Origin: an uncultured delta proteobacterium | GTDB lineage: Bacteria > Desulfobacterota > Binatia > UTPRO1 | Direction of reading: 5' to 3' | DNA length: 64,000 nt | Assembly: GCA_963761995.1 (NCBI GenBank) | Contig: CAVXIU010000006.1 | Coordinates: 3,681,684 to 3,745,683 of the forward strand | In this document: positions 1 to 64,000 of the stretch, in pieces | Layout of the letters: each line of letters opens with the position of its first letter | Position numbering within the stretch: the first letter of the stretch is position 1 | Position numbers and translations under genes: made by a program | Notes under the pieces: generated by a model | Databases searched by the model: none | What the model was told of the DNA's origin: nothing | Seen by the model: only the letters and a program-made list of their open reading frames with translations

Positions 1-360
1 GAGACGACGTACTACATGAATCGCCAGGTGGGCTCCTGGCAGTCGGTGGGCATGCTACTCGCCGTCGGGCACTTCCTGATTCCGTTCTTTTTCCTGATGC
101 CGCGCGCCGTGAAACGCCACGCCGGACTGCTCACGGCGGGGGCGCTCTGGCTCCTCGTGATGCACTTCATCGACCTGCACTGGTGCGTGATGCCGGTGCT
201 GCACCGCGACGGCGTGCATTTCGGCGTCGTCGACGTCGCGACGTTCCTGGCGGTCGGCGGTTTCTTCTTGGCGGCGTTCGGCTGGGTCTCGAGCCGCCGG
301 GCCCTCATCCCGCTCCGCGATCCCCGTCTGCCGGAGTCGCTGTCGTTCGAAAACGTCTGA
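1..360 (+). CDS. Polytopic membrane protein, 3' fragment (gene starts upstream of the window). Possibly a quinol-oxidising complex membrane subunit next to the cox operon; that role is speculative.
   Basis: Frame 1 is open from base 1 to TGA at 358-360. Three hydrophobic helices are visible (LLAVGHFLIPFFFLM, LLTAGALWLLVMHFIDL, VATFLAVGGFFLAAFGW). GC3 is high. Confidence 0.5.
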   Translation, partial: ETTYYMNRQVGSWQSVGMLLAVGHFLIPFFFLMPRAVKRHAGLLTAGALWLLVMHFIDLHWCVMPVLHRDGVHFGVVDVATFLAVGGFFLAAFGWVSSRRALIPLRDPRLPESLSFENV

Positions 361-396
361 TCATCATCCTTCACACTTCCAAGCAGGAGGACAACA

Positions 397-1133
397 TGTC
401 GGGTCTTTCGAAATTGTTCGGGCAGAGCCTGGTCATCGGTGTGGTCGGGTCGCTGGCGGCGGCGTCGATCGCCTTCGCCGGCGCCACGGTCTCGGGAACC
501 GTGACGTACGACGGCAAGATCCCGAATCTGAAGCCGCTCGCGATGGATGCCGATCCCGCTTGCGCCGCCAAGCACGACAAGCCGGTCGCCAACGAGGCGC
601 TGGCGCTCGGCTCGGGCAACACCATGGGCAACATCATCGTCTCGGTGAAGAGCGGGCTCCCGGCCGGCAAGACCTACCCGGCGCCGAAAGAGCCGTTCGT
701 GATGGATCAGAACGGCTGCCAGTACAAGCCGCACGTGTTCGCGCTGCAGGTGGGACAGCCACTCAAGGTCCTGAACTCGGACGGCGTGCTCCACAACGTC
801 CACGCGCTCCCCAAGGTGAACGGCCAGTTCAACATGGCGATGCCGGCGACGCGTAAGGACGCCGAGCACACCTTCGACAAGGTGGAGGCCAACCCCTTCC
901 AGATCAAGTGCGACGTCCATCCCTGGATGACGGCCCACGTGTCGATCTTCGAGCATCCGTTCTTCTCGGTCACCAAGGACGACGGCAAGTTCACGATCAA
1001 GGACCTCCCCGCCGGGACGTACGAGATCGAAGCCTGGCACGAGAAGCTCGGCTCCAAGGTCGAGAAGGTCACGGTCGCCGAGGGCGACAACAAGACGGTG
1101 GACTACAAGTTCACCGCACCGGGCGGAAACTGA
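397..1133 (+). CDS. Secreted cupredoxin-like (type-1 copper) protein, a candidate electron donor to the oxidase.
   Basis: AGGAGG sits 8 nt upstream of ATG 397. An N-terminal signal peptide is present (MSGLSKLFGQSLVIGVVGSLAAASIAFAGA). The ligand pattern is H(LHNVH)...C-x2-H-x2-M (KCDVHPWM) near the C-terminus. The longer ORF from 183 is rejected because its 5' part is an R-rich off-frame artefact. Confidence 0.6.
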
Positions 1134-1155
1134 GCCGCCGAGGAGTCTGAATCAG

Positions 1156-2931
1156 ATGGAAGCACGACACGACGCAAGTCCGGCCCGCAAGCACGCCGAT
1201 CACGCCCACGAGCACGGGCACGGCCACGAGGAGCTCGGCTTCATTTGGAAGTACGTCTTCTCGACCGACCACAAGGTGATCGGCCTCCAGTACGCCGTCT
1301 CCGCGCTCTTCTTCCTCATGTTCGGCTTCTGCCTGATGATGCTGATGCGCTGGCAGCTCGCCTACCCGGGTCAGCCGCTGCCGCTGATCGGCAATTGGTT
1401 CGGCGAGGCCCGCATGCCGGGCGGCGTCATGACGCCCGACTTCTACAACGAGCTCGGCGCCATGCACGGCACCATCATGGTCTTCCTCGGTGTCGTGCCG
1501 CTCGGGGTGGGCGGCTTCGGGAACTACGTCCTACCGCTGCAGATCGGCGCCAAGGACATGGCGTTCCCGCGGCTGAACATGGCGAGCTACTGGTTCTTCA
1601 TCGTCGGCGGCCTGATGATGGTCTCGACCTTCTTCTGGCCGGGCGGCGCCGCGCAGTCGGGCTGGACGTCGTACGCCCCGCTCTCCGACATCAACCCCGG
1701 GCAGACGGGCTGGGTGATCTCGATGATCCTCATCATCACGTCGTCGCTGCTCGGCGCCGTGAACTTCATCGTCACCACCATCCAGCTGCGCACCAAAGGG
1801 ATGAGCTTCTTCCGCTTCCCCTTCTTCGTGTGGGCGCAGTTCGTGACGGCGTTCCTGCTCCTCCTCGCCTTCCCGCCGCTCGAGGTCGGGGCCTTCCTGC
1901 AGCTCATGGACCGCGTGACCGGCTCGAGCTTCTTCCTGCCGAGCGGCCTGGTGGTGAGCGGCACGCCCCTCCCGGTCGCGGGCGGCGGCAACCCGCTGCT
2001 CTGGCAGCACCTCTTCTGGTTCCTCGCCCATCCCGAGGTCTACGTCCTCATCCTCCCCGCCATGGGCATCGTCGCCGAGGTGCTGGCCAACAACAGCCGG
2101 AAGCCGCTCTGGGGCTACACGGCGATGGTCTACTCGATCATCTTCCTCGGCTTCATGTCGTTCATCGTGTGGGCGCACCACATGTTCATGACCGGCATGG
2201 GATCGGCGATCGCCGCCTTCTTCCAGACCACCACCATGATCATCTCGGTGCCGTCGGTGGTCATCCTGGCGTCGCTCTTCCTGTCGCTGTGGGGCGGGTC
2301 GATCCGCTTCACGAGCGCAATGCTGTTCGCGCTCGCCTTCCTGCCGATGTTCGGGATCGGCGGCCTGACCGGCCTGCCGCTCGGCCTCACGTCGGCCGAC
2401 ATCCACCTCCACGACACCTACTACGTGATCGCCCACTTCCACTACGTGGTCGCGCCGGGAACGCTCCTGGCCTTCTTCGCGGGCATCTATCACTGGTTCC
2501 CCAAGGCGACCGGACGCAAGATGAACGAGACGCTCGGCAAGCTGCATTTCTGGCTGACGTTCATCTGCATGAACGGCGTCTTCCTGCCGATGTTCTGGGT
2601 CGGCCTCGCGGGCGTGTCGCGGCGGCTCTACGACGGCGGCGCCAGCTACACCTTCGGCCAGCACGTGCTGTGGCTGAACGGCGTGAGCTCGTGGTCGGCG
2701 TGGATCATGGGCGCCGCGCAGCTGCTCTTCATCTTCAACTTCTTCTGGAGCATGCGCGGCGGCGAAAAGACCGACCGCAATCCCTGGCACGCGACCACCC
2801 TCGAGTGGGAGGCGCCCTCACCGCCGCCACACGGCAACTTCGAGCGCGACCTGGTCGTCTACCGCGGTCCGTACGACTACAGTCCGCGCGGCCACGCGAC
2901 CGACTTCCTTCCCCAAGCTCAGGAGGCCTGA
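1156..2931 (+). CDS. ctaD: Cytochrome c oxidase subunit I (heme-copper oxidase).
   Basis: 591 aa with 12 or more TM helices. It has the conserved His ligands and the WFFGHPEVY-like motif (FWFLAHPEVYVLILP) and HHMF. AGGAG sits 10 nt upstream. Confidence 0.95.
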   Translation: MEARHDASPARKHADHAHEHGHGHEELGFIWKYVFSTDHKVIGLQYAVSALFFLMFGFCLMMLMRWQLAYPGQPLPLIGNWFGEARMPGGVMTPDFYNELGAMHGTIMVFLGVVPLGVGGFGNYVLPLQIGAKDMAFPRLNMASYWFFIVGGLMMVSTFFWPGGAAQSGWTSYAPLSDINPGQTGWVISMILIITSSLLGAVNFIVTTIQLRTKGMSFFRFPFFVWAQFVTAFLLLLAFPPLEVGAFLQLMDRVTGSSFFLPSGLVVSGTPLPVAGGGNPLLWQHLFWFLAHPEVYVLILPAMGIVAEVLANNSRKPLWGYTAMVYSIIFLGFMSFIVWAHHMFMTGMGSAIAAFFQTTTMIISVPSVVILASLFLSLWGGSIRFTSAMLFALAFLPMFGIGGLTGLPLGLTSADIHLHDTYYVIAHFHYVVAPGTLLAFFAGIYHWFPKATGRKMNETLGKLHFWLTFICMNGVFLPMFWVGLAGVSRRLYDGGASYTFGQHVLWLNGVSSWSAWIMGAAQLLFIFNFFWSMRGGEKTDRNPWHATTLEWEAPSPPPHGNFERDLVVYRGPYDYSPRGHATDFLPQAQEA

Positions 2932-2937
2932 CCCGTC

Positions 2938-3531
2938 ATGGAGCTGATCCCCTACATCACCGAGGCGCGGCCGGACACCGGCCTCACCAACGGCAAGATC
3001 GGCATCTGGTGCTTCCTCGCGTCCGAGGTCATGCTCTTCGGCGCCTTCTTCGCGAGCTACATCGTGCTGCGCGTGGGCTCGGTCGAGTGGCCCCACGGCT
3101 CGTCCGTCCTGAACGTGCCGATGGCCACCGCCAACACCGTCGTGCTCATCACCTCGAGCGTCACCATGGTCATGGCCTGGGCCTCGCTCATGCGGAACGA
3201 CCTCGGCCGCTACCGCATGTTCCTTGGCGCCACGGTCGGTCTCGGCGCCGTGTTCTGCGTCATCAAGACCTTCGAGTACGGGGCGAAGTTCGAGCACCAC
3301 CTGCTGCCCCACACCAACAACTTCATCGCGCTCTACTTCATCATGACGGGCCTGCACGCCCTGCACGTGATCGGCGGCATGCTCGTCAACGGCTACTTCC
3401 TGGTCGCCGCCGGCAGCTACTGGGAGCACGACCGCGCGCTGCTCGCCAACCGGGTCGAGAACTCGGGGCTGTTCTGGCACTTCGTCGACCTGGTGTGGAT
3501 CTTCCTCTTCCCCATTCTCTATCTGCTGTAA
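2938..3531 (+). CDS. ctaE: Cytochrome c oxidase subunit III.
   Basis: 197 aa, typical subunit III helices (GIWCFLASEVMLFGAFFASY...). AGGAGG RBS. Begins 7 nt after the coxA stop. Confidence 0.9.
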   Translation: MELIPYITEARPDTGLTNGKIGIWCFLASEVMLFGAFFASYIVLRVGSVEWPHGSSVLNVPMATANTVVLITSSVTMVMAWASLMRNDLGRYRMFLGATVGLGAVFCVIKTFEYGAKFEHHLLPHTNNFIALYFIMTGLHALHVIGGMLVNGYFLVAAGSYWEHDRALLANRVENSGLFWHFVDLVWIFLFPILYLL

Positions 3532-3543
3532 GGAGAACGCTGA

Positions 3544-3864
3544 ATGGAAAGTCATGCCCTGAGCCCCGCCGACATCGACAAGCACGTCCGCGGCTACGTC
3601 ATCGTCTTCCTGACCCTGCTGGCGCTGACGGCCCTCACCGTCATGGTCTCCTATCTGCACGTCGAGGTGCACCTGGCGATCCTGGTGGCCCTGGTGATCG
3701 CCATCACCAAGGCCTCGCTGGTGGCGCTCTTCTTCATGCACCTGATTTCCGAACGGCAGGTGATCTACCTGATCATGGCCGTCACCATCGCCTTCGCGGT
3801 CGTGCTCCTGCTGTTGCCCATCCTGACCAACCTGGACCACATCAGGATCGTCGGGCACTCTTAG
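3544..3864 (+). CDS. Cytochrome c oxidase subunit IV (prokaryotic CoxD/CtaF-type).
   Basis: 106 aa with three TM helices (VIVFLTLLALTALTVMVSYLHVEVH...). AGGAG RBS. Directly follows subunit III. Confidence 0.75.
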   Translation: MESHALSPADIDKHVRGYVIVFLTLLALTALTVMVSYLHVEVHLAILVALVIAITKASLVALFFMHLISERQVIYLIMAVTIAFAVVLLLLPILTNLDHIRIVGHS

Positions 3865-3874
3865 GGCACCATGC

Positions 3875-4078
3875 ATGTCGCTGAAGAACATTCACGTCGT
3901 CTTCATCACCGCCGCGACCGCGCTCTGTCTCTTGTTCGGCGCGTGGTGCTACACGCAGTGGCAGGCGGAGGGAGGCGCGGGGATGCTCGCCGGCGCGGCG
4001 GGCTCGCTGGCGACGGCGATCGGCCTCTTGGTCTACGGCCGCTGGTTTCTCATCAAGATGAAGGACATGGACGGATGA
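3875..4078 (+). CDS. Small 2-TM membrane protein in the oxidase operon.
   Basis: 67 aa, hydrophobic, high GC3. Lies between subunit IV and the next small ORF. Confidence 0.5.
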   Translation: MSLKNIHVVFITAATALCLLFGAWCYTQWQAEGGAGMLAGAAGSLATAIGLLVYGRWFLIKMKDMDG

Positions 4079-4326
4079 CCGTGCGGTTCGGCCTCACGGT
4101 CGCGCTGGTCCTCCTGTGGACGCGCGTCGCCCTCGCCTGCCCCGTCTGCTTCGGCGATCCCAACGCGCAGATGACCAAGGGAACGGAGAGCGGCGTCTGG
4201 TTCCTGCTCGCCATCCTGGTCGGCGTCCAGGTCGGTTTCGGGATCTTCTTTCTCTACTTGCGGCGGCGCGCTCGGGACTTTCGTGATCCCATGCCGCGGC
4301 CGGTGTTCCGCCTCGTGAAAGGTTAG
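4075..4326 (+). CDS. Small secreted/membrane protein with a CPVC motif (possible metal-handling accessory).
   Basis: Its ATG at 4075 overlaps the upstream stop as ATGA. It has a signal-like N-terminus, ACPVCFGD, then one TM helix. 83 aa. Confidence 0.5.
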   Translation: MTVRFGLTVALVLLWTRVALACPVCFGDPNAQMTKGTESGVWFLLAILVGVQVGFGIFFLYLRRRARDFRDPMPRPVFRLVKG

Positions 4327-4337
4327 AAGGGCACTCC

Positions 4338-5150
4338 ATGGACATTCAGAAGTGGCTCTACCTCCCCGACCTGGCGTCCGCGCACGGCGGCGATCTCGAC
4401 CGCCTCACCTGGTACGTCCATTTGCTCATGGCCGTGCTGTTCGTCGGCTGGCTCGTGTATTTCGTCATCGCGCTCTTCAAGTTCCGCGCCTCCGCCCACC
4501 CCGTGGCCAACCCCGACGGCGTGGAGAACCACGTCTCGAGCTACATCGAGGTGGCGGTGGTCGTGGTCGAGGCGGTACTGCTGCTCGGCTTCTCGGTCCC
4601 GTTGTGGGCCGCGCGCGTCGACAACTTCCCGCCCGAGGGCACGGCGACGCGGGTCCGCGTCATCGCCCAGCAGTTCGCGTGGAACATCCACTACCCCGGC
4701 GCCGACGGCGTCTTCGGCAAGACCGACATCAAGCAGCTCGACGCCCAGGCCAACCCGATCGGCCTCGACAAGAGCGACCCGGCGGCCGCCGACGACTTCA
4801 CCACCGTGAACCAGCTCCACCTGCCGGTGAACACGCCGGCGATCGTGTATCTCTCCAGCCTCGACGTCATCCACAGCTTCGGCCTCCAGGAGATGCGCGT
4901 GAAGCAGGACGCCATCCCCGGCCTGGTCACGCCGATCTGGTTCGAGCCCACCGTCACCAGCGACGACATGAAAAAGAAGAAGGGCGACGACAAGTGGAGC
5001 TACGAGATCTCGTGCGCCCAGCTCTGCGGCCTCGGCCACTACCGCATGAAGGGCTTCCTCACGATCGACACGCCCGAGCAGTACGCGAAGTGGACCGGCG
5101 AGCAAGCGGCCGCGGCGAAGGGCTCGGGCGAAGATTCGGGCTGGGACTAG
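4338..5150 (+). CDS. ctaC: Cytochrome c oxidase subunit II (CuA). No fused cytochrome c domain, so aa3-type.
   Basis: Two N-terminal TM helices. CuA ligands are in ISCAQLCGLGHYRM and HSFGLQEM. 270 aa. Confidence 0.9.
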   Translation: MDIQKWLYLPDLASAHGGDLDRLTWYVHLLMAVLFVGWLVYFVIALFKFRASAHPVANPDGVENHVSSYIEVAVVVVEAVLLLGFSVPLWAARVDNFPPEGTATRVRVIAQQFAWNIHYPGADGVFGKTDIKQLDAQANPIGLDKSDPAAADDFTTVNQLHLPVNTPAIVYLSSLDVIHSFGLQEMRVKQDAIPGLVTPIWFEPTVTSDDMKKKKGDDKWSYEISCAQLCGLGHYRMKGFLTIDTPEQYAKWTGEQAAAAKGSGEDSGWD

Positions 5151-5210
5151 TCAAGCTGTGAGCCGTTGATACGGCGGTCGCATCTTCCCACGGCGTCGCG
5201 GTGAGCCCAC

Positions 5211-6482
5211 ATGGGTCGTCGGCTGACGCGCAGGGAGAGCGCCCTCCACGGATCGATCTTCGGCCATCTCGAGGACCTCAATGTCGAGCCGGATCAACGT
5301 CTCCAACGCGCTCTTGAGATCGCGTTCGCCGAGACATCTCCCCTCCTCGACTCGCACGTGTTCCATGCCCTGCTTCGCCTCGACACCCGCGTCGCCTGGC
5401 ACGCGAAGGTAGAGGAAGCGATCGAGCGCATCGGGCGCTCTTCATATCGCTCGTGGCTCTGGCTGCAGGGCGAGGGTCCGCGCCGCAACACCAAAGAAAC
5501 GTCATTGGAGTTGGCGACCGCGAACATCACCTTGGATCACGTACTCACGCGTGCGCTCGCGATACGCCGAGACCCACGGACGCTCGGCTCAAACGACTTC
5601 CTGCGAGCAATCGCGGAGCTCGCCGAGAAGTTTCCCCAGCCGAAGAAGGGAATCAATCTGGCGAGACCCCACACCGTCGATCTGCTGTGCGAGCTTTTGG
5701 ACGGCGAGCGCCACACCGATTTTCGCGATGCGCCGCTCACGCGGGAGGTCGTGGAGTTCTTCTCAACGGCGGGAGGTGCCGACGATTTCCAGTTGCTCCT
5801 GTCGATCGAGAGCGGCCGAATCGTCCTACGGCCGTACACCGTGCTGGGCGACTTCGTCGTACGACAGAGCGATCGTCTCGTCACACCGAACCGTGCGCTA
5901 CTGAGCGACCTAAAGGGCCTCCTGGGAGCGTTCGAGCCAGACGAAGTGGACGAACTAGAGAATCTCCTCAACGATCCTAGCGCTGGGGAGCTGCAGTTCC
6001 AGAGATTCTTCGAGCACCATCCCCACTTCTTCAGGCGCTGGGATCATCGAGAGGTCCATCCTCACGTCGTCCTACAGCGCGAAACAGGCAATTTGATCCC
6101 TGATTTCCTCTTGACCGATCGCGAAGCCCAGAAGGCCGCCATCGTCGAATTGAAATTGCCGACTACGATTGTCCGGCGGCAGCAAAACCGCGATCGTTTC
6201 GCAACCTCCGTCATCGAGGCGCGGGCGCAGCTGCTGCGCTACCGGGATTGGTTCGAAGATCCCGGCAACCGACAACGGCTGTTACCGCAACTCGGAATGG
6301 AGGTCTTTCGGCCACGACTGGCCGTCATCATCGGTCGATCGAGCGACTTCGTCGACGCCATCGATCGCCAGCGTCTCGCATCGGACAATCCCGACATCGA
6401 GGTCGTCACGTATGACGAGATACTGACCTATGCGAAGCGGCGCCGCGTGCTACTGGAGAACGTGCGCAGAGACACGCCCTAG
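5211..6482 (+). CDS. RecB-like PD-(D/E)xK nuclease (Shedu/DUF4263-like candidate defence nuclease) with an uncharacterised N-terminal domain.
   Basis: 423 aa. C-terminal motifs: IPDFLL (D), IVELK (ExK) and QLLRY (QxxxY). The gene is ~55-60% GC against ~70% in the flanks. Confidence 0.55.
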   Translation: MGRRLTRRESALHGSIFGHLEDLNVEPDQRLQRALEIAFAETSPLLDSHVFHALLRLDTRVAWHAKVEEAIERIGRSSYRSWLWLQGEGPRRNTKETSLELATANITLDHVLTRALAIRRDPRTLGSNDFLRAIAELAEKFPQPKKGINLARPHTVDLLCELLDGERHTDFRDAPLTREVVEFFSTAGGADDFQLLLSIESGRIVLRPYTVLGDFVVRQSDRLVTPNRALLSDLKGLLGAFEPDEVDELENLLNDPSAGELQFQRFFEHHPHFFRRWDHREVHPHVVLQRETGNLIPDFLLTDREAQKAAIVELKLPTTIVRRQQNRDRFATSVIEARAQLLRYRDWFEDPGNRQRLLPQLGMEVFRPRLAVIIGRSSDFVDAIDRQRLASDNPDIEVVTYDEILTYAKRRRVLLENVRRDTP

Positions 6483-6898
6483 TTGCGCGGCGCGAGCCTG
6501 ATCTCTCGGCGGAACTCCCGAAGCAGCGCCGCGCCATCCTCGCCGGCGAAGAGGCGCGCGACGAACTCGGCCCAGCGGAGCGCCGGGCGCATGGTGATGC
6601 GGAGACGGACCGGCTGCTCCGTCGGGTTCCAGGCGAGATGCGGCGTCCCGGGCGGAACGACCACCGTATCGCCGGGAGCGGCGGTCGTCTCGGTATCCCC
6701 GATCTGGAACGCCGCCCTGCCCTCCAGGATCTCGTAGCGCTCCTCCATCTCCGGATGCAGGTGCGCGGCGGCGCGGCGGCCGGGGCGCGTCCAGGTGCTG
6801 TGCATCACCAGCAGCGCGGGGCTCTGGTGCTCGAAGACGATCTGCTCACCGGTGCGCGGGTTCTCGATCATCGGTCCGGAGCCCTTTGCCTGTTCCAT
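6479..6898 (-). CDS. Cupin domain protein.
   Basis: Beta-barrel cupin signature (IVFEH..., HLHPEMEERYEILEGRAAF, PPGTPH). The longer ORF reaching 7450 is a GC-rich overrun. The start could instead be 6871. Confidence 0.7.
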   Translation of the reverse strand: MEQAKGSGPMIENPRTGEQIVFEHQSPALLVMHSTWTRPGRRAAAHLHPEMEERYEILEGRAAFQIGDTETTAAPGDTVVVPPGTPHLAWNPTEQPVRLRITMRPALRWAEFVARLFAGEDGAALLREFRREIRLAPRN

Positions 6899-6961
6899 TC
6901 CCCGTCCTGGATCAAGCGGCCTCCTTGACGGAGCGGGGTCGCGGGGCGTAGCCAGCCCGCT

Positions 6962-7423
6962 GTGCTCTCCCTGCTCGTTCACGCCGCGCTCGGCGCGCTC
7001 ACCGTCTGGATCTTCTTCCGTTTGAATGCCCACCTCTACCGGAACGACTGGCCGGGCTCCGGGGCCACGCCGCTCGAGGGCCTCTACTACCTGCTCGCGA
7101 TCGTGTCGGTGGTCGCCGGCTGGTACTTCAACGTGCGCTACGTCTTCGGCTACCCCGCCGAGTACAGCTGGACGCACTTCACCGCGATGCTCTTCGCCAA
7201 CCCGGCGGCGGGGTCGGTCGGGCAGGACATGATCATCACCAACGTGCTGCTGTTCCCGCTCTGGACGATGATCGACGGGCCGCGGCGCGGCCTCCGCGGC
7301 ACCTGGATCTACTTCGTGATGAGCCTGTTCACGAGCTTCAGCTTCGCGATGGGCATGTATCTCGCCGCGCAGGAGCGGCAGGTGCGCTGGCTCGCGGCGC
7401 GGGGGTCCGATTCCCGACCGTGA
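6962..7423 (+). CDS. Hypothetical 4-TM membrane protein.
   Basis: Starts at GTG. 153 aa with four hydrophobic helices and good GC3. Confidence 0.5.
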   Translation: MLSLLVHAALGALTVWIFFRLNAHLYRNDWPGSGATPLEGLYYLLAIVSVVAGWYFNVRYVFGYPAEYSWTHFTAMLFANPAAGSVGQDMIITNVLLFPLWTMIDGPRRGLRGTWIYFVMSLFTSFSFAMGMYLAAQERQVRWLAARGSDSRP

Positions 7424-9026
7424 CGTCATCGTCGTCGGCGCCGGCCACAACGGCCTCGCCGCGACGGCCCTCCTCGCGGCGCGTGGGCTCCGCGTGCTCT
7501 GCCTCGAGAAGAACGCCTACGTCGGCGGCATGGCGGGGACGCGCGAGATCCTGACCGGCTGCCGGAACGACGTCGGCGCGAGCCTGCTCTTCCCGCTCGC
7601 CAAGGGCGTGGCCGAGGAGCTCGAGCTCGCCCGCTACGGCGTCGAGCTCATCGACCTGCCGATCATGGCGTCGAACCTGAACTCGCCGACCTCGCCGCCC
7701 GCGATCTTCTACGCCAACCCGCTCCGCATGGCGCTCTACGTGCTCCGCCACTTCGGCGTGCGCGCCATGGCGGGCTTCGTGCGCCTGATGGCGTTCTGCA
7801 AGTACCCGGCGAGCGTCATGGACCGCTTCACGCCGCGAAGCGTGCCGCGCACGCTCGCCGAGCTGCTGGCCGCGGCACCCGACGACGCGCAAGCGCCGGC
7901 AGCTCGAGCTGGCGTTCACCGGCAGCGCGATGGACCTGATCGACCGCTTCCTGCCCGACCGGCGGCGGCATCGGACGCTCCGCGCACTGGTCGCCTTCGC
8001 CGCCGTGCAATCGACCTACAAGGGACCGTTCACGCCCGGAAGCGCGCTCTGCCTCGTCTACACCTTCGCGCAGAACGAGGGCGGCGGCCTCATGCGGCGG
8101 GTGAAGGGCGGCATGGGCTCGTTGTCCGAGGCGCTCGCGCGCTCGATCGCCGAGAAGGGCGGCGAGGTGCGGCTCGAAGTCGCCCGTCAGGCGCGTGCTG
8201 ATCGAGGACGGGCATGCGGTGGGCGTCGAGCTCCGCGACGGCAGCGCGTCTGACCGCACGCGCGGTGCTCTCCAACCTCGACAAGCCGGCGACCTTCTTC
8301 GGCCTGGTCGGGCGCGAGCACCTCGACGCCGCGACCATCGATCTCATCGAGCGCGTCGAGCAGCGCGGCGCCTACGTACACCTGCTCTTCAAGCTGAAGC
8401 GTCTGCCGCGCTACGGCCCGCCCTTCGAGCACCTGAACGCCGACCCGCGGACGCGCTTCAACACGACGCTGGTCCCCGACCCCGAGCTGCAACAGGCGAG
8501 CTACGAGGCCTGCCGGCGCGGCGAGGTGCCGGAGCACCCGCCGGTCGGGATGCAGATCCCGACGGTGATGGATCCGAGCCTCGCACCCGCAGGCTTCCAC
8601 ATCGCGACCACCTACGGCTTCTTCTTCCCCTGCGAGGCGCCGAAGGAGGAGCGCGGGCGGCTCCGCGACGAAATGGCCGAGCGCATCCTCGACCGCCTCT
8701 CCGAGTTCCTCCCCGACCTCCGCGACTGCATCGTCGAGCGCGCGGTCTTCTCGTCGGAGCACTTCGCGACCATGCAGGGGGCGACGAACGGCGACTTCAC
8801 GCACGGGCTGATCCATCCGGAGCAGATGATCGGCGGACGGCTCCTGGTACCGGGCTCGGCGCACGCGACGCCGATCGCGGGGCTGTATCTCTGCGGCGCG
8901 TCCTGCCATCCGGGTCCGGGCGTGACGTTCCTGCCGGGGTACGGCGCCGCCTACGAGGTGGCGGAGGCGTTGGCGCGCCCGCCGCGCGCGGCGGAAGAAT
9001 CGGTCACTCGGGCGGCGGCGGTGTAG
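7419..9026 (+). pseudogene. Phytoene desaturase family (CrtI-like) FAD oxidoreductase, disrupted by at least 3 frameshifts and lacking an in-frame start codon.
   Basis: The dinucleotide-binding motif DVIVVGAGHNGLAATALLAARG is in frame 0 with no ATG/GTG/TTG upstream. The CrtI-like sequence continues in frame 1 (7930-8190), then frame 2 (~8195-8240), then frame 0 (8214-9026). Confidence 0.6.
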
Positions 9027-10329
9027 GGGCACTCGGCGCCCCCATCATCACCCGACCGAGATACGGCATGAGGAGCGCCGCGATGTCGACCTCCGAGCCG
9101 AGCTGCTTGCTGACCCCCGACAAGAGGCCGATGACGCGGCCGATCAAGAGGATGTCGCCGGGAAGCTCGACGACGGGATTGGCGCGCATGATGCGCGGCA
9201 TCTCGGCGTTGAAGAGCTTCACCATCTCGGGGGTGCCGTGCGAGAGCTTGTTGCGGAGCGCGTAACCGAGAAAGGCCTCCCCGAGCCACCACAGGCTCTC
9301 GTCGGAGTCGTCGCGGGTCTTGAACCCGAGGGCGCGGAAGGCGGCGGCGACCTGGGCGTGATCGCCGCCGACGATGGCGGCGGCGACGCGGCCGATGCCG
9401 TCGGCGAAACCGGGCGGCAGGTCCTTGGCGAGTCCGAAGTCGAGCAGCACCATGCGGCCGTCGGGCCGCACGAGGATGTTTCCGGGGTGCGGGTCGGCGT
9501 GGAAGAAGCCGTGGATCAGGATCTGATCGCAAAAGAGCTCGCCGAGCCGGCGCGCCAGGTCCTTGGGATCCACGCCGATGCGGCGGAGACCCTCGACGTC
9601 GGTAATGCGGACACCCGGCTCGTAGGCCATGACGAGCAGACGCTTGGTCGAGAGCTCGGCGAAGACCGCGGGCACGATCACGTCGGTGCGCGCGGCGAGC
9701 GCCTGGCGCATGCGGTCGGCGTTCCGGCCCTCGTTCTCGAAGTCGAGCTCGCGCGGCACGTACTTCTCGACCTCGTCGATGATGATGCGGAAGTCGAACT
9801 CGGGCTCGAGACGCGCCAGCACGCGCACCAGGAAGGCGAAGTTCCGGAGGTCGATCGCGACCAGGCGCGCGATCTCGGGGTACTGCACCTTGATCGCGAC
9901 CTCGCGCCCGTCGGGGAGGCGGCCCCGGTGCACCTGCGCCAGCGACGCGGCGGCGAGCGGCACGGGATCGATCTCGGCGAAGACCTCGCGCCACGGCCGG
10001 GCGAGCTCGCGCTCGATCGCCGCCGCGATCGCGTGGAACGGACGCGGCGGCACGCGGTCCTGGAGCTGCGACAGCACGGTCACGTAGGCGTCGGGAAGGA
10101 TGTCGGCGCGCGAGCCGAGGAACTGACACACCTTGATCGGCAGCCCCTCCAAGCGCACCGCCATGCGATAGACGGCCTCGGCCGAGCGGCGGTCGTGACG
10201 CGCGTAGCGGGCGGCGGCGTCCGAGCGGCCGAGACGCTTGGTGAGCTGGATCAGCTTGTAACCGCCGTAGACCCGCGCCACGACGGCGGCGACGATCAGG
10301 AAGCGACGGCTGGGGGAGCGCGGCGGCAT
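9004..10329 (-). CDS. ubiB: ABC1/UbiB family kinase.
   Basis: N-terminal TM helix, ABC1 kinase motifs (AIKVQYPE, HADPHPGN, LLDFGL). Start at MPPRSPSRRF. Confidence 0.85.
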   Translation of the reverse strand: MPPRSPSRRFLIVAAVVARVYGGYKLIQLTKRLGRSDAAARYARHDRRSAEAVYRMAVRLEGLPIKVCQFLGSRADILPDAYVTVLSQLQDRVPPRPFHAIAAAIERELARPWREVFAEIDPVPLAAASLAQVHRGRLPDGREVAIKVQYPEIARLVAIDLRNFAFLVRVLARLEPEFDFRIIIDEVEKYVPRELDFENEGRNADRMRQALAARTDVIVPAVFAELSTKRLLVMAYEPGVRITDVEGLRRIGVDPKDLARRLGELFCDQILIHGFFHADPHPGNILVRPDGRMVLLDFGLAKDLPPGFADGIGRVAAAIVGGDHAQVAAAFRALGFKTRDDSDESLWWLGEAFLGYALRNKLSHGTPEMVKLFNAEMPRIMRANPVVELPGDILLIGRVIGLLSGVSKQLGSEVDIAALLMPYLGRVMMGAPSAPTPPPPE

Positions 10330-10330
10330 G

Positions 10331-10498
10331 CTAGTGTCCCGTCCCGGAACATCGCCGCATGATTCTACGGGTCTTTTCAGCCCTGCCCGCGTTGCTCCTC
10401 CTCGAAATATTCGCTGAATATTCCTTCGTCGTCGCGCCTCGGCAGGGCTGAAAATCCCTCGCAGCCTCATGCGGCGATTTTCCGAAACGGGACACTAG
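10331..10498. repeat. Nested imperfect palindrome (~168 bp) between the ABC permease stop and the ubiB start, with a relatively AT-rich centre.
   Basis: The outer 32-bp arms are ctagtgtcccgtcccggaacatcgccgcatga and tcatgcggcgattttccgaaacgggacactag. The inner arms are ttttcagccctgcccg and cggcagggctgaaaa. The central palindrome is gaaatattcgctgaatattcc. Confidence 0.6.
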
Positions 10499-11286
10499 GC
10501 GATCAGCCTGCGCTCCACCCAGCGGACCGCGAGCCCGTAGGTCGCCGCCAGCACGAGCAGCAGGACGGCGACGTGCGCGAGGCTGGCGACGCCGACGGTG
10601 CCGGTGACGCAGGCCCGGCTGAGCGCGACCGCGTGGGTGAGCGGCAGGCACCAGGCGGCCGCCTGCGCCCACGCCGGCAGGCTCGCGAGCGGGAAGAAGA
10701 TGCCGGAGAGGAAGTACATCACCGAGATGACGAGGGTGAAGTAGTAGGTGAAGAAGTCGTAGGCGCGGGCGCGCGACGCCACCGCGAGGCCCATGCTGGC
10801 GAAGACGAGACCGATCAGGAGGGCGACCGCGGGGAGCAGCACCGCCCACCCGCTCCGCACCAGGCCGGCGCCGGTCGCGACCAGCAGCACGGCGGTGCCG
10901 GAGAGCGTCGCCTTGGAGGCCGCCCAGAGCGCGTCGCCGGCGACGATCTCGCGGATGCCGAGGGGCGTCGCCAGGATCGCGTCGTAGGTCTTCTGCTCGG
11001 TCATGCGGGTGAACGAGCCGAAGGTGGCCTCGAAGCTCGCCGCGTTCATCGCCGCCGAGGCGAGGATCCCGGGCGCCAGGAACTGCGCGTACGTCCCGCC
11101 CGCGCCGCTCGGGTCGATGTCGACGAAGCGGCCGAGCCCGTAGCCGATGGCGAGCAGCGACAGGATGGGCTCGCCGAGCGCGCCGACGAGCGACGCTTTG
11201 TAGTACTTCCGCCAGCTCTCCATGTCGCGGCGCCAGACGCGGAGCGCGCCGCCGACGAAACCGATGGGAACGGTGACCGTGCTCAC
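10495..11286 (-). CDS. ABC-2 type transporter permease.
   Basis: Six TM helices. Its GTG start overlaps the ATPase stop as GTGA. The start could instead be at 11223. Confidence 0.8.
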   Translation of the reverse strand: MSTVTVPIGFVGGALRVWRRDMESWRKYYKASLVGALGEPILSLLAIGYGLGRFVDIDPSGAGGTYAQFLAPGILASAAMNAASFEATFGSFTRMTEQKTYDAILATPLGIREIVAGDALWAASKATLSGTAVLLVATGAGLVRSGWAVLLPAVALLIGLVFASMGLAVASRARAYDFFTYYFTLVISVMYFLSGIFFPLASLPAWAQAAAWCLPLTHAVALSRACVTGTVGVASLAHVAVLLLVLAATYGLAVRWVERRLIA

Positions 11287-12230
11287 TCCCGCAGCTCCCG
11301 CCCCGTGAGCGTGAGGAAGACGTCCTCGAGCGTGGCGCGGCGGTGCACCAGCTGCTCGCCCGCGAGCGCCGCCAGCGCGTCGCGCGGCTCGGTGCGGCCG
11401 TTCAGGTAGAGGATGACGTGGTCGCCCACGCGCTCGACCCGGCCCCCGAGGCTCCGACAGGTGGCCGCGATCCGCGCCTCGGCCACGGGATCGCCGGCGG
11501 TCGCGACCTCGATGACGTCGTGGCCGACGTGCTCGGCGATCAAGGCGGCGGGCGTGCCCTCGGCGATGATCCGCCCGTGGTCCATGACGATCAGGCGATC
11601 GCAGAGCTGCGCCGCCTCCTCCATGTAGTGGGTGGTGAGCAGCATCGCGACGCCGCTGCGCTTGAGCTCGCGGAGGCGCTCCCACACCAGGTGTCGCGCC
11701 TGGGGATCGAGGCCGGTGGTCGGCTCGTCGAGGACCAGCAGGCTCGGGCGATTGAGGAGCGCGCGAGCGAGGACGAGGCGGCGCTTCATCCCGCCGGAGA
11801 GCGTGTCGATGCGCGAGCCGGCCCGATCGCCGAGCTCCGCGAACGCCAGCAGCTCGGCGGCGCGGGCGCGGGCGTCGGACCGTGCGAGGCCGAAGTAGCT
11901 GGCGTAGACGAGGAGGTTCATCTCGACCGTGAGATCGGGATCGAGGTTCTCCTCTTGGGGCGCGATCCCGAGCCGGGCCTTGATGGCGCGCGCATTGCCG
12001 GGGGTCACGGGCATGCCGAAGACGGCGAGGCTGCCGGCGGTCGGCGGCGAGAAGCAGGTGAGCATGCGGATGGTGGTGGTCTTGCCGGCCCCGTTCGGAC
12101 CGAGGAGACCGAAGCACTCGCGCGGGCGCACGACGAAGTCCACACCGCAAACGACCTCGTGCTTGTCGTAGCGTTTGCGTAGCCCGACGGCCTCGACGAT
12201 CGGCGCCTCCACCCCGACCTGACGTACCAT
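11283..12230 (-). CDS. ABC transporter ATP-binding protein.
   Basis: Walker A (GPNGAGKTT), ABC signature (LSGGMKRR), Walker B (LLVLDEPTTGLD) and the H-loop are all present. Confidence 0.9.
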   Translation of the reverse strand: MVRQVGVEAPIVEAVGLRKRYDKHEVVCGVDFVVRPRECFGLLGPNGAGKTTTIRMLTCFSPPTAGSLAVFGMPVTPGNARAIKARLGIAPQEENLDPDLTVEMNLLVYASYFGLARSDARARAAELLAFAELGDRAGSRIDTLSGGMKRRLVLARALLNRPSLLVLDEPTTGLDPQARHLVWERLRELKRSGVAMLLTTHYMEEAAQLCDRLIVMDHGRIIAEGTPAALIAEHVGHDVIEVATAGDPVAEARIAATCRSLGGRVERVGDHVILYLNGRTEPRDALAALAGEQLVHRRATLEDVFLTLTGRELRE

Positions 12231-12305
12231 AGAGGTTGACGCGGCACACCTCGGCGCAGAGCCGGGCGTGCTCAACTCCTTCCAAGGGGATGCCGTAAAT
12301 GCTCC

Positions 12306-12959
12306 ATGATGTCGGCCCCCGACCGGTCGACGCGCCTCGCGCGCGCCGCCCTCGCGATCCCATTGCTGTACGCGCTCGGCGGCGAAGCGGCGCTCGCGGG
12401 CGGAACGGCGATCGTCGAGACCTCGCGGCGCCCCGACGTCGCCGTCGTCACCTATCGCGAGGTGCAGGGCGAGATCGGCGACGCCGATCGCGGACCGGTG
12501 CTGCAGATCTTCGGCGACGGCCGGATGGTGACGCACTACCCGCGCTACATGACGCGCGCCGGCGACTGGGAGCAGCGGCTCGCGCCGGGCGAGCTCGACG
12601 GGCTGGTGCGCTCGCTCGCCGCCAAGGGCGTGCTCGAGTTCGACGCCGCCGCGGCACGCGGCGCCAAGCGCGCCGCCCTGACCGCGGCGCGCCAGCGCGC
12701 GCAGGCCGGCGCAGGGCCGGTCGTGGTGTTCGAGGCCACCGACGCCGCCACCACCGTGATCGAGGTCGCCGCCCTGCGCTACCAGGCGGCGAGCCCGGGG
12801 GCGCGCGCGGCGCTCGACGTCACCCGCCGCGCCGTCTGGACCGGGCTCCGCCACGACGCCGAGCATCACCCCGACGTCACGGCGCTCCGCGACCTCGCGG
12901 CCGCCGAGCAGGAGCTGCGCGCGCTGCGCGAGCGCCCGGGCTTCACCCGGGTGCGCTGA
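12306..12959 (+). CDS. Hypothetical secreted protein.
   Basis: N-terminal signal peptide, 217 aa. Its stop overlaps the next ATG (TGATG). Confidence 0.5.
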
Positions 12960-15562
12960 TGGCGCCGGTCCGCCGCCGGCACTCGGCCCGCCGGCGCGCG
13001 CTCGCCGTCGCGCTGGCGGCCGCGCTCGTGATGGCGAGCGTGCCCCGCGCGGCACGCGCCGGCTCCTTCATCTTCGCCGGCGAGGCCAACGGCGTGAACG
13101 TGGTCGCACACCCCACCGGCTACACCGGGAGCGGCGGGACCGTGAGCGTGACCGTCTGCATCGACCCGACCTCGGCCAACGCCGCGTCCATGGAGCAGTC
13201 GGTGCGGAACGTCGTCACGACCTGGAACGCGCTCTCGGCGACGAGTCCCAACCTGCTCTTCGAGGACGACAACAACATCGGCTCGGCCCAGATCGATTTC
13301 GAGTCGACGGCGCTCCACGAGGTCGGCCATTGTCTCGGCCTCGGACACCCCAACATCTCGACCGAATCCCTGCTCTCGGGCAGCGACCTCAATTACACCA
13401 AGTCGACCGACGGCGCCGACAACGTCTACAACCGCAACGCGGGGGCCGACGGCATCATCGGCTCGAGCGACGACGGCCGCGGCGACGACGCGAACCTGCA
13501 CTGGTTCCGGAGGTCCAACGACGACCCCTTCACCCTCGCCGCCACGGTCGACGGCAGCACCTACAGCCGCACCGTCGGCGATCTCCCCGCGGGGCACACC
13601 TTCCCCGCCAACGCCGACCGCACCGTCGCGGCGCTCCTCGGCTACGACGACACCGAGGCGGTGATGCAGCAGGGCGCCTTCGGCGACGAGGACCAGCGCC
13701 ACGTCGCCGCCGACGACGTCGCGACGCTGCGCCTCGGCATGAGCGGCCTCGACATGACGGCGGGCACGGCCGACGACTACACGATCGCGCTCAGCTACGC
13801 CGGGCTCACCACCAGCTGCAACATCGTGCTCGATTTCGACAACGCCCAGACCGGCTTCGCGCAGTGCAGCGCCAACGGCGTCTTCCTGAACGGCACCCAC
13901 ATCGCGATCACGACCGCCAACGTGTACTTCAACGCCGGGTACAACTGGTTCTTCAACAGCGTGGTCGCGCCGTCGCCGACCCCGACGCTGTCGCCGACCC
14001 CGACCCGCACCACCACGCCGACCCCGACCACGACCGCCACCCGCACGGCGACGCCGACCCCGACCCGCACCACGACCCCGACGCCGACACGGACGGCGAC
14101 GCCGACGCGGACCGCGACGCCGACCAGGACCGCCACCCCAACCGCGAGCGCCACGCCCACGCGCACCGCGACCCCGACCGCGACCCCGACGGCGACCGTC
14201 ACCGCGACCGCCACGCGCACGGCGACGCCCACCGTCACGGCGACCGTGACGGCCACACCGACCGCGACCGAGACCGCCTCGCCGACGTCGACCCCGAGCC
14301 CGACGCTCACCACCACGCCGACCCCGACCGAGACCGCGAGCCCGACCCCGACCCTGAGCGCGACGCCGACCGAAAGCCCGAGCCCCACCACGACGCCGAC
14401 GCCGACGGCGACGACCACCACGACGCCGACCCCGACGCTCACCGCCACTCCGACCGCGACCGAGACACCGACGCCGACGCTCACGGCGACCGCGACCCCG
14501 ACCCCGAGCGCGACGCCGAGCCCGACCCCGAGCCCGACGCCGACCGCGACGCCGTCGGCAAGCCCGACGCTGACCCCGACGCCGCACGCCACCTGCACGC
14601 CCGCGCCGACGCCGGCGGCGGAGTCGCCCGTCACGAGCGGCGCCGCCAAGTGCAAGCGCGGGATCGCGAAGCAGGCGTCGAAATTCCTGGCGCTCGAGAC
14701 CAAGGCGCTCGAACGGTGCGACCAGGCGACCGTCAAGCAGGGCGGCGCCGGTCCCTGCCCCGACGCCGCCGCGACGGCGAAGATCGCGCTCGCCGCGAGC
14801 AAGCTCGCGACCGCCGTCGGCAAGGTGTGCGGCGGCGCCGACAAGCAATGCGGCGGCAACCTCGCCGGCGAGGAGTCGCCCGCGGGCCTCGGCTGGCCCG
14901 GCGTCTGCCCGAGCTTCGGCGGGTCCACCGATCCCGCGTGCACGGCCGCGATCGGCGATTGCGCCGACATCGCCGCCTGCATCGCCTGCGTCGGCGGCGC
15001 CGCCGTCGAGGGGGCGCGCGCCCTCGCCTACGACGATCTGGTCCCGAGCGTCGCCGCGCCCGCGCTCAACAAGTGTCAGCGCGCGATCGGCAAGGCCACC
15101 GCCCGCTTCGCGCTCGCCAAGGAGCAGCGCCTGCGCTCGTGCTGGGACGCGCGCGCCGCCGGCAAGCACGGCGAGCGCTGTCCCGATGCCGCCGCGGCGG
15201 CCGGTAGCCCGGCACAGAAGGCCGCGCTCGCGATCGCCAAGGCCGACGCCAAGCGGGTCGTCACCATCTGCAAGGCCTGCGGCGGCGCCGACAAGGCCTG
15301 CGACGACACGGTCGTGAGCCCCGGCGCGGTCACCGTCGCCGGCAGCGGCGGCAGCGACGACCTGACGCCCGCCGCGATCGGCTTCCCCGCGACCTGCCCC
15401 GCCGTGCAGCTGCCCGAGGGCGGCGCGTCCTGCGACCGTCCGATCGCGACGCTCGCCGACCTGATCGAGTGCACCGCCTGCATCGCCGACCACGAGGTGC
15501 TCTGCGTCGATCGCCTGCGGGTGCCGCAATTCACGGCTTACCCCTGCGAGTGCCGCGGTTAG
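12959..15562 (+). CDS. Secreted metzincin zinc metalloprotease with a ~210-aa Pro/Thr linker and a duplicated Cys-rich C-terminal domain.
   Basis: Signal peptide, then [11 protein letters not shown] (HExxHxxGxxH), then the PT-rich region, then two copies of a CKRGIAKQ.../CQRAIGKA... cysteine-rich module. 867 aa. Confidence 0.8.
13960..14610 (+). repeat. Low-complexity coding repeat (TPTPTxTAT)n encoding the Pro/Thr linker of the metalloprotease.
   Basis: Visible ~9-18-bp periodic ccgac[cg]ccgac units. It also produces spurious antisense ORFs. Confidence 0.7.
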
Positions 15563-18500
15563 GAACCGCCCCCAGCCCCCAGTCCGGCGAAACGCGCGCG
15601 TGCGGCGTCGAGGTCCTCGAGCTCGAAGAGCTCGACGCCGGCGAGTCGGCCGCCCTCGGGAAACCAGATGAGGGTGACGAACACCGACTCGAACTCCCCC
15701 CCTTCGGGCAGCATGCCGACGGTGTGGGCGACGCAGAGATGCCCATGCGGCTCGATCGCGAGGTAATAGAGCGGCATGCCCACCGACGCATCGCGCGACA
15801 GGTCGTACAGTGCCCGCAGCGCCGCGAGATACGCGTCGGCTCCCTCGATGCGACCGAGGCCGGTCCGGCGGTGATCGTCGAAGACGAAGTCGGCACGCAT
15901 GCCCGCCCGCATGCGCTCGTGGTCGCGATCGCGAAACGCTCGGGCGGTGTCCGCGACCAGCGGCGGGAAGGCGCTGCGCGCCGAGCGCTCGAAGAGCTCC
16001 GCATCGGCGGCGCGGCGGTCGTGGGGATCGAAGATGACGTTGCCGATGAAACGACCCTCCCCGTCCACCTCGTTGATCTCGAGACACTCGACCTCGGAGG
16101 TCTGGCCTCCATTCCCCGCGACCCAGACCATGCGCTGCAGCGACAATCGATCGCCGGCGGTGGCAAGCACGGTACGCACCGGGCGCACGCCGGACTCCCA
16201 GATGTGGCGGTCGTTCGCGATCGACATCTCGCGGTCGACCGCCATGTGCATCAACTGGCGACGATCCTCTGCCGTACACCCCGGCGCGTACAGCGCCCCC
16301 ACGGCCTCCCAGTCCCCCGCCTTCGCAACCTCGTACCAGCGATCGAACGCGCGCGTCGCCGCGTTCGGCGGGATGCGGAGCGGGTCCGGGCGGAGCTCGG
16401 CGAGGCGCGCCAGGGCGCTGTCGACGTCCTCGAGCTCGAACATCTCGAGGCGCGTCATGCGACCGCCCGTCGCCGTGCAGAGACAGAGAAGGTCGCGCTC
16501 GGCGGAGCGCCGGAGCGTGAGCAGGACGCCATGGCGCTCGATCATGGGCCAGAACCAGCCGAGCTCGAGGCGATGGTCCGGTGAGCGCCCCCAGAGGGCC
16601 GTGATGCCGTCGATGCAGGCTGCGGCGCCCTCGATCCGAGCGATGCCCGTCCGGCCGTGATCCTCGACGACGACGTCGTCGCTGACGAGGGCCCGCAGGC
16701 CGGCCCGATCGTGCGCGTTGAAGCCGTCCGCGATCGTCCCGACCATCGCCGTCCACGGCGCCGCCACGGGATCGATGGCGCTCCACCGCGCCCACGCCTC
16801 GCGTTGCGCGGCGCGGGTGTCCTCCGGATCGAAGACGATCACGGCCGTGGCGCGCTCGCTCTCGTCGACCTCGATCACCGCGAGGAACTCGATCTCGAAG
16901 CGGCCGTCGGCCGGCCCGCCCGACCAGAGTACGCGCTGGACGAGCACGCGCTCGCCCGCCGTCCCCATCACACGGCGCTCGACGCGGGCGCCGGCCTCCG
17001 CCCGCTCGCGCATCGACGAGAGCGCCAGGTCGAGCCCGCCGGCGAGCTGGAAGAAGCGCCGCCGATCCTCCCACTTCACGTCGGGTGCGTAGCCCGCGCG
17101 CAGCGCGTCCCAATCACGGGCGTTGAACGCCGCCTGCCAGCGCTCGGCGAAGGCGGTCGCCGCGGTGGGCGTCACCACGGTCGCAAGCGGATCGGATGCC
17201 GGCGCCGCGCCGAACGCCTCGGCGCGCGCGTCGAGCTCGTCGTAGGCGGCGCTCCGATCGTCGAGATCGAACACCACGAGCACCGTCCGCCGGCCGGCCG
17301 CGTCGACCTCGACGAGGTCCAACGCCTCGACCTCCATCGGGCCGCTGCCGCCGACCGTCGCGGTGAAGCGGACGCGGAAGAGCGCGAGACGCTCGCCGCG
17401 GGTCGCGAGCAGCTCGCCCTGCCATTGGCTCGCGGTATCGTCGAAGAGCATGCGCTCGTTGGCGAAGAAGGCGTCGCCCGCGACCTCGACCCGCATCAGG
17501 CGGCGGCGGTCGTCCATGCGGTGCGCGGGGTGATAGGTCGCGCGGACCCCGTCCCAATCGCGCGCTCGCCAGGCGCGCTCGAACTCGCGGAGCGCGCGCG
17601 ACGCCGCGTTGGCGAAGGGCTCCGGCAATGCGCTGCCGGTCAGGGCCTCGAGGCGGGCCAGGGCCTCGGCCTCGCGGTCGGCATCGAAGGCCTCGTAGTG
17701 GCTCACCCGACCGTCGTCACCGAAGACCCAGAGCGAGACATACGGCACCTCGAAGATTCCGCCGCCAGCGCGGTCCTTGCCCGACATGGTCGCCCGCCTG
17801 ACCAGGGCTCGCGCCTCGAGGCGCAGCACGTCGTCGGTCACCTCGACGACGTCGTCGGCGAGATCGAAGAGCGCGCGTGCGCCGCCGACCAGTGCATCGA
17901 CTCCGCGCCCCGCCCCCAATCCCAGGACGCGATGGTCGTTGAACTCGACCGCGGGCGCCAGCGCCGCCGCGAAGCCCGCGAGGCTCGGACGACGGGCGCC
18001 GATCCCCGCCACCGACCGGGCGACCGCCATCGCGCGAGGACGGTCGGACTCGTCGGGAAGCAGCTCGGCATGACGTGCGTACGAGCGAATGACGGCGTCC
18101 CCCAGGTGGTCGCCGGCGAAGATCTCGATGCGTCGCACGCAGCCGTCGCGATCGACCTCGAAGCCGACGATCTCCTCGCGCTCGTACTCCCCGACGTCGA
18201 AGCGGCCGCCGGCGGTCCCCGCGGCATGGATGCGGCGGCGCCAGAGCACGAGGGACTCCCCGAGCGTCGCCAGCGGCTCGACCCGCAGCGTCGCATCTTG
18301 CATGCGCCGCAGCCTCGCCAGCGACTGGAGCTGCCCCTCGCGCCCGTAGGAGGCGCCGTTCGGATGATCGACCACCTCCAAGGCGTCGCCGAAGAGCGCC
18401 GCGAGGGCGGCCGTATCGCCGGCGGCGAACGCGGCCTCGAAGCGGCAGAGCGTCGCGCTCGCGGCGTTCGGAGCCACCCCACGCCGCACCGGCCGCGGCG

Positions 18501-21500
18501 GCGCCGCCGTCAGCGCCTCGAAGCGGGCCAGCGCCTCGGCCTCGCGATCGCCGTCGAAGACCTCGTTGCAAATCAGGAGGCCGTCGCCGTCGAACGCCCG
18601 GAGCACGAGGCGCGGCACCTCGAAGGCTCCGCCGCCGGCGCGGTCGGTCCCCTCGCCCATTGCACGAACCAACAGCGCGCCGGGCTCGAGCCGGACGAGG
18701 TCGAGGACTCGCACGGCGGCATCGTCGGCGAGCGTCGTCAGCGCGACCGCGCGCGCCGTCGCCGCGGCTCGACGACGCGCCTGGCCGGCGGGGAGAAGCT
18801 CGGCGTAGAGCTCGTAGAGACGGGCGACGGCGGCGCCCGGATGGTCGGCCGCGAACAGCTCGACCCGCCGTAGCCGCCCGCTCGCGTCGACCTCGAGCAG
18901 CGTGAGGTGCTCGCGCTCGACGGCCCCGAAAGGCCCGAACGACTCGTCGCCGAAGGCCGTGAAGGAGCTGGTCTCGCGCTCCAGCAGCAGGGCGTCGCCG
19001 AGGGTCGCGAGGGGCTCGCTGCGGAACTGCAGGTCGCGCGCGCTCGCGATCTGACCGACGAGCGTCAGCACCTCGGCGCGCCCCCACGACGTGCCGGTCG
19101 GATGGTGCACGCTCACGTGGTCGTCGGCGAGCAGCTCGCCGAGGGCGTCGACGTCGGGGGTGACCCTCGCCGCCGCGAACCGCTCGGCGCTGGCAGTGGC
19201 CGCGTTCGGGCGGACGCGGCGTCGCGGCGGCGGCACCCGCGCGCTGGCGTCGCGGCCCGGTTCGCGCGGCGTGCTGCGGAGCGCCCGTTCGACGAGCAGC
19301 GTCGCGCCCTTGATCTCCCACAGCTCCGTCGCCCGCCGCTCCTCGGCATCGGCCTCGCCGCCGCGGCCCGCGGCACGGAGCGCCGCGGCGAGGGCGAGAC
19401 GCGCATCGGCGTGATCGAGAAGCGCATCGGTCGCGGCCGCGATCTCGACCGCCGTGCTCGCGAGCGCGACCGCGGCCGCGTGCTCGCCGCGCCGCGCCAG
19501 GGCCTCGGCGCGGACGCCGCGCCAGGCGATCGCGGCCTGGAGATCGTCGCCCGCGAGCGCCTCGCTCTCGTGGCTCTGCGCCTCGGCCTCGGGCACGCGG
19601 TCCAGCGCCAGCAGCGCCCGCGCCAGCAGCGCCCCGGCCCGTGCCGCGTCGATCCCGAGGCCGATGTCGCGGAGGCCTTCGTAGGCGCCGCGCAGGCTCC
19701 GCTCGGCGGCACGCGCGTCGCCCACCAACAGGTCGACGCGGCCGGCGAAGACCTCGATTTCGAGCAGGCGATGCGTGATGCCGATCTCCTCGACCATCGC
19801 ACGCGCCGACGCGATCATGTGGCGGGCGGCGTCGGTGCGACCGCGGAGCGCCTCGAGCACGCCCTGGCAGCTGAGCGCCACCGCCTCCACCACGGGCGCC
19901 CCCTGCGTGATCCTGAGCACCCGCACGACGTCGAGGCAGCGGCCGCTCGCGCGTGTCACCGGACTCGGTCCCCACAGCGCGGCGAGCGGCGCACCGGCGA
20001 GGACGGCGTTGGCGCGGCGCCGATCACCGGCGCGGCGAGCCGCGGCGAGGGCGCGGTCGAGTGCCGCCTCGGCGCCGCCGATCTGGCCGAGCCGCGCCAG
20101 CGCCTGCGCGTGCACCGCGTGCGCTTTGGCCTCGCCGGTGGCGTCGCCGAGCGCCGTCAGCGTCTCGGCGGCCGCGGCGACCGCGTCGACCGTGGCCGTG
20201 AGCCCCTCGGGAGCGGTGAGCGCGGTACGCTGGCCGGTGAAGCAGGCGTGCCACGCCCGCAGGCGCGCCGAGTCGGCGGTGAAGCGGGCGAGCTCGTCGA
20301 TGGCCGCGCCCGCCGGCCCGACCTCGCCGGCGGCGAGCAGGGCCTCGCACCAGTCGAGGGCGAGGCCGGCGCGGGTCGGGTCATTGGGCTCGACCCGCTC
20401 GATGGCGCGCCCGAGGAGTCCCGCGGCGAGGCGGACATCGTCGCGTGCGAGCGCCCGCCGTCCGGCGGCCGCGAGATGGCGCGCCGCCCGGGCGCCGAGC
20501 AGCCGCCCCTTGTCGTCGAGCGGCCCGAGCTCGCGGAGATGCTGGTGGGCCTGCTCGAAGTGCCAGCCGATGGTCTCGTCGTGCTCGACGGCCTCACCCA
20601 CACGCGCCGTCACCCAGTCGGCGACCCGCGCGTGCAGCTCGGCGCGCGTGCCCTTGAGGAGCCGGCGGTACGCCGCGTCGCGGATCAGGACGTGGTGGAA
20701 GCGCCAGGCCGGCTCGCCCAGGAACCGGCCGGCGTCGCGCTCGACGAGCTCGCCCCGCCGGAGCGCCTCGAGGCGGGCATCGAGATCGTCCGCCTCGTCT
20801 CCCAGCAGCTCGGCGACGGCGCTCCGCGAGAAATGCCGGCCCACGACCGCGGCTCGCTCCAGCACCGTCCGCTCCTCCGCGCGCAGGCGCTCGATGCGGG
20901 CGGCGAGGAGCGCGTGGATGGTGGGCGGCATCGCGAGCGCCGCGAGGCCGGCGCCGACGATCCAGCGCTCGCCTTCGCGCAGCAGCGCGCCCTCGTGGAC
21001 CAGCATGCGGACCAGCTCGCCGACGAAGAGCGGGTTGCCCTCGCTGGTCGCGAGCACCTTGGCGGCGACCGCCGCCGGCAAGTCCGCGGCGCCGATCACG
21101 CTGGCGGCGAGCCGCGTGGCCGCCCCGGCGTCGAGACCGCCGAGCGTCAGCACGTCGGCGACGAGGCCGCCTTGGGTCGTGAGCGCCGCGCGCGCGTCGC
21201 GGAGCTCCGGGCGGGCGCCGACGAGCACGAAGACCGGCACGCCGCCACCCCACTGCACGAGGTGCTCGACGAGATCGATGAGCAGCGGCTCGGCCCAATG
21301 CAGATCGTCGATCACCAGCACCACCGGCCGTACGGAGGCCAGCGCGGCGAGCAGGCGTCGCGCCACGGAGAAGGTCTCCTCCGGCGATCGCGGCGCCCCG
21401 GTGAGCAGCTCCGTCGTGCCGGCGACGATGCGCGCGCGGTCGGCTTCGGCGTGCGGGAGCGCCGCCTCGAGCGTGCTCCGCAAGACGTCGGCACCGGCGC

Positions 21501-21855
21501 CATCGTCGAGGCGGAGCCACCCACGCACGGCGTCGGCGAGCGGCGCGAAGGTCGCCCCGCCGGCCGCTTCGCAGTGCGCGGTGAGCACCGTCGCGGCGGC
21601 GTCGAGACGGCGCGCCAGCTCGCCGATCAACCGCGACTTCCCGAGCCCGGGCGAGCCGAGCACGACCGCGAGCCGGGTGGCGGGAGCGCCGACGGCCGCA
21701 TCGTAGACGGCCTCGAGACGCGCCAGCTCGCCGTCGCGTCCGACGAACGGCGTCGTCGCCGCCCCCGCCGGCGGCTCGAGCGACACCACACGATACACCG
21801 CCACCGCCCCGGCGCGCCCCTTGAGCGTCACGCTGCCGAGCGGCTCGAGCGTCAC
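15559..21855 (-). CDS. Giant signalling protein body: STAND/AAA ATPase, a helical/TPR-like region and about 9 tandem NTF2/SnoaL-like domains. It is the C-terminal 2,098 aa of an adenylate/guanylate cyclase gene.
   Basis: Walker A ([10 protein letters not shown]) follows the tail of the cyclase domain ([15 protein letters not shown]). Repeated ~120-aa units carry the pattern W/F..A...DWDA...Y.PD...D.RR.... Confidence 0.8.
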
Positions 21856-22432
21856 GCAGCGTCGCCACCAACCGCCGCGTCGCCTCGCCGATCAGCACGT
21901 CGCCGTCGCGTCCTTGCTCCTGCAGGCGTGCCGCCACGTTCACCGGGTCGCCGATCAGCTCGGTCGCGTCCTTCGCCACCACCTCGCCGGTGTTGACGGC
22001 GACGCGCAGCCCGGTGGCGCCGACCACGGCGCTCTCCGGCTCGGCCAGTGCGCGAAAGGCCTCTTGCATCGCGACCGCCGCCCGGACGGCGCGGATGGCG
22101 TCGTCCTCGGCGACGCGCGGCACCCCGAAGACGGCCATCACGCCGTCGCCGAGGAGCTTCGCAACGGCGCCGCCGTGCGCGGCGACGGCCGCGCCCATCG
22201 CCGCGTAGTAGCGCTCCATGAAGGCCCGCGCCGACTCGGCGTCGAGGCGCTCGTGCAGCGCCGTCGAGCCCACCAGGTCGGCGAAGACGATGGTGACGAC
22301 CTTGCGGCTCTCGACGGTCGCCGCGACACCCGTCGCCGGGCGGTCGCCGACCCGCGCCCCGCATTCGAGACAGAACTTGGCGCGCTCGGGATTGGCGTGG
22401 CCGCAGGCGCCGCAGGTCATGCCGTGCCCCAC
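21856..22432 (-). CDS. N-terminal zinc-ribbon plus class III nucleotidyl cyclase domain of the same gene, separated from the body by a +1 frameshift at ~21860.
   Basis: CGACGHANPERAKFCLECG zinc ribbon. Cyclase motifs IVFADLVGST and KLLGDGVMAVFG. The reading frame changes within gacgctgcgtgacgctcgag, an apparent 10-bp near-duplication. Confidence 0.6.
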
Positions 22433-22649
22433 ACCGCTGGCATGTCGTCAGGTCTATCCGGGAGGGGACCGTTGCGGCAACGAAGGCGAATGGTGGCGAA
22501 GGGGCCGGTCTCCGTGCCACGTATCCTGGCGCGTGACTCGCCCGTCTTGAAGGCTAGCGGAGAGCTCACATGCCCGAACTCGAGGCACCAGAACCCTGCA
22601 TGACGACTTGCGTATCGCGCGCGCGTCGTAGTCTCGGCGGCGTACCCGC

Positions 22650-23927
22650 TTACCCGGGTGCAATCTCCTCCAGCTCGCGGTGCGCGGTTTCCGGGAGCGC
22701 GAGCAAGGCGATCGGCACCAGCGCGAGCGGCAGCACCATCCAACTGATGGCGCTGCCGTGGCTGCCGGTGAGGGTGTAGAGCGGCCCCTCGAGCGCGAGG
22801 CCCGCGGCGGCGCCGACGGTGGCCGTCACCGCCCGGACGGCGGAGGCCGTGGCACGGTGCGCGGTGGGGAAGAGCTCGCTCCCGAGCGCGCTCAGCATCA
22901 CGTCGAGCCCGAGGTACGCGACCACCATGACGAGCCAACCGACGATGACCCACGGGCCGGCGCCGCGATAGAGCACGAGCGTGCCGGCGGCGGTGAGCAC
23001 GAGCGCGGCGAGCGCCATCGGCTTCCGCCCGATCCGGTCGCTGATGCGACCGACGCCGAGCTGGGCGGCGACGCTGAGGCCGCCGCCGACGAAGTAGAGG
23101 ACCGCGACCGTCGCGGGGCCGTAGCCGTGCGCCTCCTGCAGGAACTTCGACTGGAACGTGATCGCCGGCGCCGTCAGGACGTAGATCGGGAAGATCATGG
23201 CCACCAACGCCAGCACGCGGCCGGGATGCCGTTGCACCAGGGTCACGAGCGGCGCCAGCACGGGGGTGTCGGTGCGCGCATGGCTGGCCTGGTGATCGAG
23301 GAAGCGTCGGGTCTCGACGAGGCTCCGGCGGAGCCACGCCACGATCGCGAGCGGCACGCCGGCCGCGAGATAGAGGAGCCGCCAGCCGAGCGGCCCGTTG
23401 CCGACGAGCGCGAAGCTCACCGCGGCGAGGCCGTGGCCGACGCCGCCGAGCGCCGCCAGCACGCCGAGCCCGAAGCCGCGGCGCGCCGCGGCCAGCTCCT
23501 CCGCCACCACCACGATCGCGAGCGTGTCCTCGGCGGCGATGAAGACGCGCGCGAGCAGCTGGACGGCGATGAAACTGGTTGCGTCGGGCACGCCGGCGGT
23601 CGCCACGGTGCAGATCGTGAAGCCGACGATGGTCGCGAGCAGCAGGCGGCGGCGCCCGTAGCGGTCGGCGAGCACGCCGAGCGCGAGGGCCGGCAGCGAG
23701 CCCAGACGGATGACGGCGAGCATGGCCCCGACGCCGGTCTCGGCGATCCCGAGTGTGGCCTGGATCGCCGGCAGGGCCAGGGTGATGATCGCGAGGTCGT
23801 AGCCGTTGACGGCATTGGCGGTGCCGAGGAGAGCCAAGAGTCGCCACTCGCCGGCGGTCACGTCACGCGGCAGGAGGGCGCGCCACCCGTCGCGCCGCGG
23901 CTGGCTGGTCGAGCCGGCGCGCGTCAC
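22650..23927 (-). CDS. MFS transporter.
   Basis: Twelve predicted TM helices and the MFS motif GVLADRYGRRR. Its GTG start overlaps the rsmI stop as GTGA. Confidence 0.8.
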   Translation of the reverse strand: MTRAGSTSQPRRDGWRALLPRDVTAGEWRLLALLGTANAVNGYDLAIITLALPAIQATLGIAETGVGAMLAVIRLGSLPALALGVLADRYGRRRLLLATIVGFTICTVATAGVPDATSFIAVQLLARVFIAAEDTLAIVVVAEELAAARRGFGLGVLAALGGVGHGLAAVSFALVGNGPLGWRLLYLAAGVPLAIVAWLRRSLVETRRFLDHQASHARTDTPVLAPLVTLVQRHPGRVLALVAMIFPIYVLTAPAITFQSKFLQEAHGYGPATVAVLYFVGGGLSVAAQLGVGRISDRIGRKPMALAALVLTAAGTLVLYRGAGPWVIVGWLVMVVAYLGLDVMLSALGSELFPTAHRATASAVRAVTATVGAAAGLALEGPLYTLTGSHGSAISWMVLPLALVPIALLALPETAHRELEEIAPG

Positions 23928-24769
23928 TCGCGGGCGAGCCTGAGCGCAAGCCGATAGACGGCGCGGCGGGCAAGCCCGCGTTCGCGCACCAGGGCATCGA
24001 CGACGTCGCGGACGCTCTGACCGGCGGCGCGCCGGCGGTGGATCTCCGCCGCGAGCGCGGCGTCGTCGTCGAGGTCGCCCGCCGCCGGCTCCGGCTCGGG
24101 TCTGCCCGCGACGCCGATCACGATCTCGCCCTTGGTCGTCAGCCGATCGGCGCGCGCGGCGAGCGCCGTGAGGTCGTCCCGCACGATCTCCTCGTGGAGC
24201 TTGGTGAGCTCGCGCCCGAGCGCGGCCGGGCGCGGCCCGAAGGCCGCCGCCAAGTCGGCGAGCGCGGCCCCGAGCCGGCGGCCGCTCTCGAAGAAGACGA
24301 GCGTGCGGGGCTCGCCCGCGAGCTCCGCGAGCCGCCGGCGCCGTTCGGCGGCGCGGGCCGGCAGGAAGCCCTCGAAGACGAAGCGATCGGTCGGGAGGCC
24401 CGAGGCCGGGAGGAAGGCGGTGATCGCCGACGGTCCCGGGATCGGGACCACCGCCACACCGGCGGCGATGGCGCCCGCGACCAGGCGATACCCCGGGTCG
24501 GCGATCCCCGGGGTCCCGGCGTCCGAGACCAGCGCCACCGAGCGTCCGGCGACGAGCGCGGCGACGAGAGCGGGCGCCCGCTCGCTCTCGACGGCATCGT
24601 AGTAGCTCCGGAGCGGGCGGGAGATCCCGAGATGCTGGAGCAGGCGCCCGGTCCGCCGGGTGTCCTCGGCGGCGATGAGGTCGACCCGCTTCAGGGTCGC
24701 GACCGCTCGCGCCGTCAGGTCCTCCAGGTTCCCGATCGGGGTCGCCACCAGGTAGAGGGTTCCCGCCAT
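23924..24769 (-). CDS. rsmI: 16S rRNA (cytidine1402-2'-O)-methyltransferase.
   Basis: Tetrapyrrole-methylase fold with LYLVATPIGNLEDLT and AEDTRRT. Confidence 0.9.
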   Translation of the reverse strand: MAGTLYLVATPIGNLEDLTARAVATLKRVDLIAAEDTRRTGRLLQHLGISRPLRSYYDAVESERAPALVAALVAGRSVALVSDAGTPGIADPGYRLVAGAIAAGVAVVPIPGPSAITAFLPASGLPTDRFVFEGFLPARAAERRRRLAELAGEPRTLVFFESGRRLGAALADLAAAFGPRPAALGRELTKLHEEIVRDDLTALAARADRLTTKGEIVIGVAGRPEPEPAAGDLDDDAALAAEIHRRRAAGQSVRDVVDALVRERGLARRAVYRLALRLARE

Positions 24770-24910
24770 CCGACCCCGGCGTAGCTGTCACGGAACGCGG
24801 ATGGTCACAACCGGCGGGCCGCGGCGCGGGGCGCGCCCGAGACCCCCGTTTCGAGCTGACGCACCGCCCCAGCAGAACGCCAAAAACCCACGAGATGCAT
24901 GCGTTTTTCC

Positions 24911-24939
24911 TTGACACTTCGCATGCGGGTTGGAGATAA
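24911..24939 (+). promoter_or_regulatory. Candidate sigma70-like promoter upstream of the giant Cys-rich protein gene.
   Basis: TTGACA at 24911-24916 followed by an A/T-containing hexamer (gagataac) ~17 bp downstream. It is ~70 bp upstream of the RBS GGAGGTGAG and ATG 25008. Confidence 0.25.
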
Positions 24940-25007
24940 CCAGCCCCGCCGTACCCGCCGCGGTTCTGCGGCTCCAAACGTTCCCCTTACGCTGTCGGAG
25001 GTGAGTC

Positions 25008-28000
25008 ATGGTGGCCCCCACCCGCGTTCGCCGTAGCGCCACAGGCGCCCCACTCGTCGCCGTCGCCGTGGTCGCGGGCCTCCTACTCGCCGCCGGACCC
25101 GCCGCGGCCCAATCGATCTCCAGCACCTCCGTCAACACGGCCGGCAGCACCGGCAACTCGGGTGACGGCAACGGCTCGCGCCGCTCGTCGGTCGACACCC
25201 AGATCAACACCAGCACACAGTTCAAGACCCGCTTCGCCTGGAACATCAGCGCCGACGTCATCCCCGCGAGCACCCGCGACACCAACGGCACCGCACAGCA
25301 CAATCTCTCCTTCAACGTCACCGCCCCGGGCGGCTACCGCCTCGACGTCGGCCAGGACCGGGTCGGCATCGTGCAGCGCAACGCCGACATCAGCGGTTGC
25401 GACGGCGCCGCCGACATCTCCAGCTCGAACGGCAGTCAGAGCGGCGCCACCTTCCTCTCCGGCAGCCTGGACCTCGGCGATCCGGGCGGCATCTCGAACG
25501 GCGGGGGCGACTCCAACACGCCCTTCAACCAGTCCACCAGCGCGGCGTTCACCGGCAACAGCAACGGCGGCGCGGTCGGCCACTCGCTCTCCTTCAGCTG
25601 GACCGGCACCACCCGCAGCAACTCCTGCGAGGCCGCCGTCCGCCTCGGTGAAGAAAGCAGCGTAACCGACTGCGGGGCCTGCACCTATCCCGGGACCCCG
25701 AGCCGCACCCAGACCAGCGACGGCCACTTCGTGACCGTCACCCTGACCAACTACTGCGGCAACGGCACCGTCGACGACGTCGGCGTGGTGAACGAAGACT
25801 GCGATCCCCCCGGCGTGTGCTGCACCTCGAGCTGCAAGTTCGCCTCGAGCGCGACGCTCTGCCGCGGCTCGGCCGGCGTCTGCGACCCGCAGGAGACCTG
25901 CACCGGCTCGAGCGCGACCTGCCCCGGCAACACGTTCCTGTCGAGCGCCAACGTCTGCCGCAACTCGAGCGGCGTCTGCGACCCGGCGGAGAACTGCACC
26001 GGCTCGAGCGGGCCCTGCCCCGGCAACACCTTCCTGTCGAGCGCCAACGTCTGCCGTCCCACGGTCAGCATCTGCGACACCGCCGAGAACTGCACCGGCT
26101 CGAGCGGCCCCTGCCCCGGCGACGCCTTCGCCTCGAGCTCGACGCCGTGCCGCGCCTCCGGCGGCATCTGCGACGTCGTCGAGAACTGCACCGGGTCGAG
26201 CGCGGCCTGTCCCGGCAACGGCTTCGCGTCGAGCTCGACGCCCTGCCGGCCCTCGGTCGCCATCTGCGACGCCGCCGAGAACTGCACCGGCTCTGGCGCC
26301 GCGTGTCCGGGCGACGGCAAGAGCACCGCCGTCTGCCGGCCGGTGGGCGGCGTCTGCGACGTCGCCGAGAGCTGCGACGGCGTGAACAACGCCTGCCCCG
26401 CGAACGGCTTCGTGTCGGCCGCGACCGTCTGCCGCGGCGCCGGCGGGGTCTGCGACCTCGCCGAGAATTGCTCCGGCTCGAGCGCGGCCTGTCCCGGCGA
26501 TGCCAAGAGCTCGGCCGTCTGCCGGCCCTCGGGCGGCGTCTGCGACGTCGTCGAGAGCTGCGACGGATCGAACGACAACTGCCCCGGCGACGGCTTCCAG
26601 TCGAGCGCGACGGTCTGCCGTGGCTCCGGCGGCGTCTGCGACCTCGTCGAGAACTGCACGGGCTCGGGCGCGGCCTGTCCGGGCAACGACTTCGAGCCCG
26701 CGACCACCACCTGTCGAACGGCCGTGGACGTCTGCGACACGGTGGAGAGCTGCACCGGCTCGGGCGCGGGCTGTCCGTCCGACGCCGTCGAGCCCGTGAC
26801 GACCGTCTGCCGCGGCGCGGTCAGCAACTGCGACGTCGCCGAGAGCTGCGACGGCGCCGCCACCGCCTGTCCCGCCGAAGCGGTCGAGCCCAACACCACC
26901 GTCTGCCGCGCCGTCGCCGGCGTCTGCGACGTTGCCGAGAACTGCGACGGCACCACGACGGACTGCCCCACCGACGACTTCGAGCCCAGCACGACCGCGT
27001 GTCGCGGCTCGAGCGACGTCTGCGACGCCGCCGAGAGCTGCACCGGCTCGGCGGTGGACTGCCCGGCCGACGGCGTGCAGCCGAACACCACCGCGTGTCG
27101 CGCCTCGACCGGCATCTGCGACGTCGTGGAGAGCTGCGACGGCGTCACCAAGCCCTGTCCGGCCGATGCCGTGAAGCTCGCGACCGACGTCTGCCGGCCG
27201 GCCGCCAGCTCGTGCGACGCGGTCGAGAGCTGCACCGGGTCCGGCGTCAATTGCCCCGTCGACGCCTTCCTCGCCAGCAGCACGATCTGCCGGCCGACCG
27301 CCGGCCTCTGCGACGTCAGCGAGCATTGCACGGGGACGGGCCCGAACTGCCCGGGCAACTCGTTCGTGAGCTCCGCGACCGCGTGCCGCGCCTCGCTCGG
27401 CTCGTGTGATCCGGTCGAGAACTGCACCGGCTCGGCGGCCGCCTGCCCCGCCAACACGCTGACGCCGAACGGCACCGTCTGCCGCGTCGCGGCGGGCGTC
27501 TGCGACGTCGGCGAGGTCTGCAGCGGCTCCAGCCCGACGTGTCCCCCGGACGGCTTCGTATCCAGCTCTTCGCTTTGCCGCGGGCCGGCCGGCGTCTGCG
27601 ACGTCGCCGAGAACTGCACCGGCTCGAGCGCCCTCTGCCCCACCGATGGGTTCGCGCTCAACAGCCAGGTCTGCCGCGGCGCCGTCGGCGGCTGCGACGT
27701 CGTCGAGACCTGCACGGGGTCGGGCGTCGCCTGCCCGTCCGACGGCATCCAGCCCGCGGCGACGGTCTGCCGGCCGTCGGCCGGACCCTGCGACATCGTC
27801 GAGCAGTGCGGCGGCGGCGACGGCATGTGTCCGAGCGACACCTTCGAGCCGTCCTCGACGGTGTGCCGTCCGGACGCCGGCGACTGCGACGTCGGGGAGA
27901 GCTGCACGGGAACCGGCGTGGCCTGTCCTGCCGACGTGATCGAGCCCGACGGAACGACCTGCGACGACACCGAGAGCTGCACCGTCAGCGACATGTGCGT

Positions 28001-28652
28001 GGCCGGCGCCTGCACCGGCGAGTCGTCGATGTGCGGCGACGGCACGCATCAGGGCAGCTGCAACGAGGAGTGCGACGACGGCAACACCACGAGCGGCGAC
28101 GGCTGCTCGGCGACCTGTCAGCTCGAGTTCGGCTGCGAAGCGGGCCCCGAGGTCGGCTGCAAGCTTCCCACCGCGCCCAAGCAGGCGCAGTTCCAGATCT
28201 CGGACAAGAGCCCCGACAGCAAGGACCGCCTGCAGTTCAAGTGGAACAAGGGCGCCGCGACCACCCTCGCCGAGTTCGGCACGCCGCTCACCACCACCGA
28301 GTACGTGCTGTGCGTCTACGACGGCGGGGTGTTGAAGGCGAAGGCCAAGATCCCGCCCGGCGGCCTCTGCGCCGGGAAGCCGTGCTGGAAGGCGAAGTCG
28401 ACCGGCTTCCAGTACAAGGACAAGGACCTCACGCCGGAAGGCATCCAACAGGTCAACCTGAAGGCGGGCGTCGCCGGCAAGGCGAAGATCCAGGTGAAGG
28501 GACGGGGCGACAACCTGTTGACGCCGACCCTGCCCTTCGCACAGCCGGTGGTCGTGCAGCTGAAGAGCAGCGACGGGGTCTGCTGGAGCGCGACCTTCAA
28601 CGCGCCGGCCACCAAGAACATCAGCTCGGTCTTCAAGGACAAGACCGACTAA
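25008..28652 (+). CDS. Giant secreted cysteine-rich repeat protein: ~230-aa N-terminal domain, ~45 tandem ~40-aa four-Cys repeats, a Myxococcus-type CDDGN disulfide repeat and a ~150-aa C-terminal domain.
   Basis: Signal peptide. The repeat consensus is C(R)xxxGxCDxxExCTGxxxxCPxDxFxxSxTx. One CNEECDDGNTTSGDGCSATC module is present. 1,214 aa with no frameshift. Confidence 0.85.
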   Translation: MVAPTRVRRSATGAPLVAVAVVAGLLLAAGPAAAQSISSTSVNTAGSTGNSGDGNGSRRSSVDTQINTSTQFKTRFAWNISADVIPASTRDTNGTAQHNLSFNVTAPGGYRLDVGQDRVGIVQRNADISGCDGAADISSSNGSQSGATFLSGSLDLGDPGGISNGGGDSNTPFNQSTSAAFTGNSNGGAVGHSLSFSWTGTTRSNSCEAAVRLGEESSVTDCGACTYPGTPSRTQTSDGHFVTVTLTNYCGNGTVDDVGVVNEDCDPPGVCCTSSCKFASSATLCRGSAGVCDPQETCTGSSATCPGNTFLSSANVCRNSSGVCDPAENCTGSSGPCPGNTFLSSANVCRPTVSICDTAENCTGSSGPCPGDAFASSSTPCRASGGICDVVENCTGSSAACPGNGFASSSTPCRPSVAICDAAENCTGSGAACPGDGKSTAVCRPVGGVCDVAESCDGVNNACPANGFVSAATVCRGAGGVCDLAENCSGSSAACPGDAKSSAVCRPSGGVCDVVESCDGSNDNCPGDGFQSSATVCRGSGGVCDLVENCTGSGAACPGNDFEPATTTCRTAVDVCDTVESCTGSGAGCPSDAVEPVTTVCRGAVSNCDVAESCDGAATACPAEAVEPNTTVCRAVAGVCDVAENCDGTTTDCPTDDFEPSTTACRGSSDVCDAAESCTGSAVDCPADGVQPNTTACRASTGICDVVESCDGVTKPCPADAVKLATDVCRPAASSCDAVESCTGSGVNCPVDAFLASSTICRPTAGLCDVSEHCTGTGPNCPGNSFVSSATACRASLGSCDPVENCTGSAAACPANTLTPNGTVCRVAAGVCDVGEVCSGSSPTCPPDGFVSSSSLCRGPAGVCDVAENCTGSSALCPTDGFALNSQVCRGAVGGCDVVETCTGSGVACPSDGIQPAATVCRPSAGPCDIVEQCGGGDGMCPSDTFEPSSTVCRPDAGDCDVGESCTGTGVACPADVIEPDGTTCDDTESCTVSDMCVAGACTGESSMCGDGTHQGSCNEECDDGNTTSGDGCSATCQLEFGCEAGPEVGCKLPTAPKQAQFQISDKSPDSKDRLQFKWNKGAATTLAEFGTPLTTTEYVLCVYDGGVLKAKAKIPPGGLCAGKPCWKAKSTGFQYKDKDLTPEGIQQVNLKAGVAGKAKIQVKGRGDNLLTPTLPFAQPVVVQLKSSDGVCWSATFNAPATKNISSVFKDKTD
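25800..28020 (+). repeat. Tandem ~120-bp coding repeats (Cys-rich modules) inside the 25008-28652 gene.
   Basis: About 18 near-identical units in direct orientation. They are the source of long spurious antisense ORFs. Confidence 0.7.
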
Positions 28653-28659
28653 CAAATCG

Positions 28660-28810
28660 AGGGATCTCTCCCTCGCCCCGGACGGGCAAAGCCCGTCCGG
28701 GGCGAGCGCGAGCCGGCGAGTGCGAGATCGCAGACCGCCTTCGTACGACCCACTCCCGGCTCGCTCTCGCTCGGCCGCGCGCTCCGCGCGCGGAATTGCT
28801 GCTTGATTCC
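28660..28810. repeat. Structured intergenic element (three consecutive hairpins), copy 1 of 3. REP- or terminator-like.
   Basis: Hairpins gagggaTCTCtccctc, ccccggacgggCAAAgcccgtccgggg and ggccgcgcgcTCCgcgcgcgg. Stems differ from copies 2 and 3 by compensatory changes. Confidence 0.5.
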
Positions 28811-28860
28811 GTCTTCGTTTCGATTCACCACTAGCCGGCACGAATCGCGGCGAGCGACTG

Positions 28861-30882
28861 ATGGGTAAAAAAGCACGCGAGAAGCGCGAGCGTGGGGAGT
28901 CGCATTCCCCGCCGCTCGCGCGCTCCACGACCGAGTCCGGCCCGGCGCTCCGGCGGCCGGAGGAAACGCGCGCGGCGCGCGCGCGTGCGGGCCTCGAGTG
29001 GCCGGCCTGGCCGCCCACCGGCGAGCCCGTCGTCTGGCCGACGGTCGCGGTCGTGGTCGGCGTCGCCCTCCTCATCCGGGTGATCGCTCTCACCCTGATG
29101 ACGCGCACGCCCTACCTCCAGATCGACACCATCGATGCCAAGGGCTACCAGGTGTGGGCGGCGCAGATCCTGGCGGGCGACTGGCTGCCCGCGCGCCACT
29201 TCTACCAGTCACCGCTCTACGCCTATTACCTCGCGGGCGTGCAGGCCGCCTTCGGCTCCTCGCCCTGGCCGCCGCGCGTGATCCAGATCCTCCTCGGGAG
29301 CGCCAGCTGCGGCCTCTTGACGATCGTCGGCACCCGCCTCTTCGATCGCCGCGTCGGCCTCGTCGCCGGGCTCCTGCTCGCCACCTACGGTCCGATGGTC
29401 CTCGAAGAGACCTCGCTCGGCAAGACGGCACTGCTCATCTTCGGCGGCCTGCTCGGATTCGTCTGCTTCCTCCGCGCGCTCGACCGCCGCGAGGCGCGGC
29501 TCATGGCGGTCGCCGGCCTGATCTTCGGCGTCACCGTCATCGGCGTCGGCCAATGGCTCCTGGCACTCGTCGGCCTCGCCCTCTACCTCGCCTTCGATCG
29601 CGTGCTGTCGCGGCCGCTCGCGCCCCGCTTCGCGGTGCTCTTCCTCGCCGGGGCGCTCACGGCGCTGGCGCCGATCGTGGCCTGGAACAGCTGGTGGGGC
29701 GGCGGCTTCATGCTGACGAGCGGGGACGCCGGCCTGAACCTCTATCTCGGCAACAACCCCCTCACGACCGGTCTCACCGGGCGGCCGAAGGGGCTCCGCG
29801 ACATCCCCGAGTTCGAAGAGAGCGACTCCCGGCGCCTCGCCGAGCGCGACGCCGGCAAGACGCTCACGCCCGCCGGGGTGTCGCGGCACTGGACGCGGCG
29901 TGCGCTCGGCTGGGCGACGTCGCATCCGCTCGACTTCGCGGCCACCACCTGGCGGAAGATCACCGTCCTCTGGAACAGCTACGAGATCCCCGACAGCTAC
30001 CACTTCGCATTCATCCGCCAGCAGTACATCCCCTGGCTCTGGGCCGGCACCACCTTCGCCGTGGTCGGCCCGCTCGGCCTACTCGGCCTCGTGCTGGCGG
30101 CTCGGCACCGGCGCGCGCGTCCGTTGTACGTGCTCTGCCTCGGCTACCTCGGCGTGATCGCCCTCTTCTACGTGCGCTCGCGCTATCGGATGCCGGCGGT
30201 GCCGCTCCTGATGGTGTTCGCGGCGGTGACGATCGACTGGGCGATCCGCATACTGCCGCGCGACGATTGGCGGCCCGTTGCCGCGCTCGGCGCCGGCCTC
30301 GCCCTCATGGGCCTGTTCGTGAACCACTCCTACTGCGAGCCGGCGCGCGAGAACGCGCCGGCCATCTGTCTCGACGGCGACGTCTGGTTCGACAGCGAAT
30401 GGCAGAAGATCGCCGAATGGCACGAGCAACACGGCGAGCTCGGGACGGCGCTCGTCTACCTGCGTCGCGCCGCCGCCGGCGAGTCGCAACGCGGTCCCGG
30501 GCAGACCCAGCTCTGGATCGGCCGGCTCGAGCTCGCGCTGGCGCAGCGCGCCGGCGATCCGGCCGTCGCAGCGCCGCGACTCGCGGCCGCGATCCCGGCG
30601 CTCGAGCTCGCGGTGCAGCACGGCTACCACACGTACGAGGCGAAGACGTATCTGGCGACCGTCTACCAGCTCCGCGGACAGCCCGCGGAGGCGGTGGCGG
30701 CGAGCGACGCCGCCATCCGCGACCGCCCGCGCGATCCCGTCGTGGTGCTGTCCGCGCTCCGCACCCGCGCCGCCCTCGGCCGCTGCGACGACGCCCGCCG
30801 CCTGCGCGAGGATCTTCGCCGCCTCCGCCCCGAGGACCCGCAGGCCGACCAGATCGTCGCGAGCTGCCGGCCGTCGTCGTAG
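28861..30882 (+). CDS. GT39/PMT-like membrane glycosyltransferase (ArnT/dolichyl-phosphate-mannose-type) with a C-terminal TPR-like region.
   Basis: About 11 TM helices followed by helical repeats. 673 aa. Confidence 0.7.
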   Translation: MGKKAREKRERGESHSPPLARSTTESGPALRRPEETRAARARAGLEWPAWPPTGEPVVWPTVAVVVGVALLIRVIALTLMTRTPYLQIDTIDAKGYQVWAAQILAGDWLPARHFYQSPLYAYYLAGVQAAFGSSPWPPRVIQILLGSASCGLLTIVGTRLFDRRVGLVAGLLLATYGPMVLEETSLGKTALLIFGGLLGFVCFLRALDRREARLMAVAGLIFGVTVIGVGQWLLALVGLALYLAFDRVLSRPLAPRFAVLFLAGALTALAPIVAWNSWWGGGFMLTSGDAGLNLYLGNNPLTTGLTGRPKGLRDIPEFEESDSRRLAERDAGKTLTPAGVSRHWTRRALGWATSHPLDFAATTWRKITVLWNSYEIPDSYHFAFIRQQYIPWLWAGTTFAVVGPLGLLGLVLAARHRRARPLYVLCLGYLGVIALFYVRSRYRMPAVPLLMVFAAVTIDWAIRILPRDDWRPVAALGAGLALMGLFVNHSYCEPARENAPAICLDGDVWFDSEWQKIAEWHEQHGELGTALVYLRRAAAGESQRGPGQTQLWIGRLELALAQRAGDPAVAAPRLAAAIPALELAVQHGYHTYEAKTYLATVYQLRGQPAEAVAASDAAIRDRPRDPVVVLSALRTRAALGRCDDARRLREDLRRLRPEDPQADQIVASCRPSS

Positions 30883-30930
30883 CGGCGTTGCGTCGAGGTT
30901 TACGTCGCACGCTCTCACGTTCGTGACGGG

Positions 30931-31064
30931 CGTGGCGGGTGGGCGGGGGTCGTTTCTCCGCTCGTGGGCTTCCGGTCCCCAGCGCCTACGGCCCGCCGCA
31001 GCTTCGTTCGTCCTGCGGATGACGCGAGTTGCTACTCGCTCCGAAACGACCCCGCCCACCCGCC
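30931..31064. mobile_element. MITE-like palindromic element A with perfect 22-bp terminal inverted repeats.
   Basis: ggcgggtgggcgggggtcgtttc ... gaaacgaccccgcccacccgcc, flanking ~90 bp. Confidence 0.45.
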
Positions 31065-31130
31065 GACGACTACGCGACGTCACACGTTCGATGCCTGCAT
31101 CCGAGAGGCTTGGATCCGCGTCCGGCAGCG

Positions 31131-31275
31131 GGCGTCGCTTCGCGGGGGCGGTGGGTCGCTTTGGAGCGAGTAGCAACTCGCGTCGTGCGCAAGACGGAGG
31201 AGATCCGGCGGGCTCTAGGCGCTGGGCACCTGGAACCCACGAGCGGAAAAGCGACCCACCGCCCCCGCGAAGCGA
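31131..31275. mobile_element. MITE-like element B: an inverted copy of element A (~85% identical) with ~29-bp terminal inverted repeats.
   Basis: gcgtcgcttcgcgggggcggtgggtcgcttt ... aaagcgacccaccgcccccgcgaagcgac. The internal sequence is the reverse complement of element A (ccgctcgtggg...cgcgagttgctactcgctcc). Confidence 0.45.
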
Positions 31276-31293
31276 CCGTCTTGGCGAGAGTCC

Positions 31294-31743
31294 CTAGCCC
31301 GGGGGCCAGCGCATCTGACGGCCGCCGAGGACGTGCATGTGCAGGTGGTAGACGGTCTGGGCGCCCAGCGGGTTCGTGTTGATCACGACGCGGAAGCCGT
31401 TCTCGGCGACGCCACGGGCCCGCGCCGTGTCGCGCGCGAGCGCGAGCATCTCGGCGAGCAGCTCGGGCGGCGCGTCGAGCAGCGACGGGACGCGCGTCTT
31501 CGCGACCACCAGGACGTGCACCGGCGCCTGGGGATCGATGTCGTCCACCACGAACGCGTGCGCCGATTCCGCGACCCAGCGGTCGGGTGGAATCGACTCG
31601 AACGGGCTCGGCGCGGCCAGCGCCGCGGACTTGCCGCGCGCGAGGTACGATTCGGCCGCTCTCCAGTAGAGCCACCCGAGCGGGTCCGCCTCACCGAGCG
31701 CGAACGCGATCGCGATCACCAGCAGCAGCTTCCGTCGATCCAT
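31294..31743 (-). CDS. HIT family hydrolase with an N-terminal signal/TM segment.
   Basis: Histidine triad HLHMHVLGG, AFVVDDIDPQAPVHVLVV. Confidence 0.75.
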   Translation of the reverse strand: MDRRKLLLVIAIAFALGEADPLGWLYWRAAESYLARGKSAALAAPSPFESIPPDRWVAESAHAFVVDDIDPQAPVHVLVVAKTRVPSLLDAPPELLAEMLALARDTARARGVAENGFRVVINTNPLGAQTVYHLHMHVLGGRQMRWPPG

Positions 31744-33595
31744 CGGATCCCCCTGGACGCGCCCGGGCGAGCGACGCGCCGAGCAGAGCGGCGACGAGCA
31801 GGAGCGGCAGCAGGCTCCATCGGCTCTCCGGAACGATCAGCTCGCCCGCGTTCAGCGAGTTCGCGCGCGCGAAGCGGCTGCCCGCGGGCGTCAGCCGGAA
31901 GAAGCCGCCCTCGTAGATGCCGATCGGATTCGCCGACACCGGTCCCCACACGCCGGCGAGTGGAATGCGGACGGGATCGCCGCGCGCGATCTGGGCGCGG
32001 AGGTCGGCCTCGAGCTGGACTCGCGCTCGCTCCCGCTCCTCGGGCGGGACGCCCCGCGCCTGGGCGCGCCGTTCGGCCCCCGCCAGCAGAAGCTCCACGC
32101 CCTCTTCGAGCATCGGCCACGGTCGGCCGCCCACGAAGAGCGGCACGAGATAGCGTGTCAGCGGGTCGGCGCTCCAGGTCGAATACGGCGTATGGCCCGC
32201 GAGGCTGCGGTCGCCGATCGGGACCTGCGGATCGACGGCCGTCACCAGCAGTTGGATCGCGATCGCGAGCGCGGCGAGGGTCGCGGTGACGAGGCGCCAG
32301 CGCCGCCAGGCGAGCGCGATCGGGAGGGAGAGGAACGGAACGGCCGGTCCGAGGTAGCGTGGGACGGCCGTGTAGCCGCCGTCCCAGCCGTTGAAGCTCG
32401 CGTTCATGAGCATGAGATAGGCGGCGACGAGCCCGATCATCCACGTCCACGCGTGCGGTCCGCCGCCGCGCCAGAGGAGGACCAGCCCCGCGACGCCCAC
32501 GAGCAGGACGGGCGACGTGAAGAAGAGCCCCCGATACGGCGAGAACAGGACGGTCAGCAGCACGTCGAGGCGCGGCACCGCGAAGACTCCGAGGAGCCGA
32601 CTCTCGGCGACGAACATCTGGTTCTGGTAGGCGTAGTTGGTCGTGAACGGCGTCCCGAAGCACGCCCAGTGGTAGGCGCAGACGAGCGCGAGCGGCACGA
32701 GCACCCCGAGCCCGAAGCCGAGCCCGCCGCGCCACCAGCCGGCCCGTACCATCGCGAAGCAGCCGAGCAGCGCGACCAGCGGCGCCATCGCGTAGTTGGT
32801 GATCGCGGCCCAGCCGGCCGCGAGGCCGGCGAGCACGAGCCACCCGAGCGGAGCGAGCGCCAGATCGGTCTCGGCCGGTGCCGCGCGGGCACGTTCGATC
32901 AGGTAGAAGGCCGCGAGCAGGCCGACCGCGATCACGTTGTGCTCGAAGAGCAGCGTCGCGTGCGGCCAGTGCATGGTCCCGAACGCGAATACCAGCGCGG
33001 TCAGGACCGCGTCGCGCTCGGAGGCGAGCTGGCGTGCCAGGCGCAGCAGCAACACGACCCCGAGCGCGCTCACCAGACCGACGCTCAGCACCGACGCCAG
33101 CCAGGCATTGGCGGTGAGGACCGCGAAGCGGTCGCCGTCGAGCCCGAGCGCGAGCTCGATTGCGTGGACGACGGCGTAGCCCGGGACGGCGAGGAAGGAC
33201 GTCCCGGGTGCCTTGTTGGGATGGAAGTGACCGTCGTGGTACGCGAGGTCTCCGGAGGCCGCGACCGTCTCGACGGCGACGAGCGGCGCGTCGCCGCGTG
33301 CCTCGGGATCGATCGCCGTCGACTCGCCCTGCATGGTGCGCCACGCGAGCGCCCGCCGGGCGCCGTCGCGCTCGAACACGCCGCGCCGGAGCGGCGCGCG
33401 CGCGAGCGTCCCGTCGGCGACGCGCAACCGGTAGACCAGATAGTCGTCGATGGCGAAGGTCTCCTGCTCGACCATCGCCCGCACCAGCGCGAAGCGCACG
33501 TTCTGGCCCCAGCCGCCACCCTGATGGAACCAGGCGAAGGCGATCAGGGTGAGCACGAAGAGCAGACGCTCGACGCGGGGCGAGACCGCGAGCAT
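31691..33595 (-). CDS. GT39/PMT-like polytopic membrane glycosyltransferase.
   Basis: Start at MLAVSPRVERLLFVL (ATG complement 33593-33595). Twelve or more TM helices. Its 3' end overlaps the HIT start by 53 nt. The longer ORF reaching 34969 is an off-frame overrun. Confidence 0.65.
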   Translation of the reverse strand: MLAVSPRVERLLFVLTLIAFAWFHQGGGWGQNVRFALVRAMVEQETFAIDDYLVYRLRVADGTLARAPLRRGVFERDGARRALAWRTMQGESTAIDPEARGDAPLVAVETVAASGDLAYHDGHFHPNKAPGTSFLAVPGYAVVHAIELALGLDGDRFAVLTANAWLASVLSVGLVSALGVVLLLRLARQLASERDAVLTALVFAFGTMHWPHATLLFEHNVIAVGLLAAFYLIERARAAPAETDLALAPLGWLVLAGLAAGWAAITNYAMAPLVALLGCFAMVRAGWWRGGLGFGLGVLVPLALVCAYHWACFGTPFTTNYAYQNQMFVAESRLLGVFAVPRLDVLLTVLFSPYRGLFFTSPVLLVGVAGLVLLWRGGGPHAWTWMIGLVAAYLMLMNASFNGWDGGYTAVPRYLGPAVPFLSLPIALAWRRWRLVTATLAALAIAIQLLVTAVDPQVPIGDRSLAGHTPYSTWSADPLTRYLVPLFVGGRPWPMLEEGVELLLAGAERRAQARGVPPEERERARVQLEADLRAQIARGDPVRIPLAGVWGPVSANPIGIYEGGFFRLTPAGSRFARANSLNAGELIVPESRWSLLPLLLVAALLGASLARARPGGSDGSTEAAAGDRDRVRAR

Positions 33596-33630
33596 CGCGC
33601 CCGCGTGGGGACCGCGCGCGCCCCTCCCGC

Positions 33631-35271
33631 TCACGGCGTCCCCGTCAGGCGTCGGACGTCGTCGGCGCTGACGTCGAAGACGTAGATCGAGCGGCCGATG
33701 CGCGCGCTCGGCTGCAGTCGGTCGAGCCACGACCAGGCACCGGCACGTACGCCCTGGATGCGCGGACCGGGGTAAGTGATCGCGTACCCGTAGCCGGCGA
33801 GGAAGTTCGCGCTCACGGCGCAGCGTCCGGGGGCCGGCGCGCTCGGCGGCAGGGTGTACTCGATGCCGTAGAGCGCCGGGTCGACGTGCCCGAAGTAGCC
33901 GAGGCAGATCCGGTCGAGGTGATTGGCGTCGAGGTAGTCCTTGACCCGCCCCAGGTCCTGGCCCCAATCGAGGTTCGAGTCGAGGAGCCAGCGACGGCCG
34001 GAGTCGCCCGGCCCGGCGAGCGCGTTGAAGTACGCGAGGTGGTGCGGTGCCGTCACCGCGCACGCGACCAGCTGCCATCCCACCAGGACCCCGACGGCGA
34101 GGGCGCCACGACGCCCTGTCCGCATGAGCGCCTCGGCGCCGACGCCCGCGAGCAGGAGCAGGAACGGCATGGCGGGCAGCAGATAGCGCACCCCGTAGTT
34201 TTTCCCGAAGTGGAACGACAGGACGTACAGAAGAAAAAGCGGTGGCAGCACGACCCAGAGATCGGCGCGCAGCCTGCGGCGCGCCACCACGACGGCGCCG
34301 ACCGCCGTGAGCGCGATCGTCGGGAGCGGCGTCTTCAGCAGGAAGGCGACCGCGAAATAGTACCACCAGCCCGTCTGTGACCAGGTGCCGTGGAGGAAGG
34401 CGGGAAACTCGCCGGCGCTGCTCGCGAGCGACTGGAAGCGGATGCCCTCGAGCACCGGCCCGGGAAGTGGGAAGCCCGAGAACTGGTAGACCGCGAGCAC
34501 GGCGACCCACGCCGTGACGGCGATCACTACCATCCCGTCGGCCAGGCGGAGCCAGCCCTCGCGGTCCCACGCCCGCCAGCCGACGGCCGCGAGCACGGGC
34601 ACGAGCGGCAGGAAGACCAGCGTGACCCCTTTGGCGGCGACCCCGAGACCGAAGAGCACGCCGCTCGTCGCGGCCCACGGCCGGAGCCCGGTCGCGGCGA
34701 AGCGCTGGAGGGCGAAGAAGGCCGCGAAGATCAACGCCGTGACGCCGACGTCGAGGGTGGCGAGCGCGCTGTGAGCGAGGATGGTCGGGCTCGAGCAGTA
34801 GAGCGCCAGCACCGCGAGCGCCGCGAGCGGCGGGACGGGCGCCCGCGCCCAGCGCCACAGCACGAGGCCGGTCGCGACGCCGATCGCCAGCACCACCAGA
34901 CGGGCCGCGAAGAAGGCGTCGAGGTAGCGCGCGCGGTTCAGCTCCATGAAGCGGGTGCCGAAGATCCATGGACCCCAGCCGGTGCGGTCGTCGCGCCAGC
35001 GCGGGTCGCGGTCGAGCGCGAGGCCCATCGCCAGGAGCGGCAGCGCGCTCGCCATCTTGAGGAGCGGCGGATTGGTCGGATCGAAGCCGAGGTCACCCGT
35101 CGCGAGGTGGTAGTAGCCGGCCGGCACGTACACGAACTCGTCGACGGTCGGGGTGTGCGTGCGCGCCGCCAGCACGCCGTTCGCGACGAAGAAGGCGAGC
35201 AGCAGCGCGACCGCCACGCGCTCGCGTCCCGGCGTCAGGACCGCTCCGTGCTGGTCGGCCGGGGCGCGCAA
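33631..35271 (-). CDS. ArnT/GT39-like membrane glycosyltransferase.
   Basis: 546 aa with an N-terminal GT-C style DEF..P loop and about 11 TM helices. Confidence 0.75.
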   Translation of the reverse strand: MRAPADQHGAVLTPGRERVAVALLLAFFVANGVLAARTHTPTVDEFVYVPAGYYHLATGDLGFDPTNPPLLKMASALPLLAMGLALDRDPRWRDDRTGWGPWIFGTRFMELNRARYLDAFFAARLVVLAIGVATGLVLWRWARAPVPPLAALAVLALYCSSPTILAHSALATLDVGVTALIFAAFFALQRFAATGLRPWAATSGVLFGLGVAAKGVTLVFLPLVPVLAAVGWRAWDREGWLRLADGMVVIAVTAWVAVLAVYQFSGFPLPGPVLEGIRFQSLASSAGEFPAFLHGTWSQTGWWYYFAVAFLLKTPLPTIALTAVGAVVVARRRLRADLWVVLPPLFLLYVLSFHFGKNYGVRYLLPAMPFLLLLAGVGAEALMRTGRRGALAVGVLVGWQLVACAVTAPHHLAYFNALAGPGDSGRRWLLDSNLDWGQDLGRVKDYLDANHLDRICLGYFGHVDPALYGIEYTLPPSAPAPGRCAVSANFLAGYGYAITYPGPRIQGVRAGAWSWLDRLQPSARIGRSIYVFDVSADDVRRLTGTP

Positions 35272-35277
35272 TGCGCG

Positions 35278-36129
35278 TCAGCAGCCCCAGTCGCGCGCGT
35301 AGCGGAAATCCCGATCGATGGTGCGCGCCGAGACCTTGGCGATCACCGGCAGGCGGCGCTTGAACTGCGAGCGCTGCACCATCCCGCGGATGCGGGCCAC
35401 GAACTCGGGCGTGAAGCCGGCGGCGAAGAGCTCCTCGTCCTCGAAGCGCTCGTCGATCATCAGATAGAGGAGCCGGTCGACCTCGCGGTACTCGAACCCG
35501 AGCTCGTGCTCGTCGGTCTGCCCCTGCCAGAGATCGGCCGAGGGCTGCTTCTCGACGATCGGCGCCGGCACCCCGACCGCCGCGGCGAGCGCCCACACCT
35601 GGGTCTTGTAGAGGTCGCCGATGGGATTCAGCGCCGACGCCATGTCGCCGTGCAGGGTGCCGTAGCCGAGGAGGAGCTCGGTCTTGTTGCTGGTGCCGAG
35701 GACGAGCCCCTGCCACGAGGCCGAGTGGTCGTAGAGGATGGTCATGCGCTCGCGTGCCATCTTGTTGCCGCGTCGAAGGGGAGAGGCGTCGGGAAAACGC
35801 TCGAAATAGGCATCGATCTGCGGCGTGATCTCGATGGTCTCGCTGGCGATGCCGGTCGCTTGCATCACCAGCTCGGCGTGCGCGAGGCTCTCGGGGCTCG
35901 AGGCGCGATAGGGCATGCGGATGCCGAGGACGTTCTGCGGCCCGAGGGCCTCGGCGGCGAGAAAGGCCGCGAGGGCGGAGTCGACGCCGCCGGAGAGCCC
36001 GAGCACGACCCGCTCGACGCCGACCTTGCGGACCTCGTTGGCGACGAACGCGACCAGGATGCGGCGAAGAACCGGCGCGTTGATCGGGATCGCCGGCGGC
36101 GGCGCGGCGCTCGGTCGGGCGACGCTCAC
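35278..36129 (-). CDS. nadE: NH3-dependent NAD+ synthetase.
   Basis: PP-loop SGGVDS plus NadE motifs. Confidence 0.9.
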
Positions 36130-37090
36130 CGACGGGGTGCCGCCTTGCGTGCCTTGCCGCGCGCTGCCGACGGGCGTGCGCGCGTCGCCTTGGCGGCGAC
36201 CGCCGGTCGCGTCGGCAGCGGCTTCACGAGGCCGGCGGGCTCGCGGCCGCGGATACGGGTCAGCTCGTTGATGGTGAGGTCGAGATTCTCGTCGCGCAAC
36301 ATCGGCGCCGCGATGCGCTTCCGGCGGACCGCGCCGAGCGAGATCTCGGCGGCGATCATGTCGGGCTCGTAGTAGGCCGCGCGCGCCAGGGTCTCTCCGC
36401 TGGGGCCGAGGATTTCGGAGCCCCCCAGAACCCGACGCCGTCCTCGAAGCCGACCCGATTCGCGTACACGAGATTCAGCCCGTACGACTCGGCGGTGAAG
36501 GCATTGGCGCGCTGCCAGTAGGCCGCGTTCTCCGGAAGCTCGCCGCGCTCGAGCCCCCAGATCGGGCTCGCCGACGGCACGATCAGGGTGAGCGCCCGGT
36601 CCATGGCGGCGATGTACGCGGTGGAGGGGTGCCAGAGGTCCTCGCAGAGCAAGAGCGCGCTCCGCCCGAAGCGGCAGTCGAACGCCGCGACGCGCTCGCC
36701 CCGTGCCAGGTAGCGGAGCTCGTCGAAGAGGCCGTAGGTGGGGAGATAGACCTTGCGGTGCACGTGGCGGAGCTCGCCGCCGTCGAAGAACATGGCGGCG
36801 TTGTAGAAGCGGTACTCCGGCGTCTCCTCGACCGCCCCGGCCACGAAGGCGACGGTCTCGCGGCTGAGCGCCTTCAAGCGGCGGAGCGCCGGCGCGTCGG
36901 GCCCGAGCGCCACGGTCGAGACCATGTCCTTCAGGAAGTACCCGGTGAGGCTCAGCTCCGGAAAGATCAGCAGGTCGATGCCGCGGCCCTTGGCCTCGCG
37001 GAGCTGGCGCTCGTACTCGGCGAGGTTGGCGGCGACGTCGCCGAGACGAGGGCTCATCTGCGCGACGCCGACGGTGAAGGACGCGGGCAT
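36126..37090 (-). CDS. Carbon-nitrogen hydrolase (nitrilase superfamily, the NadE glutaminase-type partner). It carries a -1 frameshift in a G6 homopolymer at ~36425.
   Basis: Catalytic E (FPELSLTGY) and C ([10 protein letters not shown]) are present. The frame switches at ...GVGFWGG|SEILGPSGE... within gttctgggggg, consistent with either a homopolymer miscall or a true mutation. Confidence 0.7.
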
Positions 37091-37173
37091 GGTCAGCGGA
37101 TTGTCCCGTAGGGCTTGCCCAAAGACAAGGCACGCCTCGCCCGCCGCCCCGCGGCGCGATAGGCTCCGCGCGC

Positions 37174-38067
37174 GTGGGTGACGGACCCGAGCGCCGCGAG
37201 GCATCGACCGAAGACGGCGTTGCCCCGCGACCGGTGCGGCTCGGCAAGCGCGTCCGGCGCGGGCTCGCGGCGCGCGCGATCGGCATCGCGGCGATCGTGC
37301 TGCCGCGGCTCTACATGGCCTACATGTGGCTGGTGCGGGTCACCTCGCGCCACGACGCGCAGCGGCTCGACGACGTGCTCTTCGCCGCCGCCGAGCGCCA
37401 CGATCGGGCGGTCGCCGCGCTCTGGCACCAGGAGGTCTTTTCCGTCGCCTACAACTACCGCCATTTCCACGGCCACACGCTCGCGAGCGTCAGCGACTTC
37501 GGCGAGGTCATCAGCGCAATGCTCCGGCTCTGCAACTTCGTCGTATTCCGCGGCGGCTCGGGCTCGAAGTCGCGCCGCCGTGACGTGCTCGGCGACTTGA
37601 TCGAGCACATGCAGACGACACCGCGCGTGATCTACGGCCTCACCGTCGACGGCTCGCAAGGCCCCGTCTACCGCATGAAGCCGGGCTGCGTCGCGATCGC
37701 GCGCGCCTGCCGGGCGCCGATCGTGCTGGTGCGGACGTGTTACCGGCGCGGCATCATGCTGGCGAGCTGGGACCGCACGCAGATCCCTCTCCCCTGCAAT
37801 CGCCGCGTCACGCTCGCGAGCGGCCCGTACTGGATCCCGCCCGACGCCGACGCGGACGCCTGCGAGGCCTTTCGCGCCCACCTCGAGAACGAGCTGCTCG
37901 AGCTGACGGCCCGCGTGGCCGAGCAGCTCCTGGGCGACCGCGGCCCGTACTGGGGATTTCCCGAAGGCTGGACGGCGCGCTGGCCGCCGGGCCGCCTCGG
38001 CACGCCCCACGGCCCGCACGACCTCCGCCCCGACGACCCGCCGCCGTGGGCCAACCGGCCGGCCTGA
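37174..38067 (+). CDS. Lysophospholipid acyltransferase-like (DUF374-type) protein.
   Basis: GTG start, 297 aa with an N-terminal TM helix. The product call rests on weak recalled similarity. Confidence 0.5.
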   Translation: MGDGPERREASTEDGVAPRPVRLGKRVRRGLAARAIGIAAIVLPRLYMAYMWLVRVTSRHDAQRLDDVLFAAAERHDRAVAALWHQEVFSVAYNYRHFHGHTLASVSDFGEVISAMLRLCNFVVFRGGSGSKSRRRDVLGDLIEHMQTTPRVIYGLTVDGSQGPVYRMKPGCVAIARACRAPIVLVRTCYRRGIMLASWDRTQIPLPCNRRVTLASGPYWIPPDADADACEAFRAHLENELLELTARVAEQLLGDRGPYWGFPEGWTARWPPGRLGTPHGPHDLRPDDPPPWANRPA

Positions 38068-38131
38068 AGGCATTTCCCGAGCGGTGATTTGCCCTTGCAC
38101 GCCCGGCCCCCTCACTCTAAACACCTCCGTC

Positions 38132-38755
38132 GTGACCTCACGTCTATTGATTCGGGTCGCCGGCCTCGTCTTGGCCGTCGGCGTCGTCTGGTACATCACC
38201 CATCTGAACGCCGAGCTGTCCCGCATGCGCACCGCCACCCCGGCGGCGCCCGCGGCCGCTCCCGCGGCGCCGGCCGCTCCCGCCGCGCCCGTCGCCGGAG
38301 CGGCAGGCAGCACCGCTCCTCGCACGCTCACCCCCGAGCAGCGCGAGGCGATGATCGCGCGCCTCACCTCCTCCACCGACGGCAGCACCACGACCGGACA
38401 GCCGGTCTGGTTCGCGACGGTGCCGAACAACCCCGAGGCGGCCGCCTTCCAGAAGACGCTCCAGAGCGTGTTCGAGGATGCCGGGTGGAAGGTGCAGGGC
38501 AATGCCCCGATCCGCTTCCCGATGAAGGCCGGCATCTACGTGTTCGCGGCCGACGAGGATCCGCCCGGATACCTGTCGCAAGTGAACGACGCCTTCGAGG
38601 CCGCCGGGCTCCCCATCACCTCGGGGCGAGGCTACCGCGAGTTCGCGCGCCAGAAGAAAGAGGAGAACCCGTCTTGGGTCGGCCTCGAGCTCGGCCCGGA
38701 CGAGGTCTACGTCATCGCCGTCGGACGACGCCCCGAACCCGACCCGGCGTCGTAG
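38132..38755 (+). CDS. Hypothetical membrane-anchored protein with an Ala/Pro-rich linker.
   Basis: GTG start, one TM helix, (PAA)n linker, globular C-terminus. Structured repeat copy 2 follows the stop. Confidence 0.5.
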   Translation: MTSRLLIRVAGLVLAVGVVWYITHLNAELSRMRTATPAAPAAAPAAPAAPAAPVAGAAGSTAPRTLTPEQREAMIARLTSSTDGSTTTGQPVWFATVPNNPEAAAFQKTLQSVFEDAGWKVQGNAPIRFPMKAGIYVFAADEDPPGYLSQVNDAFEAAGLPITSGRGYREFARQKKEENPSWVGLELGPDEVYVIAVGRRPEPDPAS

Positions 38756-38757
38756 TT

Positions 38758-38860
38758 CAAAAGGGGGATCTCTCCCCCTTCGCCGCCGCGGCAAAGCCGC
38801 GTCAGCTCATCCCCCGGCTCGCTCGCGCTCGGCCGCGCGCTTTCGCGCGCGGAGGCCGAA
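38758..38860. repeat. Structured intergenic element, copy 2 of 3.
   Basis: Hairpins gggggaTCTCtccccc, cgcggcAAAgccgcg and ggccgcgcgcTTTcgcgcgcggaggcc. Confidence 0.55.
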
Positions 38861-38932
38861 TCCTCTTGGGGTCTGGTTCCGAACTCTACGCCGACCGCCC
38901 ACGACACGCCGGAGTCGGATTTACGCCTAACC

Positions 38933-41900
38933 TCACTTGCACTTGATCGTGCCGGGTGGCGCCACGAACGCGCAGGCAGGCGACTGTGGTCCCGGGAAGA
39001 GCGCGTCGCCGCATTGATTGGTGCTCGCGTAGGGCGGATCGAGGATCAGCGTGCCCCGCATGGGCAAGCTCGCCGGTAGCGGATAGCCACCGTTCCGCGC
39101 CTGCACCGAGAACCGGACCTGGCCCGGCACCTTGGTGTTCTTCTTGATGAGGATCTTGGTCACGCCCTCGATGAGCGGGACGCCGCCGCCGAGGTTCTTG
39201 TAGAGGAACGTCGTCCCCTTGCTGTTCGCCTTCCACCCGGCATTCGTCAGCGCGTCGAAGAGACCCGGCGGGATGGCGGCGTCGACGATCGTCGTGCCGG
39301 CGCCGTCGACGAAGATGATGCGCACGCCGTCGCTCGCGGGATCGATCGCCGCCGACGGTACCGTCATGGTGCCCGAGAACTTGAAGCGGTGGTCGCCGAT
39401 CGGCTGCGCCAGCTTCTGCATGCTGAGCTTCGGCTTCACGGCCCGCACGTCGGCGGCGTTGGTGCAGGGATCGCAGGCGTCGCCGAGGCCATCGCCGTCG
39501 CCATCCTCCTGGCCCGGATCGACCACCGTGAGGCACACGTCCTCGAGGTCGCAGGTGCCGTCGCCGTCGCCGTCGGGCTGACCGGTGTCGGCGGGACAGC
39601 CGACGCCGCTTCCAGTGCAGAACTCGGGGACGTCGCAGGTGCCCGCGGTCGGCCGGCACTCGACGCTCGACGATTGCAAGGCGTCGCTCGGGCAGTTGGC
39701 GCCGCCGCTGCAGGTCTCCGCCAGGTCGCAGACGCCGGCCGAGGGACGGCAGGTGACGGCGTTGGTCGCGAACCCGTTCGGCGGACAGACGGACGAGCTG
39801 CCGGTGCAGCTCTCCGCGAGGTCGCAGACGCCCGTCGCCGGGCGGCACGTCACGGCGCTCGACGCGAAGCCGTCGCTCGGGCAGGCGGTCGTGGAGCCGT
39901 CGCAGCTCTCGGCCAGGTCGCAGACGCTCAGCGCCGCGCGACAGACGCTCGAGCTCGACGCCACCGCGTCACTCGGACAGACGTTCGAGCCGCCCGTGCA
40001 CTGCTCGACGGCGTCACATGTCGAGACCGCGGCGCGGCAGACGGTGGACGACGCCGCGAAGCCGTCGCCGGGACAGGCGGCGCTCGACCCGCTGCACTTC
40101 TCGACCGCGTCGCAGGTGGAGACGGCGCCGCGGCAGACCACGGTATTGGCGGCGAAACCGTCGTTCGGACACGTCGCGCTACCGCCGCTGCAGCTCTCGG
40201 CGACGTCGCAGATACCAGTCGCGGCCCGGCACGCCGTCCCGTTCACCACCAAGACGTCGGCCGGACACGACGGGTCGTTGCCGGTGCAGCTCTCGGCCAC
40301 GTCGCAGGAGCCGCCAGCGCCGCGGCAGACGGTCGCCGACGACGCGAACCCGTCCGGGGGGCAGGCGGTGCCGAAACCGGTGCAGGTCTCGGCGACGTCG
40401 CACACGTCGCCCGCGATGCGGCACGGCGTACCGCCGGGCACGACGCCATTCGCCGGACAGTCGCTACTGGAACCGTCGCAACTCTCGACCGCGTCGCAGT
40501 CGTCGATCGCCGGACGGCAGATCGCCGTCGACTTGCCGTCGCTCGGGCAGGCCGCGCCGCCACCGGTGCAGACCTCCCCGTGGTCGCACACGCCGCCCGC
40601 GGGGCGGCATACCGCGCCGTTGGCGGCGAACTGGTTGCTCGGGCAGGCGGCGCTCGAGCCGGTGCAGCTCTCGGCGAGGTCACAGCCGCCCGCAGCCGAG
40701 CGACAGACGGTGGATCCCGACACGAAGCCGTTCGTCGGGCAGGCGCCGCTCGCCCCCGTGCAGGTCTCGGCGACGTCGCAGATCCCGGCCACGGTGCGGC
40801 ACGAGGTGCCGACGGTCACGTACTGACAGCTCGCCGTGCAACACGAGGTCGAGCTGCCGTTGGCCGCGCCCTGATCGCATTGCTCGCCGGCCTCGATTGC
40901 GGCGTTGCCGCAAATGCTCCCCTTGGTGATGACGAGCGTGTCGAACACGGCGTCGTTGTTGTCGATCGACTTCAGGGTGAGCGTGGTGTCGCTGACGATC
41001 CGCACCTCGCTGAACTGGAAGCGCGCGAAGCTGCAGTACTGGCCGTTGACGCCGTTCGAGCAGTTGTTGGCGAGCCAGGGACAGTACTCCTTGGAGTGGA
41101 AGAAGCCCTGGCCGAAGGGGCCGCCGCCGTCGACCTGGGCGGCGCTGTCGAGGCTGGCACCGCCGCCTCCGGTCATGATGTAGCGGGTGGACAGGCCGTC
41201 CGAGCCGCCGGCCCCGCCGATCTGGTAGTGGTCGACGAGCCCCGAGCGCTCGTAGATGTGATCGTGGCCGTCGAAGACGATGTCGACGCCGTGTTGCTCG
41301 AAGATCGGACCCCAGTTGTCGCGCACCGTGTGGTCGCTGCCGATCGAGGCGAAGCCGTTGGCACACGAGTACGGCGTGTGGTGCAGGAACACGAACTTCC
41401 ACTTGCGAGTGGTGGCGGCGAGGTCGGCGGCGAGCCAGCTGTTCTGGAGCGAGACCGCCCCCGGATTGGAATCGAGCACCACGAAGTGGGCGTTGCCGTA
41501 GTCGAACGAGAAGAAGCGCTCCTCCTGGCCCGCCGGCGCGTTCCGCGGCAGCGCGTGCATCTTGATCTCGACCGAGTTCGCCCAGTTACCGGCGCCGACG
41601 TTGTTCAGATCGTGGTTGCCGAGGACCGGAATGAACACCGCGCGCCGCAGGATCTGGTTCTTGAACTGCGAGATGAAGACGTTGTTGTCCCAGTCGGACT
41701 GGGTGCCGTTCTGGTAGGCGTTGTCGCCGACCGTCATCAGGAGCGGCGGGTCGTCGGCGTGGAGGATGTTGCCGAGCTGGCCCTGGGCGCTCGAGCCTTG
41801 GCCCCAGTCGCCGATGACGGTGAAGTAGAGCTCGCTCGGGTCGCTCGTCGCCTTGAAGGTCTGGAAGTAGGTCGTGGCCAGGACCTCGGTGCCGTTGGTG

Positions 41901-42208
41901 AGGAGCCGATAGTAATAGCGCGTCCCCGGAAGGAGGCCGGTGAGCGGCACGGTGTGGCAGGTGCCGGCGGTGCCGACCTCGCAGCTGGCGGCCTGGGCGA
42001 CGGTGACCTGGGAACCGAGCCCCGTCGTCGTCCCGTACTCGACCTTGCTGTCGCCGGCGACGTCGGTCCACCACAGGATGGTCATGGTCGTGGTGAGCGC
42101 GGCCGGGTTCTGGATCAGAGGGCCGCGGGTCAGGGTCTGCGCCGAAGCGGCGGGCGCCAAGTAGACCCCCAGAAGCACGAACACGATCAGCGCACGAACG
42201 ATCTTCAC
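38933..42208 (-). CDS. Secreted calcineurin-like metallophosphoesterase (purple-acid-phosphatase-like) fused to ~13 Cys-rich repeats, a TSP3-like Asp-rich segment and a C-terminal beta domain.
   Basis: GTG start with signal peptide KIVRALIVFVLLGVYLAPAASA. Phosphoesterase motifs GDWGQG, GNHD, HHTPYS and GHDHIYER. The same CRxxxGxCDxAExCTG repeats as in the 25008 gene. DGDGDGTCD...DGDGDGLGDACDPC. 1,091 aa. Confidence 0.8.
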   Translation of the reverse strand: MKIVRALIVFVLLGVYLAPAASAQTLTRGPLIQNPAALTTTMTILWWTDVAGDSKVEYGTTTGLGSQVTVAQAASCEVGTAGTCHTVPLTGLLPGTRYYYRLLTNGTEVLATTYFQTFKATSDPSELYFTVIGDWGQGSSAQGQLGNILHADDPPLLMTVGDNAYQNGTQSDWDNNVFISQFKNQILRRAVFIPVLGNHDLNNVGAGNWANSVEIKMHALPRNAPAGQEERFFSFDYGNAHFVVLDSNPGAVSLQNSWLAADLAATTRKWKFVFLHHTPYSCANGFASIGSDHTVRDNWGPIFEQHGVDIVFDGHDHIYERSGLVDHYQIGGAGGSDGLSTRYIMTGGGGASLDSAAQVDGGGPFGQGFFHSKEYCPWLANNCSNGVNGQYCSFARFQFSEVRIVSDTTLTLKSIDNNDAVFDTLVITKGSICGNAAIEAGEQCDQGAANGSSTSCCTASCQYVTVGTSCRTVAGICDVAETCTGASGACPTNGFVSGSTVCRSAAGGCDLAESCTGSSAACPSNQFAANGAVCRPAGGVCDHGEVCTGGGAACPSDGKSTAICRPAIDDCDAVESCDGSSSDCPANGVVPGGTPCRIAGDVCDVAETCTGFGTACPPDGFASSATVCRGAGGSCDVAESCTGNDPSCPADVLVVNGTACRAATGICDVAESCSGGSATCPNDGFAANTVVCRGAVSTCDAVEKCSGSSAACPGDGFAASSTVCRAAVSTCDAVEQCTGGSNVCPSDAVASSSSVCRAALSVCDLAESCDGSTTACPSDGFASSAVTCRPATGVCDLAESCTGSSSVCPPNGFATNAVTCRPSAGVCDLAETCSGGANCPSDALQSSSVECRPTAGTCDVPEFCTGSGVGCPADTGQPDGDGDGTCDLEDVCLTVVDPGQEDGDGDGLGDACDPCTNAADVRAVKPKLSMQKLAQPIGDHRFKFSGTMTVPSAAIDPASDGVRIIFVDGAGTTIVDAAIPPGLFDALTNAGWKANSKGTTFLYKNLGGGVPLIEGVTKILIKKNTKVPGQVRFSVQARNGGYPLPASLPMRGTLILDPPYASTNQCGDALFPGPQSPACAFVAPPGTIKCK

Positions 42209-42332
42209 GTCACCCTCGTTGGTATTGATGGCGGCCCTGCCAGGAGGCCGGCTCGAAAGGTTGGCGCCGGCAACCATACACGCCCAACCGGCCAGGATGG
42301 AAGGAAAATCTGCACCAGTGTAGAGCAGCTCC

Positions 42333-43433
42333 ATGACCACCTCACGGGCGTCCCTTCTCGTCGTCGCGCTGGTCGTCTCGGGGCTCACGGGCTGTGCCCC
42401 CCGGGCCGCTCGGACCCCGAACCCGCCGCCCGCGTCGGGCCCTTTCCGGACCCTCGCCGGCGCCCCCACCCACCCGGAGTGCGGGCCGCCGAAGCGACCC
42501 GGAGCCCAGGGCACCGCCCCGCGCTGCGTGGTCTCGTTCGGGCGGTCCTTGACGTCCATGGGGACGAGCCCCGACGGCACGCTCACGGTGGTGTCGCTCA
42601 TGGACACCCAGCCGACCACCTGGCGCCTCCCCGCCTTGACCTTCGCCGGCGAGCTTGTCCCCCCGCCCCTCGAGCCCGGGGCCAATCCGCACGAGGAGCG
42701 GGAATCGCCGCAGGCGATCGCCGTCGCGGGCGACGCCCGGACCGCACTCCTCGCCGCCGGCGACGAGATCCTGCGCTACGACCTCGCGAGCGGGCGTCCA
42801 GTGGGAGCCTTCGAGGGTCCGGAGGGCCTCGGCATGGTCGACCACCTGGTGTGGTCGCACGATGGACGTTCGCTCCTGATCGCGAGCGCCGGCGACGGCA
42901 AGGCCAGGATCCTCGATGCCACGAACGGGCGCGTCGTCCGCGAGCTCGCCGTCCCGGGTCGCGCGGCCGAGCTCGCGTTCGATCACGACGCTCGGCGCGC
43001 CGCCGTCGGCACCGAGACCGGCACGGTCGCGATCTTCGAGCTCGCGGCCAAGGGGGCGAAGCCCCGCGTCCTCACCGCCTCGACCCAGGAGATCACCGGG
43101 CTCGCCTTCGTCGGAAACCAGCTGGTCACGGCCGCCCGCGACGGCCACGTGCGGATCTACGACGCCGCCAGCGGCAAGCCGCTCCGCGACGCCACGACCG
43201 GCTTCCCCATCACCCACTTCACGGTCAGCGCCGACGGCCTGCTCGGGGCGGCCTCGGACGACCGGCACGTGCTCCGCATCGTCGCGCTTCCCGGCGGCGT
43301 CGTGCGCGCCAGCCTCGTCTGGCACCAGGCGAGCATCACGGCGCTCGCGTGGGCTGCCGGGCCGACGCTCCTGGTGGCGGACAACGACGGCGAGCTCGCC
43401 GCTTGGGAGGTCCCGAGCGGCACCTCGCCGTAG
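42333..43433 (+). CDS. WD40/beta-propeller lipoprotein.
   Basis: Lipobox LTGC. Repeated strand motifs (LVWSHDG, ASAGDGKARILD, RDGHVRIYD). Confidence 0.75.
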   Translation: MTTSRASLLVVALVVSGLTGCAPRAARTPNPPPASGPFRTLAGAPTHPECGPPKRPGAQGTAPRCVVSFGRSLTSMGTSPDGTLTVVSLMDTQPTTWRLPALTFAGELVPPPLEPGANPHEERESPQAIAVAGDARTALLAAGDEILRYDLASGRPVGAFEGPEGLGMVDHLVWSHDGRSLLIASAGDGKARILDATNGRVVRELAVPGRAAELAFDHDARRAAVGTETGTVAIFELAAKGAKPRVLTASTQEITGLAFVGNQLVTAARDGHVRIYDAASGKPLRDATTGFPITHFTVSADGLLGAASDDRHVLRIVALPGGVVRASLVWHQASITALAWAAGPTLLVADNDGELAAWEVPSGTSP

Positions 43434-44369
43434 CTAACGGCGGCGGCGGCTCACGCGCGCCACGCGGGGCGCGGGCTCCGCCGGGGCTTGGAGCTTCTGG
43501 TTCAGCGCCAGGACGGTGTCGATGTAGACGCCGGAGCGGTTGTAGTGCCAGATCGCGGCGCGCTTCTCCGCGAGCGACGCGCGCTCGCTCCAGCCGTACT
43601 GCGCCAGGTAGCGGGCGCACGAGGCGGCGGCGTCCGCCATGTCGTAGAGGCTGACCCGGCCGTCGCCGTTGCCGTCGACGCCGTGGCGCAGATAGCTGGT
43701 CGGCAGGAACTGCGGGAAGCCGAAGGCACCGGCGGGTGAGCCCTGCATCGCGAGCGGATCGATCCCGAGCTGGTCGGCCATCGTGAAGAGCGCCCGCACT
43801 TCCGGGTAGAAGGTGTCCTCGAGATAGCGCGCGCGGCGCCGCACCTGCTCGGCGATCACCGCATCCTCGGGATCGCCGGCGTGGCGACGGACGTTCCAGC
43901 GCAGGTTCTCGGGGGCGTTCGCCATCGCGAGCCGCGCCAGGCGATGGAAGACGTTGCTCGACCCGGTGTAGGCACCGCAGCCGCTCTCGACGTGGATGAT
44001 CGCGGCCACCAGGCTCGCCGGCACGCCCTCGCGCGCGCCCGCGGCGGCGAAGGTCGAGGCGTAGCGCTCCTGGCAGCGGCGCGCGGCCCCGACGCTCGCC
44101 GGACCCTGCAGGCTACGGTAGGGACCGGCCGCCTCGCGCGGCTCGAGCTGGAATGCGAGCCCGTCGAATGCGGGCACACGCGGATCGGCGAACGCGGCGG
44201 CCGCCCGCATGCGCGCGATGCCGTCGGCCGCGAGCCTGTCGACGAGATGACCCCAGCCGTGCGCGAGCGCCACCGACTCGGCGTCGCCGGCGGCCGTGGC
44301 CGGGGTCGTGAGCGCGATCAGGAGCGCGCTCGCCGCGAGCGCCGAGGTCAGTAGTCGAGTTCGCCGCAT
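43434..44369 (-). CDS. Lytic murein transglycosylase (MltB-like).
   Basis: Signal peptide. HVESGCGAYTG... and FGFPQFLPTSY motifs. Confidence 0.8.
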   Translation of the reverse strand: MRRTRLLTSALAASALLIALTTPATAAGDAESVALAHGWGHLVDRLAADGIARMRAAAAFADPRVPAFDGLAFQLEPREAAGPYRSLQGPASVGAARRCQERYASTFAAAGAREGVPASLVAAIIHVESGCGAYTGSSNVFHRLARLAMANAPENLRWNVRRHAGDPEDAVIAEQVRRRARYLEDTFYPEVRALFTMADQLGIDPLAMQGSPAGAFGFPQFLPTSYLRHGVDGNGDGRVSLYDMADAAASCARYLAQYGWSERASLAEKRAAIWHYNRSGVYIDTVLALNQKLQAPAEPAPRVARVSRRRR

Positions 44370-44720
44370 GGTGCTCTCGGCATCAAGCTCGGCACTCCCG
44401 CCGTCGCGCTTGAGGGGCGGCAGGACGAGACGCGCTCGAGTGGTCCTGGATCGTGTTTGCCGCGGCATCGCCAATCGAGATGTCGTGAGCAGCGATCTTG
44501 CCGCAAGTGCTTCGGAGCTTCAACGAAGAAACGGCCGGATCACGGCGCCAAGTCGGTCCGCGCCTTGGCGAACGCCTGCTCACCCACCTGGGCACCCGCG
44601 ATGCGGCCCGGGAGGTCGTCGGCGGGGACCTGGATGCCGCCGACGAGCCGCGATTTCTCCGACGCACGCACCCCCTACCCTTGTTCACGGCCGCCCTTTC
44701 GTGGCAGCCGAAGCGAGACG

Positions 44721-46355
44721 GTGCAGAAGCGGGCGACCATAACGTGGCCGATCGCCCTCGGCCTCTTCGTCGCGGTCGTCGCGATCTTCCTGCCCGTCCT
44801 CCGGAACGACTTCGTCGACTGGGACGACGACCTCAACCTCACCGGCAACCTCGCCTACCGCGGCTTCTCCACGGCCCACCTGCGCTGGATGTTCACCACC
44901 ACGCTCGGGGGGCACTATCAGCCGCTCAGCTGGCTCTCGTTCGCGCTCGACCACGCGCTCTGGGCCATGGATCCACGCGGCTATCACCTGACGGGTCTGC
45001 TGCTGCACGCCGCCAACGCGGTGCTGGCGTTCGTCGTGATCCGCGCCCTGCTCGAGCGGCTCGAGCTGGCGCCGGCCGCCATCGTCACGCGCGCGGCGGC
45101 CGCCGGTGCGCTCTTTTTCGCGATCCACCCCCTGCGCGTCGAGTCCGTGGCGTGGGCGTCGGAGCGCCGCGACGTGCTCTCGGGACTCTTCTGGCTGCTG
45201 GCGATCGCGGCCTACCTGCGGGCGGCGTCGACCCCGGCCGCCCACCGCCCGCGGCTGCTCCGACTGGCGCTCGCCGCCCTCGTCGCCTCGCTCCTCGCCA
45301 AGGCCTGGGGCATCACGTTCCCGTTGGTGCTGTTGATCCTCGACGCCTATCCGCTGCGGCGTTGGGGCGAGGATCGCTCCGCGCTCCTGCGCGAGAAGAT
45401 TCCGTTCGCGGTCGCGGCCGCCACTGGCGCGGTCATCGCCTTCGCCGCGCAACAGCGGGTGCCGGAGATGCGCTCGCTCGCCGAGCACGGCCTCCTCGCC
45501 CGCGTGGCGCAGGCCGCCTACGGGCTCTCCTTCTATCTCGTCGAGACGGTGTGGCCGGTCGGCCTCCACCCTGCCTATCTGCTCGAGGCCGATCTCGACC
45601 CCACCCGACCGCGCTATCTCGTAGCGTTCGTGCTGGTGGTGACGGCGACGGCGGCCGCGATCGCGGGGCGGCGGCGTTGGCCCGGGCTCGCGGCCGCATG
45701 GGCCGCCTACGTCGTGATCCTGGCGCCCGTCCTCGGGCTCGCCCAGACCGGGCCCCAGCTGGTCGCCGACCGTTACACCTACCTCGCCTGCCTACCGTGG
45801 GTGGTGGTGCTGGCCGGCGGCCTCGCCCACTCGTGGAGCCGCGAGCGCCCGCTGCCGCGCCGCCTCGGCACCGCCGCGACAGCCGCGGCGCTCGCACTGC
45901 TCGCCGCCCTCACGGTCCGCCAGGTCGGGGTTTGGAAGGATTCGCAGACGCTCTGGAACCACACGCTCGCCCTCGACCCGGACAACTGGGTGGCGTTCAC
46001 CAATCGCGGCTTCGCGCGGCGCGACCGCGCCGAGGCAATCGCCGACTACGGTGCGGCCATCCGCGCCAACCCGCGCTATCGCCCCGCCTGGCTCAACCGC
46101 GGCAACGCCCGCCTCGAGCAGGGCGACGCGGCCGGCGCCGTCGCGGACCATTCCCAGGCGATCGTTCTCGCGCCCACCGATCCCGAGGCCTACAACAATC
46201 GGGGTTGGGCGCGTCAGACTCTGGGTGACTGGGCGGGGGCGGTGGAGGACTACACCCGCGCCCTCGAGCTCGCCCCGGCGAGCTGGCCCCATCACGACCT
46301 CGTGATGGGGAATCTTGCCGCGGCGCGTGCTCGGATCGTCGCCAACGGGGGTTGA
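44721..46355 (+). CDS. TMTC-like protein: N-terminal polytopic PMT/DUF1736-type domain plus C-terminal TPR repeats.
   Basis: FVDWDDD, HLTGLLLHAANAVL and FAIHPLRVESVAWASERRD motifs, then TPR repeats (NRGFARRD..., NRGNARLE..., NNRGWARQ...). The GTG at 44721 is chosen because the upstream in-frame stretch (44457-44720) is Arg/Cys-rich with low GC3. ATG 44646 is an alternative. Confidence 0.65.
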   Translation: MQKRATITWPIALGLFVAVVAIFLPVLRNDFVDWDDDLNLTGNLAYRGFSTAHLRWMFTTTLGGHYQPLSWLSFALDHALWAMDPRGYHLTGLLLHAANAVLAFVVIRALLERLELAPAAIVTRAAAAGALFFAIHPLRVESVAWASERRDVLSGLFWLLAIAAYLRAASTPAAHRPRLLRLALAALVASLLAKAWGITFPLVLLILDAYPLRRWGEDRSALLREKIPFAVAAATGAVIAFAAQQRVPEMRSLAEHGLLARVAQAAYGLSFYLVETVWPVGLHPAYLLEADLDPTRPRYLVAFVLVVTATAAAIAGRRRWPGLAAAWAAYVVILAPVLGLAQTGPQLVADRYTYLACLPWVVVLAGGLAHSWSRERPLPRRLGTAATAAALALLAALTVRQVGVWKDSQTLWNHTLALDPDNWVAFTNRGFARRDRAEAIADYGAAIRANPRYRPAWLNRGNARLEQGDAAGAVADHSQAIVLAPTDPEAYNNRGWARQTLGDWAGAVEDYTRALELAPASWPHHDLVMGNLAAARARIVANGG

Positions 46356-46400
46356 CGACGCCCGGGCACGCGCCGCGGGATCACGTTTGCGAGCCTGGTC

Positions 46401-49400
46401 TCAGTGGACCGGTTCGAGGAGCGTCTTGCCGGTCAACTTCCAGCCCTTGGACTGCTGGATCCAGAGGCCGCGCACCACCCACTCCTCGTCGCCGACGTAC
46501 ACGTGGGTCGTCATGTCTTGCACCGACATGCCGAGGTCGCCGTATGCCTTCAGCGAGACGATGAAGTAGCCGAGACCAGCCTTGGTCTTCATCTGGTAGA
46601 TGCCGCCGCCGGCGCGCGCGCCGCGGTTCTTGTACCGCACGGACTTCACGTTCTGCACCTCGAGCGATCCCCGCACCAACGAGGCACGGAAGATGACCCC
46701 GTCGGCCGCGTCGCGGAGCTCGATCACGAAGTGGTTGTTGATGAAGTCGACCGGCGCGCCAATCGGAGTGATCAGCCGGCCATGGAAGTCGAACATGTCC
46801 TGCTGGGTGCCGTGCCCGAACTTGATGCGGGCCGGGTCGGCGCAGATCGGCTCGTTGCAGTTGTTGAGGCACTCGTCGAGCGGCTGCTGCGGCTTGTCGG
46901 TGCGGCAGCCGCTGATGGTGTTGCCGTCGTCGCACGTCTCCGTGTTGTTGGACTGGACGACGCCGTCGCCGCACCTGGTGCAGTCGAGGCGGCACCCGTT
47001 CACGCTCGGGACGACGTCCGGCGGATCGCAGGTTTCAAAGTCCGGAGCGCCGTTTTGGACCACGAAGTCGCCGCAGTTCGCCCCGATGCAGATGCCGTTG
47101 TTGGGGTGCAGGCAGAGGAAGCCCATCGACTGCGAGTCGCACGAGTCGTCGGTGCAGGGGTTCACGTCGTCGCAATCGACGGGATCCATGCCGACGCAGG
47201 TTCCGAAGCCGTCGGCCTCGTCGAGCTGGGTGCAGAAGCTGCCGTCGTTGCAAGGCGTACCCGCCGGCAGGAACGAGTCGGCCGGGCAGAACTTGTTGCT
47301 GCCGTCGCAGCTCTCTTCCTGATCGGCCGTGCTGGCGGCCGGGCGACAGACCGTCGAGTTCGGCTCGACGGAATCACCCGGGCACGACGGGCCGCCGCCC
47401 GTGCAGCTCTCGGAGATGTCGCACACGCCACCGGAGCCGCGGCAGACGGTCGCGCTCGACTCGAAGGAGTCGGCCGGACAGGCCGGGCCGGTGCCGGTGC
47501 AGTTCTCCGCCACGTCGCAGACGTCGACGACGGACCGACAGACGGTCGCGCTCGGCTCGAAGTCGTTCGCCGGGCAATGCGACGTTGGTGCCGTCGCAGT
47601 TCTCCTCGACGTCGCAGACGCCCGTGGTGGCGCGGCAGAGGGTGGCGCTGCTGGCGCGCGCGTCGGTCGGACAGGCCGCCGTGCTGCCGGTGCAGTTCTC
47701 GGCGATGTCGCAGACGCCCGTCGCCGAGCGGCAGGTCGTCGAGCTCGCCTCGAAGGCATCGGTCGGACAATCGTCGTTGGTGCCGTCGCAATCCTCGTCG
47801 ACGTCGCAGACGTCGGCCGCCGGACGGCAGAGCGCCGTGCTCTTGGCGTCGGTCGGGCAGTTCGCGCCGGACCCGGTGCAGTTGTCGGCCGTGTCACAGA
47901 CGCCGACACTGGCGCGGCAGAGAGTCGTGCTCGGCTCGAAGTCGTCGGTCGGACACGGCGCCGTCGAGCCGGTGCAGTTCTCGGCAACGTCGCAGACGCC
48001 GTCTGGTGGCGCGGCAGACGGTCGCCGCCGACTGGAAGCCGTTGGCCGGGACAATCGTCGTCGGAGCCGTCGCAGCTCTCGACCACGTCGCAGATGCCGG
48101 CCGACGGCCGACAGACCGCCGTGCTCTTGCTGTCGCCCGGGCAGGCTACGCCGGATCCGGTGCAATTCTCGACCAGGTCGCAGACGCCGACCGCACCGCG
48201 GCAGACGGTCGCCGCGCTCTTGAAGCCCTCGGCCGGACAATCATCGTCGGAGCCGTCGCAGCTCTCGACCACGTCGCAGACGCCGCCCGACGGCCGGCAG
48301 ACCGCCGTGCTCTTCGAGTCGCCCGGGCAGGGCGCGGTCGACCCGGTGCAGTTCTCCGCCAGGTCGCAGACGCCAGCCGCGCCGCGGCAGACCGTTGCCG
48401 CCGATTGGAAGGAGTTGGACGGACAGGTGTTGGCAAAGCCGTCGCAGCTCTCGGCGATATCGCAGACGCCGGCGCTCGGACGACAGACCGCCGTGCTCTT
48501 CGCATCGCTCGGGCAGGCCGCACCCGACCCCGTGCAGTTCTCAGAGGTATCGCAGATGCCGACGGAGCCGCGGCAGAGGGTCGCCGAGGACTTGAAGGCG
48601 TCCGCCGGACAATCGTCGTCGGAGCCGTCGCAGGTCTCAGTCAGGTCGCAGACGCCGGCGGAGCCGCGACAGAGCGCGGTGCTCTTGTCGTCGCCGGGAC
48701 AGGCGGCAGCGGAGCCGGTGCAGTTTTCGGTCAGGTCGCAGACGCCCGCCGAGCCGCGGCAGACCGTCGAGCTCGACACGAAGCCGTTCGGGGGACAGGC
48801 GTTGCTCGAGCCGTCGCAGCTCTCGGTAACGTCGCAGATGCCGCCCGTGGGCCGGCAGACGGCCGTGCTCTTGGAATCGCCAGGACACGCTGCACCCGAG
48901 CCGGTGCAGTTCTCGGCGACGTCACAGACGCCGCCCGAGCCGCGGCAGACCGTCGAGGACGACGCGAAGCCGTCCGCGGGACAGTTGTTGCCGACGCCGT
49001 CGCAGCTCTCGGCGACGTCGCAGACGCCGGCCGAGCCGCGGCAGACCGCCGTGCTCTTGCTGTCGCCCGGACACGCCGCGCCAGAGCCCGTGCAATTCTC
49101 CTGGAGATCGCAGACGCCGCCGGAGCCGCGACAGATGGTCGACGCCGAGGCGACGCCGTCGCCCGGGCAGGCCGCCGCGTTGCCTGGACAGTTCTCGACG
49201 ACGTCGCAGACGCCGGCCGAGGCACGACACGGGGTCGCCGCCGAGACGAACGCGTTGGCCGGACAGACCGAGTTCGACCCGTTGCAGTTCTCGGCGGCGT
49301 CGCAGACCCCCGCCGAGGCGCGACACGTGGTCGCGGCCGAGGCGAAGCCGTCGCCCGGACAGGCCGCCCCGCCGCCGCTGCAGTTCTCGGCGACGTCGCA

Positions 49401-50591
49401 GAGGTGACGGCGCCGCGACAGACGGTCGCTGACGACGCGAAGCCGTCGCCCGGACAGACCGTGCTCGAGCCGGTGCAGTTTTCGACGACGTCGCAGACCC
49501 CGCTCGAAGCACGACACGGGGTGGACGACGACGCGAAGCCGTCGTTCGGACAGAGGTTGCCGACACCGTCGCAACTCTCGGCCACGTCACAGATCGCGCC
49601 GCTCGACGGACGACAAACCGCGGTGCTCTTGGCATCGGCCGGACACGCCCCGGTACCCCCGGCGCAGTTTTCCAGCGGGTCGCACACGCCGCCAGACGCG
49701 CGGCACAGCGTCCCCGCCGACGCGAACAGGCAGGTCGAGGTGCAACACCCGCCGGGCGGGTCGCACTGCTCGGCACTCCCATCAGTCCCACTCACGGTAT
49801 CTGTTTGGGAATCGCCGCAGATGGACGTGTAGAATGCAAGGTCGACGTGCGACCGGTTGTTCTCCGTAAAGCCGGTGCCCTGTCGGTGGGCTCGCCGTGG
49901 TGCCAAAGAAGGTATTCGCCGGCGAAAAGGGGCCGCCGATGGCAGTGGCCGCTTCGATCAGGACGTTGACCGAAAAGCTGGCGACGCCCGAACCGACGCG
50001 CCAGAGCGAGTGCACGCCCTGGGCGGTACCGTTGCCCGTCAAGCCTCGGATGTTGGCGCCGGTGAGCGCCTGCGTCGTCGCGTCACTCACCACCGTGCCC
50101 GCGCCGCTGAACGTGAGCGTCACCCGCGTGAAGACCGTGCCGGGTCCGCCGTTGATCATCGCGGTCTGCCCGGTATAGCGGATGGTGGTCGCGGTGTCCG
50201 TCGACCAAATGAACATCTCGGTGCCGCTCGGCTCCGTCCCGACGCTGTTCATCTTGAGGCCGAACGGCAGCGTCGTGAGTCGGTTGATCCCGATGTACAG
50301 ATTCGAGAACGCGCTCGCCGTGCCGGCGCACGAATAGTTGCCGCCGCCGGCGAGCTTCTCCGAGCCGGCGACCGGCAAGCTACAGCTCCACCCCGCGCCC
50401 GGCGCAGTCGTGGGCCCGTTGCTGATGACGATCGCGCTTGCCGGCGCCGCCGCAACCAGCAGTCCGAGGACCGCGAGGGTCGCCATGCTGACCAGAGCCG
50501 AGCCGTGCCGTTTTGCGCCTGCCGGTGTCGCAGTGCCGAACGCACGAGTCTGGGCCGCCCAAATTCTCCGCTGTGGCCGAGCTAACGTCAT
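46401..50591 (-). pseudogene. Decayed paralog of the giant Cys-rich repeat protein, with at least 4 frameshifts.
   Basis: Signal peptide plus a ~230-aa N-terminal domain (frame of 49782..50876 from MTLARPQRR, ATG complement 50589-50591). Repeats continue in the frame of 48731..49906, then 46401..49574, with a middle segment only readable in the 47374..48240 frame. The C-terminal domain and a CDDGN module are retained. Confidence 0.6.
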
Positions 50592-50640
50592 CGCGACGCC
50601 TCCGTTGACGCCGAGGTGCACTCTGGCACCCGGCGGATTC

Positions 50641-50967
50641 TCACCACGACCCGTGCGATCCGTGGCTGCCGTGAGACCCATGGCTGCCGTGCGATCCATG
50701 GCTGCCGTGACTCCCGTGGCTGCCGTGGGACCCGTGGCTGCCGTGCGACCCGTGGCTGCCGTGACTCCCGTGGCTGCCATGCGAGGCATGGGAGAGATGT
50801 TGGGCAAGCAAAATGTTCTCGTTGTTGGGTTCGGAGCGCAGCGCCTGAGCCGCCTCGGACGCGTCGAGTCCGACATCGGGCTTCAGCGCCTGACGCGCCT
50901 CGTCCCGACTGAGAAAATCCACCGGCGTCTTCCGCAGTAACGGCAGCCCCTTCTCTTTGTCGCTCAT
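50641..50967 (-). CDS. Small protein: 62-aa leader followed by (His-Gly-Ser)x15-Trp. Candidate His-Xaa-Ser repeat precursor (HxsA-like) or His-rich metal-binding peptide.
   Basis: A strong SD (GAAGGAG) sits 7 nt upstream of the ATG. The N-terminal half is well composed (MSDKEKGLPLLRKTPVDFLSRDEARQALKPDVGLDASEAAQALR...). It lies 40 bp after the Tat-protein gene and 50 bp before the Cys-rich pseudogene. Confidence 0.65.
   Translation of the reverse strand: MSDKEKGLPLLRKTPVDFLSRDEARQALKPDVGLDASEAAQALRSEPNNENILLAQHLSHASHGSHGSHGSHGSHGSHGSHGSHGSHGSHGSHGSHGSHGSHGSHGSW
50645..50790 (-). repeat. Tandem 18-bp/9-bp coding repeat (cgtggctgccgtg[ac]gacc)x8 encoding (HGS)n.
   Basis: Perfect 9-bp periodicity. 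Reads as SHGSHG... on the minus strand. Confidence 0.8.
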
Positions 50968-51007
50968 GTCGGCTCCTTCACCTGAGTTCGCTGCGTGCGC
51001 CCGCCCT

Positions 51008-51595
51008 TTACCGCAACTTGCCGTCGGCCGAGGGGCCGTCCGCCGCCGCGAAGCGACGGACGCGCTCGCGGTGCGGCAGCAGCTCGGCGAACACGCCGTC
51101 CGCTACCTGGGCCTCGTTGGCCGCCACCGCGTGCGCCAGCTCCGCGACCGCCTGCCCGAGGTGCTCCTCGGTCGGGAGGTCTCCGTAGCCCTGATTCATC
51201 ACCACGAGATCGACCCGGCGCGTGTAGACGACGCCCTCGGGGCTCCCGTCGTTCTGGCAGAGATGCACCCGGTGCGAGCGCCCGCGCTCGTTTTGCAGCG
51301 TCACCACCGCCGACCCGTCCTGCACCGACGTGCAGTCGACGAGCCGCCAGCCGTGCGCCACCACGGCGCCGGCGCCGTACGGCGCCAGGAGATCCCAGGG
51401 CGGCGGCGCAGCGGCGAGCCCCGCCGAGTCCGTGCGCGGTGCCAGAGCGTTCGCCCCGTCCCGGTCGCTCGCAGGCTCATCCGTCGGGTCGCCAACAGGC
51501 CGCGTGGCCGCAATCCCGGTCCCCACGGCCCCAACAGCCAATGCCGCAGCCGCACCCACCGCCGCTTTGCCGATCAAATCGCGTCGTGAAAGCAT
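51008..51595 (-). CDS. Tat-signal secreted protein of unknown function.
   Basis: Twin-arginine motif SRRDLIGKAAVGAAAALAVGA. GAAGGGAG RBS. 195 aa with two Cys. Confidence 0.65.
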   Translation of the reverse strand: MLSRRDLIGKAAVGAAAALAVGAVGTGIAATRPVGDPTDEPASDRDGANALAPRTDSAGLAAAPPPWDLLAPYGAGAVVAHGWRLVDCTSVQDGSAVVTLQNERGRSHRVHLCQNDGSPEGVVYTRRVDLVVMNQGYGDLPTEEHLGQAVAELAHAVAANEAQVADGVFAELLPHRERVRRFAAADGPSADGKLR

Positions 51596-52123
51596 CGCCC
51601 GCTCCCTTCTGGAAACCTAACTCCCTCGCGATTCCGGATTCCCGTACCGACAAACCGCACCGAAGAGGCCCCCACCGCGTGAAACGTCATCGTGGACGAC
51701 GAGCCTTTTCGAAAAACCGATGAGCAATTCGTGCTCGAGGTGGGGGTCGGCATTGGAGGACGTGTCCGGGTAGCAATGTGCGGGGCAACTTGTCAATGAA
51801 AAAGTAAAGGAAGGCGGCGAATTTTGACGCTTTGAGATCGCGTGTGTCTCGGATGAGGATGATCGGCAGCGCCATATCAGCGCATGACGCGGTTGCACGC
51901 GCGGGTGCCGCGCGTCCCCTGCCGCCCGCACCATCGCGGAGGTGCACGACGAGCTGCGACGAGACACGACGCATCATGCGGGCGCGGTCGCTGACGCCAG
52001 GTCTCCGTTCCGGCGGCGTTGTTGCCGGCCGGCTCGGAATTGAGCTAGATCCGGGGCCCTTGCCCGTGAAGCGGGCGGTGGCTCATGCCGGCGACCGAGC
52101 AATGACGCGCGAAAGGAAAGACC

Positions 52124-52600
52124 GTGGCACTCGGTGAGGACGACGTTCGGTCGGAAGACCTCGAATCGCGTCTCGGCGTCTCGCTAGGGCGCGATCACGT
52201 GATGTTCGACGTCGACGAGACGGTCTATCCGCTCGAAGCGATCTACGGGGGAGCATATCTCTTCGTCGACCGATGCTTCGTGTTCCTCTCCCGACCGAGG
52301 CCGCAGGTGGTGAACGTCCGTTTGACGTCGCGTGGGCCGGCGACCTCCGCCGAGCTCGACGCGCTCGCGGGCGAGTTCATGAACGAGATCCTGTCGCAGG
52401 TGACGCGGCTGCGCCTGTCGCAAGCCACCGCTCGCATCCGCGAGTACTATACGGCCGCGGCGTTGCGGGCCGCGGCGTCGGCGCCTTCCGTCGACGATCT
52501 CCTGGCCGAGCTCGACGCGGAGGAGCTCGGGGACGACCCGCTCGAGATCTCGGTTCCCTGGGAAGCGAAGCCCGGCGACAAGGGAAGCGAGCCGAAGTAG
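52124..52600 (+). CDS. Small protein family A, copy 1 (paralog of 62665-63123). Possible HxsD-like accessory or peptide chaperone.
   Basis: GTG start after a GAAAGGAAAG RBS. Conserved core YP.EA.Y.AAY.F.DR..V.L......V..R.......AGEF.NE.L.Q. Confidence 0.55.
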   Translation: MALGEDDVRSEDLESRLGVSLGRDHVMFDVDETVYPLEAIYGGAYLFVDRCFVFLSRPRPQVVNVRLTSRGPATSAELDALAGEFMNEILSQVTRLRLSQATARIREYYTAAALRAAASAPSVDDLLAELDAEELGDDPLEISVPWEAKPGDKGSEPK

Positions 52601-52615
52601 GGCCGCACGTCCCGG

Positions 52616-52861
52616 ATGAGCCAGATCATCTTCGACCGATCGCTCTACACTCCCGAAGCCGTCGAGGCGGCCGCCGCGGCCTACGCCGAGTACGCGGACA
52701 TCACGCTCGAGCGCTCCGGCGACGCGGTGATCGCGACCATCAGCGCCGTCAGCGGCGGTGATCGCGAGACGATCGAGCACTCCTTCTGCAACCACGCGTT
52801 GCAGGAAACGGTCGTGCGGATGCGGCGGGCCGCCGCACCCGAAGCGCCGGAGCGCGTGTAG
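52616..52861 (+). CDS. Small protein family B, copy 1 (paralog of 63120-63366). Possible PqqD-like or other accessory protein.
   Basis: 81 aa. Conserved LYTPEA...A and a single-Cys motif (HSFCNHAL versus EFCNFAL in copy 2). The next gene starts right after the stop (TAGATG). Confidence 0.55.
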   Translation: MSQIIFDRSLYTPEAVEAAAAAYAEYADITLERSGDAVIATISAVSGGDRETIEHSFCNHALQETVVRMRRAAAPEAPERV

Positions 52862-54344
52862 ATGGTCGCCGGCGGAGTAGCGCCTTCGCCCTCGACGGTC
52901 GCGATCGACCGGCTGGGATTTTTTCGTTGGGGACGGATCGCCGAGAAAGTCCTGATCACGACGGATGGCGGCGACTGGGCCTTTCTGACCGAGCCGGAGT
53001 TCGCGCAGCTGCTCGCTGGCGAGATCCTGGAAGACCACCCGCGGTTCGCTGAGCTCCAGGGCGGCGGCTTTCTCCGCACGGGCCTCGATCTCGACGCGCT
53101 CGCGAGCAGGGTCGCACGGCAGCGTGGGCCACGTCGCGCGCGGGCCGGAGCTGCACGTCGTGACGATGAGCCGCCGCGCCGGGCAGGAAGCTCCATCGGC
53201 GGCGCCCGGCGCGCCCGCATGGACCTCGACCGCGAGACGGCCGAGAGGATCGTCGAGGTCGCGCTCCAGAGCAGATCGCCGTCGGTCTCATTCGAGCTGC
53301 AGGCGGCACGCCGGCGAGCCGTTGCTGAACGCCGACGGAGTCCGGCATCTCGTCGAATTCGCGCGGACGACGAACGCACGCGCCGAGGGGAAGACGCTCG
53401 GGTTCACGCTCGTCAGCAACTTGAGCGCCATGACGGCGGAGATGGCGGAGTGGCTGATCGCGAACGAGGTCGCCATCCGGACGTGGCTCGACGGACCGGC
53501 ACGAGCTCCACGAGTGGAACCGGAGATACACGTTGGCGGGAGCGCATGCGGACGTGGTCCGGTGGATCGAGTGGTTCGACCGCCGATACCGCGAGCTCGG
53601 GCTCGATCGCCGACGTCTGGCACGTCGACACAAGGATGACGACGACGCGCCGGACGCTGTCGGCCTGGCGCGAGGTCGTGGACGAGTACGTGGCGCGCGG
53701 GATGCGGTCCATCCAGCTCAGGCCGCTGAGCCCGCTCGGCTTCGACGCCGACGCGTGGCAGACGATCGGGTACACCGTCGAGGAATACCTGGCGTTCTAC
53801 GACCGCGCGTTCGGCTATATTGTTGGAGTTGAATCGCAGCGGGGTGCGCCTCGCCGAGAGGACGGCGTCGGGGTTCCTGAACGGCATCCTGTCCTCCGGG
53901 GATCCCGCCCTGCGGGAGATCCGGTCGCCGTGCTCGGCCGGGACGAGCGAGCTCGCATACGACGTCGATGGGCGGATATTCCCGGGCGACGAGGCGCGGC
54001 GCGTCGACGCGTTCGGGGATCCCATCTTCGCGCTCGGCAACGTGCGGGAGCTCAGGATCGCCGACATCGTCCGGCATCCGACGGCCCGGGCGATTGCGGC
54101 GGCGTCGCTCCTCGACGCGCAGCCGATGTGCGCGGACTGCTGGAACAAGCCGTTCTGCGGCATCTCGCCCGTGTCGACGTACGTCCGGGACGGGGACCTC
54201 TTCGGGCAGCGGCCGCGGTGCTTCGAGTGCAAGGAGCATATGGCGGTCTCCCGCACCCTGTTCGCTCGGCTGGCAAACGAGAGCGACCGGGAGACGAAGG
54301 AGATCCTCGAGCGCTGGACGGCCGGAAGCGGCCGCCCGCGCTAG
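52862..54344 (+). pseudogene. Radical SAM/SPASM maturase, HxsB-like, with an N-terminal KVLITxDxGDW extension. At least 4 frameshifts and the Cx3Cx2C motif is lost.
   Basis: The frame order is 2 -> 0 (FELQ|GEPLLNADG, caused by a 7-bp insertion cacgccg) -> 1 (WLDGPA|ELHEWNRRYTLAG) -> 2 (IADVWHVDTR...YDRAFGYIV) -> 0 (SPASM: SPCSAGTSELAYDVDGRIFPG, CADCWNKPFCG, RPRCFECKE). The expected Cys-motif region reads LHVVTMSRRAGQE. Confidence 0.6.
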
Positions 54345-54345
54345 C

Positions 54346-54440
54346 TCAGAAGGGGGATCCCTCCCCCTTCGCCGCCGCGGCAAAGCCGCGTCGGCTCGTC
54401 CCCCGGCTCGCATTCGCTCGGCCGCGCGCTAACGCGCACG
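54346..54440. repeat. Structured intergenic element, copy 3 of 3.
   Basis: gggggaTCCCtccccc, cgcggcAAAgccgcg and gccgcgcgcTAAcgcgcacgg. About 90% identical to copy 2. Confidence 0.5.
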
Positions 54441-54599
54441 GAGATCGTTGTCGTGGATCCCTCTCCTACTCGATCGGGCCAGTCAGGGGGCCAGCGGGCA
54501 GCGAGAACGCCCGGCCCCCTCCCGTCGTTGAGCAGGCGAAAAATGCCTGGCGAATCGGCGGCCTGATGTGGTAACCCCCCGAGACGGACCGTCGCCCAA

Positions 54600-56478
54600 G
54601 TGAACACGAGCCTCCACTGTCCGACGCCGTCGAGCGGAGAACGCGCGCGACGCCGCGTCCCGGTCGCTGCGATTCGGACCATCGATCTCCGTATCTCGCT
54701 GGTTCGCGGTCCGGCCCGGCTGCCGTGGCGAGGCGGTAGGGGGGCGACCGACGAGCTTTCGCTGAGCGAGGTCCTGGATGGCGCGCGCGCCGTCGCCGGC
54801 CGGCCCGGCGCCTTCCTCGTCGGTGGCGGAGATCCGCTTCGCCGCACCGACCTACCGACCCTGCTCCACGAGCTCGCGCGAGCTCCGGCCCGAGAATCTC
54901 GGCCTCTGCACCGGAGGCGCGGGCGTGACGGGCACGATGGTCGATCGGCTGCGCTCCGTCGGGGTGCAGCGGCTGAGAGTGCCGTTCCACAGTGCACGCC
55001 GGGACGCACACGATTGGCTGGTCGGGCAGCCGGGCGCGCTCGGGACGGCGCTGCGCGCGATCCGTACCTGCGTCGATACCGGGATGCCGGTCGAGGCCGA
55101 GGTCGTCGTCACCCGGCCGACGATGCCGCACCTCGAGGAAACGATCGACGTCCTCACGCGAGTCGGGGTGCGCAAGATCGTCGTTCGACGTCTCGCCACG
55201 GTCGACGTCGGACGGGCCCGAATTCGTCCTGCTCTCGCCGCGCCTGTCGCTGCATCGCCGACGACCTGGAACGCGCGGCGACGACCGCGCTCCAGCGACG
55301 GTCCCGTATCGTGATCCGGGACTTTCCGGTCTGCGCCGCGCCGCGGTTGCGACGGCTCTTCGCCCGCTCCGACGCCGAGCTGTGGCTGACGGCGAACGGT
55401 GCGGTCGATGCCCGCGTCGAAGGCGGCCCGGGGTGCCCGGGCTGTCCCGGTGCGCCGCTCTGCGCCGGAGCGCCGGCGCGACTACGTGGCGCGCTTCGGC
55501 TGGGAAGAGTTCGCCGACCCGGCGCCATGCACGGCGCGCATCGAGGAGAACGTCGCGGCGCAGCAGAGCGTTCGGCCCGCGGGAACGATGGTGCTCTCGT
55601 GGCGCGGGCCGCGCCGCGTACGGTGCGACGCGTGCGCGGATGGCCATTCGGCCACAGGTGGTCACCCGACCGGCGACCATCCGACCGCGGGACCCGAGTC
55701 GACGCGCGCCGTCCGCGCCAGGCTGGTCGAGGCCGCGCGTTTCCGGCCGGCGGTCTTGCGGCTCGTCGGCGCCGAGCTGCTCGCCCATCCGAGCGCGGCT
55801 GCGCTGCTCTTCGACGCGGTCCGGCTCTTCCGGCGCGTCGAATGCGCCGGCGAGGGAAGCGCCATCCTCAAGTGGACCGACGTCGATTTGCGCCGCCTCA
55901 AGGATCTCCCGCGCATCGACGTCGCGTTCTACGGGCCGGACGCCGCGAGCCACGACGCCCACTGCGGAATCGCCGGCTCCTTCGCGGCGACCCTGCGCGG
56001 CGTCGAGCGATTGCGCGAGCAGACGTCGATCGCGGTCGGGGCCTACGCGATCGTCCATGACGCGCGCTCCGTCCCGCTCTTCGCCAACGCCTGGAGCCGC
56101 GGCGAGCTGCCGGGTCATCCACGGTTTCGCCTGGCGGCGGAAGGATCTTCCCTGGACGACGTCGTCGAGTGCGCGCGCCTCCTCCCGCCCGGCGCGGTGC
56201 GGTCGGCATTGTGGGCCGTGCTACCGCACTGCCTGTGCAACGAAGCGGGCCTGGGCTTGGACGAGGGTACTGGCGTCGAGTCCGCGGAGGGCAACGGTCC
56301 GGCGTTCGGCGTCGCCTTCGGGCGACGCGTCGAGTACGCGCCCCGCGGCTCGGATCCGGTCGGCGCCTTCGCAAGCTGCGGCGACGACGGGAATGCATGT
56401 ACCGTGATCGGCTGCCCCGGCACGGCAATCGGATGGCAGCGGAACGCGAGGTCGAAACGATGGATGCAGGACAGCTGA
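54600..56478 (+). pseudogene. Degenerate radical-SAM-like two-domain protein, a paralog of 56460-58335. It lacks the Fe-S Cys triad and has at least 3 frameshifts.
   Basis: The frame order is 0 -> 1 -> 0 -> 1. FLVGGGDPLRRTDLPTLLHELA|RENLGLCTGGAGV...VPFHSARRDAHDWLV aligns with VILSGGEGSIHPKFIDFVRYAREIGYSRVQTVTNGYM...SLHGHTPELHDRL of the next gene. TIDLRISLV occupies the place of CNSRCVFC. Confidence 0.5.
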
Positions 56479-58335
56479 CGGAACGGATGTTGGCGCGCGA
56501 GAGCGTGGCCAACGTCCGGAAGCACTGGGTACGGCTCGTCACGGCGTGCAACAGCCGCTGCGTGTTTTGCCTCGACACGGACACGCCGCGGAACATGTAC
56601 CTCTTGGAGCACGACGTTCACCAGGAGCTCAGGCGCGGACGCGAGGAGCTGAACGCCGACAAGGTGATCCTGTCGGGCGGCGAGGGCTCGATCCATCCGA
56701 AGTTCATCGACTTCGTGCGCTACGCGCGCGAGATCGGCTACAGCCGGGTGCAGACCGTCACCAACGGCTACATGTTCGCGAAGCGGGAGTTCTATCTCAA
56801 CGCCGTCGAAGCCGGGCTCGGCGAGATCACGTTCAGCCTGCACGGCCACACGCCCGAGCTGCACGACCGCCTCACGGGCGTCGAGGGCGCCTTCGACCGG
56901 CTGATGAAGGGCATGATACGCGCCCGCCGCGACGGACGCATCATCGTCAACGTCGACGTCTGCATCAACAAGCAGAACGTGGCGTACATCGACCAGATCG
57001 TCGCGCTCTGCCTTTCGGTGGGCGTCAACGAGTTCGACCTCCTGCACGTCATCCCGCAGGGCGCGGCGTTCGAGAACCGCGACGAGCTCTTCTACGATCC
57101 GGTCGAGCACCTGCCCCGCCTGCAGAAGGTCTTCCGTCTGAACCGCCATCCCAACGTCGTGGTGTGGACGAATCGCTTCCCGGTCGAGTTCCTCGAGGGC
57201 CTGGAAGACCTCATCCAGGATCCGCACAAGATGCTCGACGAGGTGAACGGCCGCCGCTTCCAGGTTCGCAAATACCTCGACGAAGGCGTTCCCCTCGAAT
57301 GCCGGCAGCAGGAGCGGTGCGTGCACTGCTTCATCGAGCCGTTCTGCACCACGGCCGATCGCGTGATCGAGCGCCAGAACCAGGCGAGCTGGGACGTCTG
57401 GTGGATGGGCGCCGCCACCGGCATTGGAAACATGCCTGCGGCGAACGAGCTACCCTTCGGGTGCCGTTCCATCGGCCTCGAGGTCGACGATCTGCCGGAC
57501 GTCGAAGGCCTCGGCGTCCATCCGGACGTCGGCATCTACGTCCGCCCGAAGCGCGCCTCCCGACTGGTCGATCGGGCGCGCGTGCCGAACCGCCTCCTGC
57601 TCGCGCTCCGCGAGCCGGAGCAGCTCGACGTCGTGCTCGGCGGCACGCCGCTTCCCGCGGGGGTCGAGGTCGAGATCGAGCTGAACCAGCGCACGGCCCC
57701 CTGGCTGCTCACGCAGCGCGAGCGCGTGCGGACGTACCTCGACGTGATCCGTCTGCATCAGCCGACCTACGAGTTCCTGAAGGACGCGGTCGCGAACGAC
57801 GTGCGCAATCTGAAGCGCTTCTTCACCGAGCTCGCGCTCCCCATCCGAGCCAGCGGCCTGACCGCGTGCCTCGCCCCGGGGACGCAGCTGGTCGAGGCGC
57901 CCAAGGTGCTCGAGAAGAAGATGTTCGACCCGGAGACCGGTCGCATCGCCATCCGCGAGCTGGCACGGACGCACGTCGTCCACGGCTACCAGGCCAAGTC
58001 GCTCCGCTGCCGCGATTGCGTCGTGACCGCCCGCTGCGAGGGTGCGCACATCAATTTCATCCGCGATCAGGGATTCGCGGAGCTCCAGCCGTTGCGCGAA
58101 GGTGCGTGGGCGGAGAACGCGGCGGCGCAGCTGACAGCACTCCGGCCGACGCCGCTCCCGCGCGTCCGCGACGGTCAGCCACTGCAGCCGGTCGGACCGA
58201 GCCTGCCCGGGCTTCGCGCCGCCGCAAGCGGCCCCGGTCGAGCCGTTGATCGAGTTCGCGCAAAAGAAACGCGAGGAGCGCGAGCGCGCGCGCCAGGAGG
58301 CCGCACAGCGGCGCCAGGTCTCGCTCGAAGGATAA
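56460..58335 (+). CDS. Radical SAM protein (~625 aa) with a Cys-rich auxiliary segment and a long C-terminal extension. One late frameshift at ~58195.
   Basis: Cx3Cx2C in VTACNSRCVFCLD. GGEG, TNGYM and SLHGHTPELHD motifs. Auxiliary Cys in ECRQQERCVHCFIEPFC. The frame changes from 0 to 1 at ctgcccgggcttcgcg (a ccc/ggg run). ATG 56433 is an alternative start. Confidence 0.65.
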
Positions 58336-58344
58336 CGACCGACG

Positions 58345-59382
58345 ATGGCGAACCTCGGCTACCTCCAGCTCACGCGGAACTGCTACCAGAAGTGCCACTT
58401 CTGCAGTAATCCGCCGACCGGCGTGCATCTCGACGAGGCCGAGATGCGCCGCAACATCGATAAGCTCGTCGAGATGGGCTACGACGGCGTGATCCTGACG
58501 GGCGGGGAGCCGAGCACCTCCGAGCTCCTCCTCCCGGCGCTCGCGTACGCGCGCGAGCAAAAGCTCTTCAGCCGCATGATCACCAACGGGCAGAAGCTCG
58601 CCGACAAGGACTTCTTCAAGCGCTGCGTCGACGCCGGTCTCACCCACATCCACGTCTCGCTCCACAGCTACCGGCGCGAGGTCCACGACTTCATCACGCA
58701 ATATCGCGGGGCGTGGGACGTGCTCGTCCGCTGCCTGGAGAACGTCCCGGAGATGGGCATCACCTCCGACATCAACACGGTCATCAACGTCTGGAACTGC
58801 GACCATCTCCACGAGAACGTCCGCTGGATCTGCGAGAACTTCCCGTTCATCCGCCACTTCGTCTGGAACAACATGGACCCCGACGGCAATCGCGCCGAGG
58901 AGAATCCCGACTGCATCCCGCGCCACTACGAGTTCCAGGTGTCGCTCGAGAAGGCGATGGACTACCTCGTGAGCACCGGGCGGAGCTTCCGCGCCGAGCG
59001 GGTCCCGCTCTGCTACATGCGGCGCTACGCGTGGGCCTCGACGGAAGCGCGCAAGATCATCAAGGAGGAGGAGCGCTGCATTCGCTTCCTCGACTTCAAG
59101 GGCTTCATCCACCAGAAGGAGTTCCTGCACGGCAAGGGTGACGCCTGCCAGGCGTGCCGCTTCGACCCGATCTGCGCGGGCATGTTCTCGATGGCGAAGA
59201 GCTACGACGAGCGCGAGCTCTCGCCGATCTTCGACGACCCCACCCCGATGATCGCGAAGGTGCTGAGACGCGAACCGTCGCCGGAGCTCATGGCGCGGCT
59301 CATGGCGCGACGTGGGCGGCGCTCACTGACCGAGCAGCCCTCGCTCGAGCGCCGGCAGCAAGCGATGGAGCGGCCTCTGTAG
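58345..59382 (+). CDS. Radical SAM protein with a C-terminal twitch/SPASM-like Cys cluster. Intact.
   Basis: TRNCYQKCHFC (Cx3Cx2C), GGEPS, TNGQKL, and C-terminal CQACRFDPICAG. 345 aa with no frame breaks. Confidence 0.85.
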   Translation: MANLGYLQLTRNCYQKCHFCSNPPTGVHLDEAEMRRNIDKLVEMGYDGVILTGGEPSTSELLLPALAYAREQKLFSRMITNGQKLADKDFFKRCVDAGLTHIHVSLHSYRREVHDFITQYRGAWDVLVRCLENVPEMGITSDINTVINVWNCDHLHENVRWICENFPFIRHFVWNNMDPDGNRAEENPDCIPRHYEFQVSLEKAMDYLVSTGRSFRAERVPLCYMRRYAWASTEARKIIKEEERCIRFLDFKGFIHQKEFLHGKGDACQACRFDPICAGMFSMAKSYDERELSPIFDDPTPMIAKVLRREPSPELMARLMARRGRRSLTEQPSLERRQQAMERPL

Positions 59383-59386
59383 CGCA

Positions 59387-60790
59387 ATGCCGCGTTTCCT
59401 CTTCATCAATCCGCCGCTCGTCCTCGAGGACGACTTCATCGACTACCCCTTCTTCGCCAATCACGGGTTGCTCGCGTGTGCGGGGTTGGCGGCGCGGTCG
59501 GGTGCGGACGTCGCGGTGCACGACGCGTTCGCGTTGCGCGACTCGGGACGTCACCGCCGCGCCGGCGGGGGATGGGTGCTCGGCGTCGGGCACGACGAGT
59601 TCATCGCGTCGCTGCCGCGCGGCCGCTTCGACGTCGTGGTGCTCGGCGGCCCGGTCTTCCTCCGCATCGAGGCCGCCCATGCGGAGACCCGCGCGCTCAT
59701 CGCCGCCCTCCGCGAGCGATTTCCACGCTCCGTCCTGCTGCTCGCCGACGGCTACGTGGGCGGCCAGCACTACGCCGACTACGACGCCGAGCGGGTCCTC
59801 GCACAGTATCCGGAGTTCGACGCAATTCTGAAATACCCCGGCGAGCGCTTCTTCGCCGAGCCGGAATATCTCGCGACCCTCGGCGACGCGCGCGTCGTGT
59901 TGCGCGAGGCGGAGAGTCGCGGTGCCGATCCGCTCGAGCCGTTCTACTTCCTCGACGGCATCGACGTCGGCAACTTCGATCGCTTCCTCGAGCGCTGCTT
60001 CGGCGACGGGACGTGGCAGAACACGTTCGGCGTCGGCGCGGGGACGCGCTCGTTCGTGACCAGCATCGGCTGCCCGCATCGCTGCATCTTCTGCACGAGC
60101 AACCCGGGCTGGCGACGGACGGGACGCAAGCTCTACCGGCCGATCCCCCTGCCCCGCCTCACGCACTGGGCGTATCTCCTGCAAAACCGTATTCGCCGCG
60201 AAAAAGCTGATCGTGCTGGACGAGATGGTGAACGTCCGGACGGACTTCGAGGCGATGCTCCGCATGCTGAACGAGCTGGACTTCACCTACGATTTCCCGA
60301 ACGGCATGCGCGCGGACCATTTGAGCCGCGAGGCGATCGGCGCTGATGAAAGGACGCGTCGGGATGCTGAGCATCTCGGCGGAGAGCGCGACGCAGGAAG
60401 ATGTGAACGGACCCATCGGCAAGGGGCAGCCGCTCGACGCGATCCGACGCGTCGCGGAATGGTGTCGCGAGCTCGACGTGCCGCTGATGAGCCACTACAT
60501 CATCGGCTTCCCCTGGGAGACGCCGGCGCACGTCACCGGCACGCTCGAGATGGCGTGGGAGCTGTACGAACGCTACGGGGCTTGGCCGTCGATGCAGTTC
60601 GCGACCCCGATTCTCGGCACCGCGCTGCACGAGCAGTGCGTGTCCATGGGTCTGATTCCGCCTGAAGGCATCGACCTCAAGGACGGCGCGCTCTTCCAGC
60701 ACCGCCCGTGCTTCGATCCGCCCGGCCTGTCCCCCGGGGTACCTCGAGAAGGCACGCGCCGCGTTCGACATGAAGATCGCGGCCCGTGAG
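59387..60790 (+). CDS. B12-binding-domain radical SAM protein (class B-like), with at least 3 frameshifts.
   Basis: N-terminal cobalamin-binding-like fold (MPRFLFINPPLV...). SFVTSIGCPHRCIFCTSNPGW (Cx3Cx2C). It continues in frame 0 (KLIVLDEMVNVRTDFEAMLRMLNELDFTYDFPNGMRADHLS), then frame 1 (LSISAESATQEDVNGPIGKG...IIGFPWETPAHV), then frame 2 (YLEKARAAFDMKIAAREAQQ). The true stop is unclear. Confidence 0.6.
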
Positions 60791-61705
60791 GCGCAGCAAG
60801 CTCATCATGAACATCACCTACAAGTGCGCCAACCGCTGCGTTTTCTGCGCCACCGGCGATCGCGTGTCGGCCGCGCTCGCGTGGGACAAGATCGACGAGA
60901 TCCTCCGGCAGCACCGCGAGCAGGGCACGGACCAGCTCGACATCGACGGCGGCGAGCCGACGACGCACCCGCGCCTGACGGATGCCATCGAGCTCGCGCG
61001 CGAGCTCGGCTACCGCTCGATCAACCTGACGACCAACGGCCGCCTGCTGCGCGACCGGGATCTCACCGAGCGCCTCGTGAACAGCGGCATCACGCATCTC
61101 CTGATCTCGCTCCACGGCGCCACCGCCGAGGTGCACGAGGCGGCGACGGACGCGCCGGGCAGCTTCGCCGAGACGATCGCCGGCATCGACAACGTCATGG
61201 CTCTCCGGCCGGCCCACGTGGAGACCGGCATCAACGTCACGATCGTCCGCTCCAACGTCGACCATCTCATGGCGCTCACCGCGCTCGCGGTGGCGAAGGG
61301 CGTTCGTCGAAGATCAACTTCCAGTTCACGACGCCGTTCGGCCGCGCCTGGGAGGACGTGGTGCCTCCGCTCGAGGAGGCGGCGAACGCGGTCATGCGCG
61401 TCATCGACCGCTACGCGGACGAGATCCAGATCCACGTCATCAACGCGCAGTTCTGCGTCTTCCCGGGGTACGAGCGGTACGTCGTCGGCGATCTGCAGAA
61501 GATGGGTCGCACGATGGTCTTCGCCGCGGATCCCCGCTTTCCCGAGCAGGTCAACCTCTACGAGTGGCTGGGAGCGCGGCGGGAGAAGCAGGCCGTCTGC
61601 GCGGCATGCCCGTGGACGACGGTGTGCGAGGGCTTCCAGGTGTTCCGCCAGGAGAAGCCCGACATGCGGGTCGAACGGAGCCGGCCCTTGGTGGCGACCG
61701 CATGA
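60786..61705 (+). CDS. Small radical SAM protein with a twitch/SPASM-like C-terminus. One frameshift at ~61300.
   Basis: NITYKCANRCVFCATGD, DGGEPT and TTNGRLL motifs. The frame changes from 0 to 2 after LAVAKGV. C-terminal CAACPWTTVCEGF. Its stop overlaps the next ATG as ATGA. Confidence 0.65.
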
Positions 61706-62659
61706 CCGCGACCGTCGTGAAGCTCGGCGACGAGTGGTTCGAGTACGCCGACGTCCTGGTCGACGTGATGATCGGCTACGCGTGCAACGTGCAGTGCGAC
61801 TACTGCTCGATCACGGACGAGATGCGGAAGGAGAACATGGCGACGCTGCCCGTCATGGCGGCGCTCGCCGATGCGCGCCGGCGGGGGGCGACGAAGGTCG
61901 CGTTCGGCGGCGGCGAGCCCACCATCCGGCGGAGCCTCCTGCCGCTCGTGCGCTGGTGCCGCGACCGCGGCTGGCGCTCCATCAAGATCCCGTCGAACGG
62001 GTTGATGTACTCGTATCAATCGTATCGCGCAGGAAGCGTGCGACGCGGGGATAACCGATTTCCACATCTCGTTCATGGCGCACACCGACGAGCTCTACGC
62101 TCGCATCATGGGGAGACCGGACGCGCTGTCGCTGGTGACCGAGGGAGTGCGCAATCTGCAGGCGCTCGGCCGCAGGCCGGTCGGCGATCTCATCATCAAG
62201 CACGACACGTGGATGCATCTCGCCGACATCGTCGAGCACTGGGCGGGTTTCGGCATCGACACCTTCAACCTCTGGCTGGTGTCGTTGAGCGACCGCAACC
62301 GCGACAATCTCGAGTCGCTGCCGATGGTCTCGGAGATGCGTGACGGGATCGAGGCCGCGTTCGAGCGCGGCAAGCGGCTTGGCGTCACCGTTCGCTCCCG
62401 GCACATCCCGCGCTGCATGCTGCCGGGGTACGAGGACCACGTCGTCGACCTGCGCGAGGACAAGGTGCTCGTCGTGACGCCGCGCGCGACGTTCGCGCTC
62501 TGGGAGTCGAAGATCTCGCCGAACACCTATGCCGAGAAATGCAACGGGTGCCGGTACCAACACGGCGTCTGCCTCGGGCTCCGTCGCGACTATCTGGAGC
62601 GCTGGGGCGACGCGGAGCTCCGGCCCACCTACGACTCCGCGGCGGCTCCGGCGGCGTGA
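61702..62659 (+). CDS. Small radical SAM protein with a SPASM-like C-terminus. One frameshift at ~62015.
   Basis: MIGYACNVQCDYCS (Cx3Cx2C), GGGEPT, and PSNGLM| then EACDAGITDFHISFMAHTDELYARIMG in frame 2. C-terminal CNGCRYQHGVC. Confidence 0.65.
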
Positions 62660-62664
62660 GGACG

Positions 62665-63123
62665 ATGACACGCGTGCAAATCGAGACCTTGGATCCAGCA
62701 ACGGCGACCCTGACGCTCTCGCTCGACGTCGGCCTGTACCCGCGCGACGTTCTGTACGCCGCCGCGTACGTGTTCCTGGACCGCGCCTACGTGCTGCTCG
62801 ACCGCCAGGACTCGCGGTTCATCGTGCACTTCCGCGCCAAGCGCCCCCTCGAGGAGGCGACGTTCCGCGCCATGGCGGGCGAGTTCGAGAACGAGCTCCT
62901 CGCGCAGGCGCTGCGCCATCAAGTCGTCGACGCGAACCAGCGCATCATCGAGGACGTCGTCGCGGTCGCCATCGCGGGCGCGTCGGTCAGCGACGAACCC
63001 GAGGCGGGTTCCGCGGCGGAGCATCCTCCGCTCATCGACCCGACAGACCCGGAGGACGGCTTCCTCGGCGACCCGCTCGGCATCGCCCGACCATTCGAGC
63101 CGGAGAAGCAAGGTACCGAATGA
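62665..63123 (+). CDS. Small protein family A, copy 2.
   Basis: 152 aa. Homologous to 52124-52600 (LYPRDVLYAAAYVFLDRAYVLLDR...MAGEFENELLAQALR). Begins 6 nt after the upstream stop. Confidence 0.6.
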   Translation: MTRVQIETLDPATATLTLSLDVGLYPRDVLYAAAYVFLDRAYVLLDRQDSRFIVHFRAKRPLEEATFRAMAGEFENELLAQALRHQVVDANQRIIEDVVAVAIAGASVSDEPEAGSAAEHPPLIDPTDPEDGFLGDPLGIARPFEPEKQGTE

Positions 63124-63366
63124 CGTCGAGCGATACGGACGTAGTGACGATCCGCCTCCATCGGATGCTGTACACGGAAGAAGCAATCGCCGAGGCCGCG
63201 ACCACGTTCGCCGGACTGGCATCGTTCGCCGTCCGTGCCGACGGCGAGCACCACGTCGTGGACGTCAGCGCGATCACGCGCGACGTCGACGGTGACGTGG
63301 TCGCCGAGTTCTGCAATTTCGCGCTCGCGAACTCGGCGCGCGCTGAGCGGAGCGGTCATGCTTGAC
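63120..63366 (+). CDS. Small protein family B, copy 2.
   Basis: 81 aa. ATGA overlap with family A copy 2. LYTEEAIAEAATTFAG...AEFCNFAL aligns with copy 1. Confidence 0.6.
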
Positions 63367-64000
63367 GCCGAGCTCCTGCCCCACGGGCGCCAGGTCGACT
63401 TCACGGATCTCTCCCCGGAGCGCTGGAAGCCGGGCTTCGCGACGCCCTTCAACCAGCGGATGATTCGCGGCAAGGTCCTCATCACGAACGACTTCGGGGA
63501 CTGGCTGCTCCTCACCCCCGACGATTTCCGATCCTTCGTCGAGGGACGGCCAGCAGCCCGGCGAGCCGCTCTACGAAAAGCTCCGCACGGCGAACTTCAT
63601 CGCGCAGGCGGTCGACGTACGGGCGCAGGCGGAGCGCTGGCGACGGAAGAAGCAGTACCTGTTCCACGGCCCCACCCTGCACGGCCTCGTGCTGACGCAT
63701 CGCTGCAACCACGGCTGCCAGTACTGCCACAGCTCGGTCGTCGGGATGGAGCGGACCGACACCGACATGTCGTTCGAGGTAGCGGAGGGCGCGGTCGACG
63801 TGGCGTTCCAGTCGACCGCATGGGCCATCACGATCGAGTTCCAGGGCGGCGAGCCGACCGCGAACTGGGAGGTGCTGCGGCACGTCGTCGAGTACGCGAC
63901 CCGGAAGAACCAGGACGTCGGAAAGATCCTCTCGTTCGCGCTCGTCACGAATCTCTCGCTGATGGACGACGAGCGGCTCGAGTTTCTCCTCGCCCACAAG
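63358..64000 (+). CDS. HxsB-like radical SAM maturase, 5' part (runs off the window). One frameshift at ~63545.
   Basis: Its ATG overlaps the B2 stop by 8 nt. The N-terminal extension KVLITNDFGDWLLLTPDDFRSFVEG parallels the 52862 gene. The frame then shifts to ...LVLTHRCNHGCQYCHSS... (Cx3Cx2C), FQGGEPT and LVTNLS. Confidence 0.65.
   Translation, partial: MLDAELLPHGRQVDFTDLSPERWKPGFATPFNQRMIRGKVLITNDFGDWLLLTPDDFRSFVEGRPAARRAALRKAPHGELHRAGGRRTGAGGALATEEAVPVPRPHPARPRADASLQPRLPVLPQLGRRDGADRHRHVVRGSGGRGRRGVPVDRMGHHDRVPGRRADRELGGAAARRRVRDPEEPGRRKDPLVRARHESLADGRRAARVSPRPQ

Follow-up and report, generated by a model that had tools for sequence, protein, structure and literature searches.

A predicted type 1 Shedu anti-phage nuclease encoded by a single gene at a variable site behind the cytochrome oxidase operon of an uncultured delta proteobacterium

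The locus analyzed here raises the question of what kind of protein is encoded by a gene of atypically low GC content that lies between the cytochrome oxidase operon and a cupin gene of an uncultured delta proteobacterium, and how this gene came to be there. An earlier note, made from the raw sequence of a 64-kb stretch of DNA (hereinafter the window), described the gene as an inserted low-GC islet coding for a RecB-like PD-(D/E)xK nuclease that resembles Shedu (DUF4263), a single-gene anti-phage system. Our analysis leads to a closely similar view: most probably, the gene product is a Shedu (SduA) protein of type 1, an anti-phage nuclease of the single-gene kind, and the gene was horizontally acquired into a variable spot between coxB and the cupin gene. 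The uninterrupted open reading frame (ORF), denoted sduA below, is located exactly where the note had placed it, at 5211..6482 of the plus strand, starts with ATG and encodes 423 aa. The flanking genes likewise are those that had been named, a cytochrome oxidase operon upstream and a convergent Cupin_2 gene downstream. The operon encodes COX1 (1156-2931), COX3 (2938-3531), COX4_pro (3544-3864), an unplaced 151-aa protein (3871-4326) and COX2; the last gene, coxB (4338..5150, plus strand; Pfam COX2, 33 bits), forms the left border of the insertion site and, as direct reading of the sequence indicates, is separated from sduA by a spacer of 60 bp (5151..5210). A 60-bp gap had been assigned to the downstream side of the gene as well, but there the stop codons overlap and no gap exists. 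The convergent abutment on the cupin gene, in contrast, is as had been described: both stop codons use one CTAG (6479..6482), the right border of the insertion, with the sduA stop TAG at 6480-6482 on the plus strand and the cupin stop TAG at 6479-6481 on the minus strand. The 323-aa "cupin" ORF (6479..7450) is probably over-extended; because homology to the related loci L001, L014 and L015 is confined to 6479..6898 (minus strand; Cupin_2, 51.9 bits), the real cupin gene probably encodes 139 aa. An oxidoreductase gene nearby, at 7494-9026, looks frameshifted.

Assignment of the protein to the Shedu family is based primarily on its C-terminal part (aa 246-423; 5946..6479, plus strand), for which a Pfam match, a profile match to PDB entries and a fold match all indicate a DUF4263/SduA_C nuclease domain of the PD-(D/E)xK type. 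The Pfam family PF14082 (SduA_C/DUF4263) matches aa 260-405 (5988-6425, plus strand) with 60.7 bits, compared to the cut-off of 27, and is covered from position 4 to position 159 of 159; 23 SduA models of PADLOC also match, the best at 7.4e-17 and all via the C-terminal part, so that both profile searches that had been proposed as a check are positive. A family profile built from the alignment of 53 full-length relatives matched Shedu entries only among PDB structures (8ti8, 8ti9 and 8tia). The Shedu/DUF4263 identity that the note had suggested is therefore confirmed by Pfam, by PADLOC and by the matches to 8ti8 and 8ti9, and standard defense-finder pipelines would call this gene. The designation "RecB-like" turned out to be loose: the domain belongs to the DUF4263 family of PD-(D/E)xK nucleases, and none of the RecB-family models was matched by the 423-aa protein. 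An NCBIfam search of the same protein yielded no match. A search of PDB with the single sequence produced a match to the helix-turn-helix protein Aca2 at aa 66-124 (E 0.22), which we rejected as chance-level noise.

The three motifs that had been picked out from the translation, IPDFLL, IVELK and QLLRY, were all found, in the order claimed, at aa 296-301, 311-315 and 340-344, respectively. In the profile alignment with SduA of Bacillus cereus, D298 falls on "DF", E313-x-K315 on "EIK" and Q340 on "TQVLTY", and the substituted position of the E-to-A mutant chain 8ti9 falls on the same column as E313. Among the 53 homologs, E260, D298, K315, Q340 and Y344 are invariant, whereas only E and D occur at position 313. 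The motifs of the B. cereus protein have been defined as E204 (I), D249 (II), E264/K266 (III) and Q295 (IV), of which D249 and E264 are needed for phage defense (Gu et al., bioRxiv 10.1101/2023.08.10.552793). By alignment with these residues, motif II (PDF) of the protein described here includes D298 (codon 6102..6104, plus strand, as for all codons given here), which corresponds to D249; motif III (ExK) is E313-L314-K315 (6147..6155), corresponding to E264/K266; and motif IV (QLLRY) extends from Q340, the counterpart of Q295, to Y344 (6228..6242). E260 (5988..5990) is likely to be the motif I residue equivalent to E204, an assignment made by position and by the start of the Pfam match, with the PDB profile alignment excluding E260. 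The PD-(D/E)xK active site predicted in this way is complete, consisting of E260, D298, E313, K315 and Q340.

An AlphaFold2 model that we built on the 53-sequence alignment has a mean pLDDT of 78.5 (about 54-85 in the nuclease domain), and its best PDB match in a Foldseek search is the nuclease domain of the B. cereus Shedu protein, chain 8ti9_C (E 4e-5, probability 1.00, TM 0.61 on target), followed by 8ti9_B (E 8e-5), with TM values on target in the range of 0.54-0.61. Thus, on sequence and predicted-fold criteria, the 423-aa protein is a member of the Shedu family. In the layout denoted type I or type 1, a long N-terminal region precedes the C-terminal DUF4263 domain (bioRxiv 10.1101/2023.08.10.552793; 10.1101/2023.08.10.552762). 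With 245-259 aa ahead of the Pfam match, conserved over the full length in at least 50 homologs, the protein is a predicted type 1 Shedu; it shares the type I architecture, with a family-specific N-terminal region, with SduA of Escherichia coli, and in length it deviates little from the mean of type I proteins, 386 aa (Loeff et al., bioRxiv 10.1101/2023.08.10.552762). The best match by both sequence profile and fold is SduA of B. cereus B4264 (PDB 8ti8, 8ti9, 8tia), which has been classified as "type 1A" (Gu et al., bioRxiv 10.1101/2023.08.10.552793). The two proteins share the C-terminal DUF4263 PD-(D/E)xK domain with motifs I-IV, the presence of an N-terminal regulatory region and the single-gene organization, but the identity between the nuclease domains is only 14-18%, and the N-terminal regions show no detectable similarity: that of the B. 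cereus protein is sPC4/Whirly-like whereas the one modeled here is an all-helical repeat of 2 x 4 helices followed by a small beta unit. Neither a Whirly nor a PC4 structure appears among the PDB fold matches of the N-terminal model. Given that type 1A is characterized by an sPC4/Whirly N-terminal domain, the eight helices and small beta unit predicted instead place the protein outside type 1A.

The base composition of sduA differs from that of the surrounding DNA. The GC content of the gene is 61.2% (62.9% in the part encoding the N-terminal region and 58.8% in the C-terminal part) compared to the window mean of 70.4%, and of all 1272-bp stretches in the 64 kb, that of sduA has the least GC (0.24th percentile). 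The low-GC islet that had been noticed in a background of about 70% GC thus stands, although the value for the gene itself is higher than the 55-60% originally given. The adjoining cox genes are also relatively GC-poor (61-66%), but their GC content is lowered by the first and second codon positions, so GC3 is the better measure; it is 0.741 in sduA, 0.93-0.97 in the cox genes and 0.885 in the gene for the ABC1 kinase, with a mean of 0.877 (sd 0.066) over the plausible coding ORFs of the window. The windowed calculation of GC content and codon usage that had been suggested therefore finds both values atypical (0.612 for GC; 0.74 against about 0.88 for GC3), and sduA is compositionally foreign. 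This case confirms that a reading of motifs and composition in raw sequence can correctly flag a defense gene.

The comparison with related genomes suggests that sduA is an addition to an otherwise conserved gene order. Among 185,579 species genomes, a relative of the cupin was found only in L001, a metagenome-assembled genome titled "uncultured delta proteobacterium". To the left of the site, L001 contains the genes for a CarboxypepD_reg-domain protein, COX1, COX3, COX4, the 151-aa protein and COX2, at 62-90% identity, and to the right, those for the cupin (71% identity) and ABC1 (81%), followed by the next gene. There is no Shedu gene in L001, where COX2 and cupin genes are 161 bp apart and the spacer includes, between the cupin stop and coxB, a GC-rich hairpin, GGGGGTC-TTTT-GACCCCC. 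A metagenome scan with COX2 yielded 80 coxB loci, none of which (0/80) contains a Shedu relative. The coxB product of the window is 78-85% identical to COX2 of L001 and of L012-L017. The interval is empty in L001, in L014 (COX2, about 45 bp, cupin, ABC1) and in L012 (COX2, 40 bp, ABC1), whereas L013, L015 and L017 carry other cargo, a two-ORF module that encodes a 75-aa protein and a nucleotidyltransferase-like protein of about 182 aa; the latter shows sub-threshold matches only, to DUF6036 (20.2 bits) and AbiEii (17.8 bits), and has no PADLOC match. The presence of empty or alternatively occupied intervals makes the site behind coxB a variable hotspot in this lineage, in which Shedu is seen in the window genome only. 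Relative to L001 and L014, the insertion amounts to essentially one ORF.

Thus, L001 and all the close relatives from metagenomes lack the gene between coxB and the cupin or ABC1 gene. This is the comparison by which the note had proposed to examine its claim of insertion, and the absence, together with the atypical GC3, argues for an acquired gene; neither conserved synteny nor native GC content, the findings that would have spoken against acquisition, was seen. Gain in this genome, as opposed to loss elsewhere, is suggested by the composition of sduA and by its uniqueness among the seven related loci rather than by phylogeny. No trace of the mechanism of transfer was found: there are no mobility genes or recombinase next to sduA; the flanks contain only short, chance-level repeats, direct or inverted, and no meaningful target-site duplications; and the window encompasses no tRNA genes and no meaningful Rfam elements. 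The left spacer aligns with that of L001 too weakly for the exact point of insertion to be placed. Phage records contain no relative of the protein, and plasmid records contain only remote matches to the C-terminal domain, so that no transfer vector was identified. What can be recognized is one well-delimited example of a single-gene Shedu that forms a clean insertion behind a core respiratory operon, and this makes the interval between coxB and the cupin or ABC1 gene in this soil lineage a small, defined hotspot for which both empty-site and alternative-cargo comparators are available.

An acquired Shedu gene could, in principle, be silent or decaying, that is, the remnant of an old transfer. 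Several features of the locus fit this scenario. A scan for promoters and terminators detected neither a sigma-70-like promoter nor a terminator in the 60-bp spacer (5151-5210), nor a terminator between the convergent sduA and cupin genes, the stop codons of which overlap; terminator-like matches occur only inside sduA (5737-5754), at chance frequency. Furthermore, sduA, at 61% GC, exceeds all the homologs examined (47-57%), which points to amelioration over a long residence, and the adjacent oxidoreductase gene appears to be frameshifted. However, sduA is of complete length (423 aa compared to 390-430 aa in the relatives), without frameshift or stop; all residues that are invariant in the family, including the catalytic ones, are retained; and a plausible Shine-Dalgarno sequence, GGTGAG (5200-5205), is located 5 nt ahead of the ATG. 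Moreover, with no promoter or terminator in the spacer, read-through from the cox operon into sduA is possible and could supply transcription. Decay or silence of the gene therefore appears unlikely, and an intact, acquired Shedu gene remains the preferred interpretation.

The distribution of homologs is compatible with this interpretation. A search of 5.8 billion proteins retrieved at least 120 relatives, all of which contain PF14082; most of these are 390-430 aa long and align over 93-98% of the query with 38-69% identity. Those that are named in their source carry the name [quoted passage not shown], and the named hits span Binatia, Planctomycetota, Phycisphaerae and Nitrososphaera. In the eight homolog loci that we read, there is no common neighbor, which, along with the insertion of a single ORF described above, bears out the single-gene organization that had been claimed. 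Most of the homologs reside among housekeeping genes rather than in recognizable defense islands, next to genes for IspG/GcpE, a peptidase M28, an amidase or an acetyl-CoA synthetase-type protein (one locus each); the homolog beside the amidase gene overlaps it tail to tail, as sduA does with the cupin gene. In two loci, defense-related neighbors are present: the homolog in L007 has KwaA/KwaB (Kiwa), a resolvase gene and a PIN gene as neighbors, and the one in L006 is near a TIR_2 gene. In 5 of the 8 loci, the GC content of the homolog is 9-16 points below that of the flanks (for instance, 0.53 vs 0.67 and 0.48 vs 0.64). Scattered loci, low GC content and the lack of a shared neighbor are what is seen with a mobile accessory gene that stands alone, which argues both against an obligate partner and against a core repair role.

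The latter role has to be considered because the restriction-endonuclease fold is also found in housekeeping and repair nucleases, so that the protein might be an EndoMS/NucS-like or VRR-NUC-like enzyme without a role in defense. EndoMS has been identified as the closest non-Shedu structural relative of the B. cereus Shedu protein (bioRxiv 10.1101/2023.08.10.552793), weak VRR_NUC matches (best E 0.005) were obtained for 12 of the 53 homologs, and the predominance of housekeeping genes around the homologs is in line with such a role. These VRR_NUC matches are, however, far below any cut-off, whereas SduA_C is matched above threshold in each of the 53 homologs; and the absence from syntenic relatives, the foreign composition and the scatter across loci and phyla, with some homologs located beside Kiwa or TIR genes, are unlike a core repair gene. 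Hence we regard a repair function as quite improbable compared to that of a Shedu defense nuclease. There is equally little to suggest that sduA belongs to a multi-gene system with a partner encoded nearby, as in KELShedu, a two-component Shedu variant (bioRxiv 10.1101/2025.09.13.674623): the candidate, the unplaced 151-aa ORF (3871-4326) of the upstream operon, is also conserved in the cox operons of Shedu-lacking relatives and accordingly belongs to the oxidase operon, no neighbor is common to the eight homolog loci, and the insertion compared to L001 and L014 is essentially a single ORF.

The proposed mechanism of this predicted type 1 Shedu protein follows that of the two characterized systems. 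The C-terminal DUF4263 PD-(D/E)xK domain would nick or cut invading DNA, and the same domain probably would mediate assembly of the protein into a homotetramer. The N-terminal region of 245 aa probably holds the nuclease back and would set it free when it senses an infection-related cue. We infer the anti-phage activity, the oligomeric state and the autoinhibition by the N-terminal domain from comparison with the known proteins. For the B. cereus Shedu, a motif II loop and a switch between tetramer and octamer have been described, and single-stranded nucleic acid has been proposed as the cue (bioRxiv 10.1101/2023.08.10.552793). In SduA of E. coli, a clamp formed by the N-terminal domains recognizes free DNA ends (bioRxiv 10.1101/2023.08.10.552762). 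This mode of sensing cannot be assumed here because the matches to the PADLOC SduA models and to PDB sequences miss the N-terminal 215 aa, with no detectable similarity upstream of about aa 216.

The question of wider interest, then, is what the N-terminal region senses. The N-terminal 260 aa, which the earlier note had left unplaced, proved to be a conserved region, predicted to function as a sensor, that is specific to one Shedu subfamily; within this subfamily, the first 260 aa are conserved along their whole length in the alignment of 53 homologs. The AlphaFold models predict a helical domain at aa 12-190 (5244..5780, plus strand) that consists of eight helices arranged as two repeats of four. 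Two independent models agree on the helices of the first repeat (aa 16-22, 29-41, 47-56 and 65-75) and of the second (aa 106-118, 127-140, 154-164 and 175-185), with pLDDT values mostly in the range of 86-97. When a profile of aa 1-245 was searched with HMMER against 1.84 billion cluster representatives (50% identity), only 107 proteins were detected, many of which are short fragments and the rest mostly about 390-430 aa long; ten matches of atypical length (320-780 aa) were scanned, and SduA_C is present in all ten. Within this set of 107 clusters from 1.84 billion proteins, the predicted helical domain occurs solely fused to SduA_C. A Pfam scan of the 53 family members detected nothing consistent in the N-terminal region, and the sole match of the N-terminal profile to PDB sequences, to the PHO85 cyclin (E 0.21), was rejected.

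Comparison of predicted structures yields a tentative lead, namely that the helical domain is a Clp-N-like double repeat. With the N-terminal model, a single high-probability PDB fold match was obtained, to ClpC1 in its N-terminal domain (6pbs_I; E 0.037, probability 0.93, TM 0.45 on target), and the same match is obtained with the full-length model. In hhalign comparisons with four Clp N-domains, the sequences of which were entered by hand, both repeats align in register with P values of 2.5e-4 to 8e-4, and the two halves of the helical domain align to each other (P 0.007). The likeness to the N-domains of ClpC, ClpA and ClpB consists in the eight helices forming two four-helix repeats; the Shedu domain differs in having a long insert between the repeats (aa 76-105). 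None of the 53 members is matched by Pfam Clp_N at E <= 1, and there are no Clp proteins among the 107 HMMER matches of the aa 1-245 profile. The scores for the Clp likeness fall below conventional significance, and given that all the supporting tests are weak, we consider it a resemblance rather than membership.

Clp N-domains serve as docking sites for adaptor proteins, peptides and phospho-arginine tags. A Clp-N-like module in a Shedu protein would, speculatively, point to a protein or peptide ligand as the cue and hence to protein-triggered activation. We think it rather doubtful, but worth mention, that the N-terminal domain is a genuine Clp-N-type module and that this subfamily is switched on by a phage protein or a stress-marked protein, as opposed to DNA ends or single-stranded nucleic acid; if true, this would be a protein-sensing Shedu. 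A literature search retrieved no paper that combines Shedu, DUF4263 and Clp, and Gu et al. (bioRxiv 10.1101/2023.08.10.552793), in the main text and in the part of the supplement considered here, make no mention of such a sensor; within that part, the domain may or may not be represented among the 59 unnamed clusters of these authors, N1-N59.

The helical domain is connected to the nuclease by a small beta unit and linker (aa 191-245; 5781..5945, plus strand), in which the AlphaFold models contain strands at aa 194-200, 203-218 and 224-232, with a moderate pLDDT of 60-75, and which includes the invariant D192 and the conserved Q194 and R207. This segment of about 50 aa also matches Shedu proteins with other N-termini (P0185, P0187, P0208 and P0178), among them methyltransferase-fused and Sua5-fused ones, suggesting that the beta unit probably extends the nuclease core and does not belong to the sensor.

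At the variable coxB-downstream site, where the window has the Shedu gene, three related metagenomic contigs, L015 (4965-5716), L017 (5003-5763) and L013 (3898-4125), have a different two-ORF module. The module encodes a 75-aa protein and a nucleotidyltransferase-like protein of approximately 182 aa; the latter matches DUF6036, AbiEii and DUF2204 only below threshold and yielded no match in PADLOC. These two proteins may constitute a toxin-antitoxin or abortive-infection pair. A fourth contig, L016 (2970-4469), agrees with L017 as far as the middle of the nucleotidyltransferase-like ORF and then continues into an unrelated region with a DnaN-like beta clamp, a switch that probably results from chimeric assembly or rearrangement.

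The 323-aa 'cupin' ORF to the right of the Shedu gene (6479-7450, minus strand) is over-extended: both the Cupin_2 match and the homology to relatives are confined to its final ~139 aa. The true cupin gene probably spans 6479-6898 on the minus strand; what reads as an Arg/Pro-rich N-terminal 'extension' comes from the strand opposite a genuine plus-strand gene. Divergently from the cupin, the window encodes a DUF2834 membrane protein (6962-7423, plus strand; 79.4 bits), which is not present in the syntenic L001, L014 and L015 loci, where the kinase gene ABC1 directly follows the cupin. Next comes a CrtI/amine-oxidase-like FAD oxidoreductase (7494-9026, plus strand; weak NAD_binding_8 and Amino_oxidase matches) whose coding sequence is seemingly broken into pieces in three or more reading frames (7494-8201, 7930-8253 and 8214-9026), representing either a pseudogene or sequencing frameshifts. 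Given that this gene is likewise missing from the syntenic relatives, the surroundings of the cupin are variable on both sides. Neither tRNA nor tmRNA genes occur anywhere in the 64 kb of the window, and no Rfam family reaches its gathering threshold there.

Within the cox operon, a 151-aa ORF without a Pfam match (3871-4326, plus strand) lies between COX4_pro and COX2 and has a GC3 of only 0.70. Many relatives nevertheless retain this ORF at the equivalent place in their cox operons, with 35-79% identity, so it probably encodes an oxidase-operon component that is still uncharacterised.

Neither side of the Shedu gene carries an equivalent of the GGGGGTC-TTTT-GACCCCC hairpin (10500-10520, minus-strand reading) that separates the convergent coxB and cupin genes at the empty site of L001, the syntenic sister MAG; this hairpin is probably a bidirectional terminator.

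Follow-up and report, generated by a model that had tools for sequence, protein, structure and literature searches.

A probable STAND-type signalling cyclase with an array of paired NTF2-like domains, and a frame break that is most probably an assembly error

The window analysed here (the whole stretch of DNA, 64,000 nucleotides in length) carries on its minus strand a long coding region, interrupted once, for a protein in which a nucleotide cyclase is combined with a STAND-type ATPase and a C-terminal array of small domains. The question raised by this locus is twofold: is the gene intact in the organism or has it been inactivated or placed under a reversible switch, and what might a cyclase do with so long an array? 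An earlier interpretation made from the letters alone (the sequence-only reading) had taken the interruption for a slipped 10-bp tandem duplication and the array for an unusual choice of sensor. We consider it likely that the locus is a single gene encoding a nucleotide cyclase of STAND type, cytosolic and active in signal transduction, in which the NTF2-like array acts as sensor or scaffold and the frame break is most probably an assembly error.

One gene and its domains

The list of open reading frames and their translations identify the minus-strand coding region of ~6.9 kb, 15559-22420, as one gene, divided in the assembly between an N-terminal frame (21857-22420/22432, minus strand) and a longer one, ORF-B (15559-21855, 2098 aa, minus strand), to which the database protein P0001 is 100% identical. 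The sequence-only reading had proposed a product of ~2,300 aa over 15559-22432; the single region of ~6.9 kb stands, but the start is better placed at ATG 22420 ('MTCGACGH'), which is more likely than the alternative GTG 22432 judging from homologues that begin 'MxCxxCGH', and the product is then 2,286 aa long (Table 1). GC3 is 0.90-0.93 over the entire gene, and the best match among the species-representative genomes scanned has 76% identity. Next to the gene lie a convergent ORF and genes for an MFS transporter and a tetrapyrrole methylase. No conserved neighbour gene was found across 80 loci, either by comparing the neighbours in the window with those loci or by all-against-all clustering of the locus ORFs, and Rfam gave no match anywhere within the 64-kb window.

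Table 1. Coordinates of the gene, its domains and the frame break within the window
Feature	Position	Strand	Basis or remark
Whole gene	15559..22420	(-)	2,286 aa after extra base removed; stop codon 15559-15561
Single zinc ribbon (CxxC...CxxC)	22352..22414	(-)	Pfam Zn_Ribbon_1 2.9e-5, DZR 4.3e-5
Class III nucleotidyl cyclase catalytic domain	21772..22312	(-)	PF00211; frame break inside span
Frame break, one extra base, GCG ACG CTG [C] GTG ACG CTC	21856..21859	(-)	inside cyclase domain
STAND-type P-loop NTPase core (AAA_16)	21253..21750	(-)	PF13191
Helical arm/repeat region joining NTPase to NTF2 array	19246..20868	(-)	weak TPR-like signal
Module 1, A type	18829..19209	(-)	own profile; DUF4440 4.9e-5, SnoaL_2 5.9e-5
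Module 2, B type, half-module	18532..18828	(-)	C-terminal two-thirds of own profile only; no Pfam match
Module 3, A type	18094..18471	(-)	DUF4440 32.6 bits (above cut-off), SnoaL_2 5.9e-5
Module 4, B type	17662..18036	(-)	SnoaL_2 8.3e-6
Module 5, A type, orphan	17245..17613	(-)	own profile; SnoaL_2 0.063
Module 6, A type	16807..17169	(-)	SnoaL_2 33.6 bits, above cut-off
Module 7, B type	16414..16770	(-)	SnoaL_2 31 bits, above cut-off
Module 8, A type	16006..16368	(-)	SnoaL_2 6.5e-4; AlphaFold, Foldseek
Module 9, B type	15601..15975	(-)	SnoaL_2 3.1e-4; AlphaFold, Foldseek

The order of domains that had been read from the sequence, namely zinc ribbon, class III cyclase, P-loop STAND ATPase, helical region and approximately nine NTF2/SnoaL-like modules, was borne out by profile and fold searches and by structure prediction, and the domain scan suggested along with it, run with Pfam, matched Guanylate_cyc, AAA_16, SnoaL_2 and DUF4440. 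The four Cys of the zinc ribbon are invariant in an alignment of 27 sequences, and most homologues carry a double ribbon whereas the window copy has a single one. The cyclase is recognised from the N-terminal frame alone (Guanylate_cyc PF00211, 7e-17, 62 bits, cut-off 21.9), and as assembled ends at position 154 of the 183 in the profile. The C-terminal strands of the catalytic domain are complete only after one base is removed, and the repaired domain aligns with CyaB (3r5g) at 1.7e-20, gap-free at the junction, as it is with 2w01. All six catalytic positions are kept by comparison with CyaB 3r5g (D48, K88, D92, T144, N161 and R165). The metal-binding Asp residues D48 (FADLVGST) and D92 (LLGDGV) and the transition-state residues N161 and R165 (GDPVNVAARL) are the same in that enzyme and invariant in our alignment A2, whilst the substrate-specifying pair K88/T144 aligns with the K and T of CyaB, an adenylate cyclase, thus suggesting that the window protein may be one too. 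A profile built from 27 relatives matches solved adenylate cyclases at 4e-39.

The NTPase core scores well above threshold (AAA_16 PF13191, 9.5e-20, 72 bits, cut-off 32.6) and contains a Walker A motif, GSPGLGKS, and a Walker B motif, VVLVIDD. Immediately downstream of the 21253..21750 span is a GNPLF (GxP) motif, which probably represents the GLPL motif of NB-ARC domains, and residues G255, G258, G260, K261, D371, D372, P463, L464 and F465 are invariant among the 27 relatives. No solved relative of the NTPase region was found by single-sequence search, nor among the best 60 of 77 profile matches (all cyclases). The TPR_12 match in the helical region (E 0.0018, 18.8 bits) is below the Pfam cut-off of 30.1, and the place of the classical STAND repeats (TPR, WD40, LRR) is taken by the NTF2 modules.

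Two known kinds of protein come close to this core. The best NCBIfam match to the cyclase-NTPase-helical part, covering ORF-B residues 31-614, is TIGR03903, the TOMM kinase/cyclase fusion; however, the window protein scores 139.3 and 53 bits, far under the equivalog cut-off of 705.75, has neither the kinase domain nor the TOMM gene context and differs in its C-terminal half. Mycobacterial proteins of the Rv0386, Rv1358 and Rv2488c type presumably share with it the N-terminal class III cyclase, the AAA_16/STAND P-loop NTPase immediately behind it and the helical (TPR-like) region, but we take them to end in a LuxR-type DNA-binding domain or in plain helical repeats, with no zinc ribbon and no NTF2 modules. 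Actinobacterial and chloroflexal relatives, 40-50% identical, are of the same general kind as these mycobacterial cyclase-ATPases.

The frame break and its background

The sole disruption in 6.9 kb had been placed near 21860, and a single frame break was indeed located there, in the context ...GCGACGCTGCGTGACGCTC.... In a DNA alignment with 14 homologous loci every one shows a single one-column gap relative to the window, 62 homologous loci are gap-free at the break point, and the removal of one base restores the homologue peptide exactly, including the conserved ATLVTLE. The extra base may be the C marked in Table 1 or, equally possibly, the T of the preceding CTG, which would yield the ATRVTLE that a number of homologues have.

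These alignments refute a slipped duplication of 10 bp, and leave scarcely credible the idea that such a duplication recently inactivated the gene or switches it on and off by phase variation. The hexamer GACGCT does occur twice, 10 bp apart, but it encodes the conserved T-L...T-L of ATLVTLE and does so in homologues which have no frameshift; the two decamers (gacgctgcgt and gacgctcgag) match at 6/10 positions, Tandem Repeats Finder returned 0 rows and the real lesion is of one base. Deletion of 10 bp would drop LVT, which is present in 62/62 gap-free loci and in the solved cyclases, and would leave the protein 3 aa short. Phase variation requires a homopolymer or short-repeat tract, and no homopolymer or short tandem repeat lies around the break. 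A single extra base with no such tract, in a window with at least seven other breaks, speaks against both the inactivation and the switch that had been proposed. Programmed ribosomal frameshifting was rejected as well, there being no slippery heptamer at the site and all homologues examined there being read in one frame.

The further breaks, at least seven in number and each of a single base (+1 and -1), lie in other genes of the same 64 kb, junctions being counted only if a family profile was split by, or spanned, the joined frames. An FAD/amine-oxidase gene (7380-9026) switches frame three times, at ~7882, 8178 and 8248, and its joined frames match PF01593 as a single stretch, whilst four radical-SAM genes (HxsB- and HxsC-like) give a single-stretch family match only with frames joined at ~53822, 61305, 62017 and 63550. 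Two other same-strand changes of frame in the GC3 plot were not accepted as frameshifts, since Pfam resolves each into two genes (10495-12230, ABC ATPase and ABC-2 permease; 22653-24787, MFS transporter and tetrapyrrole methylase), and PDB sequence searches with the FAD oxidoreductase pieces were uninformative. The break rate in the window is ~1 per 6-8 kb, so that about one break is expected in a gene of 6.9 kb, and with so many others nearby the best reading of the one in the cyclase is indel noise from the assembly. In related loci, N-termini split between frames are seen in 3/13 of those from Nanopore-only 'MFD' MAGs against 0/67 of the others; the MFD MAGs received one Medaka polishing round only (PMC12313526).

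It is unlikely that the organism itself carries the extra base, as a recent insertion that has split the gene and left a young pseudogene. There would then be a 188-aa ribbon and truncated cyclase with an out-of-frame tail, plus a possibly untranslated STAND/NTF2 remainder of 2,098 aa. The base lies outside any homopolymer, the classic context of long-read errors, which counts against an artefact; the copy belongs to the shortest class of its family, with three lineage-specific deletions of which one takes half a domain; and related genomes carry more than one member of the family, so that loss of one paralogue would be tolerable. However, the other breaks in the 64 kb are of both signs and fall in unrelated, otherwise well-conserved genes, and so many simultaneous fresh pseudogenes are implausible in a genome assembled on a contig of ~7 Mb. 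No second lesion is present in the 6.9 kb, and the larger indels, three relative to the closest relative, are all in-frame deletions; these and the uniformly high GC3 suggest that selection has preserved the reading frame. On this statistical basis the extra base is most probably an assembly indel error that is absent from the real genome, and the organism therefore most likely produces the protein at its full length of 2,286 aa. At ~1 indel per 6-8 kb, any call of 'pseudogene' or 'phase switch' in this window needs read support first.

The NTF2-like array and its family

The sequence-only reading had counted about nine NTF2-like modules, and nine, of ~120-135 aa, were found with a profile built from the protein itself. 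Their assignment is supported by matches of the whole protein to SnoaL_2 (PF12680; 99.9 bits against a cut-off of 27, 1.4e-28, in 5 stretches) and to DUF4440 (PF14534; 53.8 bits); taken singly, 8/9 modules (all except module 2) match NTF2-clan Pfam families at E<=0.06, the gathering score being reached by modules 3, 6 and 7. The array is built of A+B di-domains and runs A B A B A A B A B, which makes four pairs, of which one has a truncated B module, and one orphan A module. The conserved motifs of the modules, D-[RH]-R-R and GG-FE, are charged. Module 2 is without ~45 N-terminal residues by comparison with module 4 and with homologues (alignment A3; P0103), and shares 50% identity with the corresponding part of module 4. 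Module 5 shares 79-83% identity with its counterparts in P0059 and P0103, and its B partner, absent from the window copy, is present in P0103 and P0003. A deletion of ~10 aa in module 7 has removed the GG-FE motif. The window copy can be described as eroded, with half of module 2, the partner of module 5, 10 aa of module 7 and one of two ribbons gone, a pattern which would also fit relaxed selection.

AlphaFold modelled modules 8 and 9 together as two NTF2-like cones (pLDDT 94.1, pTM 0.88), each with a helix-helix-strand...strand pattern, and Foldseek matched the pair, at probability 1.0 and a TM of ~0.7 on target, to chains of ketosteroid isomerase and of SnoaL-like proteins. An alpha+beta cone fold is thus predicted for these two modules from the model, and for the remaining seven by homology. 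Searched with the modelled pair, Foldseek ranked highest Lsd19 (3rga, 4rzm) and MonBI-MonBII (9kw6, 9kw8), at E 1e-12 to 4e-11; these proteins likewise have two NTF2-like cones per chain. However, identity is 11-15%, and the whole-chain TM of 0.36-0.39 and rmsd of ~12.7 A indicate that the domain packing differs.

These matches, as tandem-NTF2 epoxide hydrolases, together with ketosteroid isomerase, raise the alternative that the modules are enzymes (of polyketide cyclase, epoxide hydrolase or isomerase type) in a regulated multi-enzyme assembly. This we regard as highly improbable. Sequence identity to the matched enzymes is 11-22% and the whole-model TM only 0.37; Lsd19 and MonBI-MonBII are polyether epoxide hydrolases from biosynthetic clusters, whereas no biosynthetic gene context is present at the locus. 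The conserved D-[RH]-R-R and GG-FE also seem to differ from the catalytic residues of the matched NTF2 enzymes.

There is a precedent for a regulatory role of such domains. In ECF56/ECF41 sigma factors the C-terminal SnoaL_2 extension is reported to be a non-enzymatic regulatory module (PMC7730460). As in the window family, the SnoaL_2/NTF2-like domain there sits on a signal-transduction protein, although it is a single domain on a sigma factor, against 9-30 modules on a STAND cyclase.

Whether the array is an unusual choice of sensor, as had been claimed, depends on where one looks. The claim holds in that no characterised cyclase is known to have this arrangement, and no paper on a cyclase-STAND-NTF2 architecture was found in the literature; it fails in that the arrangement is common in metagenomes. 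All 120 best database matches share the domain architecture (1,948-3,996 aa, mostly with 12-20 modules), and a search with the di-domain matched 1512, 923 and 380 representative clusters (50% identity) at E<=1e-3, 1e-10 and 1e-30, respectively, those at E<=1e-10 coming entirely from uncultured Binatia, Myxococcota or 'delta' MAGs. The architecture is not rare but marks a large, unstudied family of proteins from uncultured soil bacteria. NTF2 arrays were found only in a clade with at least 58% N-terminal identity (Binatia/Myxococcota). Across the family the modules number from 6 to ~30 per protein, A and B types alternate, and counts in the 120 homologues are overwhelmingly even (12, 14, 16, 18, 20); the window copy is among the shortest. 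Related genomes hold several paralogues each, some in tandem, and equivalent modules are up to 86% identical between proteins against 27-50% within one protein.

An N-terminal effector, a STAND NTPase and a long C-terminal array of 6 to at least 20 modules, encoded by several and in part tandem paralogues per genome, could also describe an immune or conflict sensor like the NLRs and Avs, in which the variable NTF2 array recognises molecules of phage or other foreign origin and an alarm cyclic nucleotide is made by the cyclase, as in Pycsar; the cyclase domain does match Pycsar PycC models at 6e-14. We nevertheless think such a role quite unlikely. The similarity to PycC is of the general kind that class III cyclases share by homology, and the STAND/NTF2 part has no match in PADLOC. 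Pycsar requires an adjacent cNMP-activated effector gene, whereas there is neither effector gene nor conserved neighbour here, the flanking genes being those for transport and tetrapyrrole methylation named above. Furthermore, modules that are closer between proteins than within them show the opposite of what a fast-diversifying receptor would show.

A possible switch with many sensors

The layout of the window protein is like that of MalT, Apaf-1/NLRs and Avs, which consist of an effector, a P-loop oligomerisation module, a helical arm and C-terminal repeats, and for which activation by induced proximity is the working model. The difference lies in the repeats, which are TPR, WD40 or LRR in those proteins but whole NTF2-like domains of ~125 aa, in A+B pairs, in the window protein. 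By analogy, the N-terminal zinc ribbon and class III cyclase would form the output, the AAA_16/STAND NTPase and helical arm the switch, and the C-terminal A+B array the sensor or scaffold. As in MalT, Apaf-1, NLRs and Avs, the array might keep the NTPase closed and monomeric until a ligand, perhaps a small and probably hydrophobic molecule held in the NTF2 cone pockets, or else a partner protein, binds to the modules and brings about nucleotide exchange and oligomerisation. Since the active sites of class III cyclases arise only at a dimer interface, oligomerisation would allow the cyclase domains to meet and would thereby turn on synthesis of what is predicted to be cAMP.

STAND ATPases are the shared engine of MalT-type regulators, anti-phage Avs and the NLRs of animals and plants, and the specificity of their sensing is set by the C-terminal repeats. 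We tentatively suggest, as one possibility, that switches of the STAND/NLR type have in NTF2-like A+B pairs a sensor repeat of a hitherto unrecognised kind, with 3 to at least 15 pairs per protein, each conserved pair binding its own small molecule or partner, and with multi-copy expansion in the Binatia and Myxococcota. One giant protein would then integrate many chemical cues into one cAMP output. The window copy, being among the smallest of the family, would make a practical expression construct. If this proposal is true, the use of paired whole NTF2-like domains instead of TPR, WD40 or LRR repeats widens the sensor repertoire of STAND proteins, and the family hints at unexplored cAMP signalling in abundant uncultured soil lineages.

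Domain architecture and family

The order of zinc ribbon, class III cyclase, AAA_16 NTPase and NTF2-like array, proposed for the giant minus-strand gene by the sequence-only reading, was borne out by Pfam, with matches to a zinc ribbon, the cyclase (62 bits), AAA_16 (72 bits), SnoaL_2 in five stretches (99.9 bits) and DUF4440. The downstream frame, ORF-B, is open on the minus strand from 21855 to a stop codon at 15559-15561 (2098 aa), whilst the N-terminal frame runs on the same strand from 22432 to ~21857 and then into Arg/Ala-rich nonsense as far as 20594. As homologues begin with 'MxCxxCGH', translation probably starts from ATG 22420, GTG 22432 being the less likely start codon, and the repaired product would comprise 188 + 2098 = 2,286 aa. 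There is one zinc ribbon in this protein versus two in most homologues. SAM (sterile alpha motif) domains are present in two homologues, P0052 and P0069 (PF00536, PF07647), for which no zinc-ribbon family is listed, so the N-terminal module of this family can be exchanged.

The repaired cyclase aligned over its full length with bacterial adenylate cyclases of known structure (CyaB 3r5g, 1.7e-20), ungapped at the junction, and the alignment retains both metal-binding Asp residues (D48 and D92), the specificity pair K88/T144 and the transition-state pair N161/R165. The NTPase motifs, Walker A GSPGLGKS, Walker B VVLVIDD and GNPLF, are invariant across 27 relatives with identities down to 40%. The helical stretch linking the NTPase to the array gave no signal beyond a sub-threshold TPR_12 match. 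The best NCBIfam match to the core was the TOMM kinase/cyclase fusion, with a score so far under the cut-off that the protein is considered a non-member.

Searching with the whole protein gave 1246 matches at E<=1e-10; all of the best 120 share the four-part architecture, at lengths of 1,948-3,996 aa and about 50-60% identity. The databases call these homologues only 'nuclear transport factor 2 family protein' or 'class 3 adenylate cyclase/ketosteroid isomerase-like protein'. With one di-domain unit of the array as query, an exhaustive search gave 1512 representative clusters at E<=1e-3, 923 at 1e-10 and 380 at 1e-30; the longest match was a protein of 5,200 aa in which 15 di-domain stretches were matched. 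Among species-representative genomes, the NTF2-bearing relatives are all found in MAGs of Binatia, Myxococcota or 'delta proteobacteria', several with two or three copies, some adjacent. Such loci include two close copies (L006), a second, more distant cyclase match at 46% identity (L002), neighbouring stretches of one contig (L004 and L017) and a pair separated by ~11 kb of a single contig (L019 and L045); L008/L027 are also among the multi-copy cases, and several MAGs have copies on separate contigs.

No conserved neighbouring gene was found across the homologous loci, and the sole PADLOC match was of the cyclase domain, generically, to PycC. A literature search found no description of this architecture; the closest parallel in print to an NTF2-like domain serving in regulation is the SnoaL_2 extension carried by ECF56 sigma factors (PMC7730460). 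Cyclase-STAND proteins of Actinomycetota and Chloroflexota (40-50% identical) differ in being without NTF2 modules. The architecture is real. It is a variation on known cyclase-STAND proteins, shared by a large family that is, as far as we found, undescribed.

The frame break

The two frames join after ...GEATRRLVATL, as seen by inspection of the sequence. The interruption had been read as a slipped 10-bp duplication at 21860, either an inactivation or a phase-variable switch. The decamers concerned, gacgctgcgt and gacgctcgag, are identical at 6/10 positions, Tandem Repeats Finder detected no repeat at the site, and a repeat search returned nothing but imperfect repeats, in frame and spaced by 24 and 18 nt. 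The GACGCT that occurs twice simply encodes T-L of the conserved peptide ATLVTLE. When 14 homologous loci were aligned with the window at the nucleotide level, the window had exactly one extra column, within GCGACGCT[G/C]CGTGACG (21856-21859); at the protein level 62 loci in total are ungapped at this point, and seven homologues read RLV[AS]x[LR]VTL[EA]PLGS across it. Removing one base restores a continuous 15-residue peptide over the junction, whilst removing ten was rejected, as L-V-T, present in solved cyclases too, would be lost. Homopolymer, short repeat and slippery heptamer are all absent from the site; phase variation is therefore unsupported and programmed frameshifting was rejected. 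No 10-bp duplication is present, and the reading as a duplication or phase switch is barely credible. An imperfect direct repeat at 21813-21860 (24-nt in-frame spacing), mirroring the resemblance of VTLEPLGS to VTLKGRAG, two peptides just past the junction, is unrelated to the break.

Features of the window
Feature	Coordinates	Strand	Remarks
FAD-dependent amine-oxidase/CrtI-like gene	7380-9026	+	three frame switches, ~7882, ~8178, ~8248
HxsB-like gene 1	52862-54344	+	break ~53822
HxsC4/HxsC-like gene 1	60774-61705	+	break ~61305
HxsC4/HxsC-like gene 2	61657-62656	+	break ~62017
HxsB-like gene 2	63316 to past window end	+	break ~63550
His-Xaa-Ser-type radical SAM cluster	52862-54344 and 60774-64000	+	
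Motif-bearing modules (examples)	16006-16368 and 15601-15975	-	
Deletion 1 relative to P0103	module 2, 18532-18828	-	N-terminal ~45 aa gone
Deletion 2 relative to P0103	~17170-17244	-	entire B partner after module 5 gone
Deletion 3 relative to P0103	module 7, 16414-16770	-	~10 aa gone, including conserved GG-FE motif

Further breaks in the window were sought with a GC3 frame plot and family profiles. The plot gave many candidates, some of which were rejected as ordinary gene boundaries. The amine-oxidase gene matches PF01593 as a single stretch (profile 3-423 of 443) only once its frames are joined, and its three switches are a sign of assembly indel noise. The four radical-SAM genes are interrupted by single-base breaks, and on joining each gives a single-stretch HxsB or HxsC4/HxsC match over its break; in the second HxsC4/HxsC-like gene the radical-SAM domain is split, one frame covering profile positions 3-88 and the following frame 93-159. 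The first HxsB holds further breaks, since its radical-SAM core is out of frame. Both extra and missing bases were found. With no fewer than seven further breaks, the 64 kb has about one every 6-8 kb, so that roughly one would be expected in a 6.9-kb gene. The convergent neighbour at 12299-15562 (+), a 1087-aa ORF whose sole match is a weak Peptidase_M10 zinc-site, may lie in a region with more breaks; the GC3 signal shifts to a different plus-strand frame at ~13945-14661, and a minus-strand ORF at 13795-14982 also has high GC3.

Frame-split N-termini occur in 3/13 related loci from Nanopore-only 'MFD' MAGs versus 0/67 others; polishing of the MFD assemblies with Medaka consisted of one round (PMC12313526). 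The three (L049, L050 and L054) are split inside the first 1.6 kb, L049 having nine stops in the matched stretch. The window copy differs from its closest relative, P0103, by three deletions, all in frame, and GC3 along the gene is uniformly 0.90-0.93, together suggesting that the reading frame is under selection. Taken with the rate of other breaks and the MFD splits, these observations favour an artefact: the extra base is very probably assembly or sequencing noise, and a real recent insertion at the same position is unlikely.

The NTF2-like array

Comparing the protein with itself, and searching it with a profile built up from a single module, detected nine modules between ORF-B residues 883 and 2085, in agreement with the earlier estimate of about nine NTF2/SnoaL-like modules. 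Eight match NTF2-clan families when tested singly with Pfam (E<=0.06, three above the gathering score); module 2 alone gave no Pfam match. There are two alternating types, A and B, with A+B forming a di-domain unit. Module counts in the best 120 homologues are overwhelmingly even (12, 14, 16, 18, 20) and the alternation is maintained between proteins; in the window copy the nine modules follow one another as A B A B A A B A B.

The last A+B pair, aligned across 37 sequences before modelling, gave an AlphaFold model with a pLDDT of 94.1 and a pTM of 0.88. Each half matched ketosteroid isomerase and SnoaL-like proteins in Foldseek (TM ~0.7 on the target). The tandem-NTF2 enzymes MonBI-MonBII and Lsd19 matched the whole model, but their domain packing differs (TM 0.37). 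In most of the nine modules a charged D-[RH]-R-R motif is kept where the first strand ends, and B-type modules retain GG-x-FE; in the di-domain alignment D45, R46, R47, D175, R177 and R178 show little or no variation. The first of the deletions relative to P0103 leaves module 2 as a half-module, and the window copy is a short, somewhat eroded member of the family.

A putative ligand-controlled cyclase

Given the domains and motifs observed, the best-supported reading is a STAND-type switch controlling the cyclase. The C-terminal array would hold the NTPase closed until a ligand bound by the NTF2 modules permitted nucleotide exchange and oligomerisation; the cyclase domains, active only with a dimer interface, would then be turned on by proximity. 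The K88/T144 pair makes cAMP the likely product. A fast-evolving immune receptor, another reading of such an array, is less favoured, as equivalent modules in different proteins are up to 79-86% identical, against 27-50% for modules inside one protein, and array length varies by whole A+B cassettes. Both features favour instead conserved, module-specific ligands, to which the NTF2 modules of this family would bind.

Follow-up and report, generated by a model that had tools for sequence, protein, structure and literature searches.

A small, uncatalogued family of structured, roughly 140-nt palindromic units found mostly as inverted pairs in bacterial intergenic regions

Two inverted units between a GT39 and a HIT gene

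What are two inverted, palindromic elements in the gap between two convergent genes? In the window (the whole 64-kb stretch of DNA analysed here), an initial annotation had described a pair of ~135-bp MITE-like elements and proposed either non-autonomous transposable elements or a large cruciform-forming site, with a unique local palindrome as the alternative. The flanking genes, named there as GT39 and HIT, are convergent as claimed (Pfam; 28861–30882 on the + strand against 31294–31743 on the − strand). The 411-bp gap between them (30883–31293) is non-coding, its GC content being flat over the three codon positions, unlike that of the flanking genes, which show a strong third-position GC bias in a genome of ~71% GC. 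Element A lies 48 nt from the stop codon of the GT39-type gene and element B 17 nt from that of the HIT gene. The features of the locus are as follows.

28861–30882, + strand: GT39-type (PMT_2 + TPR) membrane glycosyltransferase gene (Pfam; third-position GC frame)
30931–31068, − strand (putative folded, functional strand): element A, a structured palindromic unit of ~138 nt (inverted arms; fold; covariance model)
30931–30956, unstranded: left arm of closing stem P1 of A, with one bulged G, pairing with 31043–31068
31023–31042, + strand: 20-mer core CGCGAGTTGCTACTCGCTCC in A (in B at 31163–31182, − strand)
31043–31068, unstranded: right arm of P1 of A, pairing with 30931–30956
31069–31133, unstranded: 65-nt spacer between A and B, not conserved as a whole between pairs, containing GCTTGGAT
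31134–31276, + strand (putative folded, functional strand): element B, a structured palindromic unit of 143 nt and inverted copy of A (perfect 29-bp stem; fold; covariance model)
31134–31162, unstranded: left arm of closing stem P1 of B, 100% complementary to 31248–31276 over 29 nt
31248–31276, unstranded: right arm of P1 of B, perfect partner of 31134–31162
31294–31743, − strand: HIT-family gene (Pfam HIT, 4.4e-21; homologues found)
31691–33600 (start approximate), − strand: gene X, a multi-pass membrane protein of ~630 aa without Pfam match (third-position GC frame; translation)

Most of the sequence-level description held. The core said to be common to both elements, CGCGAGTTGCTACTCGCTCC, occurs exactly twice in the 64 kb, on opposite strands, with 0.00 occurrences expected in shuffles; the ~85% identity of A to the reverse complement of B corresponds to 86–87% column identity on our alignment; and the 29-bp terminal inverted repeats (TIRs) of B match over all 29 nt without a mismatch. 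A and B also form the long-range inverted repeat described, in which arms of 66 and 60 nt are 79–82% complementary. The perfect 22-bp TIRs reported for A are not uninterrupted: a single bulged G in the left arm splits them into 15 + 7 perfect pairs. With its flanking pairs the stem of A reaches 26–27 bp, and A therefore spans 30931–31068. Folded as RNA, both elements are far better than shuffled sequences on both strands (z −4.7 to −5.0 for A and −7.9 to −9.9 for B), DNA-parameter folds give z −4.8 to −8.9 on both strands, and A and B rank among the window's strongest hairpin-forming repeats. The covariance model scores A at 115.8 bits on the − strand and B at 137.1 bits on the + strand, the functional strand of A being assigned from the family-wide G·U asymmetry described below.

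The setting is ordinary chromosomal, with cytochrome oxidase, ABC1 kinase, NAD synthase and radical-SAM genes, and no transposase, integrase, RAYT or reverse transcriptase was found in the 64-kb window. Gene X lies upstream of HIT in the same operon, and one further locus (L018) has the same order, a geneX-like gene (672 aa, no Pfam match, likened to gene X from size and position) followed by HIT. Orthologues of the GT39 gene are 70–74% identical in loci L001–L006 and L008 (48% in L007); in the relatives at 70–74%, synteny is kept on both sides and a GDSL-lipase gene replaces geneX–HIT. Neither the syntenic GT39 loci (L001–L008) nor the HIT orthologue loci (L014–L022) contain units. The window's relatives appear Polyangiaceae-like.

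Seven copies and their genomic setting

Searching metagenomes with CGCGAGTTGCTACTCGCTCC returned one true locus (L009) and one chance coding match (L010), and the exact 20-mer core had no match in one genome per GTDB species. As spurious gene calls are common in high-GC spacers, the window's spurious + strand ORF over A and B was used as a protein query; an exhaustive search with it gave P0001, a 226-aa pseudo-protein, and thereby contig L013. Neither a six-frame chimera pseudo-protein search nor the open − strand frame over the intergenic region as query found anything. In viral contigs, a 16-mer had two matches, both chance coding ones, and the signature TTYTCCGC-N16-CCCAGCGCNNA had eight, all chance matches by profile HMM; BLASTN against plasmids gave no match. 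At full covariance-model sensitivity, A and B are the only units in the 64-kb window, and the 311 kb made up of the window and related loci hold only the seven known copies; the remaining loci were scanned by profile HMM only and showed none. Copies are thus sparse, with seven in about 311 kb searched.

The five further copies lie on two unrelated metagenomic contigs.

L009, 7507–7640, + strand: unit C (profile search)
L009, 7787–7922, − strand: unit D, in an inverted pair with C (profile search)
L013, 8475–8616, + strand: unit G, a solo copy (found on the P0001 contig)
L013, 10182–10322, + strand: unit E, in an inverted pair with F
L013, 10425–10563, − strand: unit F, in an inverted pair with E

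The family therefore comprises seven known copies of 134–143 nt in three high-GC genomes, arranged as three inverted doublets and one singlet. With five more copies in two other contigs, the pair in the window is not a one-off, which removes the alternative of a unique local palindrome. The proposal of a mobile-element pair survives in so far as this is a dispersed repeat family with copies at unrelated loci; the hallmarks of classical MITEs are missing. Rfam 15 gave no gathering-level match in the window, only noise at E up to 10 in 30600–31600, and nothing in L009 or L013 at E up to 0.1, and no matching description of the family was found in the literature searched. The small family to which A and B belong, with its structured ~140-nt units, is uncatalogued and a candidate for a new Rfam-type family. 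The kind of feature, large palindromic intergenic repeats in inverted doublets, is known.

The genes next to the units are unrelated between loci: GT39 and HIT in the window, a membrane protein and Lon protease in L009, and small genes without recorded Pfam matches in L013. Taking the orientation of A on the window's + strand as 'plus', six of the seven copies start, in plus orientation, 10–51 nt past the stop codon of a same-strand gene, and at three of the four loci the units lie between convergent genes. The E/F pair comes after the stop codon of one − strand gene and some 465 nt upstream of an operon on the − strand, an arrangement that is co-directional or unclear rather than clearly convergent. 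Frame jumps in L013 suggest assembly indels.

No sigma-70-like promoter was found in any spacer, that of the window included, or next to any copy including the solo one, which favours read-through transcripts over separate small-RNA (sRNA) genes. No terminator-like site was found at A or B, in the spacer between them, or at E, F or G, and in L009 only partial stems within unit D, without real tracts, received a score. As no U-tract follows the stems, the units are not canonical intrinsic terminators. The spacers range from 65 to about 145 nt and show no overall alignment between pairs, although those of the window and L013 share TT[CG][GC]ATG..CCTGCA..GCTTGGAT at an equal offset, GCTTGGAT lying at the same distance from the left unit in both.

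That shared stretch is one of the points that speak for independent trans-acting sRNA genes, two per locus, transcribed outward from promoters in the spacer. Reading outward from the spacer gives the strand with the preserved fold described below, and the invariant single-stranded blocks GGAGCG, GCGCTGGG and GCGGA could bind or seed. Against this stand the lack of sigma-70-like promoters in the spacers or beside the solo copy and the differing spacer lengths; moreover, as no terminator follows the units, sRNA transcripts would run antisense into the neighbouring genes. We consider such sRNA genes unlikely.

A conserved fold with variable ends and a preferred strand

In the folded unit, P1, a G/C-rich stem of 22–29 bp, closes the structure; inside it come a symmetric internal loop of GGA facing GGA, the short helix P2 and finally hairpins P5 and P3, which make up the top. 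Inside P1, element B carries the following parts.

31163–31165 (part of 31163–31171), + strand: GGA half of the symmetric GGA/GGA internal loop (columns 31–39 of alignment A7 for the whole of 31163–31171)
31166–31171, + strand: 5' strand of helix P2, GCGAGT (pairs 38–109 and 39–108 co-vary across copies)
31179–31207, + strand: hairpin P5, 31179–31185 with 31201–31207 (A7 columns 47–53 and 70–76)
31210–31238, + strand: hairpin P3, 31210–31213 with 31235–31238 (A7 columns 79–82 and 104–107)
31239–31244 (part of 31239–31247), + strand: 3' strand of P2, ACGAGC (covariation across copies)
31245–31247, + strand: second GGA of the internal loop (alignment)

On B's + strand, the 2 × 2 mismatch that interrupts P2 takes the form of tandem G·A/A·G. 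In P5, 82.6% of cells are paired across the seven copies, with G·U only on B's + strand. P3, whose loop carries the invariant GCGCTGGG, shows double changes from G-C to A-U in copies C and E and is the weakest helix.

Pairs of P1 were counted outward from the conserved junction, without the MAFFT register. At 17 of its 24 positions the seven copies have at least two types of Watson-Crick pair, and Watson-Crick pairs fill 157 of 168 cells. We also wrote out an explicit structure in minus orientation and tested it on an unfitted MAFFT alignment. The whole structure has 83.3% of cells paired compared with 74.7% in shuffled alignments (reached in 0 of 500), and 37–50% when the partners are slid; 14 pairs are changed on both sides. 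The interior helices alone give 78.4% against 71.9% (0 of 500), both tests covering seven related sequences from which the structure itself was derived. The two variable pairs of P2 switch between GU/AC, CG/CG and GC/GC, and in copy E P2 is a perfect GCGCCG/CGGCGC.

Inside the closing stem lie blocks that are invariant and fixed in spacing (TCCGC, CCCAGCGC and CGCTCC in plus orientation). The interior is thus better conserved than the termini, the reverse of what holds for a MITE recognised by its transposase. Copies E, F and G, all within one genome, are 69–78% identical and each keeps a near-perfect stem, which argues for upkeep in place rather than recent copying. Together, these observations fit selection for the folded shape, not for the end sequences, and so a structured RNA or single-stranded DNA over a classical MITE.

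Two TIR-type MITEs with 22–29-bp TIRs, inserted side by side by a DDE transposase, would account for terminal inverted repeats, a length of ~140 bp and an intergenic, multi-copy family. However, no direct repeats of the target-site duplication type flank any of the seven units or three pairs, 17 of 24 TIR positions vary between copies, every time with compensation, so that the TIRs co-vary rather than being conserved, and the window lacks a transposase. Independent insertions would also not give the same inverted-pair arrangement in three genomes. On this evidence the MITE assignment of the initial annotation is very improbable.

Several other structures were considered and rejected. The local hairpin GCGAGU-AGCA-ACUCGC, which the core reported in the initial annotation can form, has no covariation support as a conserved helix. 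The units cannot be coding, as copies differ by single-base indels and GC is flat over the codon positions. An ARAGORN scan found no tRNA or tmRNA gene in the window, and the defining features of tRNA-like and Y-RNA-like structures are absent.

The pair as a whole can also fold. At equilibrium, a single strand over A and B forms one hairpin of ~120 bp, and for strands spanning both units this long hairpin reaches −254 to −280 kcal/mol compared with −162 to −192 for two local folds. The potential to form a cruciform is therefore real, but the pairing that has been kept is within the units and not between A and B: about 9 of 22 stem positions differ between A and B, and each unit is still self-complementary. 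A giant A-by-B cruciform as the selected structure, although thermodynamically favoured, is contradicted by this compensation within units. In L009 and L013 the two partners belong to different subtypes, C grouping with E and D with F and B. Units in different genomes can be at least as alike as partners, with identities of 0.77 for C–E, 0.82 for D–F and 0.79–0.82 for D with F and B, compared with 0.73 for C–D and 0.77 for E–F within pairs, which indicates that the two-subtype doublet is old.

The two strands of the unit are not equivalent. All transition-type mismatches in core P1 are A·C on the plus strand and hence G·U on the minus strand (8 cells against 0, recurrent at stem positions 1 and 5). 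By helix, the G·U counts on the minus and plus strands are as follows.

Core P1: 8:0
P2 + P5: 5:0
P3: 2:5

Over P1, P2 and P5 the G·U ratio is thus 13:0 in favour of the minus strand, and over all helices including P3 it is 15:5; four of the five plus-strand G·U in P3 fall in one doubtful column. The outer extension of P1 is about even (3 minus, 4 plus). The loops differ between the strands as well: those of the minus strand, GGA/GGA and tandem G·A, can be recognised as RNA motifs, and those of the plus strand are pyrimidine mismatches. Fold energy favours the minus strand by 5–14 kcal/mol in C, D, F and G and is equal in A, B and E. As partners lie on opposite DNA strands and share the bias, a replication-linked mutation bias cannot explain the G·U asymmetry, and deamination of the coding strand of the nearest gene would be expected to give the opposite sign. 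The bias, a wobble asymmetry of seven related copies, points to a selected single-stranded fold, RNA or single-stranded DNA, probably on the strand antisense to the abutting gene.

This asymmetry also bears on a site that would act as double-stranded DNA, such as a BIME-like element, a cruciform or a site for a nucleoid or topology protein (gyrase- or IHF-type) at convergent supercoiling. In the BIMEs of E. coli, Y and Z REPs alternate in orientation and are joined by defined linkers; BIMEs are inverted pairs of two subtypes at gene 3' ends and between convergent genes, and mRNA stabilisation, termination and protein binding have been proposed for them. Our doublets of two subtypes resemble such Y/Z pairs and likewise lie at gene 3' ends and between convergent genes (three of four loci), and the DNA folds are strong. 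In contrast, the units are four times larger than those of BIMEs and show no linker motifs beyond the one short shared stretch. Protein sites usually conserve sequence, whereas these stems vary freely. In a duplex site nothing should make one strand prefer G·T mismatches to A·C, but P1, P2 and P5 show 13:0; the strand-biased wobble speaks for a fold of one strand and against a protein site on duplex DNA. A double-stranded-DNA site thus seems improbable.

Known repeat systems and a possible role in read-through transcription

REPINs are REP doublets that form hairpins, show compensatory changes and can adopt a clover fold (PMC3116915), and REPs are associated with RAYT genes (PMC2817692). By analogy, the units may be REPIN-like, non-autonomous mobile DNA, in which a HUH/tyrosine transposase of RAYT or IS200/IS605-like type, acting in trans from another place in the genome, would excise and insert the inverted doublet as a folded single strand of DNA, and stems would persist because only copies able to fold propagate. 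The likeness is considerable. Like REPINs, the units are extragenic, form two inverted palindromic halves around a poorly conserved spacer and also occur as singlets (three pairs against one solo copy here), and both the compensatory changes and the long left-by-right hairpin, favoured here at equilibrium and competing with a clover fold of the two halves, match what is described for REPINs (PMC3116915). Dispersal to unrelated loci in three genomes, and partner subtypes that differ from each other and are as similar or more so across genomes, suggesting an old pair unit, agree with such a mobile doublet; the absence of target-site duplications is expected for the mechanism, and strand-biased G·T wobble fits recognition of one DNA strand.

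Other features set the units apart from REPINs. REPs are 20–40 nt long, conserved in sequence, tagged by GTAG or CGTC and present in hundreds of copies beside a RAYT gene, whereas here the interior of a ~140-nt unit is branched and conserved, and its ends, the least conserved part, vary and co-vary. A GACG/CGTC tetranucleotide occurs beside A and B only, and no terminal tag is common to all copies. Copy density is very low, with seven copies in 311 kb, and no RAYT or IS200 gene was seen in the window or the loci. Copies within a genome are 22–31% diverged yet remain perfectly paired, unlike decaying selfish copies. A REPIN-like mobile doublet is the main alternative to the cis-acting RNA proposed below, possible if doubtful.

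Among other intergenic repeats, ERIC/IRU and Correia/NEMIS elements are imperfect palindromes of ~105–160 bp that are transcribed into mRNA hairpins, and orientation-dependent effects on flanking mRNAs have been reported. The units resemble them in size, in being imperfect palindromes over their whole length and in lying in transcribed intergenic regions. ERIC/IRU and Correia/NEMIS, however, have conserved TIRs, TA duplications and many near-identical copies, whereas our units lack duplications, vary at their ends and come as an inverted doublet that looks obligate (for general reviews of ERIC/IRU and Correia/NEMIS, see PMC2229807 and PMC10969869).

Integron attC sites, at 57–141 bp, are similar in conserving structure over sequence, in having one functional folding strand and in lying just after gene 3' ends. 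An attC assignment was rejected: the ends lack RYYYAAC/GTTRRRY core sites, the units are inverted and not direct, their neighbours are syntenic core genes and not cassettes, and there is no integrase in the window. Retrons were first found in myxobacteria, the same broad taxon, and their msr-msd, of similar length, has a long terminal stem of flanking inverted repeats that encloses hairpins. No reverse-transcriptase gene is adjacent to the units (the neighbours being GT39, HIT, Lon, a membrane protein and others), so a retron was also rejected; the units differ further in forming inverted pairs and in having no Rfam match. TRIT motifs of M. tuberculosis and inverted pairs of DNA-uptake sequences in Neisseria are repeat-derived bidirectional terminators between convergent genes. 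They share with our family conserved palindromic repeats between convergent genes, proposed to stop transcription from both, but they are single short hairpins, usually with U/A tracts, and not two large branched units with a strand-specific fold and no U-tract.

We tentatively favour a cis-acting structured RNA at convergent gene ends that would mark or block read-through transcription. Transcription would run on from one gene over the intergenic gap, and the far unit, which abuts the facing gene, would be copied in the orientation that has the preserved fold. Once folded, the far unit could serve as a strand-specific 3'-end structure, whether roadblock, processing site or stability hairpin, and the transcript would end before becoming antisense to the facing gene. 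A doublet would then protect both genes and a solo unit only one, with which the geometry of solo copy G agrees. From the observed family, fold, strand bias and location, we infer RNA, and not single-stranded DNA, as the molecule that folds, read-through as its source, and termination, insulation or stabilisation as its effect.

Several observations count against this cis-acting RNA. Read-through transcription meets the near unit first, which is also very stable, and the preference for the far orientation is then unexplained. At equilibrium, a transcript with both units prefers the ~120-bp hairpin over two local folds. The near-perfect 25-bp stems exceed what RNA stability needs, and templated quasi-palindrome correction in DNA is a possible source of them. 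In addition, the G·U ratio is 15:5 once P3 is counted, the E/F pair is not clearly convergent and the stems have no U-tract.

A more specific version of the cis-acting RNA is possible but doubtful as well: a new class of strand-specific RNA at the far ends of gaps, shielding 3' ends from convergent antisense read-through, probably via a dedicated protein partner. Its architecture would be the long closing stem, the GGA/GGA loop, the tandem G·A pairs and the Y-shaped top, and it would act through that partner rather than through simple hairpin stability.

Myxobacteria-like genomes are large and GC-rich, canonical U-tract terminators are rare in them and their transcript 3' ends are poorly understood. 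If the family acts as proposed, it would provide a recognisable, strand-specific gene-end mark or insulator with which transcript boundaries could be annotated, and perhaps an insulator part for engineering myxobacterial natural-product clusters. If it is instead a REPIN-like doublet of large units, mobile DNA of that class would become known at four times the usual unit size and in a new phylum. Overall, 'terminal inverted repeats' that co-vary, as these do, should not be read as transposase sites.

Gene content between GT39 and PMT_2

We compared the interval between the GT39-type gene and the conserved PMT_2 gene in the window (30883-33630) with that in relatives carrying an orthologous GT39 gene (L001-L005).

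33631-35271, minus strand: conserved PMT_2 gene, downstream of GT39
31691-33600, minus strand: gene X, whose product of ~630 aa crosses the membrane several times and matches no Pfam family

Whereas the relatives have a GDSL-lipase gene in this interval, with convergent stops only ~6 nt apart in L002, the window has gene X, HIT and the inverted pair of structured units, A and B, in its place. As gene content differs between the conserved GT39 and PMT_2 genes, A and B lie at one margin of a segment that has been replaced. The ORF of gene X and the annotated start of HIT share ~50 nt; by topology, the gene X protein looks like a GT-C-type glycosyltransferase. At a HIT-orthologue locus (L018), a 672-aa gene without a Pfam match occupies the position of gene X upstream of HIT, with ABC permease genes following, and may be its counterpart.

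Spacers of the inverted pairs

Further copies of the units form a pair, E and F, and a solo copy, G, in the metagenomic contig L013, and another pair in contig L009.

31069-31133: spacer of the window pair
L013 10323-10424: spacer of the L013 pair

Both spacers contain TT[CG][GC]ATG(A)CCTGCA...GCTTGGAT, with GCTTGGAT at an equal offset (~41-47 nt) from the left unit; outside this common stretch, the two did not align. L009 carries GTTTCGATACCGG. The common stretch could be a relic of an ancestral spacer or a non-consensus promoter.

At L013 7400-12000, the frame with high third-position GC shifts repeatedly inside apparent genes, which suggests assembly indel errors, and the contig's name suggests that it derives from long reads. 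Gene calls near E, F and G, as well as single-base bulges in these copies, call for caution.

A separate palindrome

10331-10498: near-perfect palindrome of 168 nt, unrelated to A and B

This palindrome (39-nt arms, 85% complementarity) takes up the gap between two minus-strand genes, one end coinciding with the ATG of an ABC1-kinase gene. Its RNA fold reaches -121 kcal/mol (z -13.3) at a local GC content of ~58%. It occurs once in the window, and no copy was found among the fetched loci. CTAG on either side could represent a 4-bp target-site duplication, in which case the palindrome would be more plausible as a MITE than A and B are.

Other genes and hairpins at gene ends

Two very large proteins (25008-28652, plus strand; 38936-42775, minus strand) carry 6-10 cysteine-rich, eukaryote-like disintegrin-domain repeats, one together with purple-acid-phosphatase and metallophosphatase domains; such proteins are kept beside GT39 in Polyangiaceae-like relatives. 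The architecture of a 2110-aa ORF (15562-21891, minus strand) is unusual: it begins with an AAA_16 ATPase domain, after which come several SnoaL/DUF4440-like domains. Radical-SAM and SPASM-domain genes in a row, interspersed with ORFs lacking Pfam matches (53730-62656, plus strand), may constitute a peptide-modification (RiPP-like) cluster.

Simple G+C-rich hairpins were detected at two gene ends.

28666-28712: 22-bp stem, 3-nt loop, just 3' of the stop of a disintegrin-repeat gene
46318-46378: 17-bp stem, 27-nt loop, across the stop (~46352) of a TPR gene

Both probably represent the ordinary kind of 3'-end hairpin that lacks a U-tract, and they exemplify gene ends of the window without the large units.

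Follow-up and report, generated by a model that had tools for sequence, protein, structure and literature searches.

REPs are located mostly within 20 bp of the 3' ends of ORFs, their GTAG termini often supply the TAG stop codon, and their sub-families differ by complementary changes in the stems (Di Nocera et al., PMC3733652). In the window, by which we mean the whole stretch of 64,000 nucleotides analysed here, we characterized an element that lies next to stop codons in three copies. Our results suggest that these copies probably belong to a family of dispersed, small, mosaic palindromic elements of the REP/BIME kind, which would be mobile and would insert strand-specifically 3' of stop-codon motifs.

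An earlier note on this DNA had reported three look-alike units placed 3' of genes. All three were recovered at those positions, on the plus strand, with every copy starting 5 nt past a stop codon (Table 1); the units nevertheless extend further than had been described, as the degenerate tail of copy 2 reaches about 38881 and that of copy 3 about 54469, where it ends in ...CTCTCCTAC. A covariance model detected exactly these three copies in the window and no fourth. Copies 2 and 3 are 89% identical across 102 nt, and the 28-mer CCCGGCTCGCNNNCGCTCGGCCGCGCGC is common to all three copies, being found 3 times in the window against 0.01 expected. On the contrary, the 16-mer of hairpin 1 alone, with 3 mismatches allowed, was found 3 times against 2.7 expected; since this is chance level, the significance comes from the whole unit. 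Folding reproduced the three-hairpin architecture of the earlier note in all three copies (z-scores of -1.9 for copy 2, -3.3 for copy 3 and -7.4 for copy 1), and the paired changes that it had seen in the stems of copy 1 are real: hairpin 1 has GAGGGA/TCCCTC where the others have GGGGGA/TCCCCC, and the stem of hairpin 2 is wholly different. In addition, copy 1 contains an inverted partial duplicate that pairs with the conserved CCCGGCTCGC..CGCTC segment, unpaired in the other copies, to form an extra hairpin. In copy 3, the tail stem GGAGA/TCTCC is a compensated version of the consensus GGAGG/CCTCC, and the native flank of copy 2 restarts at CGAACTCTACG, matching the empty site of L035 described below. 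The gene upstream of copy 1 encodes a disintegrin-repeat protein and that upstream of copy 3 a SPASM-domain protein, as revealed by Pfam, while copy 2 lies between a 223-aa protein of no known family and a convergent disintegrin/metallophosphatase gene. The ORF ending at copy 2 (38084-38755) is coding-like, with a GC3 of 0.89 over its last 80 codons. Rfam, searched over the whole window at the gathering threshold, gave 0 matches.

Table 1. Coordinates and parts of the three copies of the element in the window.
Feature	Position	Strand	Basis or remark
Stop codon TAA abutting copy 1	28650..28652	+	ends 1214-aa disintegrin-repeat ORF 25008-28652
Copy 1 (type B, long form)	28653..28794	+	fold z = -7.4; covariance model 64 bits
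Copy 1 spacer, CAAAT		+	
Copy 1 hairpin 1, CGAGGGA-tctc-TCCCTCG	28658-28675	+	
Copy 1 hairpin 2	28675-28703	+	
Copy 1 extra long hairpin	28704-28772	+	
Copy 1 GC hairpin	28775-28793	+	
Stop codon TAG abutting copy 2	38753..38755	+	ends ORF 38084-38755
Copy 2 left spacer, TTCAA (family consensus yTCAn)	38756..38760	+	position-specific composition, 47 left flanks
Copy 2 hairpin 1, AAGGGGGA-tctc-TCCCCCTT	38761..38780	+	fold and covariation
Copy 2 hairpin 2, top CGCGGC-aaa-GCCGCG, lower stem GCCG/C(A)GC	38782..38806	+	fold and covariation
Copy 2 conserved unpaired segment, TCATCCCCCGGCTCGCTCGCGCTCGG	38807..38832	+	optional hairpin-3 module here in other copies
Copy 2 GC hairpin (hairpin 3 of the earlier note), CCGCGCGC-tttc-GCGCGCGG	38833..38852	+	fold
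Copy 2 degenerate tail, AGGCCGAATCCTCTTGGGGTCTGGTTCC (family tail AGGGCGTTGTCTTGGGTCAGCCTCC[TAG])	38853..38881	+	tail comparison
Stop codon TAG abutting copy 3	54342..54344	+	ends SPASM-domain ORF 53820-54344
Copy 3 (type A)	54345..54469	+	covariance model 97 bits, fold, tail comparison
Copy 3 spacer, CTCAG		+	
Copy 3 hairpin 1	54350-54369	+	
Copy 3 hairpin 2	54371-54395	+	
Copy 3 conserved segment	54396-54421	+	
Copy 3 GC hairpin	54422-54441	+	one mismatch

We also looked for copies beyond the window, the search on which the earlier note had made its reading depend. This gave 33 genome loci and 25 metagenome loci, with about 59 matches to the model, and placed the element at about 58 further positions in Polyangiaceae-like MAGs and soil metagenome contigs. 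An exact scan with the 28-mer over one genome per species returned the 33 genome loci, 32 of them real and mostly in two Polyangiaceae MAGs; one Actinomycetota match was due to chance, and three matches in viral contigs were one unrelated coding sequence. The covariance model, built from 33 copies, found 40 copies at E<=1e-5 in the 306 kb scanned, to which the window contributes its three known copies only. An independent scan of metagenome contigs with a 21-mer of hairpin 1 gave 27 loci, 25 with the element, and 19 metagenome loci passed the covariance model at E<=0.001. No match was obtained in the plasmid collection. Many copies are situated at contig ends. The genomes that carry the element include CAVZDH01 (MFD00822.bin.1.245, 1.47-Mb contig), GCA_031400185.1 (JANNPN01) and CAZWAX01. 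Carriers also include a few MAGs labelled Binatia, Thermodesulfobacteriota or "delta proteobacterium", and the host of the family is a clade of uncultured, soil-dwelling, Polyangiaceae-like Myxococcota. Our literature search found no REP/RAYT paper mentioning myxobacteria, and the element would be a repeat family not described before, in an uncultured branch of the Myxococcota that has received little study.

Alignment of the copies revealed a core of about 95 nt, which an optional tail lengthens to about 125 nt. The parts follow a consensus order: the stop codon (usually YTAG or TTGA), a 5-nt spacer yTCAn, hairpin 1, hairpin 2, an unpaired segment and a GC hairpin. In the consensus, called type A, hairpin 1 reads AAGGGGGA-tctc-TCCCCCTT. 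The top of hairpin 2 (CGCGGC-aaa-GCCGCG) is conserved, whereas its lower stem varies freely but stays complementary, with at least 8 distinct compensated variants in the family, among them GCCG/CGGC, GCGAC/GTCGC, CGAAG/CTTCG and GCTC/GAGC as well as CGGTCCG/CGGACCG, CGGTGAG/CTCACCG, GCGAG/CTCGC and GTTGC/GCGAC. The conserved unpaired segment has the consensus TCAaCCCCCGGCTCGCTCGCGCTCGG (CCCGGCTCGC…CGCTCGG), the GC hairpin is CCGCGCGC-tgc-GCGCGCGG, and a tail, AGGGCGTTGTCTTGGGTCAGCCTCC-TAG, is present in about one third of the copies. A second type, B, includes window copy 1, L005, L014, L023, L025 and L007:2461-2557; its 3' half is as in type A, while hairpin 1 is GAGGGA/TCCCTC and hairpin 2 is CCCCGGACGGGC/GCCCGTCCGGGG.

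Moreover, the modules are combined in several ways. Some copies carry an extra short hairpin within the conserved segment, either GTACTC-gga-GAGTGC or the compensated GTACCC-gga-GGGTGC, and L043 and L058 are one locus without and with this hairpin, respectively. The 3' modules are duplicated in L018 and L028 and the left arms in L014 and L052, hairpin 2 is absent from L011, L030 and L046, and L015 and L019 are head-to-tail tandems with a period of 125 nt that share one TAG. By eye, a Shine-Dalgarno-like sequence (AAGGGGG / GAGGG) forms the 5' arm of hairpin 1, and the 3' arm looks like an anti-SD. In L014, a GCGGAG of the element lies 8 nt ahead of the GTG of the next gene. We discarded the possibility that hairpin 1, being SD-like, serves a small peptide or the reinitiation of translation, as no start codon follows it.

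To evaluate the conservation of the structure we used the model-based alignment of 40 copies and 26 pairs, with shuffles and slid partners as controls. Results showed that 94% of the alignment cells are paired and that double-sided changes affect 13 of the 26 pairs (85 cells), a level reached by 0 of 500 shuffles. The covariation score was 0.236, against 0.072 for shuffles and 0.02-0.07 for slid partners. These values, far above both controls, bear out the suggestion of the earlier note that selection on nucleic-acid structure, and not chance, shaped the copies. The support is confined to hairpins 1 and 2, with 5 of 7 pairs of helix 1 changed on both sides, while the GC hairpin is 98% paired and never covaries, to which the inclusion of its 5' arm in the search pattern contributed.

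We then considered the position of the copies relative to genes. Of about 55 copies that could be assessed, 45 follow a coding-like ORF, defined by a GC3 of at least 0.8 over the last 80 codons, that ends 3–28 nt before them on the same strand. In the genome set this holds for 30 of 37 copies, with the 3-28 nt counted to the G-run of hairpin 1, and the modal distance from stop to G-run is exactly 7 nt; in the metagenome set, gathered independently, 15 of 18 assessable copies have a coding-like stop no more than 28 nt upstream. Only 6 of 39 copies have the stop of a convergent gene near their right end (within about 30 nt). One copy is clearly reverse-oriented (L027:1596-1690), and the gene between the inverted pair of L027 encodes a histidine kinase and no transposase. 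L016 holds two copies arranged tail-to-tail, the second of them partial (E = 0.02), and each faces a convergent gene of its own. The genes neighbouring the copies have no functional relation to each other.

The left flank also shows sequence preferences. The stop codon is TAG in 19 of 30 cases, against a background of 19-34%. Of 47 left flanks, 36 have T at position -10, 30 have A at -9 and 27 have G at -8. A pyrimidine occupies position -11 in 42 (C in 23, T in 19) and G in only 3, although G is common at third codon positions; 28 flanks have A or T at -12. The tetranucleotide most often seen on the left is CTAG, and in the cases with a TGA stop the motif is nearly always TTGA, often TTGAT.

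Two carrier MAGs, L034 and L035, have contigs syntenic with the 25-39 kb region of the window; their orthologous proteins are about 66% identical, and neither has the element at the sites corresponding to window copies 1 and 2. The element is also missing from the orthologous sites of L067, L068 and L069; L036 has it. At site 1 the proteins end at the same residue (…KDKxD), the stop being TGA in the empty L034 and L035 and TAA in the window. For site 2, L067 is the closest relative (85% identity); it likewise has the tail …GRRPEPEPAS followed by TGA and without the element, and L069 ends in …GCGTCG TAG as the window does, again without it; the copy of L036 is 3'-truncated, with a hairpin 2 compensated differently from that of window copy 2. 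Considering that the C-termini are unchanged between empty and filled sites, the element is, judging from these alignments, placed after the native stop position and leaves the protein unaltered. By the same comparison it is gained or lost between relatives, with intergenic regions too diverged to fix its right boundary or any duplication.

Signs of spread were also present. Within one MAG, 17 pairs of copies are at least 95% identical, and window copy 2 is 94% identical to a copy of that MAG while the orthologous protein is only 66% identical; overall, copies are up to 94–98% alike against about 66% for the host proteins. The further copies, the covariation, the presence or absence at orthologous sites and the near-identical copies in one genome all favour the REP-like or small mobile palindrome that the earlier note had listed among its options. 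At the ends of the unit, long forms are bracketed TAG…TAG, with ...CCTCC-TAG on the right in about one third of the copies, but this second TAG is missing from short forms and units flanked by TTGA have no matching right flank. A TAG at both ends is compatible with a duplication of 2-3 bp or with a right end that repeats the target motif.

We propose that the element is a non-autonomous mobile DNA, or was one until recently, whose unit would be a fixed series of hairpin modules in one orientation, with an optional extra hairpin, duplicated modules and tail. Landing would be strand-specific and directly 3' of YTAG or TTGA, short motifs that contain T and A. With a genome of 70% GC (about 93% GC3), these motifs would be rare within genes and common as stop codons, and intragenic insertions would be lost, so that the surviving copies would follow genes in the same direction; copies would lie 3-10 nt after genes and co-oriented with them because the motifs are mostly available as stop codons. 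Mobilisation might be carried out in trans, as a single strand, by an HUH/Y1 enzyme (RAYT-like or IS200/IS605 TnpA-like). Such a transposase is a plausible mobiliser for units that have a fixed polarity, carry hairpins near their ends but no terminal inverted repeats, and occur as head-to-tail tandems, and we infer this step, as no partner enzyme was found in the fragments searched. Pfam searches of the ORFs of L007 and L027 and of 150 ORFs neighbouring copies gave ordinary genes only and no transposase, a phmmer search of about 450 kb of fragments with approximate Y1 queries gave no match, which is a weak negative, and no longer element sharing the same ends was seen among the 58 loci. Once in place, the unit would most likely be co-transcribed with the upstream gene as its 3' UTR, as follows from its position and orientation, and stable stem-loops would form in the transcript. 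Such stem-loops could, as an analogy with REPs suggests, shield the 3' end or modulate termination.

A different explanation is that the element is a structured 3'-UTR RNA module selected by the host and kept by selection rather than by ongoing transposition. Its role would be that of an mRNA 3'-end stabiliser, a non-canonical terminator or an element that interacts with a protein or the ribosome and needs the post-stop position. We consider this unlikely, although several of the results above could be read in its favour. The strict co-orientation with the upstream gene and the modal 7 nt from the stop agree with a module of this kind, but the preference reaches the last sense codon (-11 and -12) and looks like a DNA target preference, not an RNA function. 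Compensatory changes in two hairpins, strong conservation of the unpaired segment, and hairpin-2 stems compensated differently at one site in window copy 2 and L036 are likewise expected of a selected structure; in the alignment of 40 copies, however, G-U pairs (9) are not in excess of A-C mismatches (15), which gives no sign of selection at the RNA level, and wobble pairs are uninformative for inferring the strand or an RNA. The identity of 94% between genomes whose proteins are 66% identical would also fit a function kept by the host, as would the likeness of the two arms of hairpin 1 to SD and anti-SD. On the contrary, the element is dispensable, as five relatives are without it at orthologous sites with the same protein ends, the flanking genes share no common function, and tandems, module duplications and truncations are typical of selfish repeats. 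A terminator role is further contradicted by the absence of a U-tract and of any terminator call at the element. The terminator or attenuator option of the earlier note therefore falls away in the form of a classical intrinsic (Rho-independent) terminator, since no T-run follows any plus-strand hairpin. Read on the minus strand, hairpin 1 of copy 2 alone has TTTTGAA after it.

A further reading goes beyond what we propose, and we hold it to be rather improbable. It takes the element for a stop-codon-homing hairpin mosaic devoid of terminal inverted repeats, with a conserved single-stranded recognition segment and a mechanism not yet described. An unspecified enzyme, possibly of the HUH type, would insert it specifically 3' of YTAG or TTGA; stop codons would serve as safe-harbour sites and the element as a portable 3' UTR. 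Under the same reading, the terminating ribosome would interact with the SD/anti-SD-like hairpin 1, which lies only 5 nt past the stop, and this hairpin would tune expression of the host gene.

We also asked whether the element could be a classical MITE of a DDE transposase, derived from the IS630/Tc1-like group or the IS5 family, that inserts at TA or CTAG and duplicates TA or TAG. IS630 and some IS5 groups target CTAG or TA, a target that coincides with TAG stop codons in a GC-rich genome and with the commonest left tetranucleotide of our copies. Moreover, the unit of about 125 nt has the typical size of a MITE, TAG stands on the left, many units end in ...CCTCC-TAG, and tandems share one TAG. 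This origin is nonetheless highly unlikely. Terminal inverted repeats are absent, as comparison of the first and last 35 nt gave a score of 12 against a shuffled mean of 11.6 (245 of 500 shuffles scored at least as high). A palindromic CTAG target predicts both orientations, while the observed polarity is about 45:6. Units flanked by TTGA have no matching right flank, and both the tail and the second TAG are missing in many copies. An integron attC was rejected as well: the ends are not complementary, no GTTRRRY is visible and there is no cassette array, the window copies being 10-15 kb apart with ordinary genes between them. Finally, a chance likeness of GC-rich hairpins, or local duplications confined to this gene cluster, can be practically dismissed: GC-rich palindromes are common in a genome of 70% GC and the 16-mer of hairpin 1 does not exceed expectation by itself, but the 28-mer does so by far, and several genomes and metagenomes contain full-length copies, dozens in all, at loci unrelated to one another.

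Taken as a mobile REP-like family, the element offers a clear-cut natural case in which a target motif that is short and contains AT would, in a genome of 70% GC, funnel an element to stop codons; a near-perfect polarity with genes would follow from this. In practice, it can be used as a marker for binning and strain typing of the carrier MAGs, and it would explain assembly breaks. It is also a warning for gene callers, considering that the stop codon, and once also the Shine-Dalgarno of the next gene, lies at the boundary of the element. If a mobilising enzyme is found, its recognition of ssDNA hairpins and its specificity for YTAG/TTGA would extend HUH/REP biology. Specialists may not be surprised by the family, because REP-like families that abut stop codons are already known.

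Among the known systems, REP/BIME elements (E. coli, Pseudomonas, and SMAG of Stenotrophomonas) are similar in being extragenic palindromes dispersed in many copies, mainly downstream of ORFs. As in these elements, the stems are kept by complementary changes that define subfamilies, and an unpaired ...TAG tag at one end is frequently the stop codon. The mosaic combinations of modules recall BIMEs, and terminal inverted repeats are lacking here too. The differences are also clear. RAYT-associated REPs are defined by a GTAG tag, whereas the tag here is YTAG or TTGA, with a G in first place in only 3 of 47, and a 5-nt spacer separates it from the stem. A REP is one palindrome of 20-40 nt, whereas our element has 95-125 nt with 3-5 different hairpins in fixed order and a conserved unpaired 26-28-mer. 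Unlike the HH and TT dimers of REPs, the copies are mostly single and in one orientation, and no Y1-like ORF, as in RAYT-associated REPs, was detected with approximate queries in the fragments of about 450 kb.

With the REPINs of Pseudomonas fluorescens the element shares a non-autonomous nature, a size of about 100 nt, near-identical copies within a genome, a conservation higher than that of host genes and a presence/absence polymorphism. A REPIN, however, consists of two inverted REPs that form one long hairpin, while several unrelated short hairpins stand in series here; only copy 1, through its inverted partial duplicate (28704-28772), has a long hairpin of the REPIN kind.

The IS200/IS605-derived PATEs, which depend on a Y1 TnpA, are also comparable. 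They have no terminal inverted repeats, carry subterminal hairpins, can form head-to-tail tandems, and show a fixed polarity with respect to a left tetra- or pentanucleotide together with a similar short motif at the right end. The target of ISDra2 is TTGAT, which the TTGA(T) flank of our element resembles. Unlike for PATEs, no cognate TnpA or TnpB was found at the loci, nor a Y1-like ORF in the fragments of about 450 kb, and the internal conserved segment and the variable hairpin 2 are without a described counterpart. Mycobacterial MIRUs, in turn, are co-oriented with the flanking genes, abut or overlap the upstream stop and, as the element does in L014, can fit between a stop and the next start; they differ in being tandem, minisatellite-like units with small ORFs and not hairpin mosaics. 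In conclusion, the element is a new family within the known class formed by REP/BIME, REPIN and PATE elements, and should be filed under none of the named families.

Variation within the hairpin element was seen at the level of modules. In five of the loci from other genomes and metagenome contigs (L014, L052, L017, L021 and L025), the left end through the hairpin-1 loop, comprising stop codon, spacer, 5' arm and TCTCT, was tandemly duplicated, with the breakpoint invariably in or near that loop; this may be where nicking or slippage takes place. Other copies carry within the conserved segment, between GGCTCGCT and CGCTCGG, an optional hairpin of 19-21 nt, either GTACTC-gga-GAGTGC or the compensated GTACCC-gga-GGGTGC. 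One genomic locus was found in both states, with this hairpin (L058) and without it (L043).

Two observations concern the element boundaries. At L014, where the element is wedged before a gene with a VOC/glyoxalase-like N-terminus, its terminal GCGGAG lies 8 nt upstream of the GTG start, and judging from this spacing may serve as the Shine-Dalgarno sequence of that gene. The empty site of L067 has the hexamer CTCAGA in common with the left end of the family (TAG-CTCAGAA), a match that may represent a footprint or a target preference, or may be coincidental.

The three copies clustered within 3.1 kb of L007 all have the same orientation. The stretches between them have a lower GC content (0.62-0.69) and contain neither Pfam hits nor a coding-like frame; the TAG preceding two of the three copies ends no convincing gene. 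The hairpin-1 21-mer also occurs as an isolated hairpin, followed in L055 by CCTTTTT, on two unrelated, AT-richer contigs (L049 and L055). These were rejected as copies of the element and are ordinary terminator-like hairpins.

Locations of element variants and of repeat-containing or neighbouring genes
Feature	Location	Strand	Remark
Tandem left-end duplication	L014 2614-2627	-	also L017, L021, L025
Tandem left-end duplication	L052 691-735	+	
Optional hairpin module	L054, L057, L058, L061		inside conserved segment
Element between stop codon and next gene's GTG start	L014 about 2482-2520	-	
Closest 'empty' ortholog of copy-2 site	L067 793-805		TGA-TC-CTCAGAG
Three element copies	L007 2461-5572, contig CAVZDH010000001	-	two type A, one type B
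Very large Cys-rich protein	window 25008-28652	+	Pfam Disintegrin matches
Very large Cys-rich protein	window 38933-42685	-	Pfam Disintegrin matches
Very large Cys-rich protein	window about 46400-49830		Pfam Disintegrin matches
12/18-nt repeat array	window 13944-14600		inside ORF
108-aa ORF, HxsA-type	window 50641-50967	-	C-terminal S-H-G repeats
SPASM-domain ORF/radical-SAM gene upstream of copy 3	window 53124-54344	+	same-frame translation

Repeats were also found inside genes of the window. The Cys-rich giants are composed of 96- and 186-nt DNA repeats, matched the Disintegrin domain repeatedly (21 and 11 stretches) and have syntenic homologues in two MAGs; one of them is fused to a purple-acid-phosphatase/metallophosphatase domain. 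In another ORF, repeats of 12/18 nt (CCGACCCCGACG...) form a long array that probably encodes a Pro/Thr-rich low-complexity linker.

Counted from its first start, the SPASM-domain ORF preceding copy 3 has only 174 aa. Considering that its upstream same-frame translation holds two in-frame stops and intersperses plausible protein stretches with Arg-rich nonsense, the results suggest that this radical-SAM gene is frameshifted, as a pseudogene or by assembly indels. About 2-3 kb away, the 108-aa ORF terminates in 18 consecutive S-H-G repeats (SHGSHG...W*). The underlying DNA repeat family is D11 (18/9 nt), and the product belongs to the HxsA type of His-Xaa-Ser repeat proteins.
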